Shown one piece after another: positions 1 through 64,000 of a DNA stretch of 64,000 nt (position 1 is its first letter; every line of letters starts with the position of its first letter). A program made the position numbers and the translations under genes. The notes beneath the pieces were generated by a model, which was not told the DNA's origin, made no database searches, and was given only the letters and a program-made list of their open reading frames with translations. The DNA comes from Mytilus edulis (lineage: Eukaryota), in NCBI RefSeq assembly GCF_963676685.1, contig NC_092345.1, forward strand, positions 69,502,001 through 69,566,000. Reading direction: 5' to 3'.

Positions 1-424
1 GGGAACGACTTATCATAAGTCAATGGTATTTGGTATGCAGTTGTATTAGCATTGGCACATCTCATTTACATGGAAATTGTTTAGCCATGTAACTCAGTCA
101 TGGTTCATTGACTTTGGATATTTGCATGAAATGTGTAAGATGTTAAAATATTGCTATTTTGATTTCAACATTTGCATAATCAAAATTACAAAAAGGCGAG
201 ACATATATCTGTGATAACAGTTTATTTAAATATATTTTCATTATCATTGGTGGAATTAAATTGTGCACATATGAAAATCGTCATTTGCAGATTTTATACC
301 ACCGTTTAAGATTTTAGAATTTTCTAAAATGATCATACATACAAAGGGAAGTGGTAAAGGTAAAAACTAGGTTATAAAACAAGCAAATAGATTCTGTAAA
401 ACTTTCTACTGCACGTTTACTCAC

Positions 425-3400
425 CTGTGATCAAATACGACATCCACACTAGTTTGTTAATTTTAATGTTGTCTTTGTATTTCGAAACACACATTGTCGC
501 TATGACAGCGACTGCGCATCCTATGGCTGCAAACATTGACATTATTTGGAAGGCACTTGTAGTTTTAATCCATCCTTTATTAAAAGACAAAAGTTTTAGT
601 TCAGACATTGTCTTACGCCATTTCCAATTCGTTTTATTTTATCGACTAGGCTGTGAAATAAAATACACAAAGATCTAACATAAATGTAGGACTCTTTGCA
701 AAAATATTTCTTATATTACCGGTAGTATATTCGTATCTTTATAAAACAATTTCATATTCAGTCTAGTTTTAAAGTTAGAAAATCAACTGTTTTGATGGTA
801 ATTGACGTTGATGGTGTCTTATGTTTTACTTACACAACATGCATTTAGTTTAATCAGTATTTATTAATGAAAAATGTCAGGATAAATATTACAATGTTAC
901 ATAAAGTTCAAATATAGGATTCGGAAAAAAGTTTGGAAAAACTTTTATAAATCCGTCTCCCTAAAAAAAAGAAACATCTATTTAACAAACAATATTACGT
1001 GCCAACAGTATATTCAGTTTATGGTAGCATATGATAAAATGAATAAATACACACACACAAACACACGCAAAAAAAATACAACAAATAAAATAAATGAAAA
1101 AAAAATATAAAAATGTGGAAAAAAAGGAAAAAAAAACCAAAAAAAACACGAAAACAGTCAACTCTTATTTACTTTTCTAGACAGTCACTGGAACCAACAC
1201 ACAAGTCCGACTATAGTCAATTACGCCGGGCAATAGCTCGATTTCACATCATATTAAAAAAAAGTCTATATATATAATATATATGTTGTGTACAAGCTAT
1301 CATGCATTTGCAATACTGATATTGTACGACATACTATCACCTGAGCTTATAAAGTTTATTAAAGGGGATTAATATGAAATAAACACGAAAGGTGTTATCA
1401 TTATTTCTAAAAAAATGTTAATTCCCGAAATGTACATAAATTTTTTTGCAACAACCATAAAATGACAGCAATTGATATTATTACAGTAATCAACTTCAAC
1501 GTATCAATAATCCAGTTCTTACAATGAAAAGCTTGTGTCTATGCTCTTTTCCTATTTCTGGAAATTAAATACATTTGTATGTTCAAACTTACAAAATAAC
1601 ATATACTTTTCAAACTTTTATGTCACCTGGAACGACAAGGTATAAACCGCTACTTTATGATATACGTTATAAAACCATATACACGGGTGTCATTCGGTTT
1701 ATCGAGAGAAATGATCGTGAAAGAATATCTAACGGCGGTCAAGTATTGAGAGACGATCGTGAAAGCTCTGGTAACGGATCGTGAAAGACATTTAATGTAA
1801 ATTCTAGTTCAGAATCTTTGAAAAATTGCTTAATTTTCCAAACGCGGAACAAATCCAAACAAAAAACTATGTCTGTCAAAATGGTTTAACTTCCTCAACA
1901 TAACTGTGAAATAAGATAAAGAAAATATCCAGTACTTTATGAAAAAACACAAAAGGCGCAATGTATGTCTATGAAATTAATTACAAATAACACGCTTTTT
2001 GTACCAATAATGGTCATATTTCAGTTTATCATGATATATTTGAAACTTAATCTTTGGTGTATCTGATAGTATAGTAAAATTAAAGTATGTTCTTCCCTTA
2101 AAAGCATTAATTTGTTTATGAAAAGCTTGAATTTGTTAAATTTCCATCAAACTTGATCGTGAAAGATCAGGCAACGCATTATTTTGATCGTGAAAGATAA
2201 TGCGTGACCAGGGTTAATACTAGTAGTCAGAAATCAGTATTTCTTTTATCATTTGATAAACCTGTAACTGGTTGAAGCCTGTATCTATTTTGATAAGGAT
2301 GATCATTAAAGCTATTATTTTTTCTATTCAACACTTTACATCGAAAGTTAAAAAAAACCAAATACGTGTCTAAATAAGTGTGAAAGATTAAGCTCTGAGA
2401 ATCGGTCAAGTGCAATATAGGCAGACTAGACCGACACTATTTAGCCAATAATATGGATATGCAACGTTTAAACCAAAATGATATCCATCAAACAAAAAAT
2501 TACAGCAAAACAGCATCTTTCATGAGTAATTTGAGATTGAACGATAACCAACATTTTGTGCAACAGTACTTTCTTTAGTTCTTGATATACAACGCAGATG
2601 TGGATTGCTTTAACTATATACTACAGACTATAGAATACCAGCGCGCAAATCCTGTAATGTCTCGTCTGCTTTACCTATCGTAGTATATTTGTTGAACGTC
2701 TATAAATTATATCAAGGGTTTTACTAGAAGTGTCAAATGCGCTTAAGATTGTCAATGGTTCATAAAAAGAGTGCAAGGTCAGATGAACCATGCCATACAG
2801 ATCTCTACAAATATCCCGTACACCAAATAAATGTGTTCCAATCCTTACAGTGCCTTAGAAACTGACAAATGTAAAAGTTATGCTTGGACAATAAATTCGG
2901 AACATAAGGTCAAAAGTATATGAACCCTGACCGACAGCCAGACATAGACATCTTACTATCATTCAATATATCAAATACAATTGACGTCACCATGGTCATA
3001 ATATATGAAACATGCAGACAAACATGTACATGAAATACCTTGGCGCTATAGCATACAGGTATATATCCAAAAGGCTACACAACATAAAACGAACATTGCC
3101 GAATGATGCATGATAATGAGTTCTATGTTATTTGAAAACTTGATGAAGTCTAAAATGTACAACTTACAATCATAACAACAGACAGTTATCCGAAAGCTTA
3201 ACGAATCCGCAGTGACGGACTTGACTACAAAACTGAATCTTCAGGTAGCAATACACAGTTAGGAAAAACACTTAAGATTGACACTCATAATTTTTAAACA
3301 CCCTCTTTCCCCTCCTGTCTAACAAATAAAGCTTTCTATGTGTGTTATACATGTATATCTATCTATACTATTAAACGAGAAGACCTCATTTTGTCTGTCG

Positions 3401-6400
3401 CTTCTCTTCTTTCCACAATAAATTTATCAACACGCCTCTGTGTCCTACAGGTACAGTGAATAGTCGCATTTGTATGATTATTTAGATTGAGTTATTTTGG
3501 GAGAAAATCGAGAAAAAAGGCGTCCGGATATTCTCCCGTCATTGGACGAAATTTTAAGTCAGATTAGAATTTGCGTTTTTCTGTATACTTTGAACATACA
3601 CATATACTACGAGTATTGTATCTGCTATCATTTTCAAGTTTACTATCCACGGCGGTCACAGAGTTTATTAAATAGAGGGTCTGTATACTATATCAATGAC
3701 CACCATGGATCGATTAGTAAACTTAGAATTGAAAGTAATTACACTTTATTTATACAATAATGAATGTTCATAATATACAGATAAGCGCCAAAATTATTCA
3801 TGTGAACTTTTGATACCTTTTCTGAAATTCTCCAGTCATTAAATCTTTTATAAAATTCATTGATTACAAAAAAAGAAGATGTGATATGTTTGCCATGTTG
3901 AGACAACTCTCCACAAGAGACCCGACACAGAAATTAACAACTATAGGTCAACGTACGGCCTTCAACAACGAGCAAAGCCAATACCGCATACACAGCTTTA
4001 AAAGGCCCCGAAATGACGATGTAAAAACAATTCAAACGAAAAAACTAGCGGCCTTATTTATGTACAAAAAATGCCGGAACGAAAAACAAATATATAACAC
4101 ATAAACAAACGACAACCACTGAATTACAGGCTCCTTACTTAAATGTTCATAACATACTAAAGGTATGTTCTTATTGAAATTGATAGAAAACTAAAAATTA
4201 GGGACTTTGGAAATAAAGGAGGAGGGATAAAAAAAAAAAAACATTTTCCTGTCCCCAATAACCTATGACTTATGATACTTTTGCTGAAATTCTCCAGTCA
4301 TTCAATATTTTACAAAATTCTTCCAACAACACTTTACATACTTTAAACTACGCTCTGAATGCCCGCGATTTCGCGGGTGTGTTCTAGTATTTATAAAAAG
4401 AAAATCTTCCATAGATTTGATTTCTAAGGGTCATAATGGTGAAATATAACTTAAGCCCTGTTGGGTATAACCATGGCAACAATCTGCATTTCTTAGATAC
4501 AAAATATAGCAAAAAAGGGGGTTGAACATCTCACAAAAGTCTCCAAAATTTGGTTTTAAGGAAAATTTCAATCAATTACAGTGATACCTTTCCTGAATCA
4601 ATAGGTTTATATCTATCAAGTGGTCATATGCATTTCTGTTCGTTTTTCCATGAAATTGAATTTGAAATGCTTAAACCTATTGAGGATGTTGACCTATCTA
4701 GCTTTTCTCAATACCAATAACACATATTAATTATTATATAGTTGAAGAAAATTTTGAACGTCTTCGTAGCATCAGATCCTTCACGATCCTTTTCACGATC
4801 TTCAAAAATGCGGTACGTGATCTTTCACGATCCAAAAAATCAATTTTTGTGTAACTAGTTCTTTATTTACCAATTTTCAGATTATGTTTATACAAAATAA
4901 CTATGAGAACCGTTTGATTAATTCAAATAGAATGCCCTTATTTGGATAAAAGTAGTTTTTCTAGTCGAATTTGTGAAAAAATCATGTTTGTTTACATTTT
5001 TTATGTCATTGAAATGTCGAGAAGCAATCTGCCTTTTGTTGTTTTATAATAACTATGTACTTTTAACACTGGATATTCTCACATACTGATCATAATGTTG
5101 AACCATTTTGACAGACAATTTTATTTTGTCGTAAATTTGTTTGTGTAATTAATTAAATTAGAATATTTATTGACCTTTCATATGTCTTCTCGATTAAATG
5201 TCTTTCACGATCCGTTACCAGAACTTCCACGATCGTCTCTCAATACTTGACCGCCGTTAGATATTCTTTCACGATCATTTCTCTCGATAAACCGAATGAC
5301 ACCCGTGATATATATATACAGCGTTATCGGACTATCCTGGATAAATTGAAGGCATTTAACAAACTTTATGATCAAAACCAGAAGGTAGATATATATATAA
5401 TATATATATAGGTAGCAGGAAGTTTACCAACGTCAGATCAGGTACAAAATTTGAGTTATTAATTAATTTCTTGAGGACGGCTTGAAACTTGTATATCTTT
5501 CATCGATCAAACGATTTCCAAGTAAGATAAAAAAAAAAAAAAAAAAAAAAGAATTTGCCATAAACAGGAACACAAAAACATATATTTTCAAATTAATGAT
5601 TATATTTAAGACTGGAATAAGTGCAAAGCACAAAATAGATTATGTCCGAAAAAGAAGGTACATGATATTTTCTTTTACGATATATATAAGAGTTTGACGC
5701 AATTAGCCGGTTGTGTTTGTACGATCGATGCAACCACATGGATATCGAGTAAACTAAAGAATTCGAAACTTTCTCTCTATAAAAAAACTAATAGCAACTT
5801 CCCCCAAATGAAACAAAAAATAGTCTTTCCGTTTTAAATTTTACTAAGAGGTCAGTATTTCTGTGATTTTACTTTTTGTCCATTGGAAGGCAGACATATC
5901 GTTCTGTTTTCCCAATGTATTTAATGAAAGTAATCGATGCAATATTCTCCATCCTTTAAAAAATAAATAAAAGCATCGATATCTCTCTTAGTATATGAGA
6001 ATACGGGTGTATGTATCTTTGAATTTACGAAATGCGAAGAATATTGCACTTCAGTTTATGTATATATTTTATTCCAGGTGTTTATTAATGGCGACGCACT
6101 AATAAACTATCTATCTATAATATATCTACCTTTCCTCGTCAGTAGAATCTAGAGTTTTAAAAACACAGTACATGATAACACAGTACATGATAATTATATT
6201 AGGCATGAAGATGGAAAAAGTATTCACAAATGGCGAAGGACTTAATACCATTTGCTATAAACGTTTTTCTCACTAGTAGATTGATATTAAATCTTTGAAT
6301 TACTAAAGTAACATAAATCGAATTAAAAATAAATGATTTGCAGACTGAAAATAATATCTTAATTGTTATCCGACCAGTCATTCCTACGGAAAATAATGTA

Positions 6401-6688
6401 CAAGCATATTTTATTACCTGGTGTGTCTTTTCCAAGGAAATTGATGATACTTTCACAGCATTCGAAGGAGCCTTGGTAAGAGGTCAGCATTGAGCAGTGA
6501 TCCCAAAGTCCTAGTCGTGATGAATCTGATTCCGACCATGACGAACTTACTATACCAAGGACTATGAAAAAAAATCCTACTGGTATTATAAAAATTGTTA
6601 GACGAACATTCAATGAAAACTCAAAAAAGTTATCAGTTCCTTTAATGAGAGCGTCTGACCAGGACATCGAATTTTCAACAGTTGCCAT
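425..6688 (-). CDS. Paralogous claudin-like gene, coding exons 6418-6688 and 425-574; continues beyond the left edge
   Basis: Exon 1: MATVENS...SSWSESDSSRLGLWDHC...ECC...KDTP G|GTAATA (271 nt, phase 1). Exon 2: AAG|GWIKTTSAFQIMSMFAAIGCAVAVIATMCVSKYKDNIKINKLVWMSYLIT G|GTGAG (150 nt). Same phases and motifs as the 26444 gene. Confidence 0.8.
1682..5307. mobile_element. Non-autonomous TIR element with CACGG...CCGTG ends (CMC/Chapaev-like)
   Basis: ~115-bp TIRs, repeated GATCGTGAAAG subterminal motif, ATA(TA) flanks; absent from the paralogous site at about 55655. Confidence 0.85.
3362..4387 (+). mobile_element. Non-autonomous Helitron nested in the 1682-5307 element
   Basis: A|TCTATACTA 5' end, 3' hairpin CCCGCGA-TT-TCGCGGG then CTAG|T. 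Confidence 0.75.
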
Positions 6689-7056
6689 GTCATGAACGAA
6701 TAACAATCAGTACACAAGGAACTAAATTTCTTTATCGCCTACATTTCATTTACAAAATTCAACCCCTATTACCTGTAATAAAACGACTAGATATATCAAT
6801 TCTTTTTAAATTGAATGTTGACTAATTTATAAACTTATATATGCATACGGAATGTTCATGCGAATCATTGATGAAAAACTCAGAGCAAATATGACGACAG
6901 TCAATCACTAAATTTACGTTAACATACTTTTAAAACAATCATGTAATGAAGATAATCTTTCAAAATAGTTCTGATCTAGCCTAATAAGACAAATAAAACA
7001 AAAATAAACAAATCATAAAGAAATCAAGTTCAAAAGTAAATAAACAAAAAAAAATA

Positions 7057-7450
7057 AAAACAACACGTTTAATAATTTCTTGCATCCAAAGCGCTTTTCC
7101 GGATTTACCTTCACCAGGAACGCTCAAAGCCAAACATTTGAAATCCGAAGATGTACAAGTACCGAAACCATTAATGAGCTATATGTCAAAAATACCTTAA
7201 ATAGATATCCAAATTCATCTTAAGCCAACTTTGCCTGAGGGAGTTAAAACCTTAGTTTCTAAATAATTTATAAATTTATAAACGGACAATTTTAGTAAAG
7301 TTTGTTAAATCATGTCAGTACCGAAATACTAACTACTGGGCTGATGATACCCTCGGGGACTGATGTTCTACCAGCAGAGGTATCAACCCAGTGAAGTAAA
7401 AGATTGAAAACAACACGCTTTGATAATTTCTTGCGTCCGAAAAGCTTTTC
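7057..7450 (-). repeat. About 1.1 units of a third ~350-bp retrozyme-like repeat with a degenerate hammerhead (7082-7125)
   Basis: AAAACAACACG recurs 350 bp apart. It shares the CTGGGCTG(A/G)TGATACCCTCGGGGACT block with 49379-50278. Confidence 0.55.
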
Positions 7451-8088
7451 TGTAACTATAAATGTGCTATGTCCACAAATTAAAGCTTTAACATTACTTT
7501 TTAGGGGGATAGTGTCATCAAGACACAAATCTCATTTAAAAATCGCTTGTAAAAAATAATTAAATATCCCAACATATTCGGTGAAGATGATCCAAATTTC
7601 ACTATTAGGTTCACGAAGAGTTAAAATTGGCCCCCAAGTTTTAATTTGTTTTTTAAATCGGGCCAATTAATTACAAATTTCAAATAGAAATACTTGTGAT
7701 AATTCTGTTAAGACTAAAACAATACTTTTTTGGCACTTTCCTTTAAAACTTTTGAAGCTACGACCCCCTAAATATACATCATTACGTTTGTCCAAAATCT
7801 TAATTGTTTGTTGCATAATTTATCTTGGCCGCCATCCACTAACCATCGGCATACACTGATCAAAAGAAGAACAGAATATAATAAACCTCCCATCCCCCAA
7901 AAAGTATTTCTGTTACACGAAGTGCAGATTGTAAATTAAGTTAGAATGAGTAATAGGTTTTCAACTCATCAAATAAACTGAATATTTTTTTAATATTTGA
8001 TCTATACTAAAAATAAGAGCGATAATTGTCTTATTTGTTTTCACTTTTCAGTTATAGCTCGACGAACCAAAAATGTATACGGAAATAA

Positions 8089-8820
8089 AACTAGGGGCTC
8101 TCAAGAGCCTGTGTCGCTCGCCTGTATTTACCAATGCGTTGAAAATCATGTAAAATAGGGTTAAAGTCATGATTAATAGTAATAGATATTAGATATTTTC
8201 AGATATAATGATATCTAAAATAGAAAAAAAAAACTGCAAAATTTCCGTAAAATTGCTTACTGAGGGGCAGCAACCCAACAAGGGGTTTTCGTATTCGTCT
8301 GAAATTTCAGGAAAAATTTATCATAAAGGGCAAAAAATCCTGACAATTTTGTTCATCTTGACTTATTTGTAGATGTAACTTTGCTGTATTGCTGTTAACA
8401 GTTTATCTCTATCTATAAATATATTCAAGACAATAACCAAAACGGCAAAATTTCCTGAAAATAACCAATTCAGGGGCAGCAATCTAACAACGGGTTGTCT
8501 GATTCTTCTAAAAATTGAAGGGCGGATACCTCATTTTTTCATGTCAGATTTGCCCTTAATGCTTAAGTTTCAGAGATATAAGCCAAAAACTGAGTTTTTC
8601 TATTTTTAGCTATGTCGGCCATGTTGGTTTGCCGGCGAGGTCATCGGACACATTCTGTAAACTAGATACCCTGGCGATGACTGTGGACAAGTTTTACTTC
8701 GGCAAAGTATTTCCAGAGAATTTTATTTTGTAAAAGTTAACCAACGACGACGACAACGGGCGACGGACGCTAAGTGATGAGAAAAGCTCACTTGACCTTT
8801 CAAGTCAGGTGAGCTAAAAA
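8089..8820 (+). mobile_element. Non-autonomous Helentron/DINE-like repeat (partial paralog at about 16153-16770)
   Basis: 3' hairpin AGCTCACTTGAC...GTCAGGTGAGCT followed by an A-run, with a short microsatellite just before it. Confidence 0.5.
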
Positions 8821-10018
8821 TCTATGACATAGCGCATTTACTGTTCCTTATTGCAACTGTTTCATTAAATAAATTAGAAATTATCATGAAACTAGGCACT
8901 GTTGAACTTGGATCGATTTGGCTATTTGTTGTATATACCGGTAACGTGTAACCAGGCATTTATTTCAAACGAACGTTCCAGTTGATACTTGGATTCTAGT
9001 TGTCCACAAACAATACGGCAATACTAAAATATTTTCTATGCTATGCACAATGAAATATAATATATACACCTCTAGATCTTTGTCGATATATAATTACAGT
9101 GAGCAATGGAACAGACGGTCACTTCCAAACAATGTTTGCTGGCACAGCTTGTCCTCCGAATGGAACTGCCTGTCGAACAGACAATGCAGATTGTAGCAGT
9201 CTGTCCTCCGAGTTGGACTGTCTGCCCTGCCAACTTTCTATGTTAGACCTTCCCGATAGGTTGTTTCAGTCTTTACAGTTCTTGTTTACAACAACGGCTT
9301 TGTTTGAACTCTACACGAAACTTACACCACTTTCCTTTTCTTACACCTTGAACAGAGCGCAATACTATCCTTCTTATTGACTTTATTTTCCCTTTTTCTC
9401 TAGTTTGTCAACTGGTAATACTTTATGATAGAAAAAAACACCCTACAAAACAATACAAAACAATGCTTTAACTTGCATAAGAAGAATTTTTTTTTATCTC
9501 TTTCATCTTTAGGGTCAAATGAAGTGGGACAAAATCCACATTTCCATTGGTTTTTTTTACTTGTTGTATTTTTTGGCCATCTTGGTTCTGCAAATACAAA
9601 ACAAAAATACTAAACCTTTAAACATAAACAAACTAACACTTAATCAAGTACATAATCATCCATCTAGACTGGTCTTTTTCTTTCACGACGACCTCTTCGG
9701 TATTTTTGTTAGTAAAGATAATTACTTATAGTAAACAAAACTTTGAATTTTTGAAATACTTAGGATTTTTTACCTCAGGAATATATTACCTTAGCTGTAT
9801 TTGGCAAAAGATTTAGAAATTTTGTGTCCTCGATGGTCTTCAACTTCTTCCTTTATATGGCCTTTTAAACATTTTTTAATGCGGGTGGCACTGATGAGTC
9901 TTTTGTAAACGAAATGCACGGCTGGCGTTAATATAAAATTTCAATCCTGGTTTCTATGATAAGTGTATTTCTATCGGTCCATTGTATTTTTTTTAGAGCA
10001 TATTCAGGTCAATAACAT

Positions 10019-10795
10019 TCTAATATAGCATGCATTGGATAAGATCTGTCAAGAGTTCCTATATTCTCTCTCTTCCTGCAAAACTACATTTTGTGTGTGT
10101 GTGTGTGTTTTACCACTTACATTCATCAGTCTTGACATACTTGACTGAAAGAAAAATTGACCGACCTAGTTAAAAAAAATCATTAGAATGAAATTCCAAA
10201 CAGTGTGGCTGTGGCCATTGATTGACATATTAAATTCATCCATTGACTGGGACTATTTACGTGAACGTTTGTCTGTAACGATCACTGTTCACGACGTACC
10301 TACGATAGACATTTAAGCTGAGGGGTCACCAAAGGTTTCTTAACGCCTTTAATTATAAAACAATTTGAAAAATTAATCAGGAATAACCTTTATGTTTTGA
10401 TTTGTATAATTGATATAAATCAAAACATCGTGTTATTTCTGATTAATTTTTCGAATTACTTTATTAAGGTGTTGAGAACCTTTGGTGACCCCACTGTTTA
10501 AGTGTCTTTAAAAAGTACATAGTGAGCAGTGGTCGTTACATACAAACGTTCACCTAAATTGTCCCAGTCAATGCATGAATTTAATGTGTCAATCAATGGC
10601 CACAGCCACACTGTTTTGAATTTCATTCTAATGATTTTTTTTAACTAGGTCGGTCAATTTTTCTTTCAGTCAAGTATGTCAAGACTGATGAATGTAAGTG
10701 GTAAAACACACACACACACACAAAATGTAGTTTTGCAGGAAGAGAGAGAATATAGGAACTCTTGACAGATCTTATCCAATGCATGCTATATTAGA
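10019..10795. repeat. 777-bp palindrome with a foldback MITE-like core (10201-10613)
   Basis: The arms are reverse complements over their full length, centred near 10410. Confidence 0.92.
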
Positions 10796-11739
10796 TTATA
10801 ATTAATAGTCTCAAAATTGTTTACGCCTGGCTAATTTTTCGTTAACATTAGACTCTTTAGTGACACATAAAAGGCATCATTCTGAAAGACGTTGTCAAAA
10901 ATAAGCATAGGTTATCTCGATTCCTTGGTAGAAATTCCGGTCATTATTGTATATATATAAATATATTTTTAAAAGCTTAGAGGTTTGAGTCCTAAATAAG
11001 TTAAAACCGAACATCACGTTACAAATTTAAAAACTTATCTGTCTCAGGGTATTGTTCCGATGGGGCTTATTTTGAAAGCTTCATCCTTTACCGCCGGTGA
11101 ACAATCTATCAGATTTATGGTTAGATGGAATAATATTATCCACAGTGTTCCGTGAAATTAATGGATCGATAACATGATGAAGCGTCTCATAAACACTTAA
11201 AGGAGTAGGGTTAATAAGGCCCTTATTTGGCCCCAAAATTACTGCAAATTTAAAAGATACCATATGTATTCTTGAATAACTTAAAACCCGTACTACAGTA
11301 CAAGGTACTCAGAGAAACAAAACAAATTTGACATTGAACAAGTTTCCATGGCAACAAATCATGATTTATTTTGCATATTTTGTAAATTTTTGTGATTTTC
11401 CTTGTTTTTTTTATCAAATTTTATGTATATTTTAGATTGAACAAATATGTGCGCACCCAAGAAACAACTTTATATTTATTGGATCATGTCAGTAGTAATA
11501 ATAAAGATTCTGTTAAATTAAATCATTTGGTTGTTTCTTGCTTGCGCACGAGGTTTCCGGTATTTTTCATCGTTTTTTTGCAAATAGTACATATTATGAC
11601 GTAATTGTGACGTCATCAGGTAAAAATCTTTATATTTCTGGAACCTATGCATTTCTTAACATTATGTGCCAATTTGAATAAGATATCAACCATTTATTTT
11701 TTTGGGGCAAAATCCAGGCCTTAAGCTCTTACTCCAGAA

Positions 11740-11763
11740 TATTGACTCTTCAACAGTAGCCAT
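11740..11763 (-). pseudogene. 5' remnant of claudin exon 1 (MATVEES) in a duplicate of the 6670-8300 region
   Basis: 11740-12019 plus 15467-16400 aligns by eye with about 6670-8300. Only the first ~7 codons remain. Confidence 0.6.
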
Positions 11764-12019
11764 GTCCTGAACGAATATCAATGTTCCTTTATCGCCTTCA
11801 TTCCATCTACAAAATTTGATTCAACCCTTATTACCTGTAATAAAACGACTAGACATATCAATTCTTTTTAGATTCAACGAAGACTAATTCATAAACTTTT
11901 ATATGCATAATGAATGATCATACGAAACATTGATGAGCAAATATGACGACATAATCATACCCATGGAACGAGATAGAAACGATTAGCCAATCACGAAATT
12001 TACGTTAGCATACTTTTAA

Positions 12020-15000
12020 GGGCATATCCAACAGTTTCAGGGGAGGTAATAACAAACGTGTCGTCTATTGTTCCCCGTAATTTCACGGTGTTTCAACGAC
12101 GTCATAATGGCCGTCTGGAAAGGGCGGTTTCTTTCCTCAAAGGAAAGGGCACGGCGGGAATCGGCAAAAAACTCATTAAGGAATGACTGTAATATTTTTT
12201 CTGTCTATGAAGAAATAACATAAAAAATTTGGTGCACACTGAATAACGAGCGTAGCGGGTTATTTACAGTGTGCACCACATTTTTTATGTTATTTCGAAT
12301 AGACAGAAAAAATATTACAGTCATTTCTTATAATTTAATTATAAATTCCATTTTAAACCGTAGAAAACCATGAAAAAACGTTGATGACGTAACGGTCACA
12401 TGACTAAATTATGTCTTTGGGCTCATAACTGAATAACGTCAGCCAATCAGAAGACGCGTTACATCCAAAATTAAATTATTACAGAATATTAACAGAACTA
12501 GAACTTAAAACTTAAAAGAAATCTTTGTCCTTTTTGTCTATTATAAAGAAACTACAATTATCTTAATCATTACTAGAACATCCGTTTTATGAAAATTATT
12601 TTCAATACAGTAGAAAGGAAATGCGTAATGATTTATTATTGCATTAGAATGCAACACAAATTGTAATTAGTTCTTTACCAAACTTTTCCGAGAGATTGTC
12701 ATTCAGGATAAAAAAAAACCTCAAAGTTTGGTTTTACTTGAGAAAGATGAAAAAAAATGGTTTCTTGAGAAAAATAAAATACGGCGTAAAACTAACATTT
12801 ATCATGCATCTAGCTTTGCGTTAAAGTGCTAATATATTTACAGTAGCTCTTTAAATAAATACGGCCTTTAACCGGAAAACATTGTAAAACAAAAGATGAC
12901 ACAGTAATAAAAAAACATTGAACTAGGAAAACATTGTAATATATACACTGACATACAAGTGGAAAATATCTGACGATGTTGGTGTTTACTTATGTATGAG
13001 GGAATAAATATAATTTAACAAACAAAAAACCAGTGTAGGTCTTGACTAATTAGACACGCCCTCTTAAGTCAGCGGGTCCATAACAGGATTGGAAAAAAAA
13101 ACAGCCATCGAAATACCATAATTCGAAATTGGGGGGTGGGGGGCTAATAGCTTAAGTCAAGATTTTGATCATTATTCAACTTTATCTAGTACGGCATACA
13201 TTTTACCGCTAGTACACTCTTTATATCTTGATAATGTACATTTATCAATCATTTACTTCAGATCCATTCTCGCCTCGTCGTAAATATGCGTTAGATATTT
13301 GCCACTGGAGCACGGGAGCAATCAATTCATCAGTTTCATATAGTGATGCATAATCATTAGAGCTCAACTGATATGTGTCTCAAACAGTACTCCAGTTTTG
13401 GTATTTTATTTTTATTTTATATCTTATTTCTAAACGAAAATTTTAGAATTTCTTTCCGCATCTTTCTCTTTGAATTCATTTGTTTGAATAATCAATGTCT
13501 ACATCAGTGGTTACATTGTATGCAGCCAAACTATGTACAGTAGAGGGCAGTAGAACAGAAAACAATTTCCACTGTGTATATATGCAATAACTCATATATT
13601 GAAGCGTTATACCACGGCAGTCAGGCTCGTTTCTGTGGAAAAATTACCGTGTCAATTTCATTTACTTATATATTGTAAATATGTCATAAAATCAAAAACA
13701 CACGAAAAAAATGGCCACAATAACATTCAACATTTTTCGGCCGTTTCGTTTATTCTCCAAGTTAATGTCTTACTGAACTGTTTTGTTAATCAAAGTATTT
13801 TTTTCATCTACAACTGCAAAAGGCGCAACAGATGCGACTTATTTGAAGATTCATGTGACCTTTGTGGTTGTTTATAGATTTTATTCGAAGTTCGTATATC
13901 GCTTCAACCATTTATTTAGATGGTATTTTAACGTATAGATAGCGCGAAACTCTCCTTACTCTATGCGTCTGATATTACGACATTTTTATTTCGACTAAAC
14001 GAGGCTGCAAATTTATACATCTGAGATATATACTGTTGGACGGGAGCAGTCCAGAGATGATCAGAGATGTGGATATTTCTATACCCAATCAATCCTTTTT
14101 TTATGAAAAAGATTTTAAAGGTATACATTAATACGAAAGCAACCCAACGACACATATAATTCAAAACACTAAGAGTCAACATACAGATTTTTTTTATAGC
14201 TAGAAGCCTAGCTGTGAAGAAAGAAAAAAACAAAACTGCAACATGAATATATAATATAGAGTTGGAGAGATTTTATACAAGTGTTTGGTTGCAAAATTTC
14301 ACATGCTCTTTATTGATTTCGATATGTGAAATTATATAGACAGTGTAATATAAATCAGTGTAAGAAAAACACTAAATTCTTCTTTGTAAAGTAACGGTAA
14401 AATAAATAATGATTATGGATGACGGACGTCAAGTGGCATATAAAATGAATAATCAGAACAAAAACATCAAATGTAAATATAATATGAAAATTAACCCTGC
14501 TTTGTACTATAGACCGACACACAGAAACGGATTTCTAACGTGTAATTCGTTTGTTTTAAAAGAGGGATGAAATACCTTATACCAGAGACGGGGACTATTT
14601 TAATAGTTTGTAATTCCATGGTTTGCTAACCCGAATAATTCAATCCCTCCCCGTAATCTTAGATCAGCGGAATATAACGACTGAATTATTCGGATTAATT
14701 GTTTGCATGTTTCACAATTTTGACGAACACAATAGTAAAGCTAACTGAATTATTATCTCGTACAGATACTGGTCCATTATATATAAGAAGATGCGATATG
14801 AGTGCTATCGAGACAACTATCCAACAAAGTCACAGTCTGCAACACCGTCGCACTGCCTTTGAAAAATTAGCGGGGAAATATAACGTTACGTCCCGAAACG
14901 TCTTAATTTTTGGCGCAATTTGTGAGGCTTACGGAAGGGATAGAGTAAACAATATTATATTACTGGATTTTTCTCAAAAACGAGTATGGTCACAAATATT

Positions 15001-15466
15001 TTTCAAAATGTTATGACGTTCTATTTTTTTCAAAGAATAACATATCTTACTTTGGTCAAATCGACACCGTTAGAAATATTAAAAAAAATCTAAAATGTGC
15101 ATTTCAAATGTACATTTCTTGCCGTTTTTGGTTATAACCATGACGTTTTTGGCTTTATTTGAGTAAGAATTAATTCTTTAAATGGTAAAGTTAGATTTTT
15201 CTAACCATCTTGAACTATGTTGCTTCAATTTGAGCCCCATTATATAAGTATATGTTGATTAAAAAATCATATTTAATTTGTTTAAATAAAAAACGTTTGT
15301 TTCTTCAAAATTGCAAAAATGTCCAATTTTCAGCAGTATTTTTTGCAAAAACGAAATCGACAACAAATATTTTTTTTGGCAAAATTTTATTCTCTGTCAA
15401 TTGAAGAATGAAATATCTTTACGGGAAAAAATTCTCACCGTCAAAAATAAACTGTTGGATATGCCC
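12020..15466. mobile_element. Non-autonomous TTAA-specific TIR element (Kolobok-like)
   Basis: 18-bp TIR GGGCATATCCAACAGTTT, TTAA on both sides, and an empty site in the paralog at about 6930. Confidence 0.85.
12177..12331. mobile_element. Short palindromic MITE-like repeat (other copies at about 22348-22477 and 43428-43605)
   Basis: TAAGGAATGACTGTAATATTTTTTCTGTCTAT...ATAGACAGAAAAAATATTACAGTCATTTCTTA. Confidence 0.7.
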
Positions 15467-17102
15467 TTAAAACATCGTGTAATGAAGATAATCTTTCAAA
15501 ATAATTCTGATCTAGCTTTATAAGATAAAGAAAACAAGAATATATCTTTCTTAAAGAAATCAAGTTCAAAAGGAAATAAACAAAAAATTAAAGATAAATT
15601 ACAGCTCGAATATTATATTTTTTGGGAATAGGGTCATCAAGGCACAAATTACATCTCATTTAAAAAATGCCTTGGAAAAAAGTCTTAAAATTCAAAAGAA
15701 GGTTATGGACAACGTACTCGAAGGGGATGGTCTTAACTTTTTCAATTCTAATATCAAATTTGATGGTTACATGTATCAGTTTATGTACAGAAAAAAACCC
15801 CACAATTATTCATCGGAGTAAAATTGTTTTTTTTGTGAGACATTCTGATTCACGGTTATTAAGATTTTTTTCAGATGCAAAAGTAATCAAAAGAGAATAA
15901 TAAAAGGTGAAACAAATTTATAACAATATTTTTAATTAGAGCTGATCATATGAAAAGTTCGAAAAACTTTACACGAATTGCAGATTTTAAATTAAGTTAT
16001 ATTAAATATTAGGTTTTTAACTCATCAAATAACCTATATAATTACAAGTTTTTTTTAATATTTGATCTACACTGAAAATAAGAGCGATAATTGTCTTATT
16101 TGTTTTTAGTTTTCAGTTATAGCTCGACGAACAAAAACGTTATACAGAAATAAAACTAGGGGCTCTCAAAAGCCTGTGTCGGTCAACTGTATTTACTAAT
16201 GCGTTGAAAATCATGTAAAATAAGGTTTTAATCATAATTAATAGTAACAGATATTAGATATTATTAGAAACTATAATGATATCTAAGATGATAAGAAAAA
16301 ATACAAAATTGCTGTAAAATTACTAGCTGAGGAACAGCAACCCAACAAAGGGTTTTCGGATGCGTCTGAAAATATCAGGGCAGATAAATCTTAATCTGAT
16401 GAACATTGTTGTTTCCTGTCAGATTTACTATAAATGCCTTAGTTTCAGATATCCACCAAAAATGCATTTTAATCCTAAGTTCCATTTTTAGCCATGTAAG
16501 CCATGTTGGTTGGAAGGCGGAGTCATCGGACACATTTATTAAACTACATACCCTTATGATGATTATTGCCAAGTTTGGTTAAATTTGTCTCAGTAGTTTC
16601 AGAGAAGAAAATGTTTTGTTGAAGATTGCATAGATCAAAGAAAAAATGTAAAAAATTGACTATAAAGTGCAGTAACTCCTGAAGGGGTCGACTGACAATT
16701 TTGGTCATATTGACTTATTTATAGATCTTACTTTGCTGAACATTATTGCTGTTTACAGTTTATCTCTATACTATTTACCAGAATTGTTTGAACCGACGTG
16801 GTTAATTTTTACATGATTCGATTGGTCCCTTCCTCAAACATGATATTTCTATATATTTTCATTGCACATAAAATAAAGCTGGTATGGTATTATCAATCCA
16901 ACTTTGTGTTTATAACAAGGTATGATTGTGTCAAGGGGGGAAGTCAATGATAAGGGCCATTACAGAAAACAAGTTAAACATGTTGTATTTTATATAATAT
17001 ATAATGCTTTCATTATCCCCCTTTCATATTTTCTTGGTAAAACATTCAGTGACGAATTTGCCCAACGGCTCAATTTAAGCTACATCATTGCATATCGTAT
17101 AG

Positions 17103-18206
17103 TCAAATATCTGTGGGAATGTGGCATTTCTTTTTAAGTATCCAGTGTGTTAAATAGAATTTAATGCTTCTTTATATCCTGTGTTGAGTTTTTCACAAAC
17201 AGATCAACGAAGAGTTTGCAACATCTCCTGCTGTGAATACGAGCTTGAGAAGAACTGATCTTTTGCTTTCAAATAACTAGTGTACACACTTTCATAACTT
17301 CCCACATGTTTTAGATATAAAGCTAGTTCTTTAGGCGATGAAAAATCTAATGTGGAGATATAGGTACCTTTTGATAAAATGTTTCTTACATTCGGAGCTC
17401 CTCGGTACACTGGAATTAGGTCAAAACCGTCCTGATAGAACCTGTATGCCTTTTCAGTGACATAGTCATCACATAGAGAGTTTTCAAATGCCAAGTAAAA
17501 TTTATATACTTTACTTAAATCGTTGAAACAGGAGTCATCATTCCAAGGAGAAGAACACTTTTTACCGCATCCTCCAAACACGTCAACATCTATAGTTTTA
17601 TCCATCTTTTTAATATATGTGTACCTCTTTGATACAGCATTACAATTACTTACTACCCAAGCAACATTTTTCATCTTTTGAAGGAAAATTTGTGTGTAGT
17701 TTTTCTGTATTTTTGTTCTTGCCAGTAGTCCGTACGGAAAATATATATCAGCATCTGATCTATAGCTGAGTACCCAATCAAATTTATTGTCCCATTCTTT
17801 TTTTTATAAAGTTTTTGTTTGTATATGCTTTAGATTCAACAGAAATGAATACCCATTTCTGACTGAATGGCTTTTTTGGAACCTTACCATTAATGCTATT
17901 ATGATAAAATAATACAGCATCGCTTTTACTAAGTGAAGTTTCATTCGATGCTACACCAATCTTGCAATTCCAGAACTTACACTTCCTAAATTTGTATTTG
18001 AGCAGAACTGTTGGTATCACGTGAGGTCGTTTATTTTCTTGTATACATTTTTATCTGTAATTCCTACTGCCTTTATTTTTATCCACTGTAACGGAAAGAT
18101 ATTATCGAAATAACAATTGACGAATAGAATGCCAGTGCCAATTGACATCAATGTAAAAAGTCCATAATACATAATTGTGGTCTGAGAAAAGCGTATCTTG
18201 TTAGTC
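17103..18206 (-). pseudogene. Alpha-1,3/4-fucosyltransferase (GT10), disrupted
   Basis: Signal anchor (MYYGLFTLMSIGTGILFVNCYF), FDWVLSYRSDADIYFPYG, VAWVVSNC, and the alpha-1,3-FucT motif YKFYLAFENSLCDDYVTEK. Stops or frameshifts lie near 18018, 17800, 17205 and 17170. Confidence 0.85.
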
Positions 18207-19374
18207 CTGAAATATAATATATGTGCTATGTATCAAATATTAGTTATACAAGAATTTCAAAAAAATACAGTAGATCGACTTTCTCGACCAAAGACCTTTA
18301 ATGCCAATGTAACATTAACGTCAAGTATAAAATGTTCAAAATATTTATGAGGGTCTGGATGTTATTTTTTGAAGTATAAGGAATAAGAAATCAATATTAC
18401 GGAAATTGGGCTCAAAAGTAAAAACAGAGAAAAAAATAATTTTAAGTTAAAACATAAAGAAAAAAATAGAGCAGTTGGCAAAAAGTAAATAGTTTAGAGA
18501 GCAAATGTACAAAAAAAGTAATAAAAAAAAATATGAAATATTGTCTAAATACCAAAAATACAGAAATGAAGACGAAACATCGAGACCCTTACAAACTGGA
18601 CTGTTTTGATAAAAATGAAAAGAACTTCTGGCCTTTTTTTTGAAGCAGAATTTAAATCATGAACATTTTCAAAAACATAGATACAGAAAAATAACTAGAT
18701 ATTAAAAAAAAAATACACAAATGAAGGATGCATCCCTACAAAAGCGACTCTCATATACAGTCGTCAGATTGGGACATGTATCTGAAATGTATTTTGCAAT
18801 CTTTCTAATGTTTTGTCTATTGTCCGCAAATTATAAAAGATAGACACAAACTTTGAATAACTAAAAAAAAAAAAAAAAAATATTTAACATTGTTGAAATC
18901 TTCAGTCGACTCTTTATCAGAGTCATTACCCTATACTGACGAGTTTATCCATTTTTTGTTGCCCTTTAGGTTGTATTTTGTAAATACAGCTGTTTCACAA
19001 ACCATGCCTCTGAGCTGTTTTGCATTGGTAAGCGCATCGGACTACAAACACAAAGTTTCCTGGTTCGATCAGGGACTGAATTTTCGGCTGTCCTTTTACA
19101 CTATTTGTGAGTATGGATCTTGAGATCGATGATTGTCCGTCGGAAAGGAACAATAAATGGCTGACCATTGTTAAGAAAGAGAGCAATATCTCTTGCACGT
19201 AAAAAATCTTTTTGATTTTGAAAAAGAGCAGGCTAATGTCACTACAAGGCAGCACTAGCACCGGCAAAGAGGAAAAGGATTTATATTGTAATAACTTGTT
19301 TTTCTAATCCACTATAGATAATCATATTTAAACAAATAAGCTCATTATAGATACCAGGAATGAAATTTTATATT

Positions 19375-19420
19375 TACGCCAGACGCGCGTTTCGTGTACA
19401 TAAGACTCATCAGTGACGCT
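19375..19420 (-). ncRNA. Hammerhead motif of a second repeat family (more degenerate copies near 9885-9928, 24213-24257, 25720-25760, 53333-53361)
   Basis: GCGUCA-CUGAUGA-GUCU...ACAC-GAA-ACGCGCGU-C-UGGCGU; one mismatch in stem II. Confidence 0.65.
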
Positions 19421-20183
19421 CATATTAAAATATTTATAAAGCCAAAAAAGTACAAAGTTGAAGAGCATTGAGGATCCAAAATTCCAAAAAGTTGTGCCAG
19501 ATACGGCTAAGGTAAAAACCATGCCTCTTTGGGTTTCATCTCATAAAGACAATAGTTGGGAACGTTACAATATAAATGCAAATGTTAGGCGGTGGAATTG
19601 ATTTCTGAGAAATACCTAAAGGGAAGTAAGGGGCATTGCAAAATTTTAGTATAACTTCTTAAAACTTGGGTCATATAAATATTAAAGGTATGCCGCGCAG
19701 CATTATGTTAAGACCTTTGAATATAAAGTTGTCCAAACCAACTCCCCATTTTAGGATATATTTTTTTACAAGTTCATAGTGAAAGTGGCAAAAATTAGGC
19801 CGTAAAAGGAGTTTCTAGGGAACATTGAATTGTCTATATTTACAGAAGAAAGTAAAATCTCAAAAATACTGAACTCCGTGGAAAATCAAAACGGAAAGTC
19901 CCTAATCAAATGGCAAAATTAAATGACAAAACAAATCAAACGAATGGACAATAACTGTCATATTCCTGACTTCGTACAGGCATTTTTTCAAATGAAGAAA
20001 ATGGTTGATTGAACCTGGTTTTGTAGCGTTAAACCTCTCAACAAGATTTACAAATAAGTCGAAGGTGCCCGAAATATTCAGTCAACTCTTTATTGAAGTT
20101 ATTGCCCCCATTTTTTTTATATATATATATGACAATTTCTATCATTTGCAATTTTTGCCTATTATTTTCAAAACGATAATATA

Positions 20184-21458
20184 CACATGGAAAAAAGTAT
20201 TGCAACACCAAATTGAAATTGAAATTAAAAAAACCCTCTTTATTTTTTTGTAATATAATTTGATAAAATAGAACTAGTATAACATTATTTAAATATCACC
20301 TGAGTTTAATCAATAAATATCGACTCGATAAGTTTTGATCTGCAAATGCAGCTACTGTACCCGTAAACAGCAAAACAGATGTGTTTATCCTCATTGTTTT
20401 CAACACTTTAAATAACAAAGATTTGAAGTTATGTGATTAACACCTTGTAATGGGTCCTTGACAACTCTTAACTGCAGCAAGATGGTAGATTATCAGCATA
20501 AGAGGAGCAGGGATGTTGCTGTAACAACTGCACGTATTGTTGGTCATCACCATTCCGCTATAAGTCGTTTTGAGAATAAAAATCAGAAAATAAACACTGT
20601 TAAAGACCTTCCGAGATAATAAAGACCCCCTATACCATTTGCTAGAGAAAATCAAGCATAATGAAGGTTGGTCAGAAGGAAACCCATTGCATACAAGACA
20701 ATCCTTAAAAGAGAGTGGTGGCCATACAGGAGCCTTTTAACAAGAACTGTTCGAGATCAACTCATCGCTACTGGTTGTCGTGCGATAAGACCATTTCGGA
20801 GACCTTTACTGACGAACAGACACACAGTTTTCCGTATCCAATGCTCGCCAAAGTTGGAAATTAGCATCGTGGAGGTAGATCCAATGTTCAAATGAATTTG
20901 GTTCAACTTCCTTGGCCCGATCGTAGCCTGGCTTTGAACCATATCGAGCATATATGGCACACTATTGGCGGAAAGTGCGCGAAAGGACACCCAGTTCAAA
21001 CACATCATGAAATAAACATCCAAAATGGTTGCTGCTACATTAGAAACAAATTAGGCGATTTATGACTCATTTATGGCAGGAAGCAGAAGACGTTAAGATG
21101 CGGTTATCCGTTTGAATGGAGGCTGCACACAAAGTACTAATTCTTTGGCGTATAACGATCAACCATAATGTGAACAGTAATATGAAGATTAATTTTGAAA
21201 TGTCTGACATTGAAAAGTTCGACCACAGTAAAAGTTGTAAAATGCATTTTTTGTACAAAAAACACTTCATTTTGTTATTAAAATTGTGGTTCTAAAATCA
21301 TATTTTTTTTAAATTTTTTGTTCGTTTCGATGCCAATGTTATCATAAACTATGTTTCAATATTATTATACACACATTTTATTATATTTCATCCATAAAAA
21401 GAGGCTGATTTTTTCAAGTTTTTAAAAATCAAGGTGTTGCAATACTTTTTTCCATGTG
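20184..21458 (+). mobile_element. Decayed Tc1/mariner DNA transposon
   Basis: TA-flanked TIRs CACATGGAAAAAAGTATTGCAACACC; internal remnant LPWPDRSLALNHIEHIW resembles the Tc1 WPxxSPDLNPIE motif. Confidence 0.88.
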
Positions 21459-21853
21459 TATAGATAAATAGGCACTTCAAAAAGGAAAAATACCAGCAAG
21501 ATACGAATTACTAATATGTCAACATGACTGACTTATGAGTCAACTCTTAATTAAGTAATTCCCATATAATGTTGATTTTATTTAAAAGACGTCTATGTTG
21601 AGGATGCAGGTGAGCGACACAGGCTATTAAGCTCTATTTCATTCTATGAATTTTATTAGAAAATGAAATATATGAATAATTTCCTTAGAAAAATGAAAGC
21701 CAGACATAATCCAACATTTCTTGACTCTTTTTTCTCTGGAATTAGTCATGGTTCTAAATTTTTTATCTAAATTTTTAAATGGACCAGCTCAAATAGGAAA
21801 GAAAGACCGGGGCACATTGCCACTCATGCAACTAGTTGGTAACGTTTGATTGT

Positions 21854-22285
21854 GTCAGTTTTCATGGACTTCCCCTTCATTGAGTTTCCTTTGGAGCTCG
21901 ATACATGGACTTCCCCTTCATTGAGTTTACTTTGTCAGTGTTCATGGACTTCCCCTTCATTGAGTTTACTTTGTCAGTGTTCATGGACTTTCCCTTCATT
22001 GAGTTTACTTTGTCAGTGTTCATGGACTTCCCCTTCATTGAGTTTACTTTGTCAGTGTTCATGGACTTCCCCTTCATTGAGTTTACTTTGTCAGTGTTCA
22101 TGGACTTCCCCTTCATTGAGTTTACTTTGTCAGTGTTCATGGACTTCCCCTTCGTCGAGTTTACTTTGTCAGTGCTCATGGACTTCCCCTTCATTGAGTT
22201 TACTTTGTCAGTGTTCATGGACTTCCCCTTCATTGAGTTCACTTTGTCAGTGTTCATGGACTTACCCTTCATTGAGTTTACTTTG
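21854..22285. repeat. 39-bp minisatellite, about 10 copies
   Basis: Unit GTCAGTGTTCATGGACTTCCCCTTCATTGAGTTTACTTT; accounts for three overlapping 13-aa-periodic ORFs. Confidence 0.95.
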
Positions 22286-23169
22286 GAGCTTGATATTTTT
22301 GTTACATTTTTTACTACTGAACGAAATTTACTTTTACATAAATTATTTAAGAAATGACTGTAATATTTTTTCTGTCTATGAAGAAATAACATAAAAAAGG
22401 TGGTTCGCGTTATTCAGTGTGCACCAAATTTTTTATGTTATTTCTTCATAGACAGAAAAAATATTAGTCTTTCCTTAAATAAAAAAAAACGGTGATTACC
22501 ATACTGCTTTTTGTCTCGCTTTGACGGAGTAAATGCACATAGATATGATGTTTCCGGTGTCGGCGTCAACAATGTATTACATGTAGTTTGTGGTTAGGTC
22601 TAGTTTATGGTGAAGCACAAGTGGCAGGTCAATGATATTTTGTATGCAATTGTATAACCATTGGTTTAACTCATTTCCAGGGAGATTGATTTGCCCTGAC
22701 CCCTCAGTCACGATCTATTGACTGAAACTTTTGCTTAGTTTACATGTATTACCAGTAGATTGTGATTAGGTCAGTTAAAAAAAAATTGAAAACAACACGT
22801 TTAAAAATTTCTTGCGTCCGAAGCGCTTTTCAAGGTGGACCATTAGTGGTAGGCCAATGTTAATTGGTATTCAGTTGTATAAGTATAATCACATCTTATT
22901 TCCATGGAGATTATTGGCCCCGCTTCCTCAATCATGGTCTATTGACTTTGAAACATTTGCTTAGTTTAAATGTATTAGTTTGTATGATTAGATCAGTTGA
23001 AATCATTTCTTTCTTATAAACATGAAATTCAGGGCAACCGATGAAAATCATTCATTTCATAGTGAATACACACACTTTTAAAACCCCCTTATTGATGAGG
23101 CACACATATTTTGTAAAGTAGCAGTTTCATCAGAGGAGAGATCTTAAATTTTGATTACCTACTACAAAC

Positions 23170-24180
23170 TTGACAATATCCTCATGCTCTTTATCTTTGC
23201 AGTAATATAAAAAAAAATCGACAACATACTTGTTGAGTTTGTTATATTGATATAGACACGCGGGCGGTATTCCAATAGATACATATTGTACATCCCTACG
23301 GGTAGAATTGTTTTGTATTCATATGGAGCAGAATTCACACAGAACCTTGAACAAGACAAAAAATGTAGCACCTTTTCATTTTTATTTAGCAACATTCCAT
23401 CTGCGCCTGCATACGGAGTATATATTTCCTGGTTGATACGATACTCCAGGGCATGTATTTCCAATCATGATTTCGTTGATAGGGGTTGCTGGACACAGCG
23501 AAGCTATTAAACCAAAAGTTCTAAGTGATAAAATTGAAATAATTTCTTCGTGATTTTACGGACGCCACCACGAGATGGTTGAACCATTACGGAATATTTG
23601 TTTTAAAATGATAGCATATATGTTGCCAATGTCGGAACTACAATCCCGTTCCTTTTTCCGAACTTTCCCTACCGAGTAAGACTTAGTACAGGGTGTGTAC
23701 TAACATGAGCAACACGACAGGTGGCACATGTGGAGTATGATCTGCTTACCCTTCCGGAGCACCAACAAATGAAGTTTTAACGATCTTGACGGGCTATACA
23801 GCCCTTTCACGGTTGGTCCAGAACGCCTGAGATCACTTTCAGCTTTTGTAGGTTAGTTTTGTCTTAAGTTTTCTATGTTGTGTTTTGTGAACTATTGTTT
23901 GTCTGTTGGTCATATCCTTTTTTTAGCCAAGGCGTTGTCAGTTTTTTTCGACTTATGAGTTGGAATGTCCCTTTGTTGTCTTTCGCCACTCTTTTTCAAC
24001 TCTCAAACTTCAGTTTTAGATATATAGATGATGCGTTGGTACTCAATGACCCACATATCAGAATTTTCAAGTATGCTTGAGATTAAGGATATTACCATTA
24101 CTAGAAGTTATACTTACGAGCGTGATCCTAACCTGGATATTGAAACCGATGGATGATTTTAGACCAGAAACTATGATAAT
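23170..24180 (+). mobile_element. Degenerate fragments of the same Penelope-like RT family
   Basis: SNIPSAPAYGVYISWLIRYSRAC and NFSFRYIDD; 3' part similar to 46050-46570. Confidence 0.65.
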
Positions 24181-26443
24181 AGTTATCAAAGGTACCTTGA
24201 TTAAAATTTAATACGCCAGACGCGCGTTTCGTCTACATAAGAATAATCAGTGACGCTCAGATCAAAATAGTTATAAAGCCAACCAAGTACAAAGTTGAAG
24301 AGCACGGATACCAAATATTCCAAAGAGTTGTGCCAAATACGGCTAAGTAATTTATGCCAGGGATAGTTTTTCGAAAAATTTAAAGTTTTGTAATAGGAAA
24401 TTCATAAAAATTACCACCAGAGTGCTGACTATGTTAAAGGTACGTAATGATATCAACTTTGAAATTATCAACTTCCAAATCATTACCAGTACCAAATTAT
24501 CTGCGCCTTCTGGCATTTACGTAGAAACGTGCATGTTCATACTGCATGGTGTTCAATAACAGGGTTGTACTCTATACACAAAAACTGATCGAACAGATCC
24601 AAAGGTCCTAAAGGTATGGGAGGAAGTAGCATACCGGTGTTTAAAAGTCATAAAACGAATGAGTAAAAACAAACCAGTGTTACAAACCAAAAACCATGTC
24701 AACTATAAGAAAGACAAAGGAACAACCGAACACTGAAGTGCAACAAAAAAACAAACAAACGCCAAAGTCACAAATAGACATAGAAACAAAATAACTACTA
24801 TATTGCTGATTTTGTAAAGGATATTTTAGAAAAAAATGGTGGGTTAAACCTGGTTTCATGGCATGTCAAACCTCCCGCTTTATGACAATTGAAAAAAACA
24901 ATGCCACACGAAGAGCGATTGAAATCGATAATTCATATTTTTTTTCAGTCAGCATCACGAATTATTAGAAGAAACATTAATCATTTTTTATCTCGTAATT
25001 ACGAGATGATTATCGCGTAATTACAAGTTAAGATTAGTTTTCTCGTAATTAAATATTTTGTTTTACCCGAAACGAATAGGCGTTCGTAGTGTAATTTATT
25101 AATACGATTCTGAATTTTATATAAGAAAAGTAATGAGATGGTGAATTCGATCTAACAATTAAACCTGGGGCATAATAGTTTAAAGATTAGAAAATTCAAA
25201 TGTCTTAACGTTGCTGCAAAATTGCAGACCTTAAGAAAAAATTTGAGAATCCATATCTAATTGACACCACTGGTTGAATATATCTCATCACAAAATTTTT
25301 GAAGCTAGAAATAGTAGTAAGCACTTAAAAAGATGTGTAGTCGAAAATCGATGATCTAGCTATATATTATTCTTTATACAGAGTGTTGTTAAGTTGTGGT
25401 ATTCAGTATAATAGACGTAGATTTCTTTATCTTCTTTAATGTTATTACCAATGGAAAGAAGGGCAGATTTGTGATTTTGTAAATTATCATACTTTCTGAA
25501 TGATGTTTAAGAATATACAATTACCAGCTGTGCTATTTATTGCAAGGTCTTTTGTGAGACATTGCAAATAATGTTTTTTAATGTACGAGGACACAATTAT
25601 TGGAGACTTTATCTGCTGGAACAACAACACACTTGCCATGCAAAGAGAATCGAGCATCAACACCCCACGGGTTCTTGGATGGGTGAGAAACTAAACCAGT
25701 TATAGATACCATGATTGAAAGACACGCGTTTCGTGTAAAAAAAGGCTCATCAGTGACCCTCGAATAAAAAAAAAGCCAAATCAAGTTCGAAGTTGAAGAG
25801 TATATAAACCCGTATACTTCAGTTTAAATCACATCTAACCAATCTTTATTGCTATCCGTAGGCAGAAAACCTGTTAAAGTATTTGATTTTACGAGACCCG
25901 AGATAAAACTTTTGATCTCCAACTCAATTCAAACATTCTACTACGAGAGCACTGACCTCTTCAACACAGATAAGCATTTAATATTTTGTTCATGTGCTCC
26001 ATTCTGATCATATTTTTCCTATGATAATAAAACACCGAACAAATTGATGATCTCTTTAGTGGATTTAAAAGAGTCTAGTCCAACGATAAAATAATTTGAC
26101 GCATGTACATGTTTAGACAAATCTGCAAACATACTTCCTATTCTTAAATTAATAGTCGATTTAAACTTGATATTAATAAACAAAACCTTTTAAACATACA
26201 CAAATGCAATATGCATGAATAACTTTCAATGGAAGAAAGCTTATTTATGTTTATTGAATTCTATTCTTATATCGAATAATTAAATCAGAAATTTCCAGTA
26301 CTAAGAAAACGAAACAATTTCAAAAAATGATCCTGACACCCACACTCATTTTAATATTTAAAAAGGCAAAAAGGGCTAACAAGTGTTTTATCCGAACATA
26401 ATTTTTGTACATTTTTAATTGTATCTATCACTTTATCATTAAG

Positions 26444-26678
26444 ATGTCTGAGGACGAAACAAAAAACCCTTTAATTGTTGGAATAGATAATTTCTTTCAA
26501 TTTCCTTTGCGTGTCCGAATGACAACAGCAATAATTCCAGTAGGACTTATTTTCCTCATCGGTGGATTGGGTAGTCCGTCGTGGTCAAGGTCAGAATTGT
26601 CTCAACTTGGACTGTGGAAATATTGTGTATTTTCTGACATATTTACTTGCTGTGATAATTTACCGGGCGGGTCACCAG
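26444..26678 (+). CDS. Exon 1 of claudin-PARP gene: TM1 and first extracellular loop
   Basis: ATG at 26444, MSEDET...PSWSRSELSQLGLWKYCVFSDIFTCCDNLPGGSP, donor CCAG|GTAAGG. Confidence 0.85.
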
Positions 26679-29600
26679 GTAAGGCTGATAGAAAGTTTAT
26701 TTTATTTTATCTGTTTAAACGTGACTGTTGAAAAGGTATATTTTGCACAAACTTAATGGATTTATTCGCGCAAATGTGAAAAATTTCCATTATCTATTTC
26801 ACTATATTCTATATACAAAAAATAAAATATTGAAATAATCGTTTAGAATCTTCAAAGTTTTGTACAATGCAATTCGCTTATATCTTCAATAATCAGATAA
26901 ACCATACAATATAAAAAAGAAGATGTGGTATGTTTGCCAATGAGACAACTCTACACAAGAGACCAAAATGACACCAAAAGTATCAACTATAGGTCACCGT
27001 ACGGCCTTCAACAATTAGCAAAGCCCATACCGTAGTGAGCTATATAAGGCCCCGAAATGACGATGTAAAACGATTCAGATGAGAAAACTAATGCCCGCGT
27101 CACACTCCCGATTTTTACGCCGATGGCAACACGATTATGAAAATTTTCAAAATCGGGACTGATCGTATCCAGATCGGGCTATTCGTAGTGCCATCTTTAA
27201 CCATCGTAGAACCATCGGCCACTTTTTCTAGCCTTCGGGGACAACTTCGGGAAGGGTTCTAAATTTTTTAACATGTTAAAAAATCCCCGAAGGTGCATCC
27301 GATGTTGAGGGTTCGTATGTGAGTTCGTATCACCATCCTCACCATCGTAATGTCACCGGAAATGCATCTTTGAACATCGTATTGCATTCGTGTTTCCATC
27401 GTTTCCATCGGGCAGTTTTGGCATAACGATGTCTACACGAATGAATCACGAAGCTACCCGAAGGTCTTACGATGGCAACACGACTTCGTGAAGACCTCGT
27501 AATCCCGTCGTGATGCCATCGAATAAAAGTACGAAGGTGAAAAGATGGATTTACGACGGCAATAAATCCAGCTAAATGTAAGTTAATTTTCGCGCTTTAA
27601 TACATTTAAAGTGCCATGCGCGATATGCACTGGTCAGTCTAATACGACAGTTAAGAAAGACGTTCACAAAACATGGAGCTCATATCATATGATTCTATGA
27701 GAACAAGAAAGGCGACAGCGTTGTTTCTATTAATTCAAATGGAACAAGAAGAGCAGGTATTACAGGCTCGGGATTTACTTTTACAAATAAAATATTATTT
27801 TTTGTCAATTTTTCATATCAAATAACATAATGAAAATCATAAACGCGCCTCGTATACCAACACTGCAGGTACACGTATATAGGGAAACCAACTTTTTCTT
27901 CATTATTCTGATTTTTTATGTATCGTCTGAGATGTTGTCACACGAATGTTTACTCCATAAACATTTTGTTTTCTATATGTCATATTTTGCAGCATTTGTT
28001 GCTTTCCCCACATCCTTCCTTTAGTCTATATTATTATGATATTCTCCTGGAAAGAGCTGTTTTTGAATAAACCCATTACCTTACCTTTAAGATAGATCAG
28101 TAAACATGGGCATAATTGTGGGTGATTATTCAGACTAGTGCACACATTTTACAGTTCAAACAAGGCAATGCCGAGCGTGGCATCCCCTCGTATGTAACAT
28201 ATTGGGGACAAATATGGACACTATATTTGTATATGACACATGCAGAAAATGGTAAATTGAATACGCATATTTGATACATAAACTATTTTTTTTAGAAATC
28301 AACCAAATTATTCAGTAACTGGAAAGACCCACGGTCTTCCGTCTTATGATTAAACCAAAAATTAAATGTACAATATAATATATATTCAAAATTGATCAAA
28401 CAATTTAAAACGCGTGATGCCTCCGGCATGTAATTTAATGCATCGTAAGCTGTACAGACATCGTATATATATGGCCATCGTGCCATCATCGCAATCCATC
28501 GTGTAGCCTTCGTGATCAATCTTGTAGGCTTCGGCTGAGATATGAAGCTTAAATACCGTCTTCGGTTAACCTTCGTATGTCCATCTTTTGTTATCGTATA
28601 TACTTTCGGTACCCTCGTATAGACTTCGTTATTCATCGTACTTGCTTCGGTCACTTTTTGGTATTTTAACGAGATCGGGACTAACTTCGTACGAACTTAC
28701 AATTTTCGCATTCGGGTGTCCATCGTATATAAAAATCGGGACAGTGTGACGCGGGCATTCGGACTAATTAACACAAAACACGAAAAACAATTATGTGACA
28801 CATAAACAAACGACAACCACTGAATTACAGGCTCCTGACTTGGGACAGGCACATACATACAGAATATGGCGGGGGTAAAACCTTGATCAACGATCAACTT
28901 TTTTTAAAAAGGGACGTTTTAACCTACCCAAGTCTTATTAAGTGTTTCCTAACGCAGGAGATCAGTTTGCTCCTCTGTATTTGGCTCTGTTTCGTCATCA
29001 GGAACTACACGTGTGCTACTTTTAGTGTTAAAGGTATATTCAGTGTCAAAGTTACAAGTCATTGGGTGGTCTGTCCAATGCTTTTCTAGACGGTGTAATA
29101 CATTTTTGCAGTCACTACGATGTGTGTTAGGCTATTCCACACTTCCACTACTCGGTTAGTAAAGAGTATTATTAGTAAAATAGTGTGCTAGTGACCTAAT
29201 ACGGTATATATGGAGTTTACTGACCACATATATTCCGTATTACGTCACTAGCACACTATTATGACTATAACGAATTTATCTTACCGATTATCTTAACGTG
29301 TAAAATTTAGACTTGTGATCTATCAAAATGAGCAAGCCAGTCTTCAAAACTATTAGCATTAAGAAACTGCTACCATTGGTCCTACAAGGCCAACGATAAC
29401 AACTTGTTAGGTTTAAATGTGTTTAATGAACTTATTTCAATCTTAATCATCAATTTCTTCGTCTGTTGAAACTTTAAGATATTTTTCTCAGTTCCGTTTT
29501 GTTTTTATAATGAGACTTAGCACCACTACTAACCGTGTATGAAATAAGCCCCGCCTCCCTACTAGCCTAATATCAAATATACACGGTCTTCGCGCGGACA

Positions 29601-32505
29601 CTTTTAACCAATCACATTCCTAGAAATGTATAACCCCGTGAATTCCGGCATACGTCCGTGAACTTCGGCACGGGTTACATTAAAGTCTGTAGGTCTATAA
29701 TCGACACTATGGCTGCTTTAAACGCAAGACCGTATAAAAATATATACAAATTTATTAACACAAGTTTACAGTTCGAAAGCTAGGGGAAGACTGCCCCAGC
29801 AACAGTTTACAAATTATAAATTAATTCAAAGATAAGGGTATTAAAACATGAAAAGGTTCGTATAAAATATAAATATACATGTCCAATGTTATGTAATAAT
29901 AATAGGATAATTGTCCTCCGGCTAAACTTTATAAAATAGCGATACATGTATTATCTCTCACACTCTTGACAGCCATCGGATTAAGTTGTAAAATAGTAAA
30001 TCTATAATCTCTTTGGATATTTGAAATAAGAAACATTATGTTTAAGAATGAAACAAGAAATATTCAGCTAAAACTAAAAGGAGAAATATTCAATTTAAAA
30101 CTAAAACGAGAGTTCATAGAAATATCAAATCTTAAACGAGAGTTCATATCAATATTCAATCTAAATTGGGAGTTCATATAAAGCACTTTTCGAATTATGG
30201 TAAAAGTTTCCAACGTCACTTTTCTTCCGGTTATAAATGTATAGGAGGTAAGATAATATCTTATGTCTAATCTGTCTCTATTTCTAACCAATATTATTGA
30301 GTTGCCTCTTGTTGTCGAGCTTGTATTACGAATGAATAAACCTTATGTATACTCGAGTCATATACCCCTGTTGTTAATTTGTAGGTTCCTATCAATTCGC
30401 CTCTTAGCCTTCTCAGTTTTAAAGTAGGAATTTCATAATTTCAATGGTTCTTTGTATGACTGATTCTTGAGGTTGGGTAACATTGTTGTTGCTCTACGTT
30501 GTACATTTACAATTATCTCGATAGCTTTCTTTCTGTGTGGGTTTCATACAGTACTATCATATTCAAGATGAGGACGGGCTAATGCCTGACATAGTAGACA
30601 GAAGCTTTTATAGTATAGATATTTAGAAGTTCTTCTAATAATTCAAACTAGTTTTTGCTTTGTTGACTTGTGTCTGTATATGTTACTCCTACATCTTTCT
30701 CTGATTGAACTGTTTCTAGTGTGATTTCAGATCCGTCGTATGTCGACATTTAATACGTGCTTTCTTGCACATAATTGTAATTGGTAGAAAAGTTTCAATT
30801 TCGCTATGTAAAGATCTATACAGTGTCGAATCATCTGCAAATATGCATTTTATTCTACTTATGGAAGAAAACATTGATTAGTTATAAAGACTTCGAGAAT
30901 GCTAAGACATTGTTAACGTCAACGGACACAAATAAATTGAATTAGTACAGTATTAATTTATTTAATTGGGGAGAAATGTGCTTATTAACAATAGCACATG
31001 CTAAATGCTTAGTACGAATCAAGTTGCGAATTCATGTTTTAAATGGCAATTTACTCAGTGCTTTTAAATATAGTAATCTAATTTTGTACACTGTAAAAAT
31101 CGTGATTAGAAATTAAACACATGTATTACATGTTTATTTCTAATCGTGTTTAGGATTGTATTTAATATCTAACCAAATGTTTAAGTGAGAACATTAAATG
31201 TGAAAATGTTTTGAATTTGAACACTTTTAAAAGTGTTTTCTATTCTCAAAAAATCCTAAACACAATCATAAACACAACCTAAATATGTTTAGAAGAGGGA
31301 CAAAAGATACCAGAGGAACAGTCAAACTCATACTGAAAACGCCATGGCTAAATATTTAAAAAAAAATAAAGAAGTAAAACTGCTACACGTTTAGATCAAA
31401 ACGTGAAGACCTAAAAGTAAAAAAAAAATGTACAAAAGTTTTGTTTTGAACTATGTTTATATTCTAAATACTATTTTTTACAATATTTATACAGATTTGC
31501 CTTTAAAAGCTGATTTTTGCAGGATGGGTAAAAGCAACAATAGTATTTCATATCTTTGGGATGTTCGGAGGAGCTGTTTGTCTGTTATTTACCATATTTA
31601 CAATGTGTGTCTCGAATTTCAAGTTTCACACTAGAGTCCATCACGCCATTTGGATAAGCAGTGCACTTACAGGTATTATTAAAATTTATTTTATCGCATA
31701 TGTTTGTGGACATTGATTGGTATCGCGTCATTCAACACATTAGACCGAAAACATATACAAGAGGGTTTTTCTACGATTAAACATCTTTAATTATATATCG
31801 TGCAATTGATTTTCTGAAACTCAATGGATGCCCTCATTAACGAATAAATAAATGTACCGGAAGAGAATATATGCGTCAATGCAAATCGTGTATCAAAACA
31901 AAACAAAATCACATGAAAAACGTATTTACAGTCGCGATTTAACCTAAGCTTTTTAAACTTTTATAACCAACAAGTGCATACATATACAGAATATACGTAC
32001 ACAATAGATATAAAAGCATAAAAATCACACACCATATATTTCAAGCGCAGTAAGGCATAGCTAAATAAGGTAAACGCAAAAATACACATCGAATGCATGC
32101 ATGAATTAGGATTGAACACTTAGCTTAAATAGTTTCATAAAACAGGAAATGAATAAAACAAAGACGAAGGAAAACTACTGGACTTTCATTTCCAGACGGA
32201 CAGAATCAGGGTGCATCGAAAACGTTAGCGTATTCTGTTGTGTATTCATTATATATAGCCGCCATAAAATCCAGACAAAAACGTGTCAAGAAAGGAAAAA
32301 ATAAATTTTCATAGCAAACCACTTTCCTGGTATTTTAGAATCCAAAAACCGTTAACCCTAACCCTAACCTAAAAGAGTTATACCCGTAGCCAGGGGGGGG
32401 GGGTTCGGGGGGTTCGTCCGAACCCCCTTGAAATCAAATAAGCACTATTTAAGTCAACCTTTTGTTCAAATTGTGACTGTTAAAGTCGAGTACATGAGTC
32501 CAACG

Positions 32506-32536
<31 letters not shown>

Positions 32537-35500
32537 TGGAAATTCCTGGCTACGGGCCTGAGAGTGTTTTCCTGTGTTGAAGATTGTTTGTTTGTTTGTG
32601 TTCAAATAATTTTGATATACGTTGCACATCAGTGTCCTTAATAACGTTCATAAAAATTAAAAGTTGGAGTCATACAGAAACACACAAGCAACCATCTCTT
32701 TGTTTAAATGATTCGTAAAGAAAACCTTTATATATTAATGCTAAAAAACATATCTTTCTTAAAATGTTGCAGTTTTTTGTCTTGCAATTAGTGTGGGGAT
32801 ATTCAGTGCAAACTACCACAAAGAATCCTGGTTGAGCGGACATTACACATCTGCTGGTTTTCATATTACTGTCTGTGCATGTGTTGTATTTTTAGCTATA
32901 TGTGTAGCTATGCTTATTTTTAGTTTTCAGGGTAAGTACTCATCAGTTAATATACACTTGTTTATAACATACTCGTTTTAATAAATGTATGAACGTATTT
33001 CAATCATATGAAAACTATTATACAGTAGTCAGTACCAGTCATTGACTTGTTTTGAGTACACATCAACATATATATATATACATGCCGAAATTGTTTGGAT
33101 TTAAAGTTTTTGTTCTCCCGCATCGGCTTTCGAACCCGTGCGTCTGTGACATCGTGGTAACACCTTCTGCAACAGGTACAGCACATCAGACCACTCGACC
33201 ACCACATAAATATAACGCTTTCGGTGTTCGATGTAAAGTCTTTCCTAGATGGTTTTATCTAAGGTTGTTCCCAATACATGATGTATCGTGGCACGACGAT
33301 TGTTTTCATTCTAGATCAAGATGAAAGGCCGTCCGGGATGAAGTTTGATGAAATTTAGACTGCCATTGGAAATTATGGTATTTGGATAGGGACGGAAATT
33401 AAACTTGCAATAGACAACCTACGGACCCCTCTAAGAGTTGTTGCAAGTGTGGCACCCTCCTTTCACGAGACATCGACTTTAACATCCCAATTCTAACCGG
33501 ACCTTGCTCTTTACGTGTACATCCCACACGGACAGACGGACGCCCACACGGTCCGTCATAGAATTCTCATATGTTTCATACACTTCTTTTCCATTACTAG
33601 TACTATTACTTATAATTTTTAATTTTGTGTAAGAATACGAAGATTCACCTGTTATATTGTACTTTGTAAAAAAAACACTCTATCATAAGTAGAGATGGCT
33701 GCCGTCCTTTACATCCAAAGACACCAAAAGGTAGAAAGTAGTTCATATAAGTATATATAAAGATATAACTAATGAACATATATTTAGACGAAAACTGCTA
33801 TGATATTCCTATTGATGTCATATTTTTATTCAGAATCTTCACTGATCCTCTGACTCGGCATCATTCCAGTGAATGTTTTTTCCGATCACTACAACTTTTA
33901 TACAGATAAAGTCGTTGTTGTTGTGGTCCGACTGTTTGAAGTGTTAGACATGGTTTTCAAAGAAAATATTAGAATGAATTCTTCAGATATAATAAAAAAT
34001 ATTTTTTAACTTCGACCCACATATCAGTCTAAAGATGTGAACAACGATTCTAAAATAAGTTATTTTTATACGAACATTATGTTATAAACTCATAAAATAT
34101 TTCGCCTCAACAAATGGGTTTCTTTAGTCACAATATTTTTCCTGCATGTAACAATAAACGTACAATGTGAATCATTTATGTGTAAGTGAATGAGCGTACT
34201 CTCAGTCCAAACAACCCGTACAGAAACACCCCAATGGCCACTAGAGTGAAATCAACAAGACAATCATTATCTTCCAGTAATCAAACAGTCGGACCACAAC
34301 TACAATGACTTTAACTGTATAAAAGTTGTAGTGATCGGAGGAAACATGATTCAACATGTAATAATAAAAAAGTATAGAATTCTTAAGTTAAAAGAATTAA
34401 AAAGATTTTTTGATTAAGGACCAACATCAAACAATATGGTATTAAAAAAGGGTATTTTGAATTTTAGACCACAACAGAGTGCAAGACATTTCTAATTACA
34501 TGACACCAATCAACTGGACAAAATACAATCAAGATAGAAGTTTAGAAGCTTGGCTTTCACATATTGATCCTAAATTGGACAAAATAGAAATCAACGAAGC
34601 ATCAACGAGAGAAAAAGACGCAATAGTGCAATTGATAAGTCGTACATGGAAACCTCATTTGGCTGGCAAAGGTCGTGACGCGCAACAAAGAGGATATTCG
34701 CAAATGAAAGTAGTTAAGGTAGAAAGAATAGAAAATCCATCTCTTTTCCTGAAGTATGCTCAGAATAGACACGATTTACTTCGTCGTCTTGACACTACAA
34801 ATCGACCATTTAAATTCCCTGGAATGACACAACATGGACCAATCGAAACAACTGTAAACATGAACAAGAATGTATTTGCAGATATATATCCTGAAATAAA
34901 TGAGCATTATTTGTTCCATGGTACCTCAGATGCTACAGTCACAGCTATTGCTTATGGTGGCCTAGATGCACGTTTAGCAGGCGATGGTATGTTTGGGCGA
35001 GGAATTTATGCGGCAGAATGTCCAACGAAGAGTGACCATTATACAGGTTATATTTTATTTTTCTCGTTTGAATTGTTTAACATTCGTAATTTCGGGGTCT
35101 ATTTAGGCTATTGTAGTTTGTTTTGCGGTATGGGGTTTCTCATTGTTAATGCCGTACGGTTACTTATAGTTCCTTACTTCTTGTGTCTTAAGTAGAGATT
35201 TGTCTCATTGGCAATCATACCACATATTCCTAGAGTCTAGACATAGATACAAGTATCTTGTCTTGGGAAGGGATAAATCATACCTTGTAAAGAATCACTC
35301 TGATTCAAACAAAAAATTCTCTGAAACTGAAATTATCAAGATGCTTGATTTTGACAACATAGTTGTTACGATTGGAGGACGTATTTTTCAACAGACTGTC
35401 GGATTTCCAATGGGAACCAATTCTGCCCGTCTTCTTGCCGACTTGTTTCTTTATTATTATGAGGCTGACTTCATTTAGTAACTTTTTGGAAAAAAGATAA

Positions 35501-38500
35501 GCAGTTGGCAATATCCTTTAATTTTACGTTCCGCTATATAGATGATGTTCTCTCACTGAATAATACAAAATTTGGTGACTATGTTAAACGAATCTATCCC
35601 ATCGAACTAGAGACAAAGAATACTACAAATACAGTTAAGTCTGCTTCATATCTTGACTTGCATCTAAAAATTGATAATGACGGTCGGTTGAAAACAAAAC
35701 TTTACGACAAAAGAGATGATTTCAGCGTCCCAATTGTGAACTTTCCATTTTTATGTAGTAACATCCATCAGCGCCTGCATACGGAGTACATAGTTTCCAA
35801 ATTGATACGATATTACCGGCTTGTATTTTCTATCATGATTTCCTTGATAGAGGATTGCTGCTCACAAGGAAGCTATTAAACCAAGAGTTCCAAATGGTGA
35901 AGTTGAAATCATCCCTTCGTAAATTTTACGGACGCCATCACGAGTTGGTTGACTGTTATGAAATAATCGTTTTACAGATGATATCGGATATGTTCCTTAT
36001 GTCGTAACTACAATACCCTTCCCTTTTCACGAATGTGACCCACCGAATAAAACTATTTGCTGGATTTGTTTTTTTTTTTTTTTTTAACAACATTATATAT
36101 TTATTCATCAAATATGCTTGTTACATTGTTACACCAAGAAACCAAGCTTTTCTTAATGCATCCTGTAATATTCCACCGATTGCCCAGGTTAGCAATCAGC
36201 TGCTGGTATATATGTATATATTATAATAATATGTATAAATTTCTTGAAATACAATTATACAACATTTTAATACATTATGTTTTATTCTATCAATCGTCTA
36301 AACTTCTTTTTAGTGACTTTAGTAATGGATTAAGTTTCATTGTTCTGTTTTCGTTGTATCTTTTTATGTATTCTCGAACAAAAATTTGATAAACATTTAC
36401 CTTTGTCAATTTCTGATTAGATACATAATATGATTTGTATATGGAAAAACCTAAGATTGTTAGGAAATAATTCAGACCAAAATAATTTTTGTCAAAAATT
36501 TTATATCCAAAGACTAATTGCTTTAATGATACTCTATAATTTAAATTTGATTTTATCATTAACTCATGAATACTTTTCCAAAAATTTTCTAAAAATCGAC
36601 AAGAAATAAAAAAGTGGTTGTAATCTTCTTCTTCGTTACATACATTACATAGATTGTCATTCGTCTGTTTAAACAATAATTGTTTTGTTGGTAATATGAA
36701 TTGTAAAAATTTCCATCTATATATTTTTAACTTATTTTCTTCTAAATAATGAAACATGAAAACATATAGTTGGTTAATACTAAGGTTTTCATTAGTTTGT
36801 AAAATACGCATCCATTTGCTAACACCAATTGATGGTTCAGTTTTATCTTTACAAATTGACTTATATAATATATTTGTTGAAAAATTTGAAGCCTCAATGT
36901 AATTACCTTTCCAGATTAGTTTCTGTCTAGGAATATTTACAATACTTTTAATAGAACTCTCAGACTGTAACATCTGAAGCCAGTCTTTTGGAATGGCTTT
37001 TTTTTAAATATTTATTTCTGCAATCCAATTACTCTTGCATTCTAATTTATCCAAAATAAAATGTTGAGATATATTGCCAGTGTCGTCTATAATATCATTG
37101 ACAAATATCAAGTTACTCTTAATCCAATTTTCAAAAATAATAGTTTTATTTTTAAAATTAATCTGTTTGTTCCCCCAAATTACCTGTTTCCTTACTTCTG
37201 TGAAGTTGGTAGGTTTTTTTGTTTGTCCACCGCCTGATATTACCCAACATTTAAATACTTCTCTATAAAATTCAGGGATATGTTTGATATAGTCCAGAAT
37301 TTTCTTCTTTTCAAAATTCATCTTAAAAATTAATCAATTAATACCAACCACGCTGAGATATTTTAATGGAATCAACTTCCAGTTTGAAATATCATTACTA
37401 ATGAGTTTACTTACCCAAGATGCTTTTAGAGACATAAAATAACTTTGTATGTCGATCATTTGTAACCCCCCTTCTTCGTTTGACTTTATCATGGTATTTC
37501 TTTTAACCTTATCTGGTTTACCATCCCAGATGTATTTATAACATTTACTTTCTATTTCTTTTCTGAATTTCTCCGGAACTGTACAGGCACTTGCCAAAAA
37601 TGTAAAAAGTGGTAAAACTAATGTTTTTATAATAAGAATTTTCCCGATTAAAGTTAAATTACGTTTCCCCCATGAATGAAATAGTTTATTCATTTTCTCA
37701 ATTTTATCCTCCCAGTTTAATTTTTCACATTCTTCTCTGTTATGACCAAAATATATTCCCAATGCTTTGACTGGTTTGTTTGTCCAATTAATCTCAGCTA
37801 CCTTATCTTTACTATTTTTCAGTTTTCCTATCCATATACCCTCTGTTTTATTTTTATTCAAAGTTAACCCAGAAAATGATCCAAAAATTTCTATTTCATT
37901 CATAGCAGCTTTGATTTCTTTCTTATTACTGAGAAATAAAGTAGTATCATCCGATAATTGTGAAATTTTAATTCTATGATTTTTATTATCTAGTTTAACT
38001 ACGAACCCTTTGATATCTCTGTTTTTTTCGAAGTCTTAAAGCCATGATCTCCACGGATAAAACGAAAAGAAGAGCTGATAAGGGACACCCCTGCCTTATT
38101 CCTCTTGAGTTATGAAATATTTCTGAAATCCATCCATTATTAATAACACAAGTTTGTAACCCAGTATATAATGTTTTTACCCAGTTTATAAAAGATTCAT
38201 TAAATCAAAAATGTTTCAAAGTGATTAACATAAAATCCTATTCTAAAGAATCAAAAGCTTTATTAAAATCTACAAAAACTATTGCCCCTTCAATCGAATA
38301 TGCATCCGCATAATCAATAATATCTTGAATTTGTCTCAAATTAAAACCAATAAATCTGTTTTTAATATATCCTGTTTGATCTTCATTAATAATTTTTGGT
38401 AGTATCTTTTTTAAACGTTGCGCTAGAACAAATGACAATAGTTTTAAATCTACATTTAGTAAGGAAATTGGCCTATAATTATCTAATAATAAATGATCCC

Positions 38501-41500
38501 CCTTTTTGAATAATAATGTCAAAATACTAGTACGTTGTGAGTGCGATAGACTTCCTTTTTCATTACCAGTGTTTAAAACTTTGACTAGAAAATATCTTAT
38601 TTTTTCCCAAAACATCTGATAAAATTCAACTGTTAGACCATCTAGCCCTGGTGCTTTATTTAATTTCATTGTATTAATAGCTGAAGTACATTCTTCAATT
38701 GTTACTTCTCCGTCACAAACTGATTTGTCAACATTATTTGAATTATTTTCTAATTCAGTTTCACAAATATAATTTTCGACTAAATCTTTTTTTTGACATT
38801 TAGAACTGTACAGTTTTTCATAGTATTGTTTAATTTTTGTTAATAAATCGGCCTGGTCTGTTGTTATATTTCCATTCTCGTCACTTAGTTTATTTATCGA
38901 CTTTTTTATCTGTCTTTGTTTTTCTAAACCTAAAAAATATGCATTATTTTTTTCCTCATATTCAACCCATTTCTCCCTTGACCTAACCTGTGCGCCTCTA
39001 GCTTTCTGTTCGTATATCTTACCTATTTTTAGTTCTAAATCTTTTATTTCTTCGTCTAAATATGCATCTTCCTGTGGTAATGCATCTCTTAACTTATTTT
39101 TCTCTTCCAGGTTTTTTTTCTAGTTCCCGACTTAATTCTCTGTTTGCCTTTGCTTTATTCTTACAATATGCTATGCTTACCTCCCTTATTTCTACTTTTA
39201 AAACGTCCCACAATAATTGACAATCGATATTATTATTTCCATTAGTATATTTATGAATAAGATTACTGATTATCTCTTTGTATTTTTCCTCTTTTAAAAT
39301 AGAGTTGTTAATCTTCCAATATCCCTTACCTCTTTCTGACACACCAGTCCTAATACTTAAGAAAACGCTTTGATGATCAGTAGAATTAATTACAGCTGGT
39401 TTAATTTTACAATTTTCTACTAATGACTTAAAATCTGAGCCAATTAGTATCATGTCTATTCTACTTGCCTGAGTTTTATCTCTCCTCCGCCATGTATATT
39501 GTTCAACGTTTGGATTCAAACATCTCCAGATATCGATTAGTTTGTTTGATTTTAACATTAATTTCAAACTATTTACTGGTTTTGAAATCTGGCTATTTGG
39601 TCGTGTTGTTTTTCTATCTATAACATGTAAAGTATCATTGAAATCTCCCCCAATAATCGGTATACCGATACCAAATTCTTTTATATTATCACTTACCTTT
39701 TTAAAAAAACGTATTTCTAGATGCTTTATAATTTGGTGCATATATACATACCAACGTAAATATTGTTTCGTCAATTTGTATATTGAGCAGAATTTCTCTC
39801 CCGTCAGCGTCTCGATTTTCATTAATAACAGTAACATTTAAACTACTCCTAATTAAAATAGCGACCCCCCTACTTGCTGTCGTGCCATGACTACAGAATA
39901 TATTAAAATCTTTCTGTATCGACATTTCTTTACTTACTTTTTCGTCAAAATGCGTTTCTTGCAAAAAGGCAATGTCACATTTATGAGCTTTTAACCATTC
40001 GATAACCCTCTCTCTTTTATTCCTATTGTTTATACCATTTACATTGAGACTACATACATTTATTAATTTTTTTTTAACCATATTGTGTTATCTAATTCAA
40101 TTTTCAAACATGTTACATAAATAAAAATACTACACTGTGAAATATATACAATACTTCTACATAGAAGTATCTCTTGTTTTCTTTTCAACATAAACATTAT
40201 AAACAATAACAGAATACTACAATTAAAATGTGTTTTGAATCCGGCATGCGAATTACCACTAGATTTAACGATGTGATACATAGCCTTGTCTGTATGTTTA
40301 CCTATCCGTGACCTTATTAATCTATTTAAATTCATGTTGAAGATAAGTTGGCCCTCTGGGCACGTGTTTTTGTTGTGTATTTTAAATAGTATCACGACTA
40401 GAAATGTTATGATTATCATAAATAATAACTGTAAAACTGACGTTTCTAATTTGAATATTAATTCATATATATTATGTGTATTGAAATTTCGACACCTTTG
40501 TGCGTATAAGTATCCTAAAAGTGTTCGACTATCAGCGTTAAAGTGGATGTTTTTGTAGCGTATTTTTGCATTTGGATTTAACACGAAACATGTCGACAAA
40601 TAAGCGATATAAGGTATTTCAATATCTTTTGACAAACAAGTGAAAATTTGTAATTGGAAGCTGGATTTGTAATAACATAAGCAACACGACGGGTGCCACA
40701 TATGGAGCAGGATCTGCTTACCCTTCCGGATCCCATTAGATCACCCCTAGTTTTGATGGGGTTCGTGTTGCTTAGTTTTTAGTTTTCTATGTTTTGTATT
40801 CTGAACTTTTATTTGTGTGTATGTCTTTTTCATTTTTAGTCATGGCGTTGTCAGCTTATTTTAAATCTATGAATTTGACTGTCCCTCTGGTATCTTTCGT
40901 CCCTCTTTCCTATTTTCACATATTTAGATATCAACGAAAAAATATGTTCCATGTCATTTTATTTAATTTCTAACACAAATCCTATCTGTTTGTCATCATT
41001 TAGATCAGAGCCTATAGATATGCAAAATTTTATGCATTTTTCAAAATACGTTTGTACCTTGAGCGACTGATATCCACCTTTTTAATTTCGATGACCGTCA
41101 TGCTCCGATCGGTTATCGATAGGACGATTATACTTCTATCAAAATTTTGAACTGACTGTAATGAATGATACTTGTATAAAAGTTGGAACGTATATATTTA
41201 CCTATTGTATTAATATTTTTAATATTTTGTAGGTACAGCTATGTCTAACCTTAAAATGATTGTTGTACGCATGCTCCTAGGTGAAATTTATGTTACCAAT
41301 GTTGCATACCCATTCCAAAGACCACCCTGCAAACAATGTATACCTGGTAATATTGATAAGTGTAACAATTCGGCTCATAAACATGACATGTTTGACTCTG
41401 TCATGGCGGCTCTTGATGGAAAGCATAGAGAATTCATAACTTATGAACAAAACAGATGTTCTAGTTATCCAGAATATATAATAACTTATAACAGAGAATG

Positions 41501-41501
41501 A
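26444..41501 (+). CDS. Claudin/PMP22-like tetraspan protein fused to a PARP (ARTD) catalytic domain; 5 exons: 26444-26678, 31523-31672, 32773-32931, 34468-35046, 41233-41501 (463 aa)
   Basis: Exons of 235+150+159+579+269 = 1392 nt give one open frame through four GT-AG phase-1 introns. The N-terminal part has four hydrophobic segments and a W-x9-GLW-x2-C-x7-CC loop motif. The C-terminal part has LFHGT, MFGRGIYAAE, KSDHY, REFITYE and YPEYIITY. Confidence 0.8.
27091..28758. mobile_element. TIR element (PIF/Harbinger-like, tentative) inserted in a dispersed repeat in intron 1
   Basis: TIR ATGCCCGCGTCACACT(GT)CCCGATTTTTA at both ends. It splits a repeat whose intact form is at 3870-4140. The TSD is imperfect. 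Confidence 0.7.
30240..30870 (-). mobile_element. Decayed CR1/L2-type LINE RT fragment
   Basis: Minus-strand remnants FADDS, ALARPHLEY, VQRRAT. Confidence 0.65.
31523..31672 (+). CDS. Exon 2 of claudin-PARP gene: TM2 and start of TM3 (this frame is not in the ORF track)
   Basis: TTTTTGCAG| acceptor; GWVKATIVFHIFGMFGGAVCLLFTIFTMCVSNFKFHTRVHHAIWISSALT; ACAG|GTATTA donor. 150 nt, homologous to and the same length as the exon at 425-574. Confidence 0.85.
32383..32560. mobile_element. Small GC-rich MITE with poly-G and poly-C tracts
   Basis: CCCGTAGCCAGG...CCTGGCTACGGG inverted ends. Confidence 0.65.
32773..32931 (+). CDS. Exon 3 of claudin-PARP gene: end of TM3, second extracellular loop, TM4
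   Basis: TGTTGCAG| acceptor; VFCLAISVGIFSANYHKESWLSGHYTSAGFHITVCACVVFLAICVAMLIFSFQ; CAGG|GTAAGT donor. Confidence 0.85.
33873..34347. mobile_element. ~470-bp MITE with ~65-bp TIRs in intron 3
   Basis: TCCGATCACTACAACTTTTATACAG...GTGGTCCGACTGTTTGA is inverted at 34281-34339. Confidence 0.7.
34468..35046 (+). CDS. Exon 4 of claudin-PARP gene: linker and N-terminal part of PARP catalytic domain
   Basis: ATTTTAG| acceptor in phase with exon 3; KVERIENPSL, NEHYLFHGT, GMFGRGIYAAECPTKSDHYT; donor ACAG|GTTATA. Confidence 0.88.
35245..40908 (+). mobile_element. Penelope-like RT fragment split by the LINE (35245-36069 and 40671-40908)
   Basis: QQTVGFPMGTN, FRYIDDVL, YLDLHL, TKLYDKRDDF; frameshifted. 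Confidence 0.75.
36070..40659 (-). mobile_element. L1/Tx1-clade LINE, 5'-truncated, ORF2 (APE endonuclease + RT) disrupted
   Basis: SLNVNGI, FLQETH, GGDFN, SRID and STDH (EN); KAPGLDG, NYRPISLLN, KAFDSLE* and QLSDDTT (RT); C-x2-C...H-x4-C tail. Poly-A (T17 at 36069-36085) and TSD GCTGGATTTGT at 36059-36069 and 40660-40670. Confidence 0.93.
41233..41501 (+). CDS. Exon 5 (terminal) of claudin-PARP gene: C-terminal part of PARP domain with catalytic Glu
   Basis: TTTTGTAG| acceptor; MIVVRMLLG, RPPCKQC, FDSV, REFITYE, SYPEYIITY, stop TGA. Confidence 0.88.
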
Positions 41502-42724
41502 TAACACGATATTTATGTGCAGAAATTTGACAATCTTAACATTATTATTTATGTTTTTGTTGTTACAGAAGTGTGAAATACTTTGTACAGCACTTGACTA
41601 CACAGTAAAGCATACGCATATATGCATAATTATTATCAGTTAAAGTAAAATACTGTTAGAATTGCCAAGTTTTCGAGAATGTCTTTTAATGCATTGTGAC
41701 ATTTACATAATTACCAGCCCACTGAAACTTATTATTTACACTTATATGGAGTATTTAAAAATGAACTTATACTAAAGAGTTAATTTGACCTGTTGATATA
41801 ATTTGTAATGCATTTTTTGTTATTTAATGTTTACTTATTTAAAGTTATATCTGGTCTCTATATGTTTGCCAGCTTTGATCATTGTTTAGTAGGACTATAA
41901 GTTTCCACTCCTGTTCTCGAACGATGAACACACAAATATTTCCGATTTCCATTACCTTACAAAATTAATTTCACCTACCGGTGTACACTATTCTATATAC
42001 TTTTTTTTTATGGTGATGCTTGCTTTTCTGAAACTGTTTAACATATCACCCCTTATTTTATTGATTTTGTATTTACATTGTGTCATAGATCCAATTTATA
42101 TGTTCAGTGTATATCCATTTGTTTTTGTTAATATGTTTTTGACTGAGTTAAGCCATTTCAATTGATATTTTATTGTTTGTCTTTCTTGTGATGTTACAAC
42201 ATATTTAGGTAAGGGTTAAGGTTGGACCTTTGAACGCGCTGCATTTGTTTGCACCTGTCCTAAGTCAGGAACCTGATGGTCAGTTGCTGTCGTTTGTTGA
42301 TGTGGTTTATAAGTGTTTCTCGTTTTATATAGTTTAGACCGTTGTTTTCCCCGTTTGAATGGTTTTACACTAGTAATGTGTGTCCCTTATAGCTTGCTGT
42401 TCGTTGTGAGCGACGGCATTGTGTTGAAAGCCGTCCTTTGAACTATATTGGTTTACTTTTACAAATTGTGACTTGAATTGAGAGTTGTCTCATAGGCACT
42501 AATACCACATCTTCTTATATATAAGAACGTTAATACTGAAACAACACATCATGTACAGTAAGTTATTGTACAATGACTTTTGAAGTGTTAACAAAAGTGC
42601 TGAAGTTATATATATTGTACGACTTTGCCCCCAGCAGAGCTAATTAAACAGTACAATAACGGGTGTTACACGGACACCTTTTTATCTTCATCTACACTCT
42701 AGTAGGATCCATAAGTACATTGAT

Positions 42725-43387
42725 AAAATTGAGAATGGAAATGGGGAATGTGTCAAAGAGACAACAACCCGCCCAAATAAAAAACAACAGCAGAGGGTCA
42801 CCAACAGGTCTTCAATGTAGCGAGAAATTCCCGCACCCGGAGGCGTCCTTCAGCTGGCCCCTAAACAAATATATACTAGTCCAGTGATAATGAACGCCAT
42901 ACTAATTTCCAAATTGTACACAAGAAACTAAAATTAAAATAATACAAGACTAACAAAGGCCAGAGGCTCCTGACTTGGGACAGCCGCAAAAATGCGGCGG
43001 GGTTAAACATGTTTGTGAGATCTCAACCCTCCCCCTATACCTCTAACCAATGTAGTAAAGTAAACGCATAACAATACGCACATTAAAATTCAGTTCAAGA
43101 GAAATCCGAGTCTGATGTCAGAAGATGTAACCAAAGAAAATAAACAAAATGACAATAATACATAAATAACAACAGACTACTAGCAGTTAACTGACATGCC
43201 AGCTCCAGACTTCAACTAAACTGACTGAAAGATTATGATTTCATCATATGAACATCAGGCACAATCCTTCCCGTTAGGGGTTTAGTATCATACCATCATA
43301 ACATATATGAGAAGAACATAACCCGTGTCATGCCAACAACTGTTTTTAGAATAAATGTGTTTAGTTCCGATGCAAAGACCTTATCAA
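42725..43387. mobile_element. Dispersed-repeat insertion present only in duplicate copy 1
   Basis: The paralog reads TAAGTACATTGATGACTTTA without interruption at 50321-50340. Confidence 0.65.
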
Positions 43388-44869
43388 TGACTTTACGTCG
43401 GCACATCGCAAATAGACCGTGACTTATTTAAGGAATGACTGTATTATTGTTTCTGTCTATTCGAAATAACATAAATTCATTTCTTATAATTTAATTCTAA
43501 ATTCTATTTTAAACCGTAGAAAACCATGAAAAAACGTTGACGACGTCACGGTCACATGACTTAATTATGTCTTTGGGCTGATAACAAAATAACGTCAGCC
43601 AATCATTACTTATTCATGACTTTTTTTACATAAATTGTCATCCTGCCTTTTAAACTTAAACTCCTACCCTGCCTTTTTTCTACTTCTATCGAAGCTCCCC
43701 TCCTCCACCCTATAAAAAAAAACTTCTATGCGACCGGTATTTTTGCCGAAATTCGTGAAAACTTTTTGTCTATTACGATTTCATACGGATTTTCCTTCGA
43801 TCGAAATTTTTTACACATGCCCATTAGCGCGTCTGGCGTAAATATAAATTTGTTATCCTGGTATCTATGATGAGTTTATTATTAGTTAGATCTAGGGTTA
43901 AAGAAAATGGATTTGCTTTCAAATAAGTTTTTTGTTGGTCCGATAAAAATTCAACTTCTTGATAAAAACAATACTTTCCTGAAAAAAACCCATTAAGATC
44001 TGCACCAATACAGTTTTTCGTATTAGATCTACAAAACGTACTGTATTCTTGAAAACAGTCGACCACCTTTTTGTATAAAACCGTAGATACTTTTATTTCT
44101 TTTAAGTTGGTTAAAATGTTTTATTATTTTGTCGCCCTTCAAACAATTAGACACCCTGTTTAAGTATTACTTGTTCCTTTCTGATTAATTATTGTTAAAT
44201 TTGTACAACTAAACTACATCTTTTTTCGTTCGAAAAACACATCAACCCAAGATTCTCTGCATATACAATAATCGAATTGTGGAATATTCGTATATTAACA
44301 CTGTTACGGAATAAAAAGGATTTAATGCCTTCATTTACCTTATGTAATCAGTAGTTGCATTGACAGATGATGGTAAAGATTTGACGAAGGTGAACACCAG
44401 GCAATTTAAGGGTTACCGATATGTTGATGCAGCCGCCATTCCACGAACGCCTTAATCGGCAAAGGAGCGACATATCTAAAAAGCCATTTATCTTAGTGAG
44501 CAAACTATTCAAACTGATGGACCAAACTTGGAATTCCTTGGATCGCATGCAAGTTCTAGAGATTAAAGATCATCGAACAGAACATTCACTGGAATAACGT
44601 GTGTGCCATATTGTCAATTTCAGACGATCCGGTACCTATTATGTTTGCTTGTTGCTTGTTCTCTTTAAACTCTAGTGATATGTACATATATTATAAGACC
44701 CTATACATACACTAATATATATCTTATATATATTCGTAAATGATGTTTCTTGTCTAGTCCACAATTGTTTTTTTTTATGCCGGAGGTCATGGTGAATCTT
44801 GAACATTTATTATTCATTTGACTTTCCTTCACCAGCCGAGATTTTATTAACGAAAAATAATTTAATTTT

Positions 44870-47800
44870 GCATCAACGAGAGAAAAAGACGCAATAGTGC
44901 AATTGATTAGTCGTACATGGAAACCATATTTGGCTGGCAAAGGTCGTGACGCGCAACAAAGGGGATATTCACAAATGAAAGTAGCCAAGGTCGAAAGAAA
45001 AGAAAATACATCTCTTTTCCTGAAGTATACTCAGAATAGACACGATTTACTTCGTCGTCTTGAAACTACAAATCGACCATTTAAATTCCCTGGAATGACA
45101 AAACATGGACCAATCGAAACAACGGCAAACATGAACAAGAATGTCTTTGCAGATAAATATCCTGAAATAAATGAACATTATTTGTTCCATGGTACTTCAG
45201 ATGCTACAGTCAGAGCTATTGCTTATGGTGGCCTAGATACACTTTTAGCAGGCGATGGTATGTATGGGCGAGGAATTTATGCGGCAGAATGTCCAACGAA
45301 GAGTGACCATTATACAGGTTATATTTTATTTTTCTCGTTTGAATTGTTTAACATTCGTAATTTCGGGGTCTATTTAGGCTATTATAGTTTGTTTTGCGGT
45401 ATGGGGTTTCTCATTGTTAATGCCGTACGGTTACTTATAGTTCCTTACTTCTTGTGTCTTAAGTAGAGAGTTGTCTCATTTGCAATCATACCACATATTC
45501 CTAGAGTCTAGACATAGATACAAGTATCTTGTCTTGGGAAGGGATAAATCATACCTTGTAAAGAATCACTCTGATTCAAACAAAAAATTCTCTGAAACTG
45601 AAATTATCAAGATGCTTGATTCTGACAACATATTTGTTACGTTTGGAGGACGTATTTTTCAACAGACTGTCGGAATTCCAATGGGAACCAATTCTGCCCG
45701 TCTTCTTGCCGACTTGTTTCTTTATTATTATGAGACTGACTTTATTTAGTAACTTTTAGGAAAAAAGATAAGCAGATGGCAATATCCTTTAATTTTACGT
45801 TCCGCTATATAGATGATGTTCTCTCACTGAATAATACAAACTTTGGTGACTATGTTGAACGAATCTATCCCATCGAACTAGAGATAAAGGATACTACAAA
45901 TACAGTTAAGTCTGCTTCATATCTTGACTTGCATCTAAAAATTGATAATGAGGGTCGGTTGAAAACAAAACTTTACGACAAAAGAGATGATTTCAGCGTC
46001 CCAATTGTGAACTTTCCATTTCTATGTAGTAACATTTCATCAGCGCCTGCATACGGAGTATATAGTTTCCAAATTGATACGATATTACCGGGCTTGTATT
46101 TTCTATCATGATTTCCTTGATAGAGGATTGCTGCTCACAAGGAAGCTATTAAACCAAGAGTTCCAAATGGTGAAGTTGAAATCATTCCTTCGTAAATTTT
46201 ACGGACGGCATCACGAGTTGGTTGACTGTTATGAAAAATCGTTTTACAGATGATATCGGATATGTTCCTTATGTCGTAACTACAATACCCTTCCCTCTTC
46301 ACGAATGTGACCCACCGAATAAAACTATTTGCTGGATTTGTAATAACATAAGCAACACGACGGGTGCCACATATGGAGCAGGATCTGCGTACCCCCCCCG
46401 GATCCCATTAGATCACCCCTAGTTTTGGTGGAGTTCGTGTTGCTTAGTTTTTAGTTTTCTACGTTGTGTATTCTGAACTTTTATTTGTGTGTTTGTCTCT
46501 GCCATGGCGTTGTCAGCTTATTTTAAATCTATGAGTTTGACTGTCCCTCTGGTATCTTTCGTCCCTCTTTCCTATTTTCACATATTTAGATATCAACGAA
46601 AAAATATGTTCCATGTCATTTTTTTCTTCTTACACAAATCCTATCTGTTTGTCATCATTTAGACCAGAGCCTATAGATATGCAAAATTTTATGCATTTTT
46701 CAAAATACGTTCGTACCTGTTACAGTCAGGCATTTTATATATTGACTAATTTTTGGATGCAATTTACAAACTGCATAGAAAAATTTATAAAAATGAAACG
46801 TTCACAAATCTGAACTATTGAAATTATCGAACAACGGAACAGTTTTGCTTCTGTTTGAATTTTGATTTTTCAAAAATTTCAATTGTTTAAAAAACAGTAT
46901 AACAAAAATGCTCAAAGACAAGATCAAAGGGGAAATCTATAAAAACTGAAAACATCAAACGCTGTCAATGAACTGAACAAGTCACGGGAAAACAACTGCC
47001 GGATAATCCTGACTTGGGACAGAGATTTTTATAACTACCTAAGCCTCCCTCCCACTTGTATAACAATTGTGTATAGTTCCGTTATGTTGACAGACATAGG
47101 TAAGTCACACAAACAGACATGATAGGTATAAATGTATCACAAATAGAGAATTCTAATATGACGTGCTTCTTTCGCTTTGTGAATAAACCCATGCTATAAA
47201 TCTAATAAAATTTGTTTGCACATGCGTATATTGACTACTGCAAAAATAATAAATTTTATCAAATTGTCATGCATTTTATATATTTCCTTAATTTAACACT
47301 TCCAAACTCTTAAATGATGCACATGTTGTTACTAATTCATTAGTTATTACTGTAATGTGTTGCATTTGGAAATTGACATATTTTATATGACAACCGTTCA
47401 TGCTGGCTTTTCAAACACCTCCATCTGAAAAATCACATTGCCAGTCGTTTGCTGGTTTACAAACAAAAAAGGGAGGTTCATGGAAGAGCATACACAAACA
47501 CGCTACACTTATAACAATCTGACATATAAATTGCCCTAATTGTCCTAATCAGAATCGAAATAATTGATCCAAGCTAATACTTTATTGTAGTTTTAACATG
47601 GGTAGGCATTATATTCGTGTTATTTTAGCCCTCACTATCGCTCGGCCAAAAATAATCACGAATATAAGGCCTACCCAAGTTAAAACAACAATAAAGTATA
47701 GCTTGCATCAATTATTCCTTAACTAGCAACCAGAACTATGTAAACATACAAGGCAACTGACTATAAAAATTTCAAACAAACATACAAATCAACGGTGTGT

Positions 47801-48950
47801 GAATGTTTCCAGCAACGCGTCACGCGGAGGAAAAACAATTATCTAAGCTACATGTAGTTCTAAAATCTGAAAGAACCTTCTTGGTGCCTGTAAGTTTAGA
47901 ACTTGCTGAATTCTAAACTTGCTGAAACGAGTTAAGAACTTTTTGAGGTACCTTGCTGATGGGAATAAATGAAATGAAGATGAACAACTTCTGTCGTGCT
48001 TCTAATTGTCAATCAAAACAAATACCCATTATCTTCCCTACTTGTATTTTTAAACATAGTAAATTTTTTAATTTGCTAGATTTGTTCATAAACAAAATGA
48101 AAAATAAAATTGGCACTGGCCCTTTTTTTTGAAAATGTTTTTTCTGACCAATTCATTTCATTAAATCATTTAATCCTGATATAATAAAATTTAGTACTGA
48201 TTTTTGACAAGTGTTACATTCATACGTACCATCATCAGGTTGTTGTTACATTCATACGTACCATCATCAGGTTGTCTGCAAATTGATATTATACAATTAA
48301 AGCCTTTGTATGAGGTCCGATATAGCATAATATTGACCTCAACCAAAGGCCATAACTGTTATTTCATTAATCAACAACTATATCATGAACAATGCAAATT
48401 TAGAATTTTCTAGAATATATTTGTTGTAACAAGCTACACGTATATATTGTGAAATGTACTGTTTTTAGTAATTTTTGGTTCATTTGGATAAATCTTCTTT
48501 CTTTCATGTAATTTGAGGGACTGATATCCACCTTTTTAATTTCGATGACCGTCATGCTCCGATCGGTTAGCGATAGAACGATTATACTTCTATCAAATTT
48601 TTTAAACTGACTGTAATGAATGATATAAAAGTTTGAACGGATATATTTACTCATTGCATTAATATGTTCAATATTTTGTAGGTACAGCTATGTCTAACCT
48701 TAAAATGATTGTGGTACGCATGCTCCTAGGTGAAATTTATGTTACCAATGTTGCATACCCATTCCAAAGACCACCCTGCAAACAGTGTATACCTGGTAAT
48801 ATTGATACGTGTAACAATTCGGCTCATAAACAGGACATGTTTGACTCTGTCATGGCGGCTCTTGATGGAAAGCATAGAGAATTCATAACTTATGAACAAA
48901 ACAGATGTTCTAGTTATCCAGAATATATAATAACTTATAAAAGAGAATGA
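44870..48950 (+). pseudogene. Tandem duplicate of PARP exon 4 (5'-truncated, 44870-45317) and exon 5 (48682-48950)
   Basis: Homology starts abruptly at 44870, equivalent to 34599 in mid-exon, with no acceptor or upstream exons. Substitutions include ERIENP>ERKENT, DARL>DTLL and MFG>MYG. Confidence 0.8.
45516..46570 (+). mobile_element. Penelope-like RT fragment, uninterrupted duplicate copy
   Basis: GIPMGTN, FRYIDDVL, SNISSAPAYGVY. Carries the empty LINE target site at 46331-46341. Confidence 0.78.
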
Positions 48951-49400
48951 TAACACGATATTTATGTGGAGAAATTTGACTATCTTAACATGATAATTTA
49001 TGTTTTTGTTGTTACAGAAGTGTGAAATACTTTGTACAGCACTGGACTACACAGTAAAGCATACGCATATATGCATAATTATTATCAGTTAAAGTAAAAT
49101 ACTGTTAGAATTTGCCAATTTTTCGAGAATGTCTTTTAATGCATTGTGACATTTACATAATTACCAGCCCACTGAAACTTATTATTTACACTTATATGGA
49201 GTATTTAAAAAATGAAATTGTATTCATACATTGAAATGTTCATTAACTTTTTCATTAATAATATATTAAGAACTATTTCAGTTCCGATTAATCTACAAGT
49301 AACTAAAAAGTTAATTTGACCTGTTGATATAATTTGTGATGCATTTTTTGTTATTTAATGTTTACTTATTTAAGTATAACATTAACGGTGCCAGTTTCCT

Positions 49401-49444
49401 GCACCAGATGCGCATTTCGACAATACATGTCTCTTCAGTGATGC
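49401..49444 (-). ncRNA. Type I hammerhead ribozyme motif
   Basis: GCAUCA-CUGAAGA-GACA(UGUAU)UGUC-GAA-AUGCGCAU-C-UGGUGC: intact core, stems I and II pair, palindromic stem III, AUC cleavage site. Confidence 0.8.
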
Positions 49445-49755
49445 TCGTAGCCAAAATATTTGAAATCCAAAGCTTATATAAAAAATTAAGAGCTATAATC
49501 CAAAAGGTCCAAAAAGTATAGCCTAATCCGTGAAATGAATCAGAGCTTTGCATGAGGGAGATACATTCCTTAATTTATAATGATTTCTAACAATTTGTAA
49601 CAGCAAATTTTAACAACACAAACATCCGTATTTTCATGCCGGTACCAAAGTACTGGCTTCTGGGCTGGTGATACCCTCGAAGACTAACAGTCCACCAGCA
49701 GAGGCATCGACCCAGTGGTAGTAATAACATTAACGGTAACGGTAACAATTTTCCT

Positions 49756-49799
49756 GCACCAGATGCGCATTTCGACAATGCATGTCTCTTCAGTGATGC
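49756..49799 (-). ncRNA. Type I hammerhead ribozyme motif (second unit)
   Basis: Same as 49401-49444 with one change in the stem II loop. Confidence 0.8.
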
Positions 49800-52700
49800 T
49801 CGTAGCCAAAATATTTGAAATCCAAAGCTTATATAAAAGATGAAGAGCTATAATCTAAAAGGTCCGAAAAGTAAAGCATAATCCGTGAAAGGAATCAGAG
49901 CTTTGCATGAGGGAGATACATTCCTTAATTTATAATGATTTCTAACAATTTGTAACAGCAAATTTTAATAACACAAAAAATCCGTATTTTCATGCCAGTA
50001 CCGAAGTACTGTCTACTGGGCTGGTGATACCCTCGGGGACTTACAGTCCACTAGCAGAGGCATCGACCCAGTGGTAGTAATAACATAAACGGTACCAATT
50101 TTCCTGCACCAGGTGCGCATTTCGACAATACATGTCTCTTTAGTGATGCTCGTAGCCAAAATATTTGAAATCCAAAGCTTATATAAAAGATGAAAAGCTA
50201 TAATCCAAAAGGTCCAAAAAGTAGAGCCTAATCCGTGAAAGGAATCAGAGCTTTGCATGAGGGAGATACATTCCTTAAACGGACACATTTTTATCTTCAT
50301 CTTCACCCTGGTAGGATCCATAAGTACATTGATGACTTTACATCGGCGCATCGCAAACAGACCGTGACTTAAAAGGTTACACTTCTGTTTTAATAGCAAA
50401 AATTAGAAATATGAAGTAAATTTTATTATCTTAAAATCATTTTATACGTTTTTGTTGTTACAGTAAAGCGAAACTATTTAGCACTGAACTATACAGTGAA
50501 GTATACGCATTCATGCATATTAAAAGTTGAATAACTGTTAGAATTTGCCGATTTTTCGAGAATGTCTTTTAATACTCACTATGTATATATATTATTACTT
50601 AGTGTTCAAATGTATGCACGTTTTTTACTAGTCATTCATGACTTTGTTTACATTAATTGTCATCCTGCCTTTTTCACTTAAACTCCTACCCTGCCTTTTT
50701 TTCTACTTCTATCGAAACTCCCCTCCCCACCCTCATAAAAAAAAAACTTCTATGCGACCGATATTTTTGCCGAAATTAGTGAAAAGTTTTTGTCTACCAT
50801 GATTTCATACGGTTTTTCCTTCGATCGAAATTTTTACACATGCCCATAAGCGCGTCCGGCGTTAATATGAATTTGTTATCCTGGTATCTATGATGAGTTT
50901 ATTATTAGTTAGATCTAGGGTTAAAGAAAATGGATTTGTTTGCAAATAAGTTTTTTGTTGGTCCGATAAAAATCCAACTTCTTGATAAAAACAATATTTT
51001 CCTGAAAAAAAACCCCGTTAAGATCGGCACTCATACAGTCTTTCGTATTATATCTACAAAACGTACTGTATTCTTGAAAACAGTCGACCACATTTTTGTA
51101 TAAAACCGTAGATACTTTTATTTCTGTTAAGTTGGTTAAAATGTTTTATTATTTTGTCGCCCTTCAAAAAATTAGACACCCTGTTTTAGTATTACTTGTT
51201 CCTTTCCGATTGGTTATTGTTAACTTTGTACAACTAAACTACATCTTTTTTCGTTCGATAAACACATCAACCCAAGATTCTCTGCAAATACAATAATCGG
51301 ATTGTGGAATATTCGTATAGAAGAAGATATCATTCATAGTTAACAGCACTGTTACGGAATAAAAAGGATTTAATGCCTACATTTACCCTATGTTATCAGT
51401 AGTTGCATTGACAGATGATGGTTACAATTTGACGAAGGTGACCCCATGGCATTTTACGGATTATCGATACATTGATTAGTTAATGCAGCCATTCCACAAA
51501 CGCCTCAATCGGCAAAGGAGCGAAATGTCTAAAAATCCTTTTATCTCATAATCTTAATAGCATGTGTTCAATATTGTCAATTCCAGACAATCCGATACCT
51601 ATAATGTTTGCTGGTTGCTTGTTCTCTATAAACTCTAGTGATTTACACATATACCTGAAGACCCCATACATACTCACATATCTCATATATATTCTTAAAT
51701 GATGTTTCTTGTCTAGTCTACAATGGTTTTTTATGCCGGAGGTCATGGTGAATCTTGAACATTTATTATTCATTTGACTTTCCTTCGCCAGCCGCGATTT
51801 TATTAACGAAAAATAGTTTGACTGTTTAATCAATTAGAAAAAGATATTCCTAACCTATTAAATATTAAATATTTGAATTAAAATATCATGCAACAGTTTT
51901 TTTTCTCATTTAATTTGTACAATTTTCCTTAAAAGGATCGGGTTTTTTTGTCTATTGATTAACTTTTTTTTTCACATATAAAATGAAATTTGTTGAAATT
52001 TAACTTTTATAATTTTCCAATTCAATCTGTATAACCACTCTTTTTTATTTGAGTAGACTAATTTTTATTTAAATTCATCATTTTATATCTTTATGCTCTA
52101 TTTTATAATCAACATGTACATGATTCAACACTTTTTAATGTGTGACAGGTGCATTAATTCTGGGAATAGAATTGACGTCAAGGGGTAAAGTCTGCAACTA
52201 CATATGTAACGTCCCGCAGATAGTGACGTTTTGCGGGAATTCGAACGCTTAACGTTGCGCCAAAAGTTAACTCCCTTGAAACTGTATCGGATGCCCTAAA
52301 CTAATGTAAATATTGGCTTTTATTTGAAGAACTGGAACCCATGACTTCAAACTCAATCATTCATAGGGGAAATTACTGAAGTAAAATGAAATCAAAATAT
52401 GAAAAATTACTTAAATCTTACAACTAATGACCGTAACTCTGAAACGGCAAACCAGATAAAAATCCGAATTATAAAGTAAAGTGTTGGTGCAATCAAGGCA
52501 TGCTGGAGTAAGTTGTCGATATGTGAAAATGCATTAATTGTAACAATCAAGTCCTATACTCTGAAGGTTAACAAATTTCAGTTAATGTTTGAAGTATTAT
52601 CAGTATACACATTTCTCTAAACTGAATGTTTACATTAAGTAACAATGTACACAAGTAGGAGATATAGTTTTAAAGCTGTTGATAAAATCTGTTTCTGTCT

Positions 52701-53067
52701 TTAAGGAGGGAAAATGTAATCTTGTGCAGTTTATCATAAATAGTGATAAAATCTGTTTCTGTCTTTAAGAAGGGAAAATGTAATCTTGTTTATCATAAAT
52801 AGTCATCATAGATTCAAGACGCACAAGACTCATCAGAAGCGCTAGAATCAAAACAGCCAAATCAAAATTGACAACAGAAGTTCAAAAAGTTGTGCTATTG
52901 CCATCTATGCGTAGAGAAAAAATTAAGTGTTTTGAATTATTTTTACACAGCTATTAACAGGTCAGGACGGATAGGCTTACTTTTCGGCTGGTAATAACCA
53001 ATCTATCTCATTTAATCAAAAACTGAGGGAAATGTGATCGAAATGTAGAAAAAATGATTTTCTTCAG

Positions 53068-53181
53068 ATGCTGAAAGCAGTGATTCCAAACCCGACATTT
53101 TCACTCAATCGAAAACAATCACATACTATCCAGAACGATTACAGTAACAGTAAACCGAAAGGCTGGACAAGGTTTAGAAAG
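53068..53181 (+). pseudogene. Frameshifted orphan copy of the 62644-62753 exon
   Basis: MLKAVIPNPTFSLNRKQSHT... with 4 extra nt. The three upstream exons are missing from this duplicate. Confidence 0.7.
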
Positions 53182-56100
53182 GTAAATATTTTTCAATGTA
53201 GCATTTGGTTATGTTTATAGAGCTAGACGATAACCGTAAAGTTAACGATGTTTTAATGTTATGTTTTAATTTTGGTCCCCAGTGCTCTTTCACTTCGTAC
53301 TTTATTTGGCCTTTTAACTTTTATGGATTTGCGCGTCACTGATAAGTCTTTTGTAGACGAAGAAACTTTAATTCTGGTATCTATGATTAGTTTATTAGGT
53401 CTTTCCACCTTTCCGTGGAAAGACCTATTGGTTTTCTTCTGATAATATTTTTTTCTTCCGCCTAATTTTCTTTCCTTCGCTGTTTTTTTGTTTCACAAGA
53501 TGTCGCTTAGATATATTGTATATGATATCACAGGGTTAATACGCTTTTGAAACTGACACCGTGTAACACAAATCTTTTCCGTGTAAGAGTTATCTCCCCG
53601 AACACTGTTTTTCTTGTTATCACTTATATGTCGCAACCATATAAGAAACCGACAAATCTATTTTACCAAATTACTCGTTATATCCTCAGGATGAATTGAA
53701 TAATTTTAATGGAAGTTATCCCCCTTTTGTATATGATATAAGTGATATGCATTTCTAACTGGTAAACCATAAGTGATAGAGACCTATGGTCTATTGATTT
53801 AAGATCCTTGGTCCAAAAAAATGAAAATTAGGTCAAGGTCAAAGGTCAAGGTAATATTCTAAATTTAGATTTTGGCTAATTTTCACTCATTTTCATTAAC
53901 ATTATAAGATATCGACAAATTATTTTTACTAAATTGTTAGTTGCGACATGTCGTAACTTATAAATTTTGGTTGAAAGGGTGTGTAAACAATAAATGGAAG
54001 TTTTCGCCGCTCTTATATCTAGAATTATGCGTAAAGTGATATTACTCATGAACCATACATATTAAGGAACTAGTGTCTTTTGATTTGAGATCCTTAGTCT
54101 ATGACCTTGAAATTGAGGTCAAGGTCAAAGGTTAATTGGACGTTCTAGATTTTGACCTTTGCTTCAAATTCATATTTAGACATCATAAAGTCATAGGAAC
54201 TGACATATCAATTGAATTTTTAATATTTTCACATCAAAATATGTTGTAAGTGGTGGAAAGACCATCAATGGTTCTCTGAACAATTGGTTTTTAATTTTTT
54301 TTTGTTATCCATGGTTGAATATACTCAATTTTGTTTTACCAATTACAGAAGATAAATTAGTCGAATAATTTAAAATTTTAGTTTTGTTTTTAATGGCATA
54401 AGGGCCTTTTCCCATTCTTGGAAATAAAAAAAGTAGCATTTTGTTATAAGAATGAATTAAAATAAATTAACCTTCTAAGCTACAAATATTAATTCAATGG
54501 GGTTTACCAATGAAAGCTTACACCATGTCTAACTGAATAGAAAAAGGAGTTTTACATTCTGTGTATTCTTATTTTTGAACAGAAAAGTATTTATAAAAAT
54601 CAAAGACAACGAGGGACGAACAGAACATTATAAACGTTTTATTATTGTACGAGAAGAACATGTAACAAACGATGCAAATCCACCAGAACTTATTTTCTTG
54701 GATTTTGTAACCTCTTGTCAAAAACACACAAAGGAAGGCACTTGTAGTTTTTATCCATCCTTGATTAAGAAATTAAAGTTTTTGCTCAGACACTGTCCTA
54801 CGCCCATTCCATTTCGTTTCATTTTATGATATCGACTTATACCACAAGATGTATATGAAAATGCACGAAGATCAAACATAAATGTAGGACTCTTTATTAT
54901 CCCGGTTTTTACAAGTTATTTTTTTTTTAAATATTTTTTATATTAGTTTATTCGTATCTTTATAAAACAATTTCATATTCAGTCTTGTTTTAAAGTTAGA
55001 AAATTAACTGTTTTGATGGTAATCGAAGTTGATGGTGTCTTAGGTTACATACACAACAGGCATTTGTAATTCCGATATTGTACGATATATTATCACATGG
55101 CTGGATACAGTTTATTAACGGGGATTAGTATAAAAAGACACGAAGGGTGTAATTATTGGAGCGGGTGTTTATTTTTCGAAAAGAAAATTTTGGAGATATT
55201 GATAGCCTTTTTGTTATTTAATTCCTTTTTTAAATTGTTACCGAATCATGCCACAAAATAAATACAGGACGTATTTTATGATTTCAAAATTGTGCTTACA
55301 TATATGACATAGGAGAATAATATATCAAGTTGAAATCCAATGAAACAAAACATGTTTTCCAAACCGCTTTTGGCTTAAACTTTTCTCAAATAATGTTAAT
55401 TACTGAAATGTAAATAAAAAAATTGTCATAAAAAACCATGAATTGACAGCAATCGATAGTATTACAATAATCAACTTCAACGTGTCCATTTATCCAGTTT
55501 TTACAATGTACAGCTTGTGTGTATGCCCTTTTCCTATTTATGGAAATAAAATACATTTGTATGTTTAAACTTACAAAGTAAGATATACTTTCTAACTTTA
55601 TGACACCTGGAACGACAAGATCTAGAGGTAAGGGCTACTTTGAGTTATATAACCATCATATAAGGCGTGGTTATTGGACTATCCTGGATATATTGAAGGC
55701 ATTTAAAAAACGTTACATTCAAAACCAGAAGGCAGATATGTATATATAGGTAGAAGGAAGTTTACCAACGTCAGTCCAGGTACAAAGTTTGAGATATTAG
55801 TTAATTTCCTGAGGACGGCTCAGTACTAGTATATCTTTCACCGATCTCACGATTTCCAAGTAAGGTAATAAAAAAAAGGATGTGTCATAAACAGGAACAT
55901 AAAACCCTATATTTTCAAATTAATCATATTCAAATCAGGAATAAGTGAAAGGCACAAAATATATCATTTCCGAAAAAGAAGGTACATTATATTTTCTTTT
56001 AAAATATATATAACTATATAATGCGAATTATTCACTCCATAAAAACATCCATAGAAACACCACCCTAGAGCAACGAAAAATGTTTTTTTCGTTTTGAATT

Positions 56101-56874
56101 TTACTCAGAGTTCAGTATTTTTGTGATTTTACTTTTTGTCCATTGGAAGGGAAAATCCAATGTATTTAATGAAAGTAGTCGATGCTATATTATCCATCCT
56201 TGAAAATAAATAAAAGCATCGATATCTCGCTTATTATATGAGAATACGGGTGTATCATTGTTTTCAAAACTTTGAATTTACGAAATGAGAAGGAAATTGT
56301 GCTTCAGATTACCTTATCTCTACTATACAGAATTTTTGGCGATCTAGACCACTTGGACACCTCGACTGAACCAAACATTCAGCTTTTGATGGTGTAGTGT
56401 TACATTTTGTCTCTTATAATAATTTTAAGAATGGCATTAATAACTATTTTATGTTTTTTATTATATATGTATACATTTTATTCCATGTGAGTATTAATGG
56501 CGAGACTTCAATAAACTTATCTATCTATATATCAATCTAATAGACGTATTTACATGTGTATGCAAATTTGTCCGCCATTACAAAAACATCATACAGGTTC
56601 CCGTAAATTTTGACAGCATAATTCAGAACATTTGACGTCACATCTAAAAAGTGATTGTTGCTTGACGTCTTAAGGTTAATCGGAGATGATATAAGGTCAT
56701 TCGGAGTCACAATACCAAAAGTGTAAATACGTTTATTAAAAACCGATCTCTCATGGCTCCCGTTTTCTGTTATGTCGAGATGAATGATTTGCAGACTGAT
56801 AATAATATTTTAGCATATTTTATTACCTGACTAGTCATTCCGACAGAAAATAATGTCTTTGCGTATTTTGTTAC

Positions 56875-57132
56875 CTGGCGTGCTTTTCCAAGGAAATTGA
56901 CAATACTTTCACAGCATTCGTAGGAGTGCAGCGTTGAGCAATGATCCTAAAGTCCTAAACGTGATGAATCTGATTCTGACCATGACGAACTTACTATACC
57001 AAGAACTATGAACAAAAATCCTACTTGTATTATAAAAATGGTAAGACGAACATTCAATGGAAACTCAAAAAAGTTTTCAGTTCCTTTTACTAGAACGTCT
57101 GACCAGGACATCGACTTTTCAACAGTTGCCAT
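56875..57132 (-). pseudogene. Disrupted copy of claudin exon 1
   Basis: Near copy of 6418-6688 in which GLW becomes GL* (TGG>TAG), with a small deletion after it. The duplicated block (about 54870-57430, matching 670-6935) ends before exon 2. Confidence 0.8.
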
Positions 57133-57448
57133 GTCCTGAAAGAATATCAATCGTTACACAAGGAACTATATATATATATAAATACCTTTATCGCATTCAT
57201 TTCATCTACAAAATTGAATTCAACCCTTATTACCTGTAATAAAACGACTAGATATATCAATTCTTTTTTAATTGAACGGAGACTAATTTATAAACTTATA
57301 TATGCATACGGAATGATCATACGAAACATTGATGAAAAACTCAGAGAAAATATGACGACATAATCATAACCATGGAACGAGATTGAAACGATCAGTCAAT
57401 CACGACATTTACGGTAACATACTTTTAAAACTGTTTAATATTTTTTAG

Positions 57449-57717
57449 GTACAGATATGACAAACCTTAAAATGATTGTAGTGCGCATGCTTCTAGGTGA
57501 AATTTATATTACCAATGTCCAATACTCGTTCAAAAAACCACCTTGCAAACAATGTGTACCTGGTCATCTTGGTTCATGTGATAAATTGGCTCATAAACAG
57601 GGCATTTTTAACTCGGTTATGGCGGCTATTTACGGAAAACACAGAGAATTTATAACATATGAACAAAACAGCTGTTCAAGTTATCCAGAATATATAATAA
57701 CTTATAACAGAGAATGA
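57449..57717 (+). pseudogene. Orphan, more diverged PARP terminal exon (third copy)
   Basis: TTTTTTAG|GTACAGATATG; open frame ...KKPPCKQCVPGHLGSCDKLAH...REFITYEQNSCSSYPEYIITYNRE*. It has no exon 4 of its own upstream. Confidence 0.7.
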
Positions 57718-59177
57718 GAAAACGATATTTATGTACAGCAAATTTTGTAATCTTAACATTATATATATTATATGTTTTTGTTGTGAATTGATGTATAGTG
57801 AAAAAACTTATACAGCCCTGAACAATACAGTATAGTGTACGCATATATGTGTATTAAAAGTTGAATAACTGTTAGAATTTACCTATTTTTCGAAAAGGTC
57901 TTTAAATACATTTGGACATTTAGTCTACAGATATTTATTTTGGACATTATAATTATGGAGTATTGAAACTGTTTCAATTCCGATTAATCACCAGCCATAG
58001 TGAAATAGTTCTGATGATATCAATTCCAAAACAGAACTTGAAACGTTTATACTGAAACTCAACATTAAGTAATAATTGTACAATGACTTTCGAAGTGTTA
58101 TCAAAAGTATATACTGAAGTAACACATATTATTACATTAAATTTCTATCATAACAGTGCAGTAAAATATTCAATAGAGCTCAGATATGTATAAGCAAACG
58201 ACATACATCAGATACGTGCCACTCACTATAATTATTATTTGTTAGTGTTCCAATGTATGAAGAGTATGATAGCTTAATAAATATTTGATTGTTTAAGACT
58301 ATCCCAAGTGACAACCGTAGATACTCTTATTTCGTTAAGTTGGTAAAGATGCTTTTATTATTTTGTCTCTTTTAAAAAAATCAGTCATACTGTATTAGTA
58401 GTTTTTGTTCCTTTCTGTTTGGTTATTGTTATCTTTATACAACTGTTACACTTTTTTGTTCGATAAACACGTCAACACAAGCCTATATGCATTAGTTGTA
58501 ATCTGTTTGTGTGGAATATTTGTATAGAAAAAAATATCATTCATAAAGAAAAACACTGTTACGGAATGAATAAGATACCAGGCCTTCATTTACCGTAGGT
58601 AATCAGTAGTGGCATTAACATATGAAGGTAAAGATTTGAGGAAGGTGAACACCAGGCAATTAACGGGTGACCGATATTTGATGAGTCAATGCAGCCATTC
58701 CACAAACGCCTTAATCGGCAAAGGAGCGAAATGTCATAGAAGCCATTTATCTCAGTGGGCCAACAGTTTAAACTTTTCCTTTAATCGCATGCAAGTTCTA
58801 CAGATTGAAGATCATTGAACAGAATATTCACTGTAATAACGTGTGTGCAATATTGTCATTTCCAGACGATCTTTTCTTAACTTTCCTTCACCAGGCATGA
58901 TTTTAATAACGAAGATAAGACATTTTGACTGTGTAATCTATTAGAAAAAGATTTCCTAGTTTTTTTAACCTATTAAAAATTGTGTCGATTCACTGTATGA
59001 ATTAAGTGAGACTTGGTCATCATATTCAGTTTTATTCTAAAAATATCATTCTATCATGTATTAAAAATAAACGCTTACAATGAAAACTGATCAAATAAAT
59101 TGATATTTATCATTTTATCAATAATGTGATAATTCCCTAATCTCAAACACTGATAATGTTGACATCATACAGTAATA

Positions 59178-62100
59178 ATGGGTAGGAGCTCGGGTGGGTT
59201 CCATTCTCTGTCTCTCCTGTTTTTGTTTTGCTTTCTGCTCACCAAGCATGGTAGCTTATCTGCAGAAGAGAGTAGTACATCACAGGACGAAGAGAATGGT
59301 TCAACATTAAACTGGACACCGGCTACGGTAAGTATGATGATAATATTGTCCTTGATGAACTTGTCAAATAAGGCTATTTTACCTGTATTTTTGTTAAAAT
59401 CACTTCACAAGTTTCTATATTATCGTTTCAATTGTTTGAAGGTACATAACGTAAGATTAGATTCAAACATTATCAATATAATGCAACATTTTGAATTTGA
59501 TCACAATGGTAAATATGTTATTCAAATATATTATTATTTTTATTTAATTTGTAAAAATTTCCATGAAAGGATTGTTGTTTTTGTTCTATTTATTAGTTTT
59601 TTATTTCACATATAAAATACAATTTGTTGAAATCTAACTTTTATAATTTTCAAATTCAATCGGTACAAATATTTTTTTTTAAATTCAACATTTTAGATCT
59701 TTATGCACTATTTTATAATCAACATGTACATGATTCATAATCAATAATATTTTCTTATGCGCGATTGTTGCATTCTGGGAATAGAATTGACGTCAAGGGG
59801 TAAAATTTTTCACTAATGTAAATATTGGCTTTTTTTGGAAGAACTGGAACCCATAAGGTCAAATTCAATCACAGAATGCAATTAACAATTTGAATAAAAA
59901 ATAATAATGCATTTATCTGGAAATTACTGAATTAAAATGAAGAACAGGATATGAAATAATACTTAAATCTGACAACCAACGACCGTAACTCTGGAACGGC
60001 AAACCAGAAAGAAAAAATCCGAATTATCAAGTAGAGTGTTGGGGGTAGCAATTCAGGCATGCTGGAATAATTTGTCGAAATGTGAAAATGCATTAAATGT
60101 AACAATTCAAGTCCTATCACTCTGAAGGTTAAAACTAATTTCAGTTAACGTTTGAAGTATTGATAGTTTACCATAGTACGTCCCGTGTAAAAATTTCGCT
60201 AAAATGAAAGTTGACACTTATAATTTACTACCAATTTACAAACATAGGAGATATCAGTTTAAAGCTAGTGATAAAATTTGTTTCTGTCTTTAAGGAGAAA
60301 AGAACACTGTAATAGTTTGTCAGTTTACCATAAATAGTATTCATAGATTCAACGTTTACAACTCAGTACGCCAGACGCACAAGAATCATCAGAAGCGCTA
60401 GAATCAAAACAGCCAAATCAAAATTAACAGCATTGAAATAAAAAAAAAAGTGCTATGGCCATCTACGCATAGAGAATAATCTTTGTGTTTTTCTGTTTTT
60501 TTCTTTCATTTTAATGAACAGTCCGGACGGGTTTGATTACGTTGCGGCTGGTGATATCCAATCATTTTCATTATATAAAAAAAACAGAGGAAAATATGAT
60601 AGAAATGCAGAAAAGAAAAAAAAGAAGAAAAGTTGACACAATACAACAGTAATGATGTATTTCGTTTGTTGTTGTTGTTTTTTTTTTAGAAAATATTAAT
60701 ACTTTAAGTAAGAGAAGCTTTAAGATGAAAATATTTAATTTCAATGCTTTACTTTGATTTAACGAAGATATGTTTGATGATTTCAGTCCGTAGTACCTCA
60801 TTTTGGTTTTTCTGACGTTAAAGTGGCCATAACAGATATAAGTACAGGTACATCAATTTAAGATTTAAATTTCTTAACGTTTTGATAGTGTTAAATCTCA
60901 TTTAAAAGAAAAGTAAGCTTCTTATTACTATCATTCAAAGACACAACAAAAAGAAATGAAACAAGACTCAAAAAAGACACACAAGAAATTTTTATGTAAG
61001 TTCAGGGTGTTAATGAACCAAGCCAACTGTAATATTAATATCACTTGTTGCAGGATTTCGTGTAATTCAAAAAAAAAAAAAAAGCTTAAGAAATATGGGA
61101 TTATTGACAACGACATAATTATGAATCAACAATCAAAGTCCAGATCTAGTCAAATCTGAATTTAGAATAGGAAAAGCAATGATTAAAATAACAGCTTCAA
61201 GAAATTTAAATCGCAAAGTCCCTTGTAAAAATTTCAAGATCAAAGCTCGAACACATTAAACGAATGGAAACTGTCATATCTTTGACTTGGTACATGCATT
61301 TCGTTGTGTAAAAAATGGTGGATTGAACATTGTTTCGTAGATAACAAAACTCTCACGTGTATCATACTGAGTTCCATTCAATTCTATTATATTGACAACA
61401 ATGTGTGAACAAACTAAACAAACATAATACTAGTAGGTTAAAATAGCAAAAATAGGGGTACAAAACCATTTTAGACTGCATTCCCCTAATACAGGCAATT
61501 CTTCAAGGCTTAAGTATTTATAACCAAGTTTTTTGTTTATTTGTTTTTTTCTTAGAAATGCCTGTACCTGGTGGAAAATTTAGATATACATTTACTGTGA
61601 CCAATACTGGAAGTACAACACGAAATATTACTGTTACCACCAAGGTTGACAATTATGTAAGAAACAATTTGGCCATCTTATTCAAGTACCATAATATTAA
61701 CGAACGAAACGCGCCCTTTGTCTAAAGCCTGTGAGTTTTATTAATGATATGATTAACAACTGTACCAAACTTATGGTCTGACACTAGAATTTATTAATCG
61801 TTTGATACACAAATGTAACAGCCCCAGTTGTTCTTTGGTAACGTGCCTGCCTCGAATGCGGGAAATGATGGGTCAGACATAGCCAAAATCAAACCCTTGA
61901 CATGATGTATTCCCAGCATCTCTACTTAACATGCTGTTTAGGGGTAACGGCAAGTATTAGGTTCGATATCAGGGAACGTGTCAAGGTAGAGTCACGTGTC
62001 GTGTTGTGTATAACAACTTTAAAATCCGGCTAATAGGATAGGTCTCATAAAGAGCTTGATTAACATTCGTATCAAATTATCATCATCATCATCATATTTG

Positions 62101-62753
62101 TTTTCGTCTACGGCGTCGTAGTTCTAATCTTCATTATCATCATCACCGCCATCATCATCATCATTGTGTCGTCTTTGTCGTCTGTGTTATCGCCATCATA
62201 AAATGTGTTATGATTGTCATTGAGACAACTATCCTCCATAGGACGTACACGCTCACGTAAGCATCTGTTATATTATCGTATGGACTTAGAAAATTAGCAA
62301 CACGCGTACTGTAAAGTGACCTATCAAATGACTCTGTTTTATAAAATGGGAAAACGAATCGTCAGCTTTATTGATAAACACATATGACATACATACGATT
62401 ATGGTTATGATTGTCGATGAGACAAACATTCACTATAAAAGAAGAATCGACGATATAAATGAGTAAACCGTGTTCTTATTTTCAAAAAAATAAAAAAAAG
62501 TATTTCATGTTTGTGCGGTAGAACAAGTCCCGATGACCACTTGAGCATATGCCAAAGCTGAATGGTAAATCTTGAACTTGTTATTCTTTGTTGAAGTGCT
62601 TTTTAATACTTATAATACTGTGAAAGGACATGATTTTCTTTAGATGCTGATAGCTGTGATTCCAAACCCGACATTTGCACTCAATCAAAAACAATCACAT
62701 ACTGGAACGATTACAGTCACAGTAAACCGAAAGGCTAGACCAGGTTTAGAAAG
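59178..62753 (+). CDS. Secreted or membrane protein with an Ig-like beta-sandwich segment; exons 59178-59327, 60787-60847, 61556-61656, 62644-62753; incomplete at the 3' end
   Basis: Signal peptide (LSLLFLFCFLL). GT-AG exons with compatible phases 0,1,0,2 give ...DISTEMPVPGGKFRYTFTVTNTGSTTRNITVTTKVDNYMLIAVIPNPTFALNQKQSHTGTITVTVNRKARPGLE. Confidence 0.65.
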
Positions 62754-64000
62754 GTAAATATTTTTCAATGTAGCAGTTGGTTTGGTTTATAGAGCTATGC
62801 AATAATTGTAAAGTTAACGTTAATTGTTTTAATGTTATGTCTGTGATCAATGGTTAAATATATTCATGTTCATTTTTTTAACCAATTACAGAAGGTAAAT
62901 GTGTCTTTCATATTCTTGGAAATATAAAAAAAAATGAATTTTGGTATAAGAATGAATTAAAATAAATCTACCTTCACAGCTACAAATCTTATTTCAATGG
63001 GGTTTATCATGAAAGCTTACACCATGTCTAACTAAATAGCAAAAAGTAGTTTTACAATCTTATATTTTTATTTATACAGAAGAGTATTTATAACAATAAC
63101 AGACAACGAGGGACGAACAGAACATTATAAACGTTTTATTGTTGTACGAGAAGAACCTGTTACAAACGATGCCAACCCACCAGAACTTATTTTCTTGGAT
63201 TTTGTAACCTCTTGTAAAAAAAGCCCAAAGAAGCATACTCGATGTGGGGTAAGAATTCACAAAAATAAAAATATTGTTATTAAACATTTTGTGCATTGAC
63301 TCGTTTCTTTCTCTCTCTAATTTCCTTCATAAAAACGCTAATTATAAAGAAAATTAAGGCCAAGGATGTATAAGAACTTGGAGAGCTGCAGTATGTGATC
63401 AAAAGGATCATAACAAGATTAACCAAAGTTACAATTTAAAACTCTTTTCTCGTAATCACTACATAACAGATCAAAGTTACTCAGAACTACACATATGTGT
63501 TTACCAATGTTGTTTTGGTTGGGTTGTGATTAAAGTGAAAGCAAAATGAGTTGGAAAACAAAAATGACAAAAAATCAGATAAATCGGCAGACGTAGAAAC
63601 AAATTTTTTGTAACAATTGTATTGTTACACATTTATAGTTCGTACAATTCTCTCTCAGTCAATTAAGATATGTTCAGTTTGTGTTCAGGCTATTCAGTAC
63701 TTGCTGTGTACTAGTACTTGTACAAATCAACATCATACTGATTTGTCTCATAAAATACTGAACAGTCTTGAATTGACCGTAAGCGATTTATTTTAGCTTC
63801 ACTGAATTTTTCTCTGAGTGGGCAGTAAAATTCCCTATTGTCCTTTTGTTTTTATTTTGTGTGTTTGCTGTCATCTTGTAGTACATCACATATCTCTCCC
63901 TTTTATTTAACATTATTGTTTCAACGTGTCACACATCTCAACTTAATTTAAAATCACTTGATTTTGTAAAAACTATTAGATTTTTATAGAAGAAATGGGA

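What the first reader, a model, noticed from the sequence alone, without database searches (positions are those of the whole stretch)
26444..41501. Intact claudin-like tetraspan-PARP fusion gene: candidate membrane-embedded ADP-ribosyltransferase
Seen: three exons encoding a complete claudin/PMP22/EMP-type four-TM domain splice in frame to two PARP exons (exon 3 CAG G|GT to AG|AC gives ...IFSFQ-DHNRVQD...), producing 463 aa with no stop. Established: claudin-superfamily C-termini are cytosolic, and the known membrane ARTs are tail-anchored PARP16 or GPI-anchored ecto-ARTs. I know of no characterised claudin-PARP architecture. Inference: a receptor-like or junctional enzyme coupling extracellular loops to cytosolic NAD+-dependent ADP-ribosylation, possibly in epithelial or haemocyte defence. 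The ORF track hides it because the exons are short and spread over 15 kb of TE-filled introns.
Basis: partly seen in the sequence, partly recalled or inferred. Interest (0 to 1): 0.92.

Follow-up and report, generated by a model that had tools for sequence, protein, structure and literature searches.

The report
Claudin-fold membrane protein fused to PARP
This mussel gene really does encode one protein with a four-helix claudin-type membrane domain joined to an apparently intact ADP-ribosyltransferase (PARP) domain; it is spliced as one mRNA and is also found in oysters, but it is already an annotated "uncharacterized protein" and nobody has tested what it does.

Summary
Five exons on the + strand (26444-26678, 31523-31672, 32773-32931, 34468-35046, 41233-41501) have GT..AG borders and phase-1 introns. 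Their translations match the 463-aa RefSeq model XP_071156776.1 (Mytilus edulis, "uncharacterized protein") exactly.

- **The splice is real.** The 32931->34468 junction appears in spliced contigs from two runs (two organism codes, two studies) and in 3 raw RNA-seq reads.
- **The architecture is conserved.** An intact neighbouring paralogue (~45% identity) has the same exon order and phases, with only ~235 nt between the tetraspan exon and the PARP exon. Transcript-sized contigs and an oyster RefSeq model show the same two-domain layout.
- **The N-terminal half has the claudin/PMP22/MP20 fold.** Evidence: the W-GLW-C-CC loop, VIA Z 15.8, a profile hit to claudin-18 at E 9e-7, and Pfam PF00822 above threshold in a sibling protein.
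- **The C-terminal half is a complete PARP catalytic domain.** It scores Z 20.9 to tankyrase-2 and keeps an invariant H-Y-E triad. It starts about 10 residues after the fourth membrane helix.

The most likely reading is a polytopic membrane protein that holds a cytosolic ADP-ribosyltransferase against the membrane. Activity, targets, location and any role in defence are untested. I found no paper on this architecture. It is a new variant of a known kind, of moderate to high interest.

The parts
26444..26678 (+). Exon 1. It holds the start codon, a short cytosolic N-terminus, TM1 and most of extracellular loop 1 with the W47...G56-L57-W58..C61...C69-C70 signature.
   Evidence: The signature residues are invariant across the mussel and oyster homologues.
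31523..31672 (+). Exon 2. It holds TM2, a short K/R/H-containing loop predicted to be cytosolic, and the start of TM3.
   Evidence: The e2->e3 joint (31672->32773) is seen in an X1 contig, and the X1 loose end before 31520 reads the end of exon 1.
32773..32931 (+). Exon 3. It holds the rest of TM3, extracellular loop 2 (NY.KE.WL) and TM4. Its donor is AGG|GTAAGT, phase 1.
34468..35046 (+). Exon 4. It holds a linker of about 10 residues and then the N-terminal two thirds of the PARP catalytic domain, including H332-G-T, G-I-Y362-A-A-E, S370 and Y373.
   Evidence: Pfam PF00644 at E 3.7e-10, tankyrase hits, and the splice to exon 3 seen in RNA-derived data.
41233..41501 (+). Exon 5. It holds the C-terminal third of the PARP domain: the C407-x2-C410-x7-C418-x4-H423 loop, the catalytic-position E441, the YPEYIITY end and the stop at 41499-41501.
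   Evidence: The X1 loose end behind 35048 reads the start of this type of exon.
6418..6688 (-). Paralogue A, exon 1, divergently oriented to the focal gene. Paralogue A exon 2 is at 425-574 (-). Exons 3-5 lie left of the window in L019, at about 4992-4832, 4587-3931 and 2794-2520 (-).
   Evidence: It has the same five exons, all phase 1 and all open, at about 45% amino-acid identity. The e3-e4 intron is about 235 nt.
425..574 (-). Paralogue A, exon 2. It is 150 nt, the same length as the focal exon 2.
44861..45317 (+). A 5'-truncated duplicate of exon 4 (e4'), 90% identical over residues 41-192. The homologous first 40 codons and the acceptor are lost, and there is a stop just upstream.
   Evidence: It is part of RefSeq XP_071156777.1, 'PARP12-like', 203 aa (P0168).
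48682..48950 (+). Second copy of the terminal exon (e5'), 96.6% identical. The acceptor, frame and stop are intact.
57449..57717 (+). Third copy of the terminal exon (e5''), 75% identical. The acceptor, frame and stop are intact, and the Cys-rich loop has diverged.
   Evidence: It is 94.6% identical to the C-terminus of M. galloprovincialis isoform X2 (P0001).

Best explanation
The stretch is one five-exon gene of Mytilus edulis, identical to RefSeq XP_071156776.1. Its 463-aa product is a polytopic membrane protein.

Residues ~22-181 form a claudin/PMP22/MP20-type four-helix domain with two extracellular loops. Residues ~192-463 form a complete PARP catalytic domain. That domain belongs to an invertebrate clade that keeps the H-Y-E triad and is closest to the catalytic domains of tankyrase, PARP12 and PARP15.

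Shown here:
- the exons are spliced into one mRNA;
- the architecture is kept in an old neighbouring paralogue, in M. galloprovincialis and in oyster-type homologues;
- both folds are supported;
- all NAD+-site residues are invariant.

Inferred:
- As in other claudin-fold proteins, both termini face the cytosol, so the PARP domain sits about 10 residues below TM4 at the inner face of a membrane.
- There it would use cytosolic NAD+ to ADP-ribosylate itself or membrane-proximal targets. Whether it adds one unit or chains is open.
- The extracellular loops would supply localisation, or cis/trans contacts, that place or regulate the enzyme.
- A defence or stress-signalling role is a guess. It rests on the tandem duplication and divergence of the locus and on the many receptor-like fusions of the same PARP clade.
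For: - **Gene structure.** Exon translations, GT..AG borders, phase 1 throughout, and exact identity to P0172.
- **Splicing.** The 32931->34468 joint is seen in contigs of X1 and X3 (two organism codes, two studies) and in 3 raw RNA-seq reads of X24. The e2->e3 joint and loose ends matching e1 and e5 are also seen. Intron 3 has no depth. The word share of X1-X4 (0.23-0.26) equals the exon share of the stretch.
- **Conservation.** Paralogue A has the same exons and phases, a 235-nt e3-e4 intron, and no Met in its exon 4 before the catalytic His. P0152 is 473 aa on a 1828-nt contig. The P0096 cluster is 459 aa on 1.8-2.8-kb contigs. P0181 and P0183 are full length, and P0184 is from Saccostrea cucullata.
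- **Claudin fold.** Four hydrophobic segments, a K/R-rich short loop 2, and N-x-S/T sites in loop 1 of the oyster forms. The W-GLW-C-CC residues are invariant. Atlas neighbours are all from the PMP22_Claudin clan. The family profile hits claudin-18 at E 8.9e-7. PF00822 scores 41.5 bits against a 26.7 cut-off in P0152. Foldseek gives E 2e-5 to Cav gamma-1, claudin-3 and claudin-15. VIA gives Z 15.8 to MP20 and 15.7 to claudin-15, 160-163 residues aligned at rmsd 3.0.
- **PARP domain.** PF00644 hits. The second AF2 model has pLDDT 85-98 over residues 190-463. It scores Z 20.9 to tankyrase-2 and 20.8 to PARP15. H332, G333, Y362, E365, K369, Y373 and E441 are invariant in 57 homologues. E441 aligns with the Glu of tankyrase AEYVIY and with the Ile of PARP12.
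Against: - No enzyme assay, localisation or topology experiment exists.
- The window protein itself does not reach any Pfam claudin-clan threshold. The assignment rests on the sibling protein, the family profile and the predicted fold.
- The transmembrane part of the AF2 models is only of middling confidence (pLDDT 55-83).
- An H-Y-E triad does not guarantee activity or chain elongation. From general knowledge, PARP3 and PARP4 carry H-Y-E but act as mono-transferases.
- Raw-read support for the key joint is thin (3 reads, one start). The better-supported contigs come from runs whose RNA status is only guessed, although a GT..AG-bounded skip of 1536 nt is hard to explain otherwise.
- Nothing here bears on tissue, induction or defence.
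Confidence: 0.8

Rival explanations
1. These are two neighbouring genes, a stand-alone tetraspan and a stand-alone PARP, joined only on paper by the reader and by gene prediction.
For: A PARP-only model does exist 3 kb downstream (P0168, 203 aa). Unspliced, exon 3 would run into a stop after 18 more codons.
Against: Spliced contigs and raw reads cross 32931->34468, and intron 3 has no depth. Paralogue A leaves only about 235 nt between the two parts, and its exon 4 has no Met before the catalytic His. Contigs of 1.8-2.8 kb from other runs encode both domains in one frame.
Confidence: 0.03
2. The PARP domain is catalytically silent and serves as a binding or scaffold module, in the manner of PARP13/ZAP or TASOR, attached to a membrane adhesion protein.
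For: Inactive PARP-like domains are common, and several appear among the fold matches (PARP13 Z 17.6, TASOR pseudo-PARP Z 15.3). There is no activity data for any member of this clade.
Against: H332, Y362, E441, S370 and Y373 are all kept across 57 homologues. Of 72 complete representatives, 70 have Glu at the triad position. From general knowledge, silent PARP domains usually lose these residues.
Confidence: 0.12
3. It is a cell-junction component: a septate-junction claudin relative that ADP-ribosylates junctional plaque proteins. On this view it is not a sensor or defence protein.
For: It has the claudin fold and the conserved loop-1 Cys and Trp signature. From general knowledge, invertebrate claudin relatives do work in septate junctions.
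Against: The nearest feature-space neighbours are PMP22/EMP/PERP/LHFPL/TMEM37-type clusters rather than classic claudins. There is no C-terminal PDZ-binding tail. The family evolves fast: neighbouring paralogues are only 45% identical, and the locus carries truncated duplicates and pseudo-exons. That is unlike core junction genes. No localisation data exist.
Confidence: 0.15

Closest known systems
Tankyrase-1/2 (PARP5a/b) catalytic domain
   Same: It is the best sequence-profile and fold match (E 9e-29; Z 20.9, rmsd 2.1, 190 residues, 26% identity). It has the same H-Y-E triad and the same ...E-[FY]-[IV]-x-Y...YPEY[IL]ITY ending.
   Different: There are no ankyrin repeats and no SAM domain. 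The tankyrase zinc-binding insert is missing, and a different C-x2-C...C...H insert lies elsewhere. The protein is attached to a four-helix membrane domain.
PARP12 / PARP15 / PARP14 / PARP10 (mono-ADP-ribosyltransferases)
   Same: The profile and fold scores are about equal to those for tankyrase (PARP12 E 1.3e-19; PARP15 Z 20.8 with 187 of 192 residues aligned). The catalytic domain starts with the same 'P-x-x-W' N-terminal subdomain. Mussel and oyster macro-domain 'PARP14/15-like' proteins carry the same PARP clade.
   Different: Those human enzymes have Ile or Leu at the third triad position, where this family has Glu. This protein has no zinc-finger, WWE or macro domains.
PARP16 (tail-anchored ER membrane PARP)
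   Same: From general knowledge, it is the only characterised PARP-family enzyme that is an integral membrane protein with a cytosolic catalytic domain.
   Different: PARP16 has a single C-terminal anchor helix, whereas this protein has an N-terminal four-helix claudin-fold domain. The fold match is much weaker (Z 11.9). From general knowledge, PARP16 has an H-Y-Y triad.
Claudin / PMP22 / EMP / MP20 / TARP / LHFPL tetraspan superfamily
   Same: It has four helices, a loop-1 beta-sheet with the W-GLW-C-C signature, and the same fold (Z 14-16; Foldseek TM-score to target 0.60-0.75). PF00822 passes threshold in the sibling P0152.
   Different: I know of no characterised member that carries an enzyme domain. 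The usual short cytosolic tail and PDZ motif are replaced by a PARP domain of about 270 residues.

Membership tests
PARP catalytic domain family (Pfam PF00644, ARTD) | Sequence match to PF00644 above the curated threshold | tested here: met
   Exon 4 alone scores 40.1 bits against a 26.7 cut-off. The near-identical M. galloprovincialis orthologue P0001 scores 50.4 bits over its whole length, covering profile positions 21-184 of 199.
PARP catalytic domain family (Pfam PF00644, ARTD) | H-Y-[E/I/L] NAD+-site triad with the accompanying Gly, Ser and Tyr | tested here: met
   H332-G333, Y362, S370, Y373 and E441 are present. H332, G333, Y362, Y373 and E441 are invariant in 57 homologues. E441 aligns with the tankyrase Glu and the PARP12 Ile.
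PARP catalytic domain family (Pfam PF00644, ARTD) | ART fold of the whole domain | tested here: met
   The AF2 model has pLDDT 85-98 over residues 190-463. It scores Z 20.9 to tankyrase-2, 20.8 to PARP15 and 19.2 to PARP10.
PARP catalytic domain family (Pfam PF00644, ARTD) | NAD+-dependent ADP-ribosyl transfer | not testable with these tools
   This needs a biochemical assay.
Claudin / PMP22 / EMP / MP20 superfamily | Four transmembrane helices with a large first and a small second extracellular loop | tested here: met
   Four hydrophobic segments lie at 22-40, 85-103, 121-139 and 160-178, with loops of 44, 17 and 20 residues. The AF2 model shows helices plus loop-1 strands.
Claudin / PMP22 / EMP / MP20 superfamily | Loop-1 signature W...GLW..C...C | tested here: met
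   W47, G56-L57-W58, C61 and C69-C70 are invariant in the mussel and oyster homologues.
Claudin / PMP22 / EMP / MP20 superfamily | Match to a Pfam model of the clan (PF00822 or PF13903) above threshold | tested here: inconclusive
   The near-identical orthologue P0001 has no clan hit above threshold. The sibling P0152 passes PF00822 at 41.5 bits against 26.7. P0096 and P0183 have sub-threshold Claudin_2, TMEM37 and LHFPL hits. The family profile hits claudin-18 at E 8.9e-7.
Claudin / PMP22 / EMP / MP20 superfamily | Claudin fold | tested here: met
   Foldseek gives E 2e-5 to 5e-4 for Cav gamma-1, claudin-3, -15, -4, -19 and -9, TARP and MP20. In VIA, the top 11 rows are all claudin-fold proteins (Z 13.9-15.8), followed by a step down. 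Caveat: the transmembrane part of the model has pLDDT 55-83.
Classic tight-junction claudins | Short cytosolic tail ending in a PDZ-binding motif | tested here: not met
   The C-terminus is the PARP domain and ends ...ITYNRE. This protein should not be filed as a classic claudin.
Tankyrases | Ankyrin repeat clusters, a SAM domain and a zinc-binding insert in the catalytic domain | tested here: not met
   Pfam finds no Ank or SAM domain. The tankyrase insert aligns to a gap in the family profile.
PARP16-type tail-anchored PARPs | A single C-terminal transmembrane anchor after the catalytic domain | tested here: not met
   All hydrophobic segments are N-terminal, and none follows residue 178. 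The fold match to PARP16 is weak (Z 11.9).

The most novel reading that the evidence does not exclude
The claudin-fold tetraspan may be a swappable membrane module that bivalves couple, across phase-1 introns, to different cytosolic protein-modifying enzymes. Here it is coupled to a PARP. In a paralogue 8.9 Mb away it appears to be coupled to a RING E3 ligase. The H-Y-E PARP clade would then be a general intracellular effector domain of lophotrochozoan membrane receptors, since it also follows pentaxin-TIG-EGF, multi-TM and other ectodomain architectures. That would mean a membrane-proximal ADP-ribosylation signalling system for innate defence. The three alternative terminal exons at this locus would diversify the Cys-rich loop next to the active site.
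Probability: 0.25. Interest if true: 0.85.

Novelty: new variant of a known kind. Interest (0 to 1): 0.6.

Why it matters
From general knowledge, the characterised membrane ADP-ribosyltransferases are tail-anchored PARP16 and the extracellular GPI-anchored ARTCs. An enzyme built into a claudin-fold tetraspan would be a third way of placing ADP-ribosylation at a membrane. It would also be the first claudin-superfamily protein I know of with an enzyme domain.

The architecture is held in both mussels and oysters, with every catalytic residue intact. That argues for a selected function, and it gives a defined protein to test by auto-modification assays, localisation and search for partners.

It also fits a wider pattern seen in passing here. 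In lophotrochozoans the same PARP clade is attached to several receptor-like membrane architectures. This suggests ADP-ribosylation may be used there as a receptor output. No experiment yet supports that.

Tried and rejected
- **Joined model not built.** I did not build or search the joined spliced protein myself. Exons were searched one at a time by reference. Across junctions I read only the four single split codons, in a script. Whole-protein work used database proteins that the tools returned: P0172, which equals the model, and P0001.
The source organisms and contexts of the Logan proteins P0096, P0152, P0181 and P0183 could therefore not be read. I infer they are transcripts only from contig sizes of 1.7-2.8 kb.
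- **Search restricted to the membrane domain.** The search for homologous proteins with P0152 residues 1-160 found only the query itself. This says little, because the tool depends on shared words and has a length window.
- **Exon 5 alone against PDB sequences** gave no hit. The family profile was needed.
- **First AF2 model** (11 sequences) was poor for the PARP half (pLDDT below 50). The second (57 sequences) was good for PARP but weaker for the membrane half. Neither model shows reliably how the two domains sit relative to each other.
- **PARP-domain tree.** In the free tree the tetraspan-PARPs fall in three places, and P0152 groups with mussel macro-PARPs. The AU test does not reject one clade (p 0.32). 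A single origin is therefore neither shown nor excluded. A second AU test did not finish.
- **Literature.** Four searches found no paper on a claudin-PARP or polytopic PARP.
- **Earlier findings.** Look-ups by place and by several words were blank.
Full report
**1. What is in the sequence.**
Translated by reference they give 78, 49, 52, 192 and 88 codons without a stop. All four introns have GT..AG borders and are phase 1. The window has no N.

Exons were searched one by one by reference, and only the four split codons were read across junctions.

**2. It is an existing gene model.**
A full HMMER scan with exon 4 returned P0001, a 463-aa protein with the match at residues 183-374. Its cluster holds XP_071156776.1, "uncharacterized protein [Mytilus edulis]" (P0172). 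That protein lies on a contig of 108,102,362 bases, the same length as the window's contig C2. All five exon translations are exact substrings of P0172.

M. galloprovincialis LOC143064382 has two 463-aa isoforms with the same layout. Older M. edulis and M. galloprovincialis models carry automatic UniProt names of "Poly [ADP-ribose] polymerase". So the gene is not hidden from annotation. It is only uncharacterised.

**3. The tetraspan-PARP splice is real.**
I laid four runs on window 31300-35400. The joint 32930->34467 (equally 32931->34468) has GT..AG borders and skips 1536 nt. It appears in:
- an X1 contig (633 nt, depth 59);
- an X3 contig (960 nt, depth 17), which covers all of exon 3, all of exon 4 and about 200 further letters;
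- 3 raw reads of a declared RNA-seq run, X24.

X1 and X3 carry different organism codes and come from different studies. X1 also shows the e2->e3 joint, and its loose ends read the end of exon 1 and the start of an e5-type exon. Intron 3 has no depth apart from a repeat at 33355-33491. The word shares of X1-X4 (0.23-0.26) equal the exon fraction of the stretch, 888 of 3801.

One caveat: X1 and X3 are only guessed to be RNA, and the raw-read support is thin. A precise GT..AG skip in assembled contigs is still hard to explain otherwise.

**4. The architecture is conserved.**
- **Paralogue A.** The window's own genome holds a paralogue on the minus strand. Exons 1 and 2 lie at window 6688-6418 and 574-425, and exons 3-5 lie just left of the window in L019. 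It has the same five exons, all phase 1 and all open, at about 45% amino-acid identity. Only about 235 nt separate the tetraspan exon 3 from the PARP exon 4. Its exon 4 has no Met before the catalytic His, so it cannot start a stand-alone PARP.
- **Transcript-sized contigs.** P0152 (473 aa, 38% identical over 94% of the query, on a 1828-nt contig) resembles paralogue A.
- **Oyster-type homologues.** A second group has the same two domains: the P0096 cluster, P0181 and P0183 (459-490 aa, on contigs of 1.7-2.8 kb). Its nearest named relative is Saccostrea cucullata LOC134258807.

The layout is thus present in mussels and in oyster-type bivalves. On a PARP-domain tree the fusion proteins do not form one group, but an AU test does not reject one clade (p 0.32). 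A single origin is open.

**5. The N-terminal half is a claudin-fold tetraspan.**
- **Segments and loops.** Four hydrophobic segments lie at 22-40, 85-103, 121-139 and 160-178. They are separated by a 44-residue loop 1, a short basic loop 2 and a 20-residue loop 3.
- **Signature.** Loop 1 carries W47, G56-L57-W58, C61 and C69-C70, which are invariant between the mussel and oyster forms. The oyster forms also have N-x-S/T sites in loop 1.
- **Sequence evidence.** Language-model neighbours are all PMP22_Claudin-clan clusters: mollusc PMP22/EMP/MP20, PERP, LHFPL, EMP1 and TMEM37, at score 0.92. The family profile hits claudin-18 at E 8.9e-7. The sibling P0152 passes Pfam PF00822 at 41.5 bits against a 26.7 cut-off. 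The window protein's near-identical orthologue passes no clan model.
- **Fold evidence.** The transmembrane part of the first AF2 model has pLDDT 55-83. Foldseek matches it to Cav gamma-1, claudin-3 and claudin-15, TARPs and MP20 at E 2e-5 to 5e-4. VIA gives Z 15.8 to MP20 and 15.7 to claudin-15 (160-163 residues aligned, rmsd 3.0), with the top eleven rows all claudin-fold.

It is therefore a member of the wider claudin/PMP22 superfamily. It is not a classic claudin, because there is no short tail or PDZ motif.

**6. The C-terminal half is a complete PARP domain that looks active.**
- **Family and fold.** Pfam PF00644 is passed by exon 4 alone. With a 57-sequence alignment the AF2 model has pLDDT 85-98 over residues 190-463. 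It matches tankyrase-2 (Z 20.9, rmsd 2.1), PARP15 (Z 20.8, 187 of 192 residues) and PARP10.
- **Catalytic residues.** H332, G333, Y362, E365, K369, Y373, R440 and E441 are invariant in 57 homologues. E441 aligns with the Glu of the tankyrase AEYVIY motif and with the Ile of PARP12. Of 72 complete representatives of this clade, 70 have Glu at that position.
- **Zinc-type inserts.** The tankyrase zinc insert is absent. Instead a C407-x2-C410...C418...H423 loop is invariant in the fusion family and present in 30 of 72 relatives. It is probably a zinc site, but this is untested.
- **Distance from the membrane.** The PARP fold starts at about residue 192, roughly ten residues after TM4. The catalytic domain must therefore sit against the membrane.

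I confirmed both points here.

**7. How it most likely works.**
Shown: one mRNA, one polypeptide, two folds, intact NAD+-site residues, and conservation across two bivalve orders.

Inferred from what is established for claudin-fold proteins, and from the basic loop 2 and the loop-1 Cys and glycosylation sites: both termini are cytosolic. The PARP domain would then use cytosolic NAD+ at the inner face of a membrane to modify itself or nearby proteins. The extracellular loops would provide placement or contacts.

Still open:
- whether it makes single units or chains;
- which membrane it sits in;
- whether it acts in junctions or in defence.

**8. Comparison with what is known.**
- It works like a membrane-tethered PARP, and PARP16 is the only characterised precedent. 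It is not of that type, because PARP16 has a C-terminal single anchor and its fold match is weaker (Z 11.9).
- It is not a tankyrase, because it has no ankyrin repeats, SAM domain or tankyrase zinc insert.
- It is not an ecto-ART, because it has an H-Y-E site rather than an R-S-E site.

Four literature searches found no description of a claudin-PARP or polytopic PARP. [quoted passage not shown] That protein belongs to the same PARP clade (P0147).

**9. Context noticed.**
- **Locus structure.** The locus is a small, fast-changing cluster. It holds paralogue A, the focal gene, a 5'-truncated PARP-only duplicate (44861-45317 plus 48682-48950, RefSeq "PARP12-like", 203 aa), a pseudo-exon-1 with a stop (57093-56902, minus strand) and a third intact terminal exon (57449-57717). 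That third exon matches the C-terminus of M. galloprovincialis isoform X2 at 94.6%. Alternative terminal exons may therefore vary the Cys-rich loop.
- **Tetraspan-RING paralogue.** A further tetraspan paralogue lies at C2:78.39 Mb. Its introns are at homologous positions and in phase 1, but its last exon encodes a proline-rich linker and a RING finger (zf-C3HC4_3, E 7.5e-15) instead of PARP. There is no transcript evidence for it yet.
- **Other membrane architectures.** The same PARP clade also follows a signal peptide plus ectodomain plus 4-5 TM (P0083), a glycosylated multi-TM protein of Lingula (P0192), and a 3196-aa pentaxin-TIG-EGF-multi-TM protein (P0141).

**10. Verdict.**
The gene is already annotated but has not been studied. 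The architecture is a new variant of a known enzyme kind.

Noticed in passing
window 6688-6418 (-) and 574-425 (-); L019 about 4992-2520 (-): An intact paralogue sits divergently next to the focal gene. It is about 45% identical and has the same five-exon, all-phase-1 tetraspan-PARP structure. Its exon 3-exon 4 intron is only about 235 nt.
   Followed up: yes
window 44861-45317 and 48682-48950 (+): A partial tandem duplicate of the two PARP exons. It has lost the first 40 codons of exon 4 and has no tetraspan exons. It is modelled in RefSeq as a 203-aa 'PARP12-like' protein that would lack the N-terminal part of the PARP fold, so it may be a decaying copy.
   Followed up: partly
window 57449-57717 (+): A third, intact copy of the terminal exon lies 16 kb downstream, and its Cys-rich loop has diverged. 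It is 94.6% identical to the C-terminus of M. galloprovincialis isoform X2, which hints at alternative terminal exons that change the loop next to the active site.
   Followed up: partly
window 57093-56902 (-): A third copy of tetraspan exon 1 (44% identical), interrupted by a TAG. No matching downstream exons were found. It is a probable pseudo-exon.
   Followed up: no
L018 (G000:C2:78386001-78396000), about 4290-4535, 6051-6200, 7467-7626 and 8650-8942 (+): Another tetraspan paralogue has introns at the same positions, all phase 1. Its last exon encodes a proline-rich linker plus a RING finger (zf-C3HC4_3, E 7.5e-15) instead of PARP. This is a putative claudin-fold E3 ligase. It is a sequence-only model with no transcript evidence.
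   Followed up: partly
proteins P0083, P0192, P0141, P0147: The same H-Y-E PARP clade is fused to other membrane or receptor-like architectures: a signal peptide plus ectodomain plus 4-5 TM; a Lingula multi-TM protein; and a 3196-aa pentaxin-TIG-EGF-multi-TM protein. It is also fused to a Lingula caspase.
   Followed up: partly
window 36290-40081 (-): A non-LTR retrotransposon remnant lies in intron 4. Its endonuclease-type ORF (PF03372, weak) and reverse-transcriptase ORF (RVT_1, E 5e-11) are split into several pieces. This region also accounts for the low GC and strong skew at 36-40 kb.
   Followed up: partly
window 31300-31436, 32396-32532, 33355-33491, 35136-35272: These short intronic stretches have very high depth in all RNA runs, and many reads run on into unlike sequence. 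They are expressed repeat families, not part of this gene's mRNA.
   Followed up: no
PARP-domain tree: The PARP domain of P0152 (paralogue-A type) groups with the mussel macro-domain 'PARP14/15-like' proteins rather than with the focal gene's PARP. An AU test does not reject a single clade of all tetraspan-PARPs (p 0.32). Exon exchange between PARP genes is possible but not shown.
   Followed up: partly
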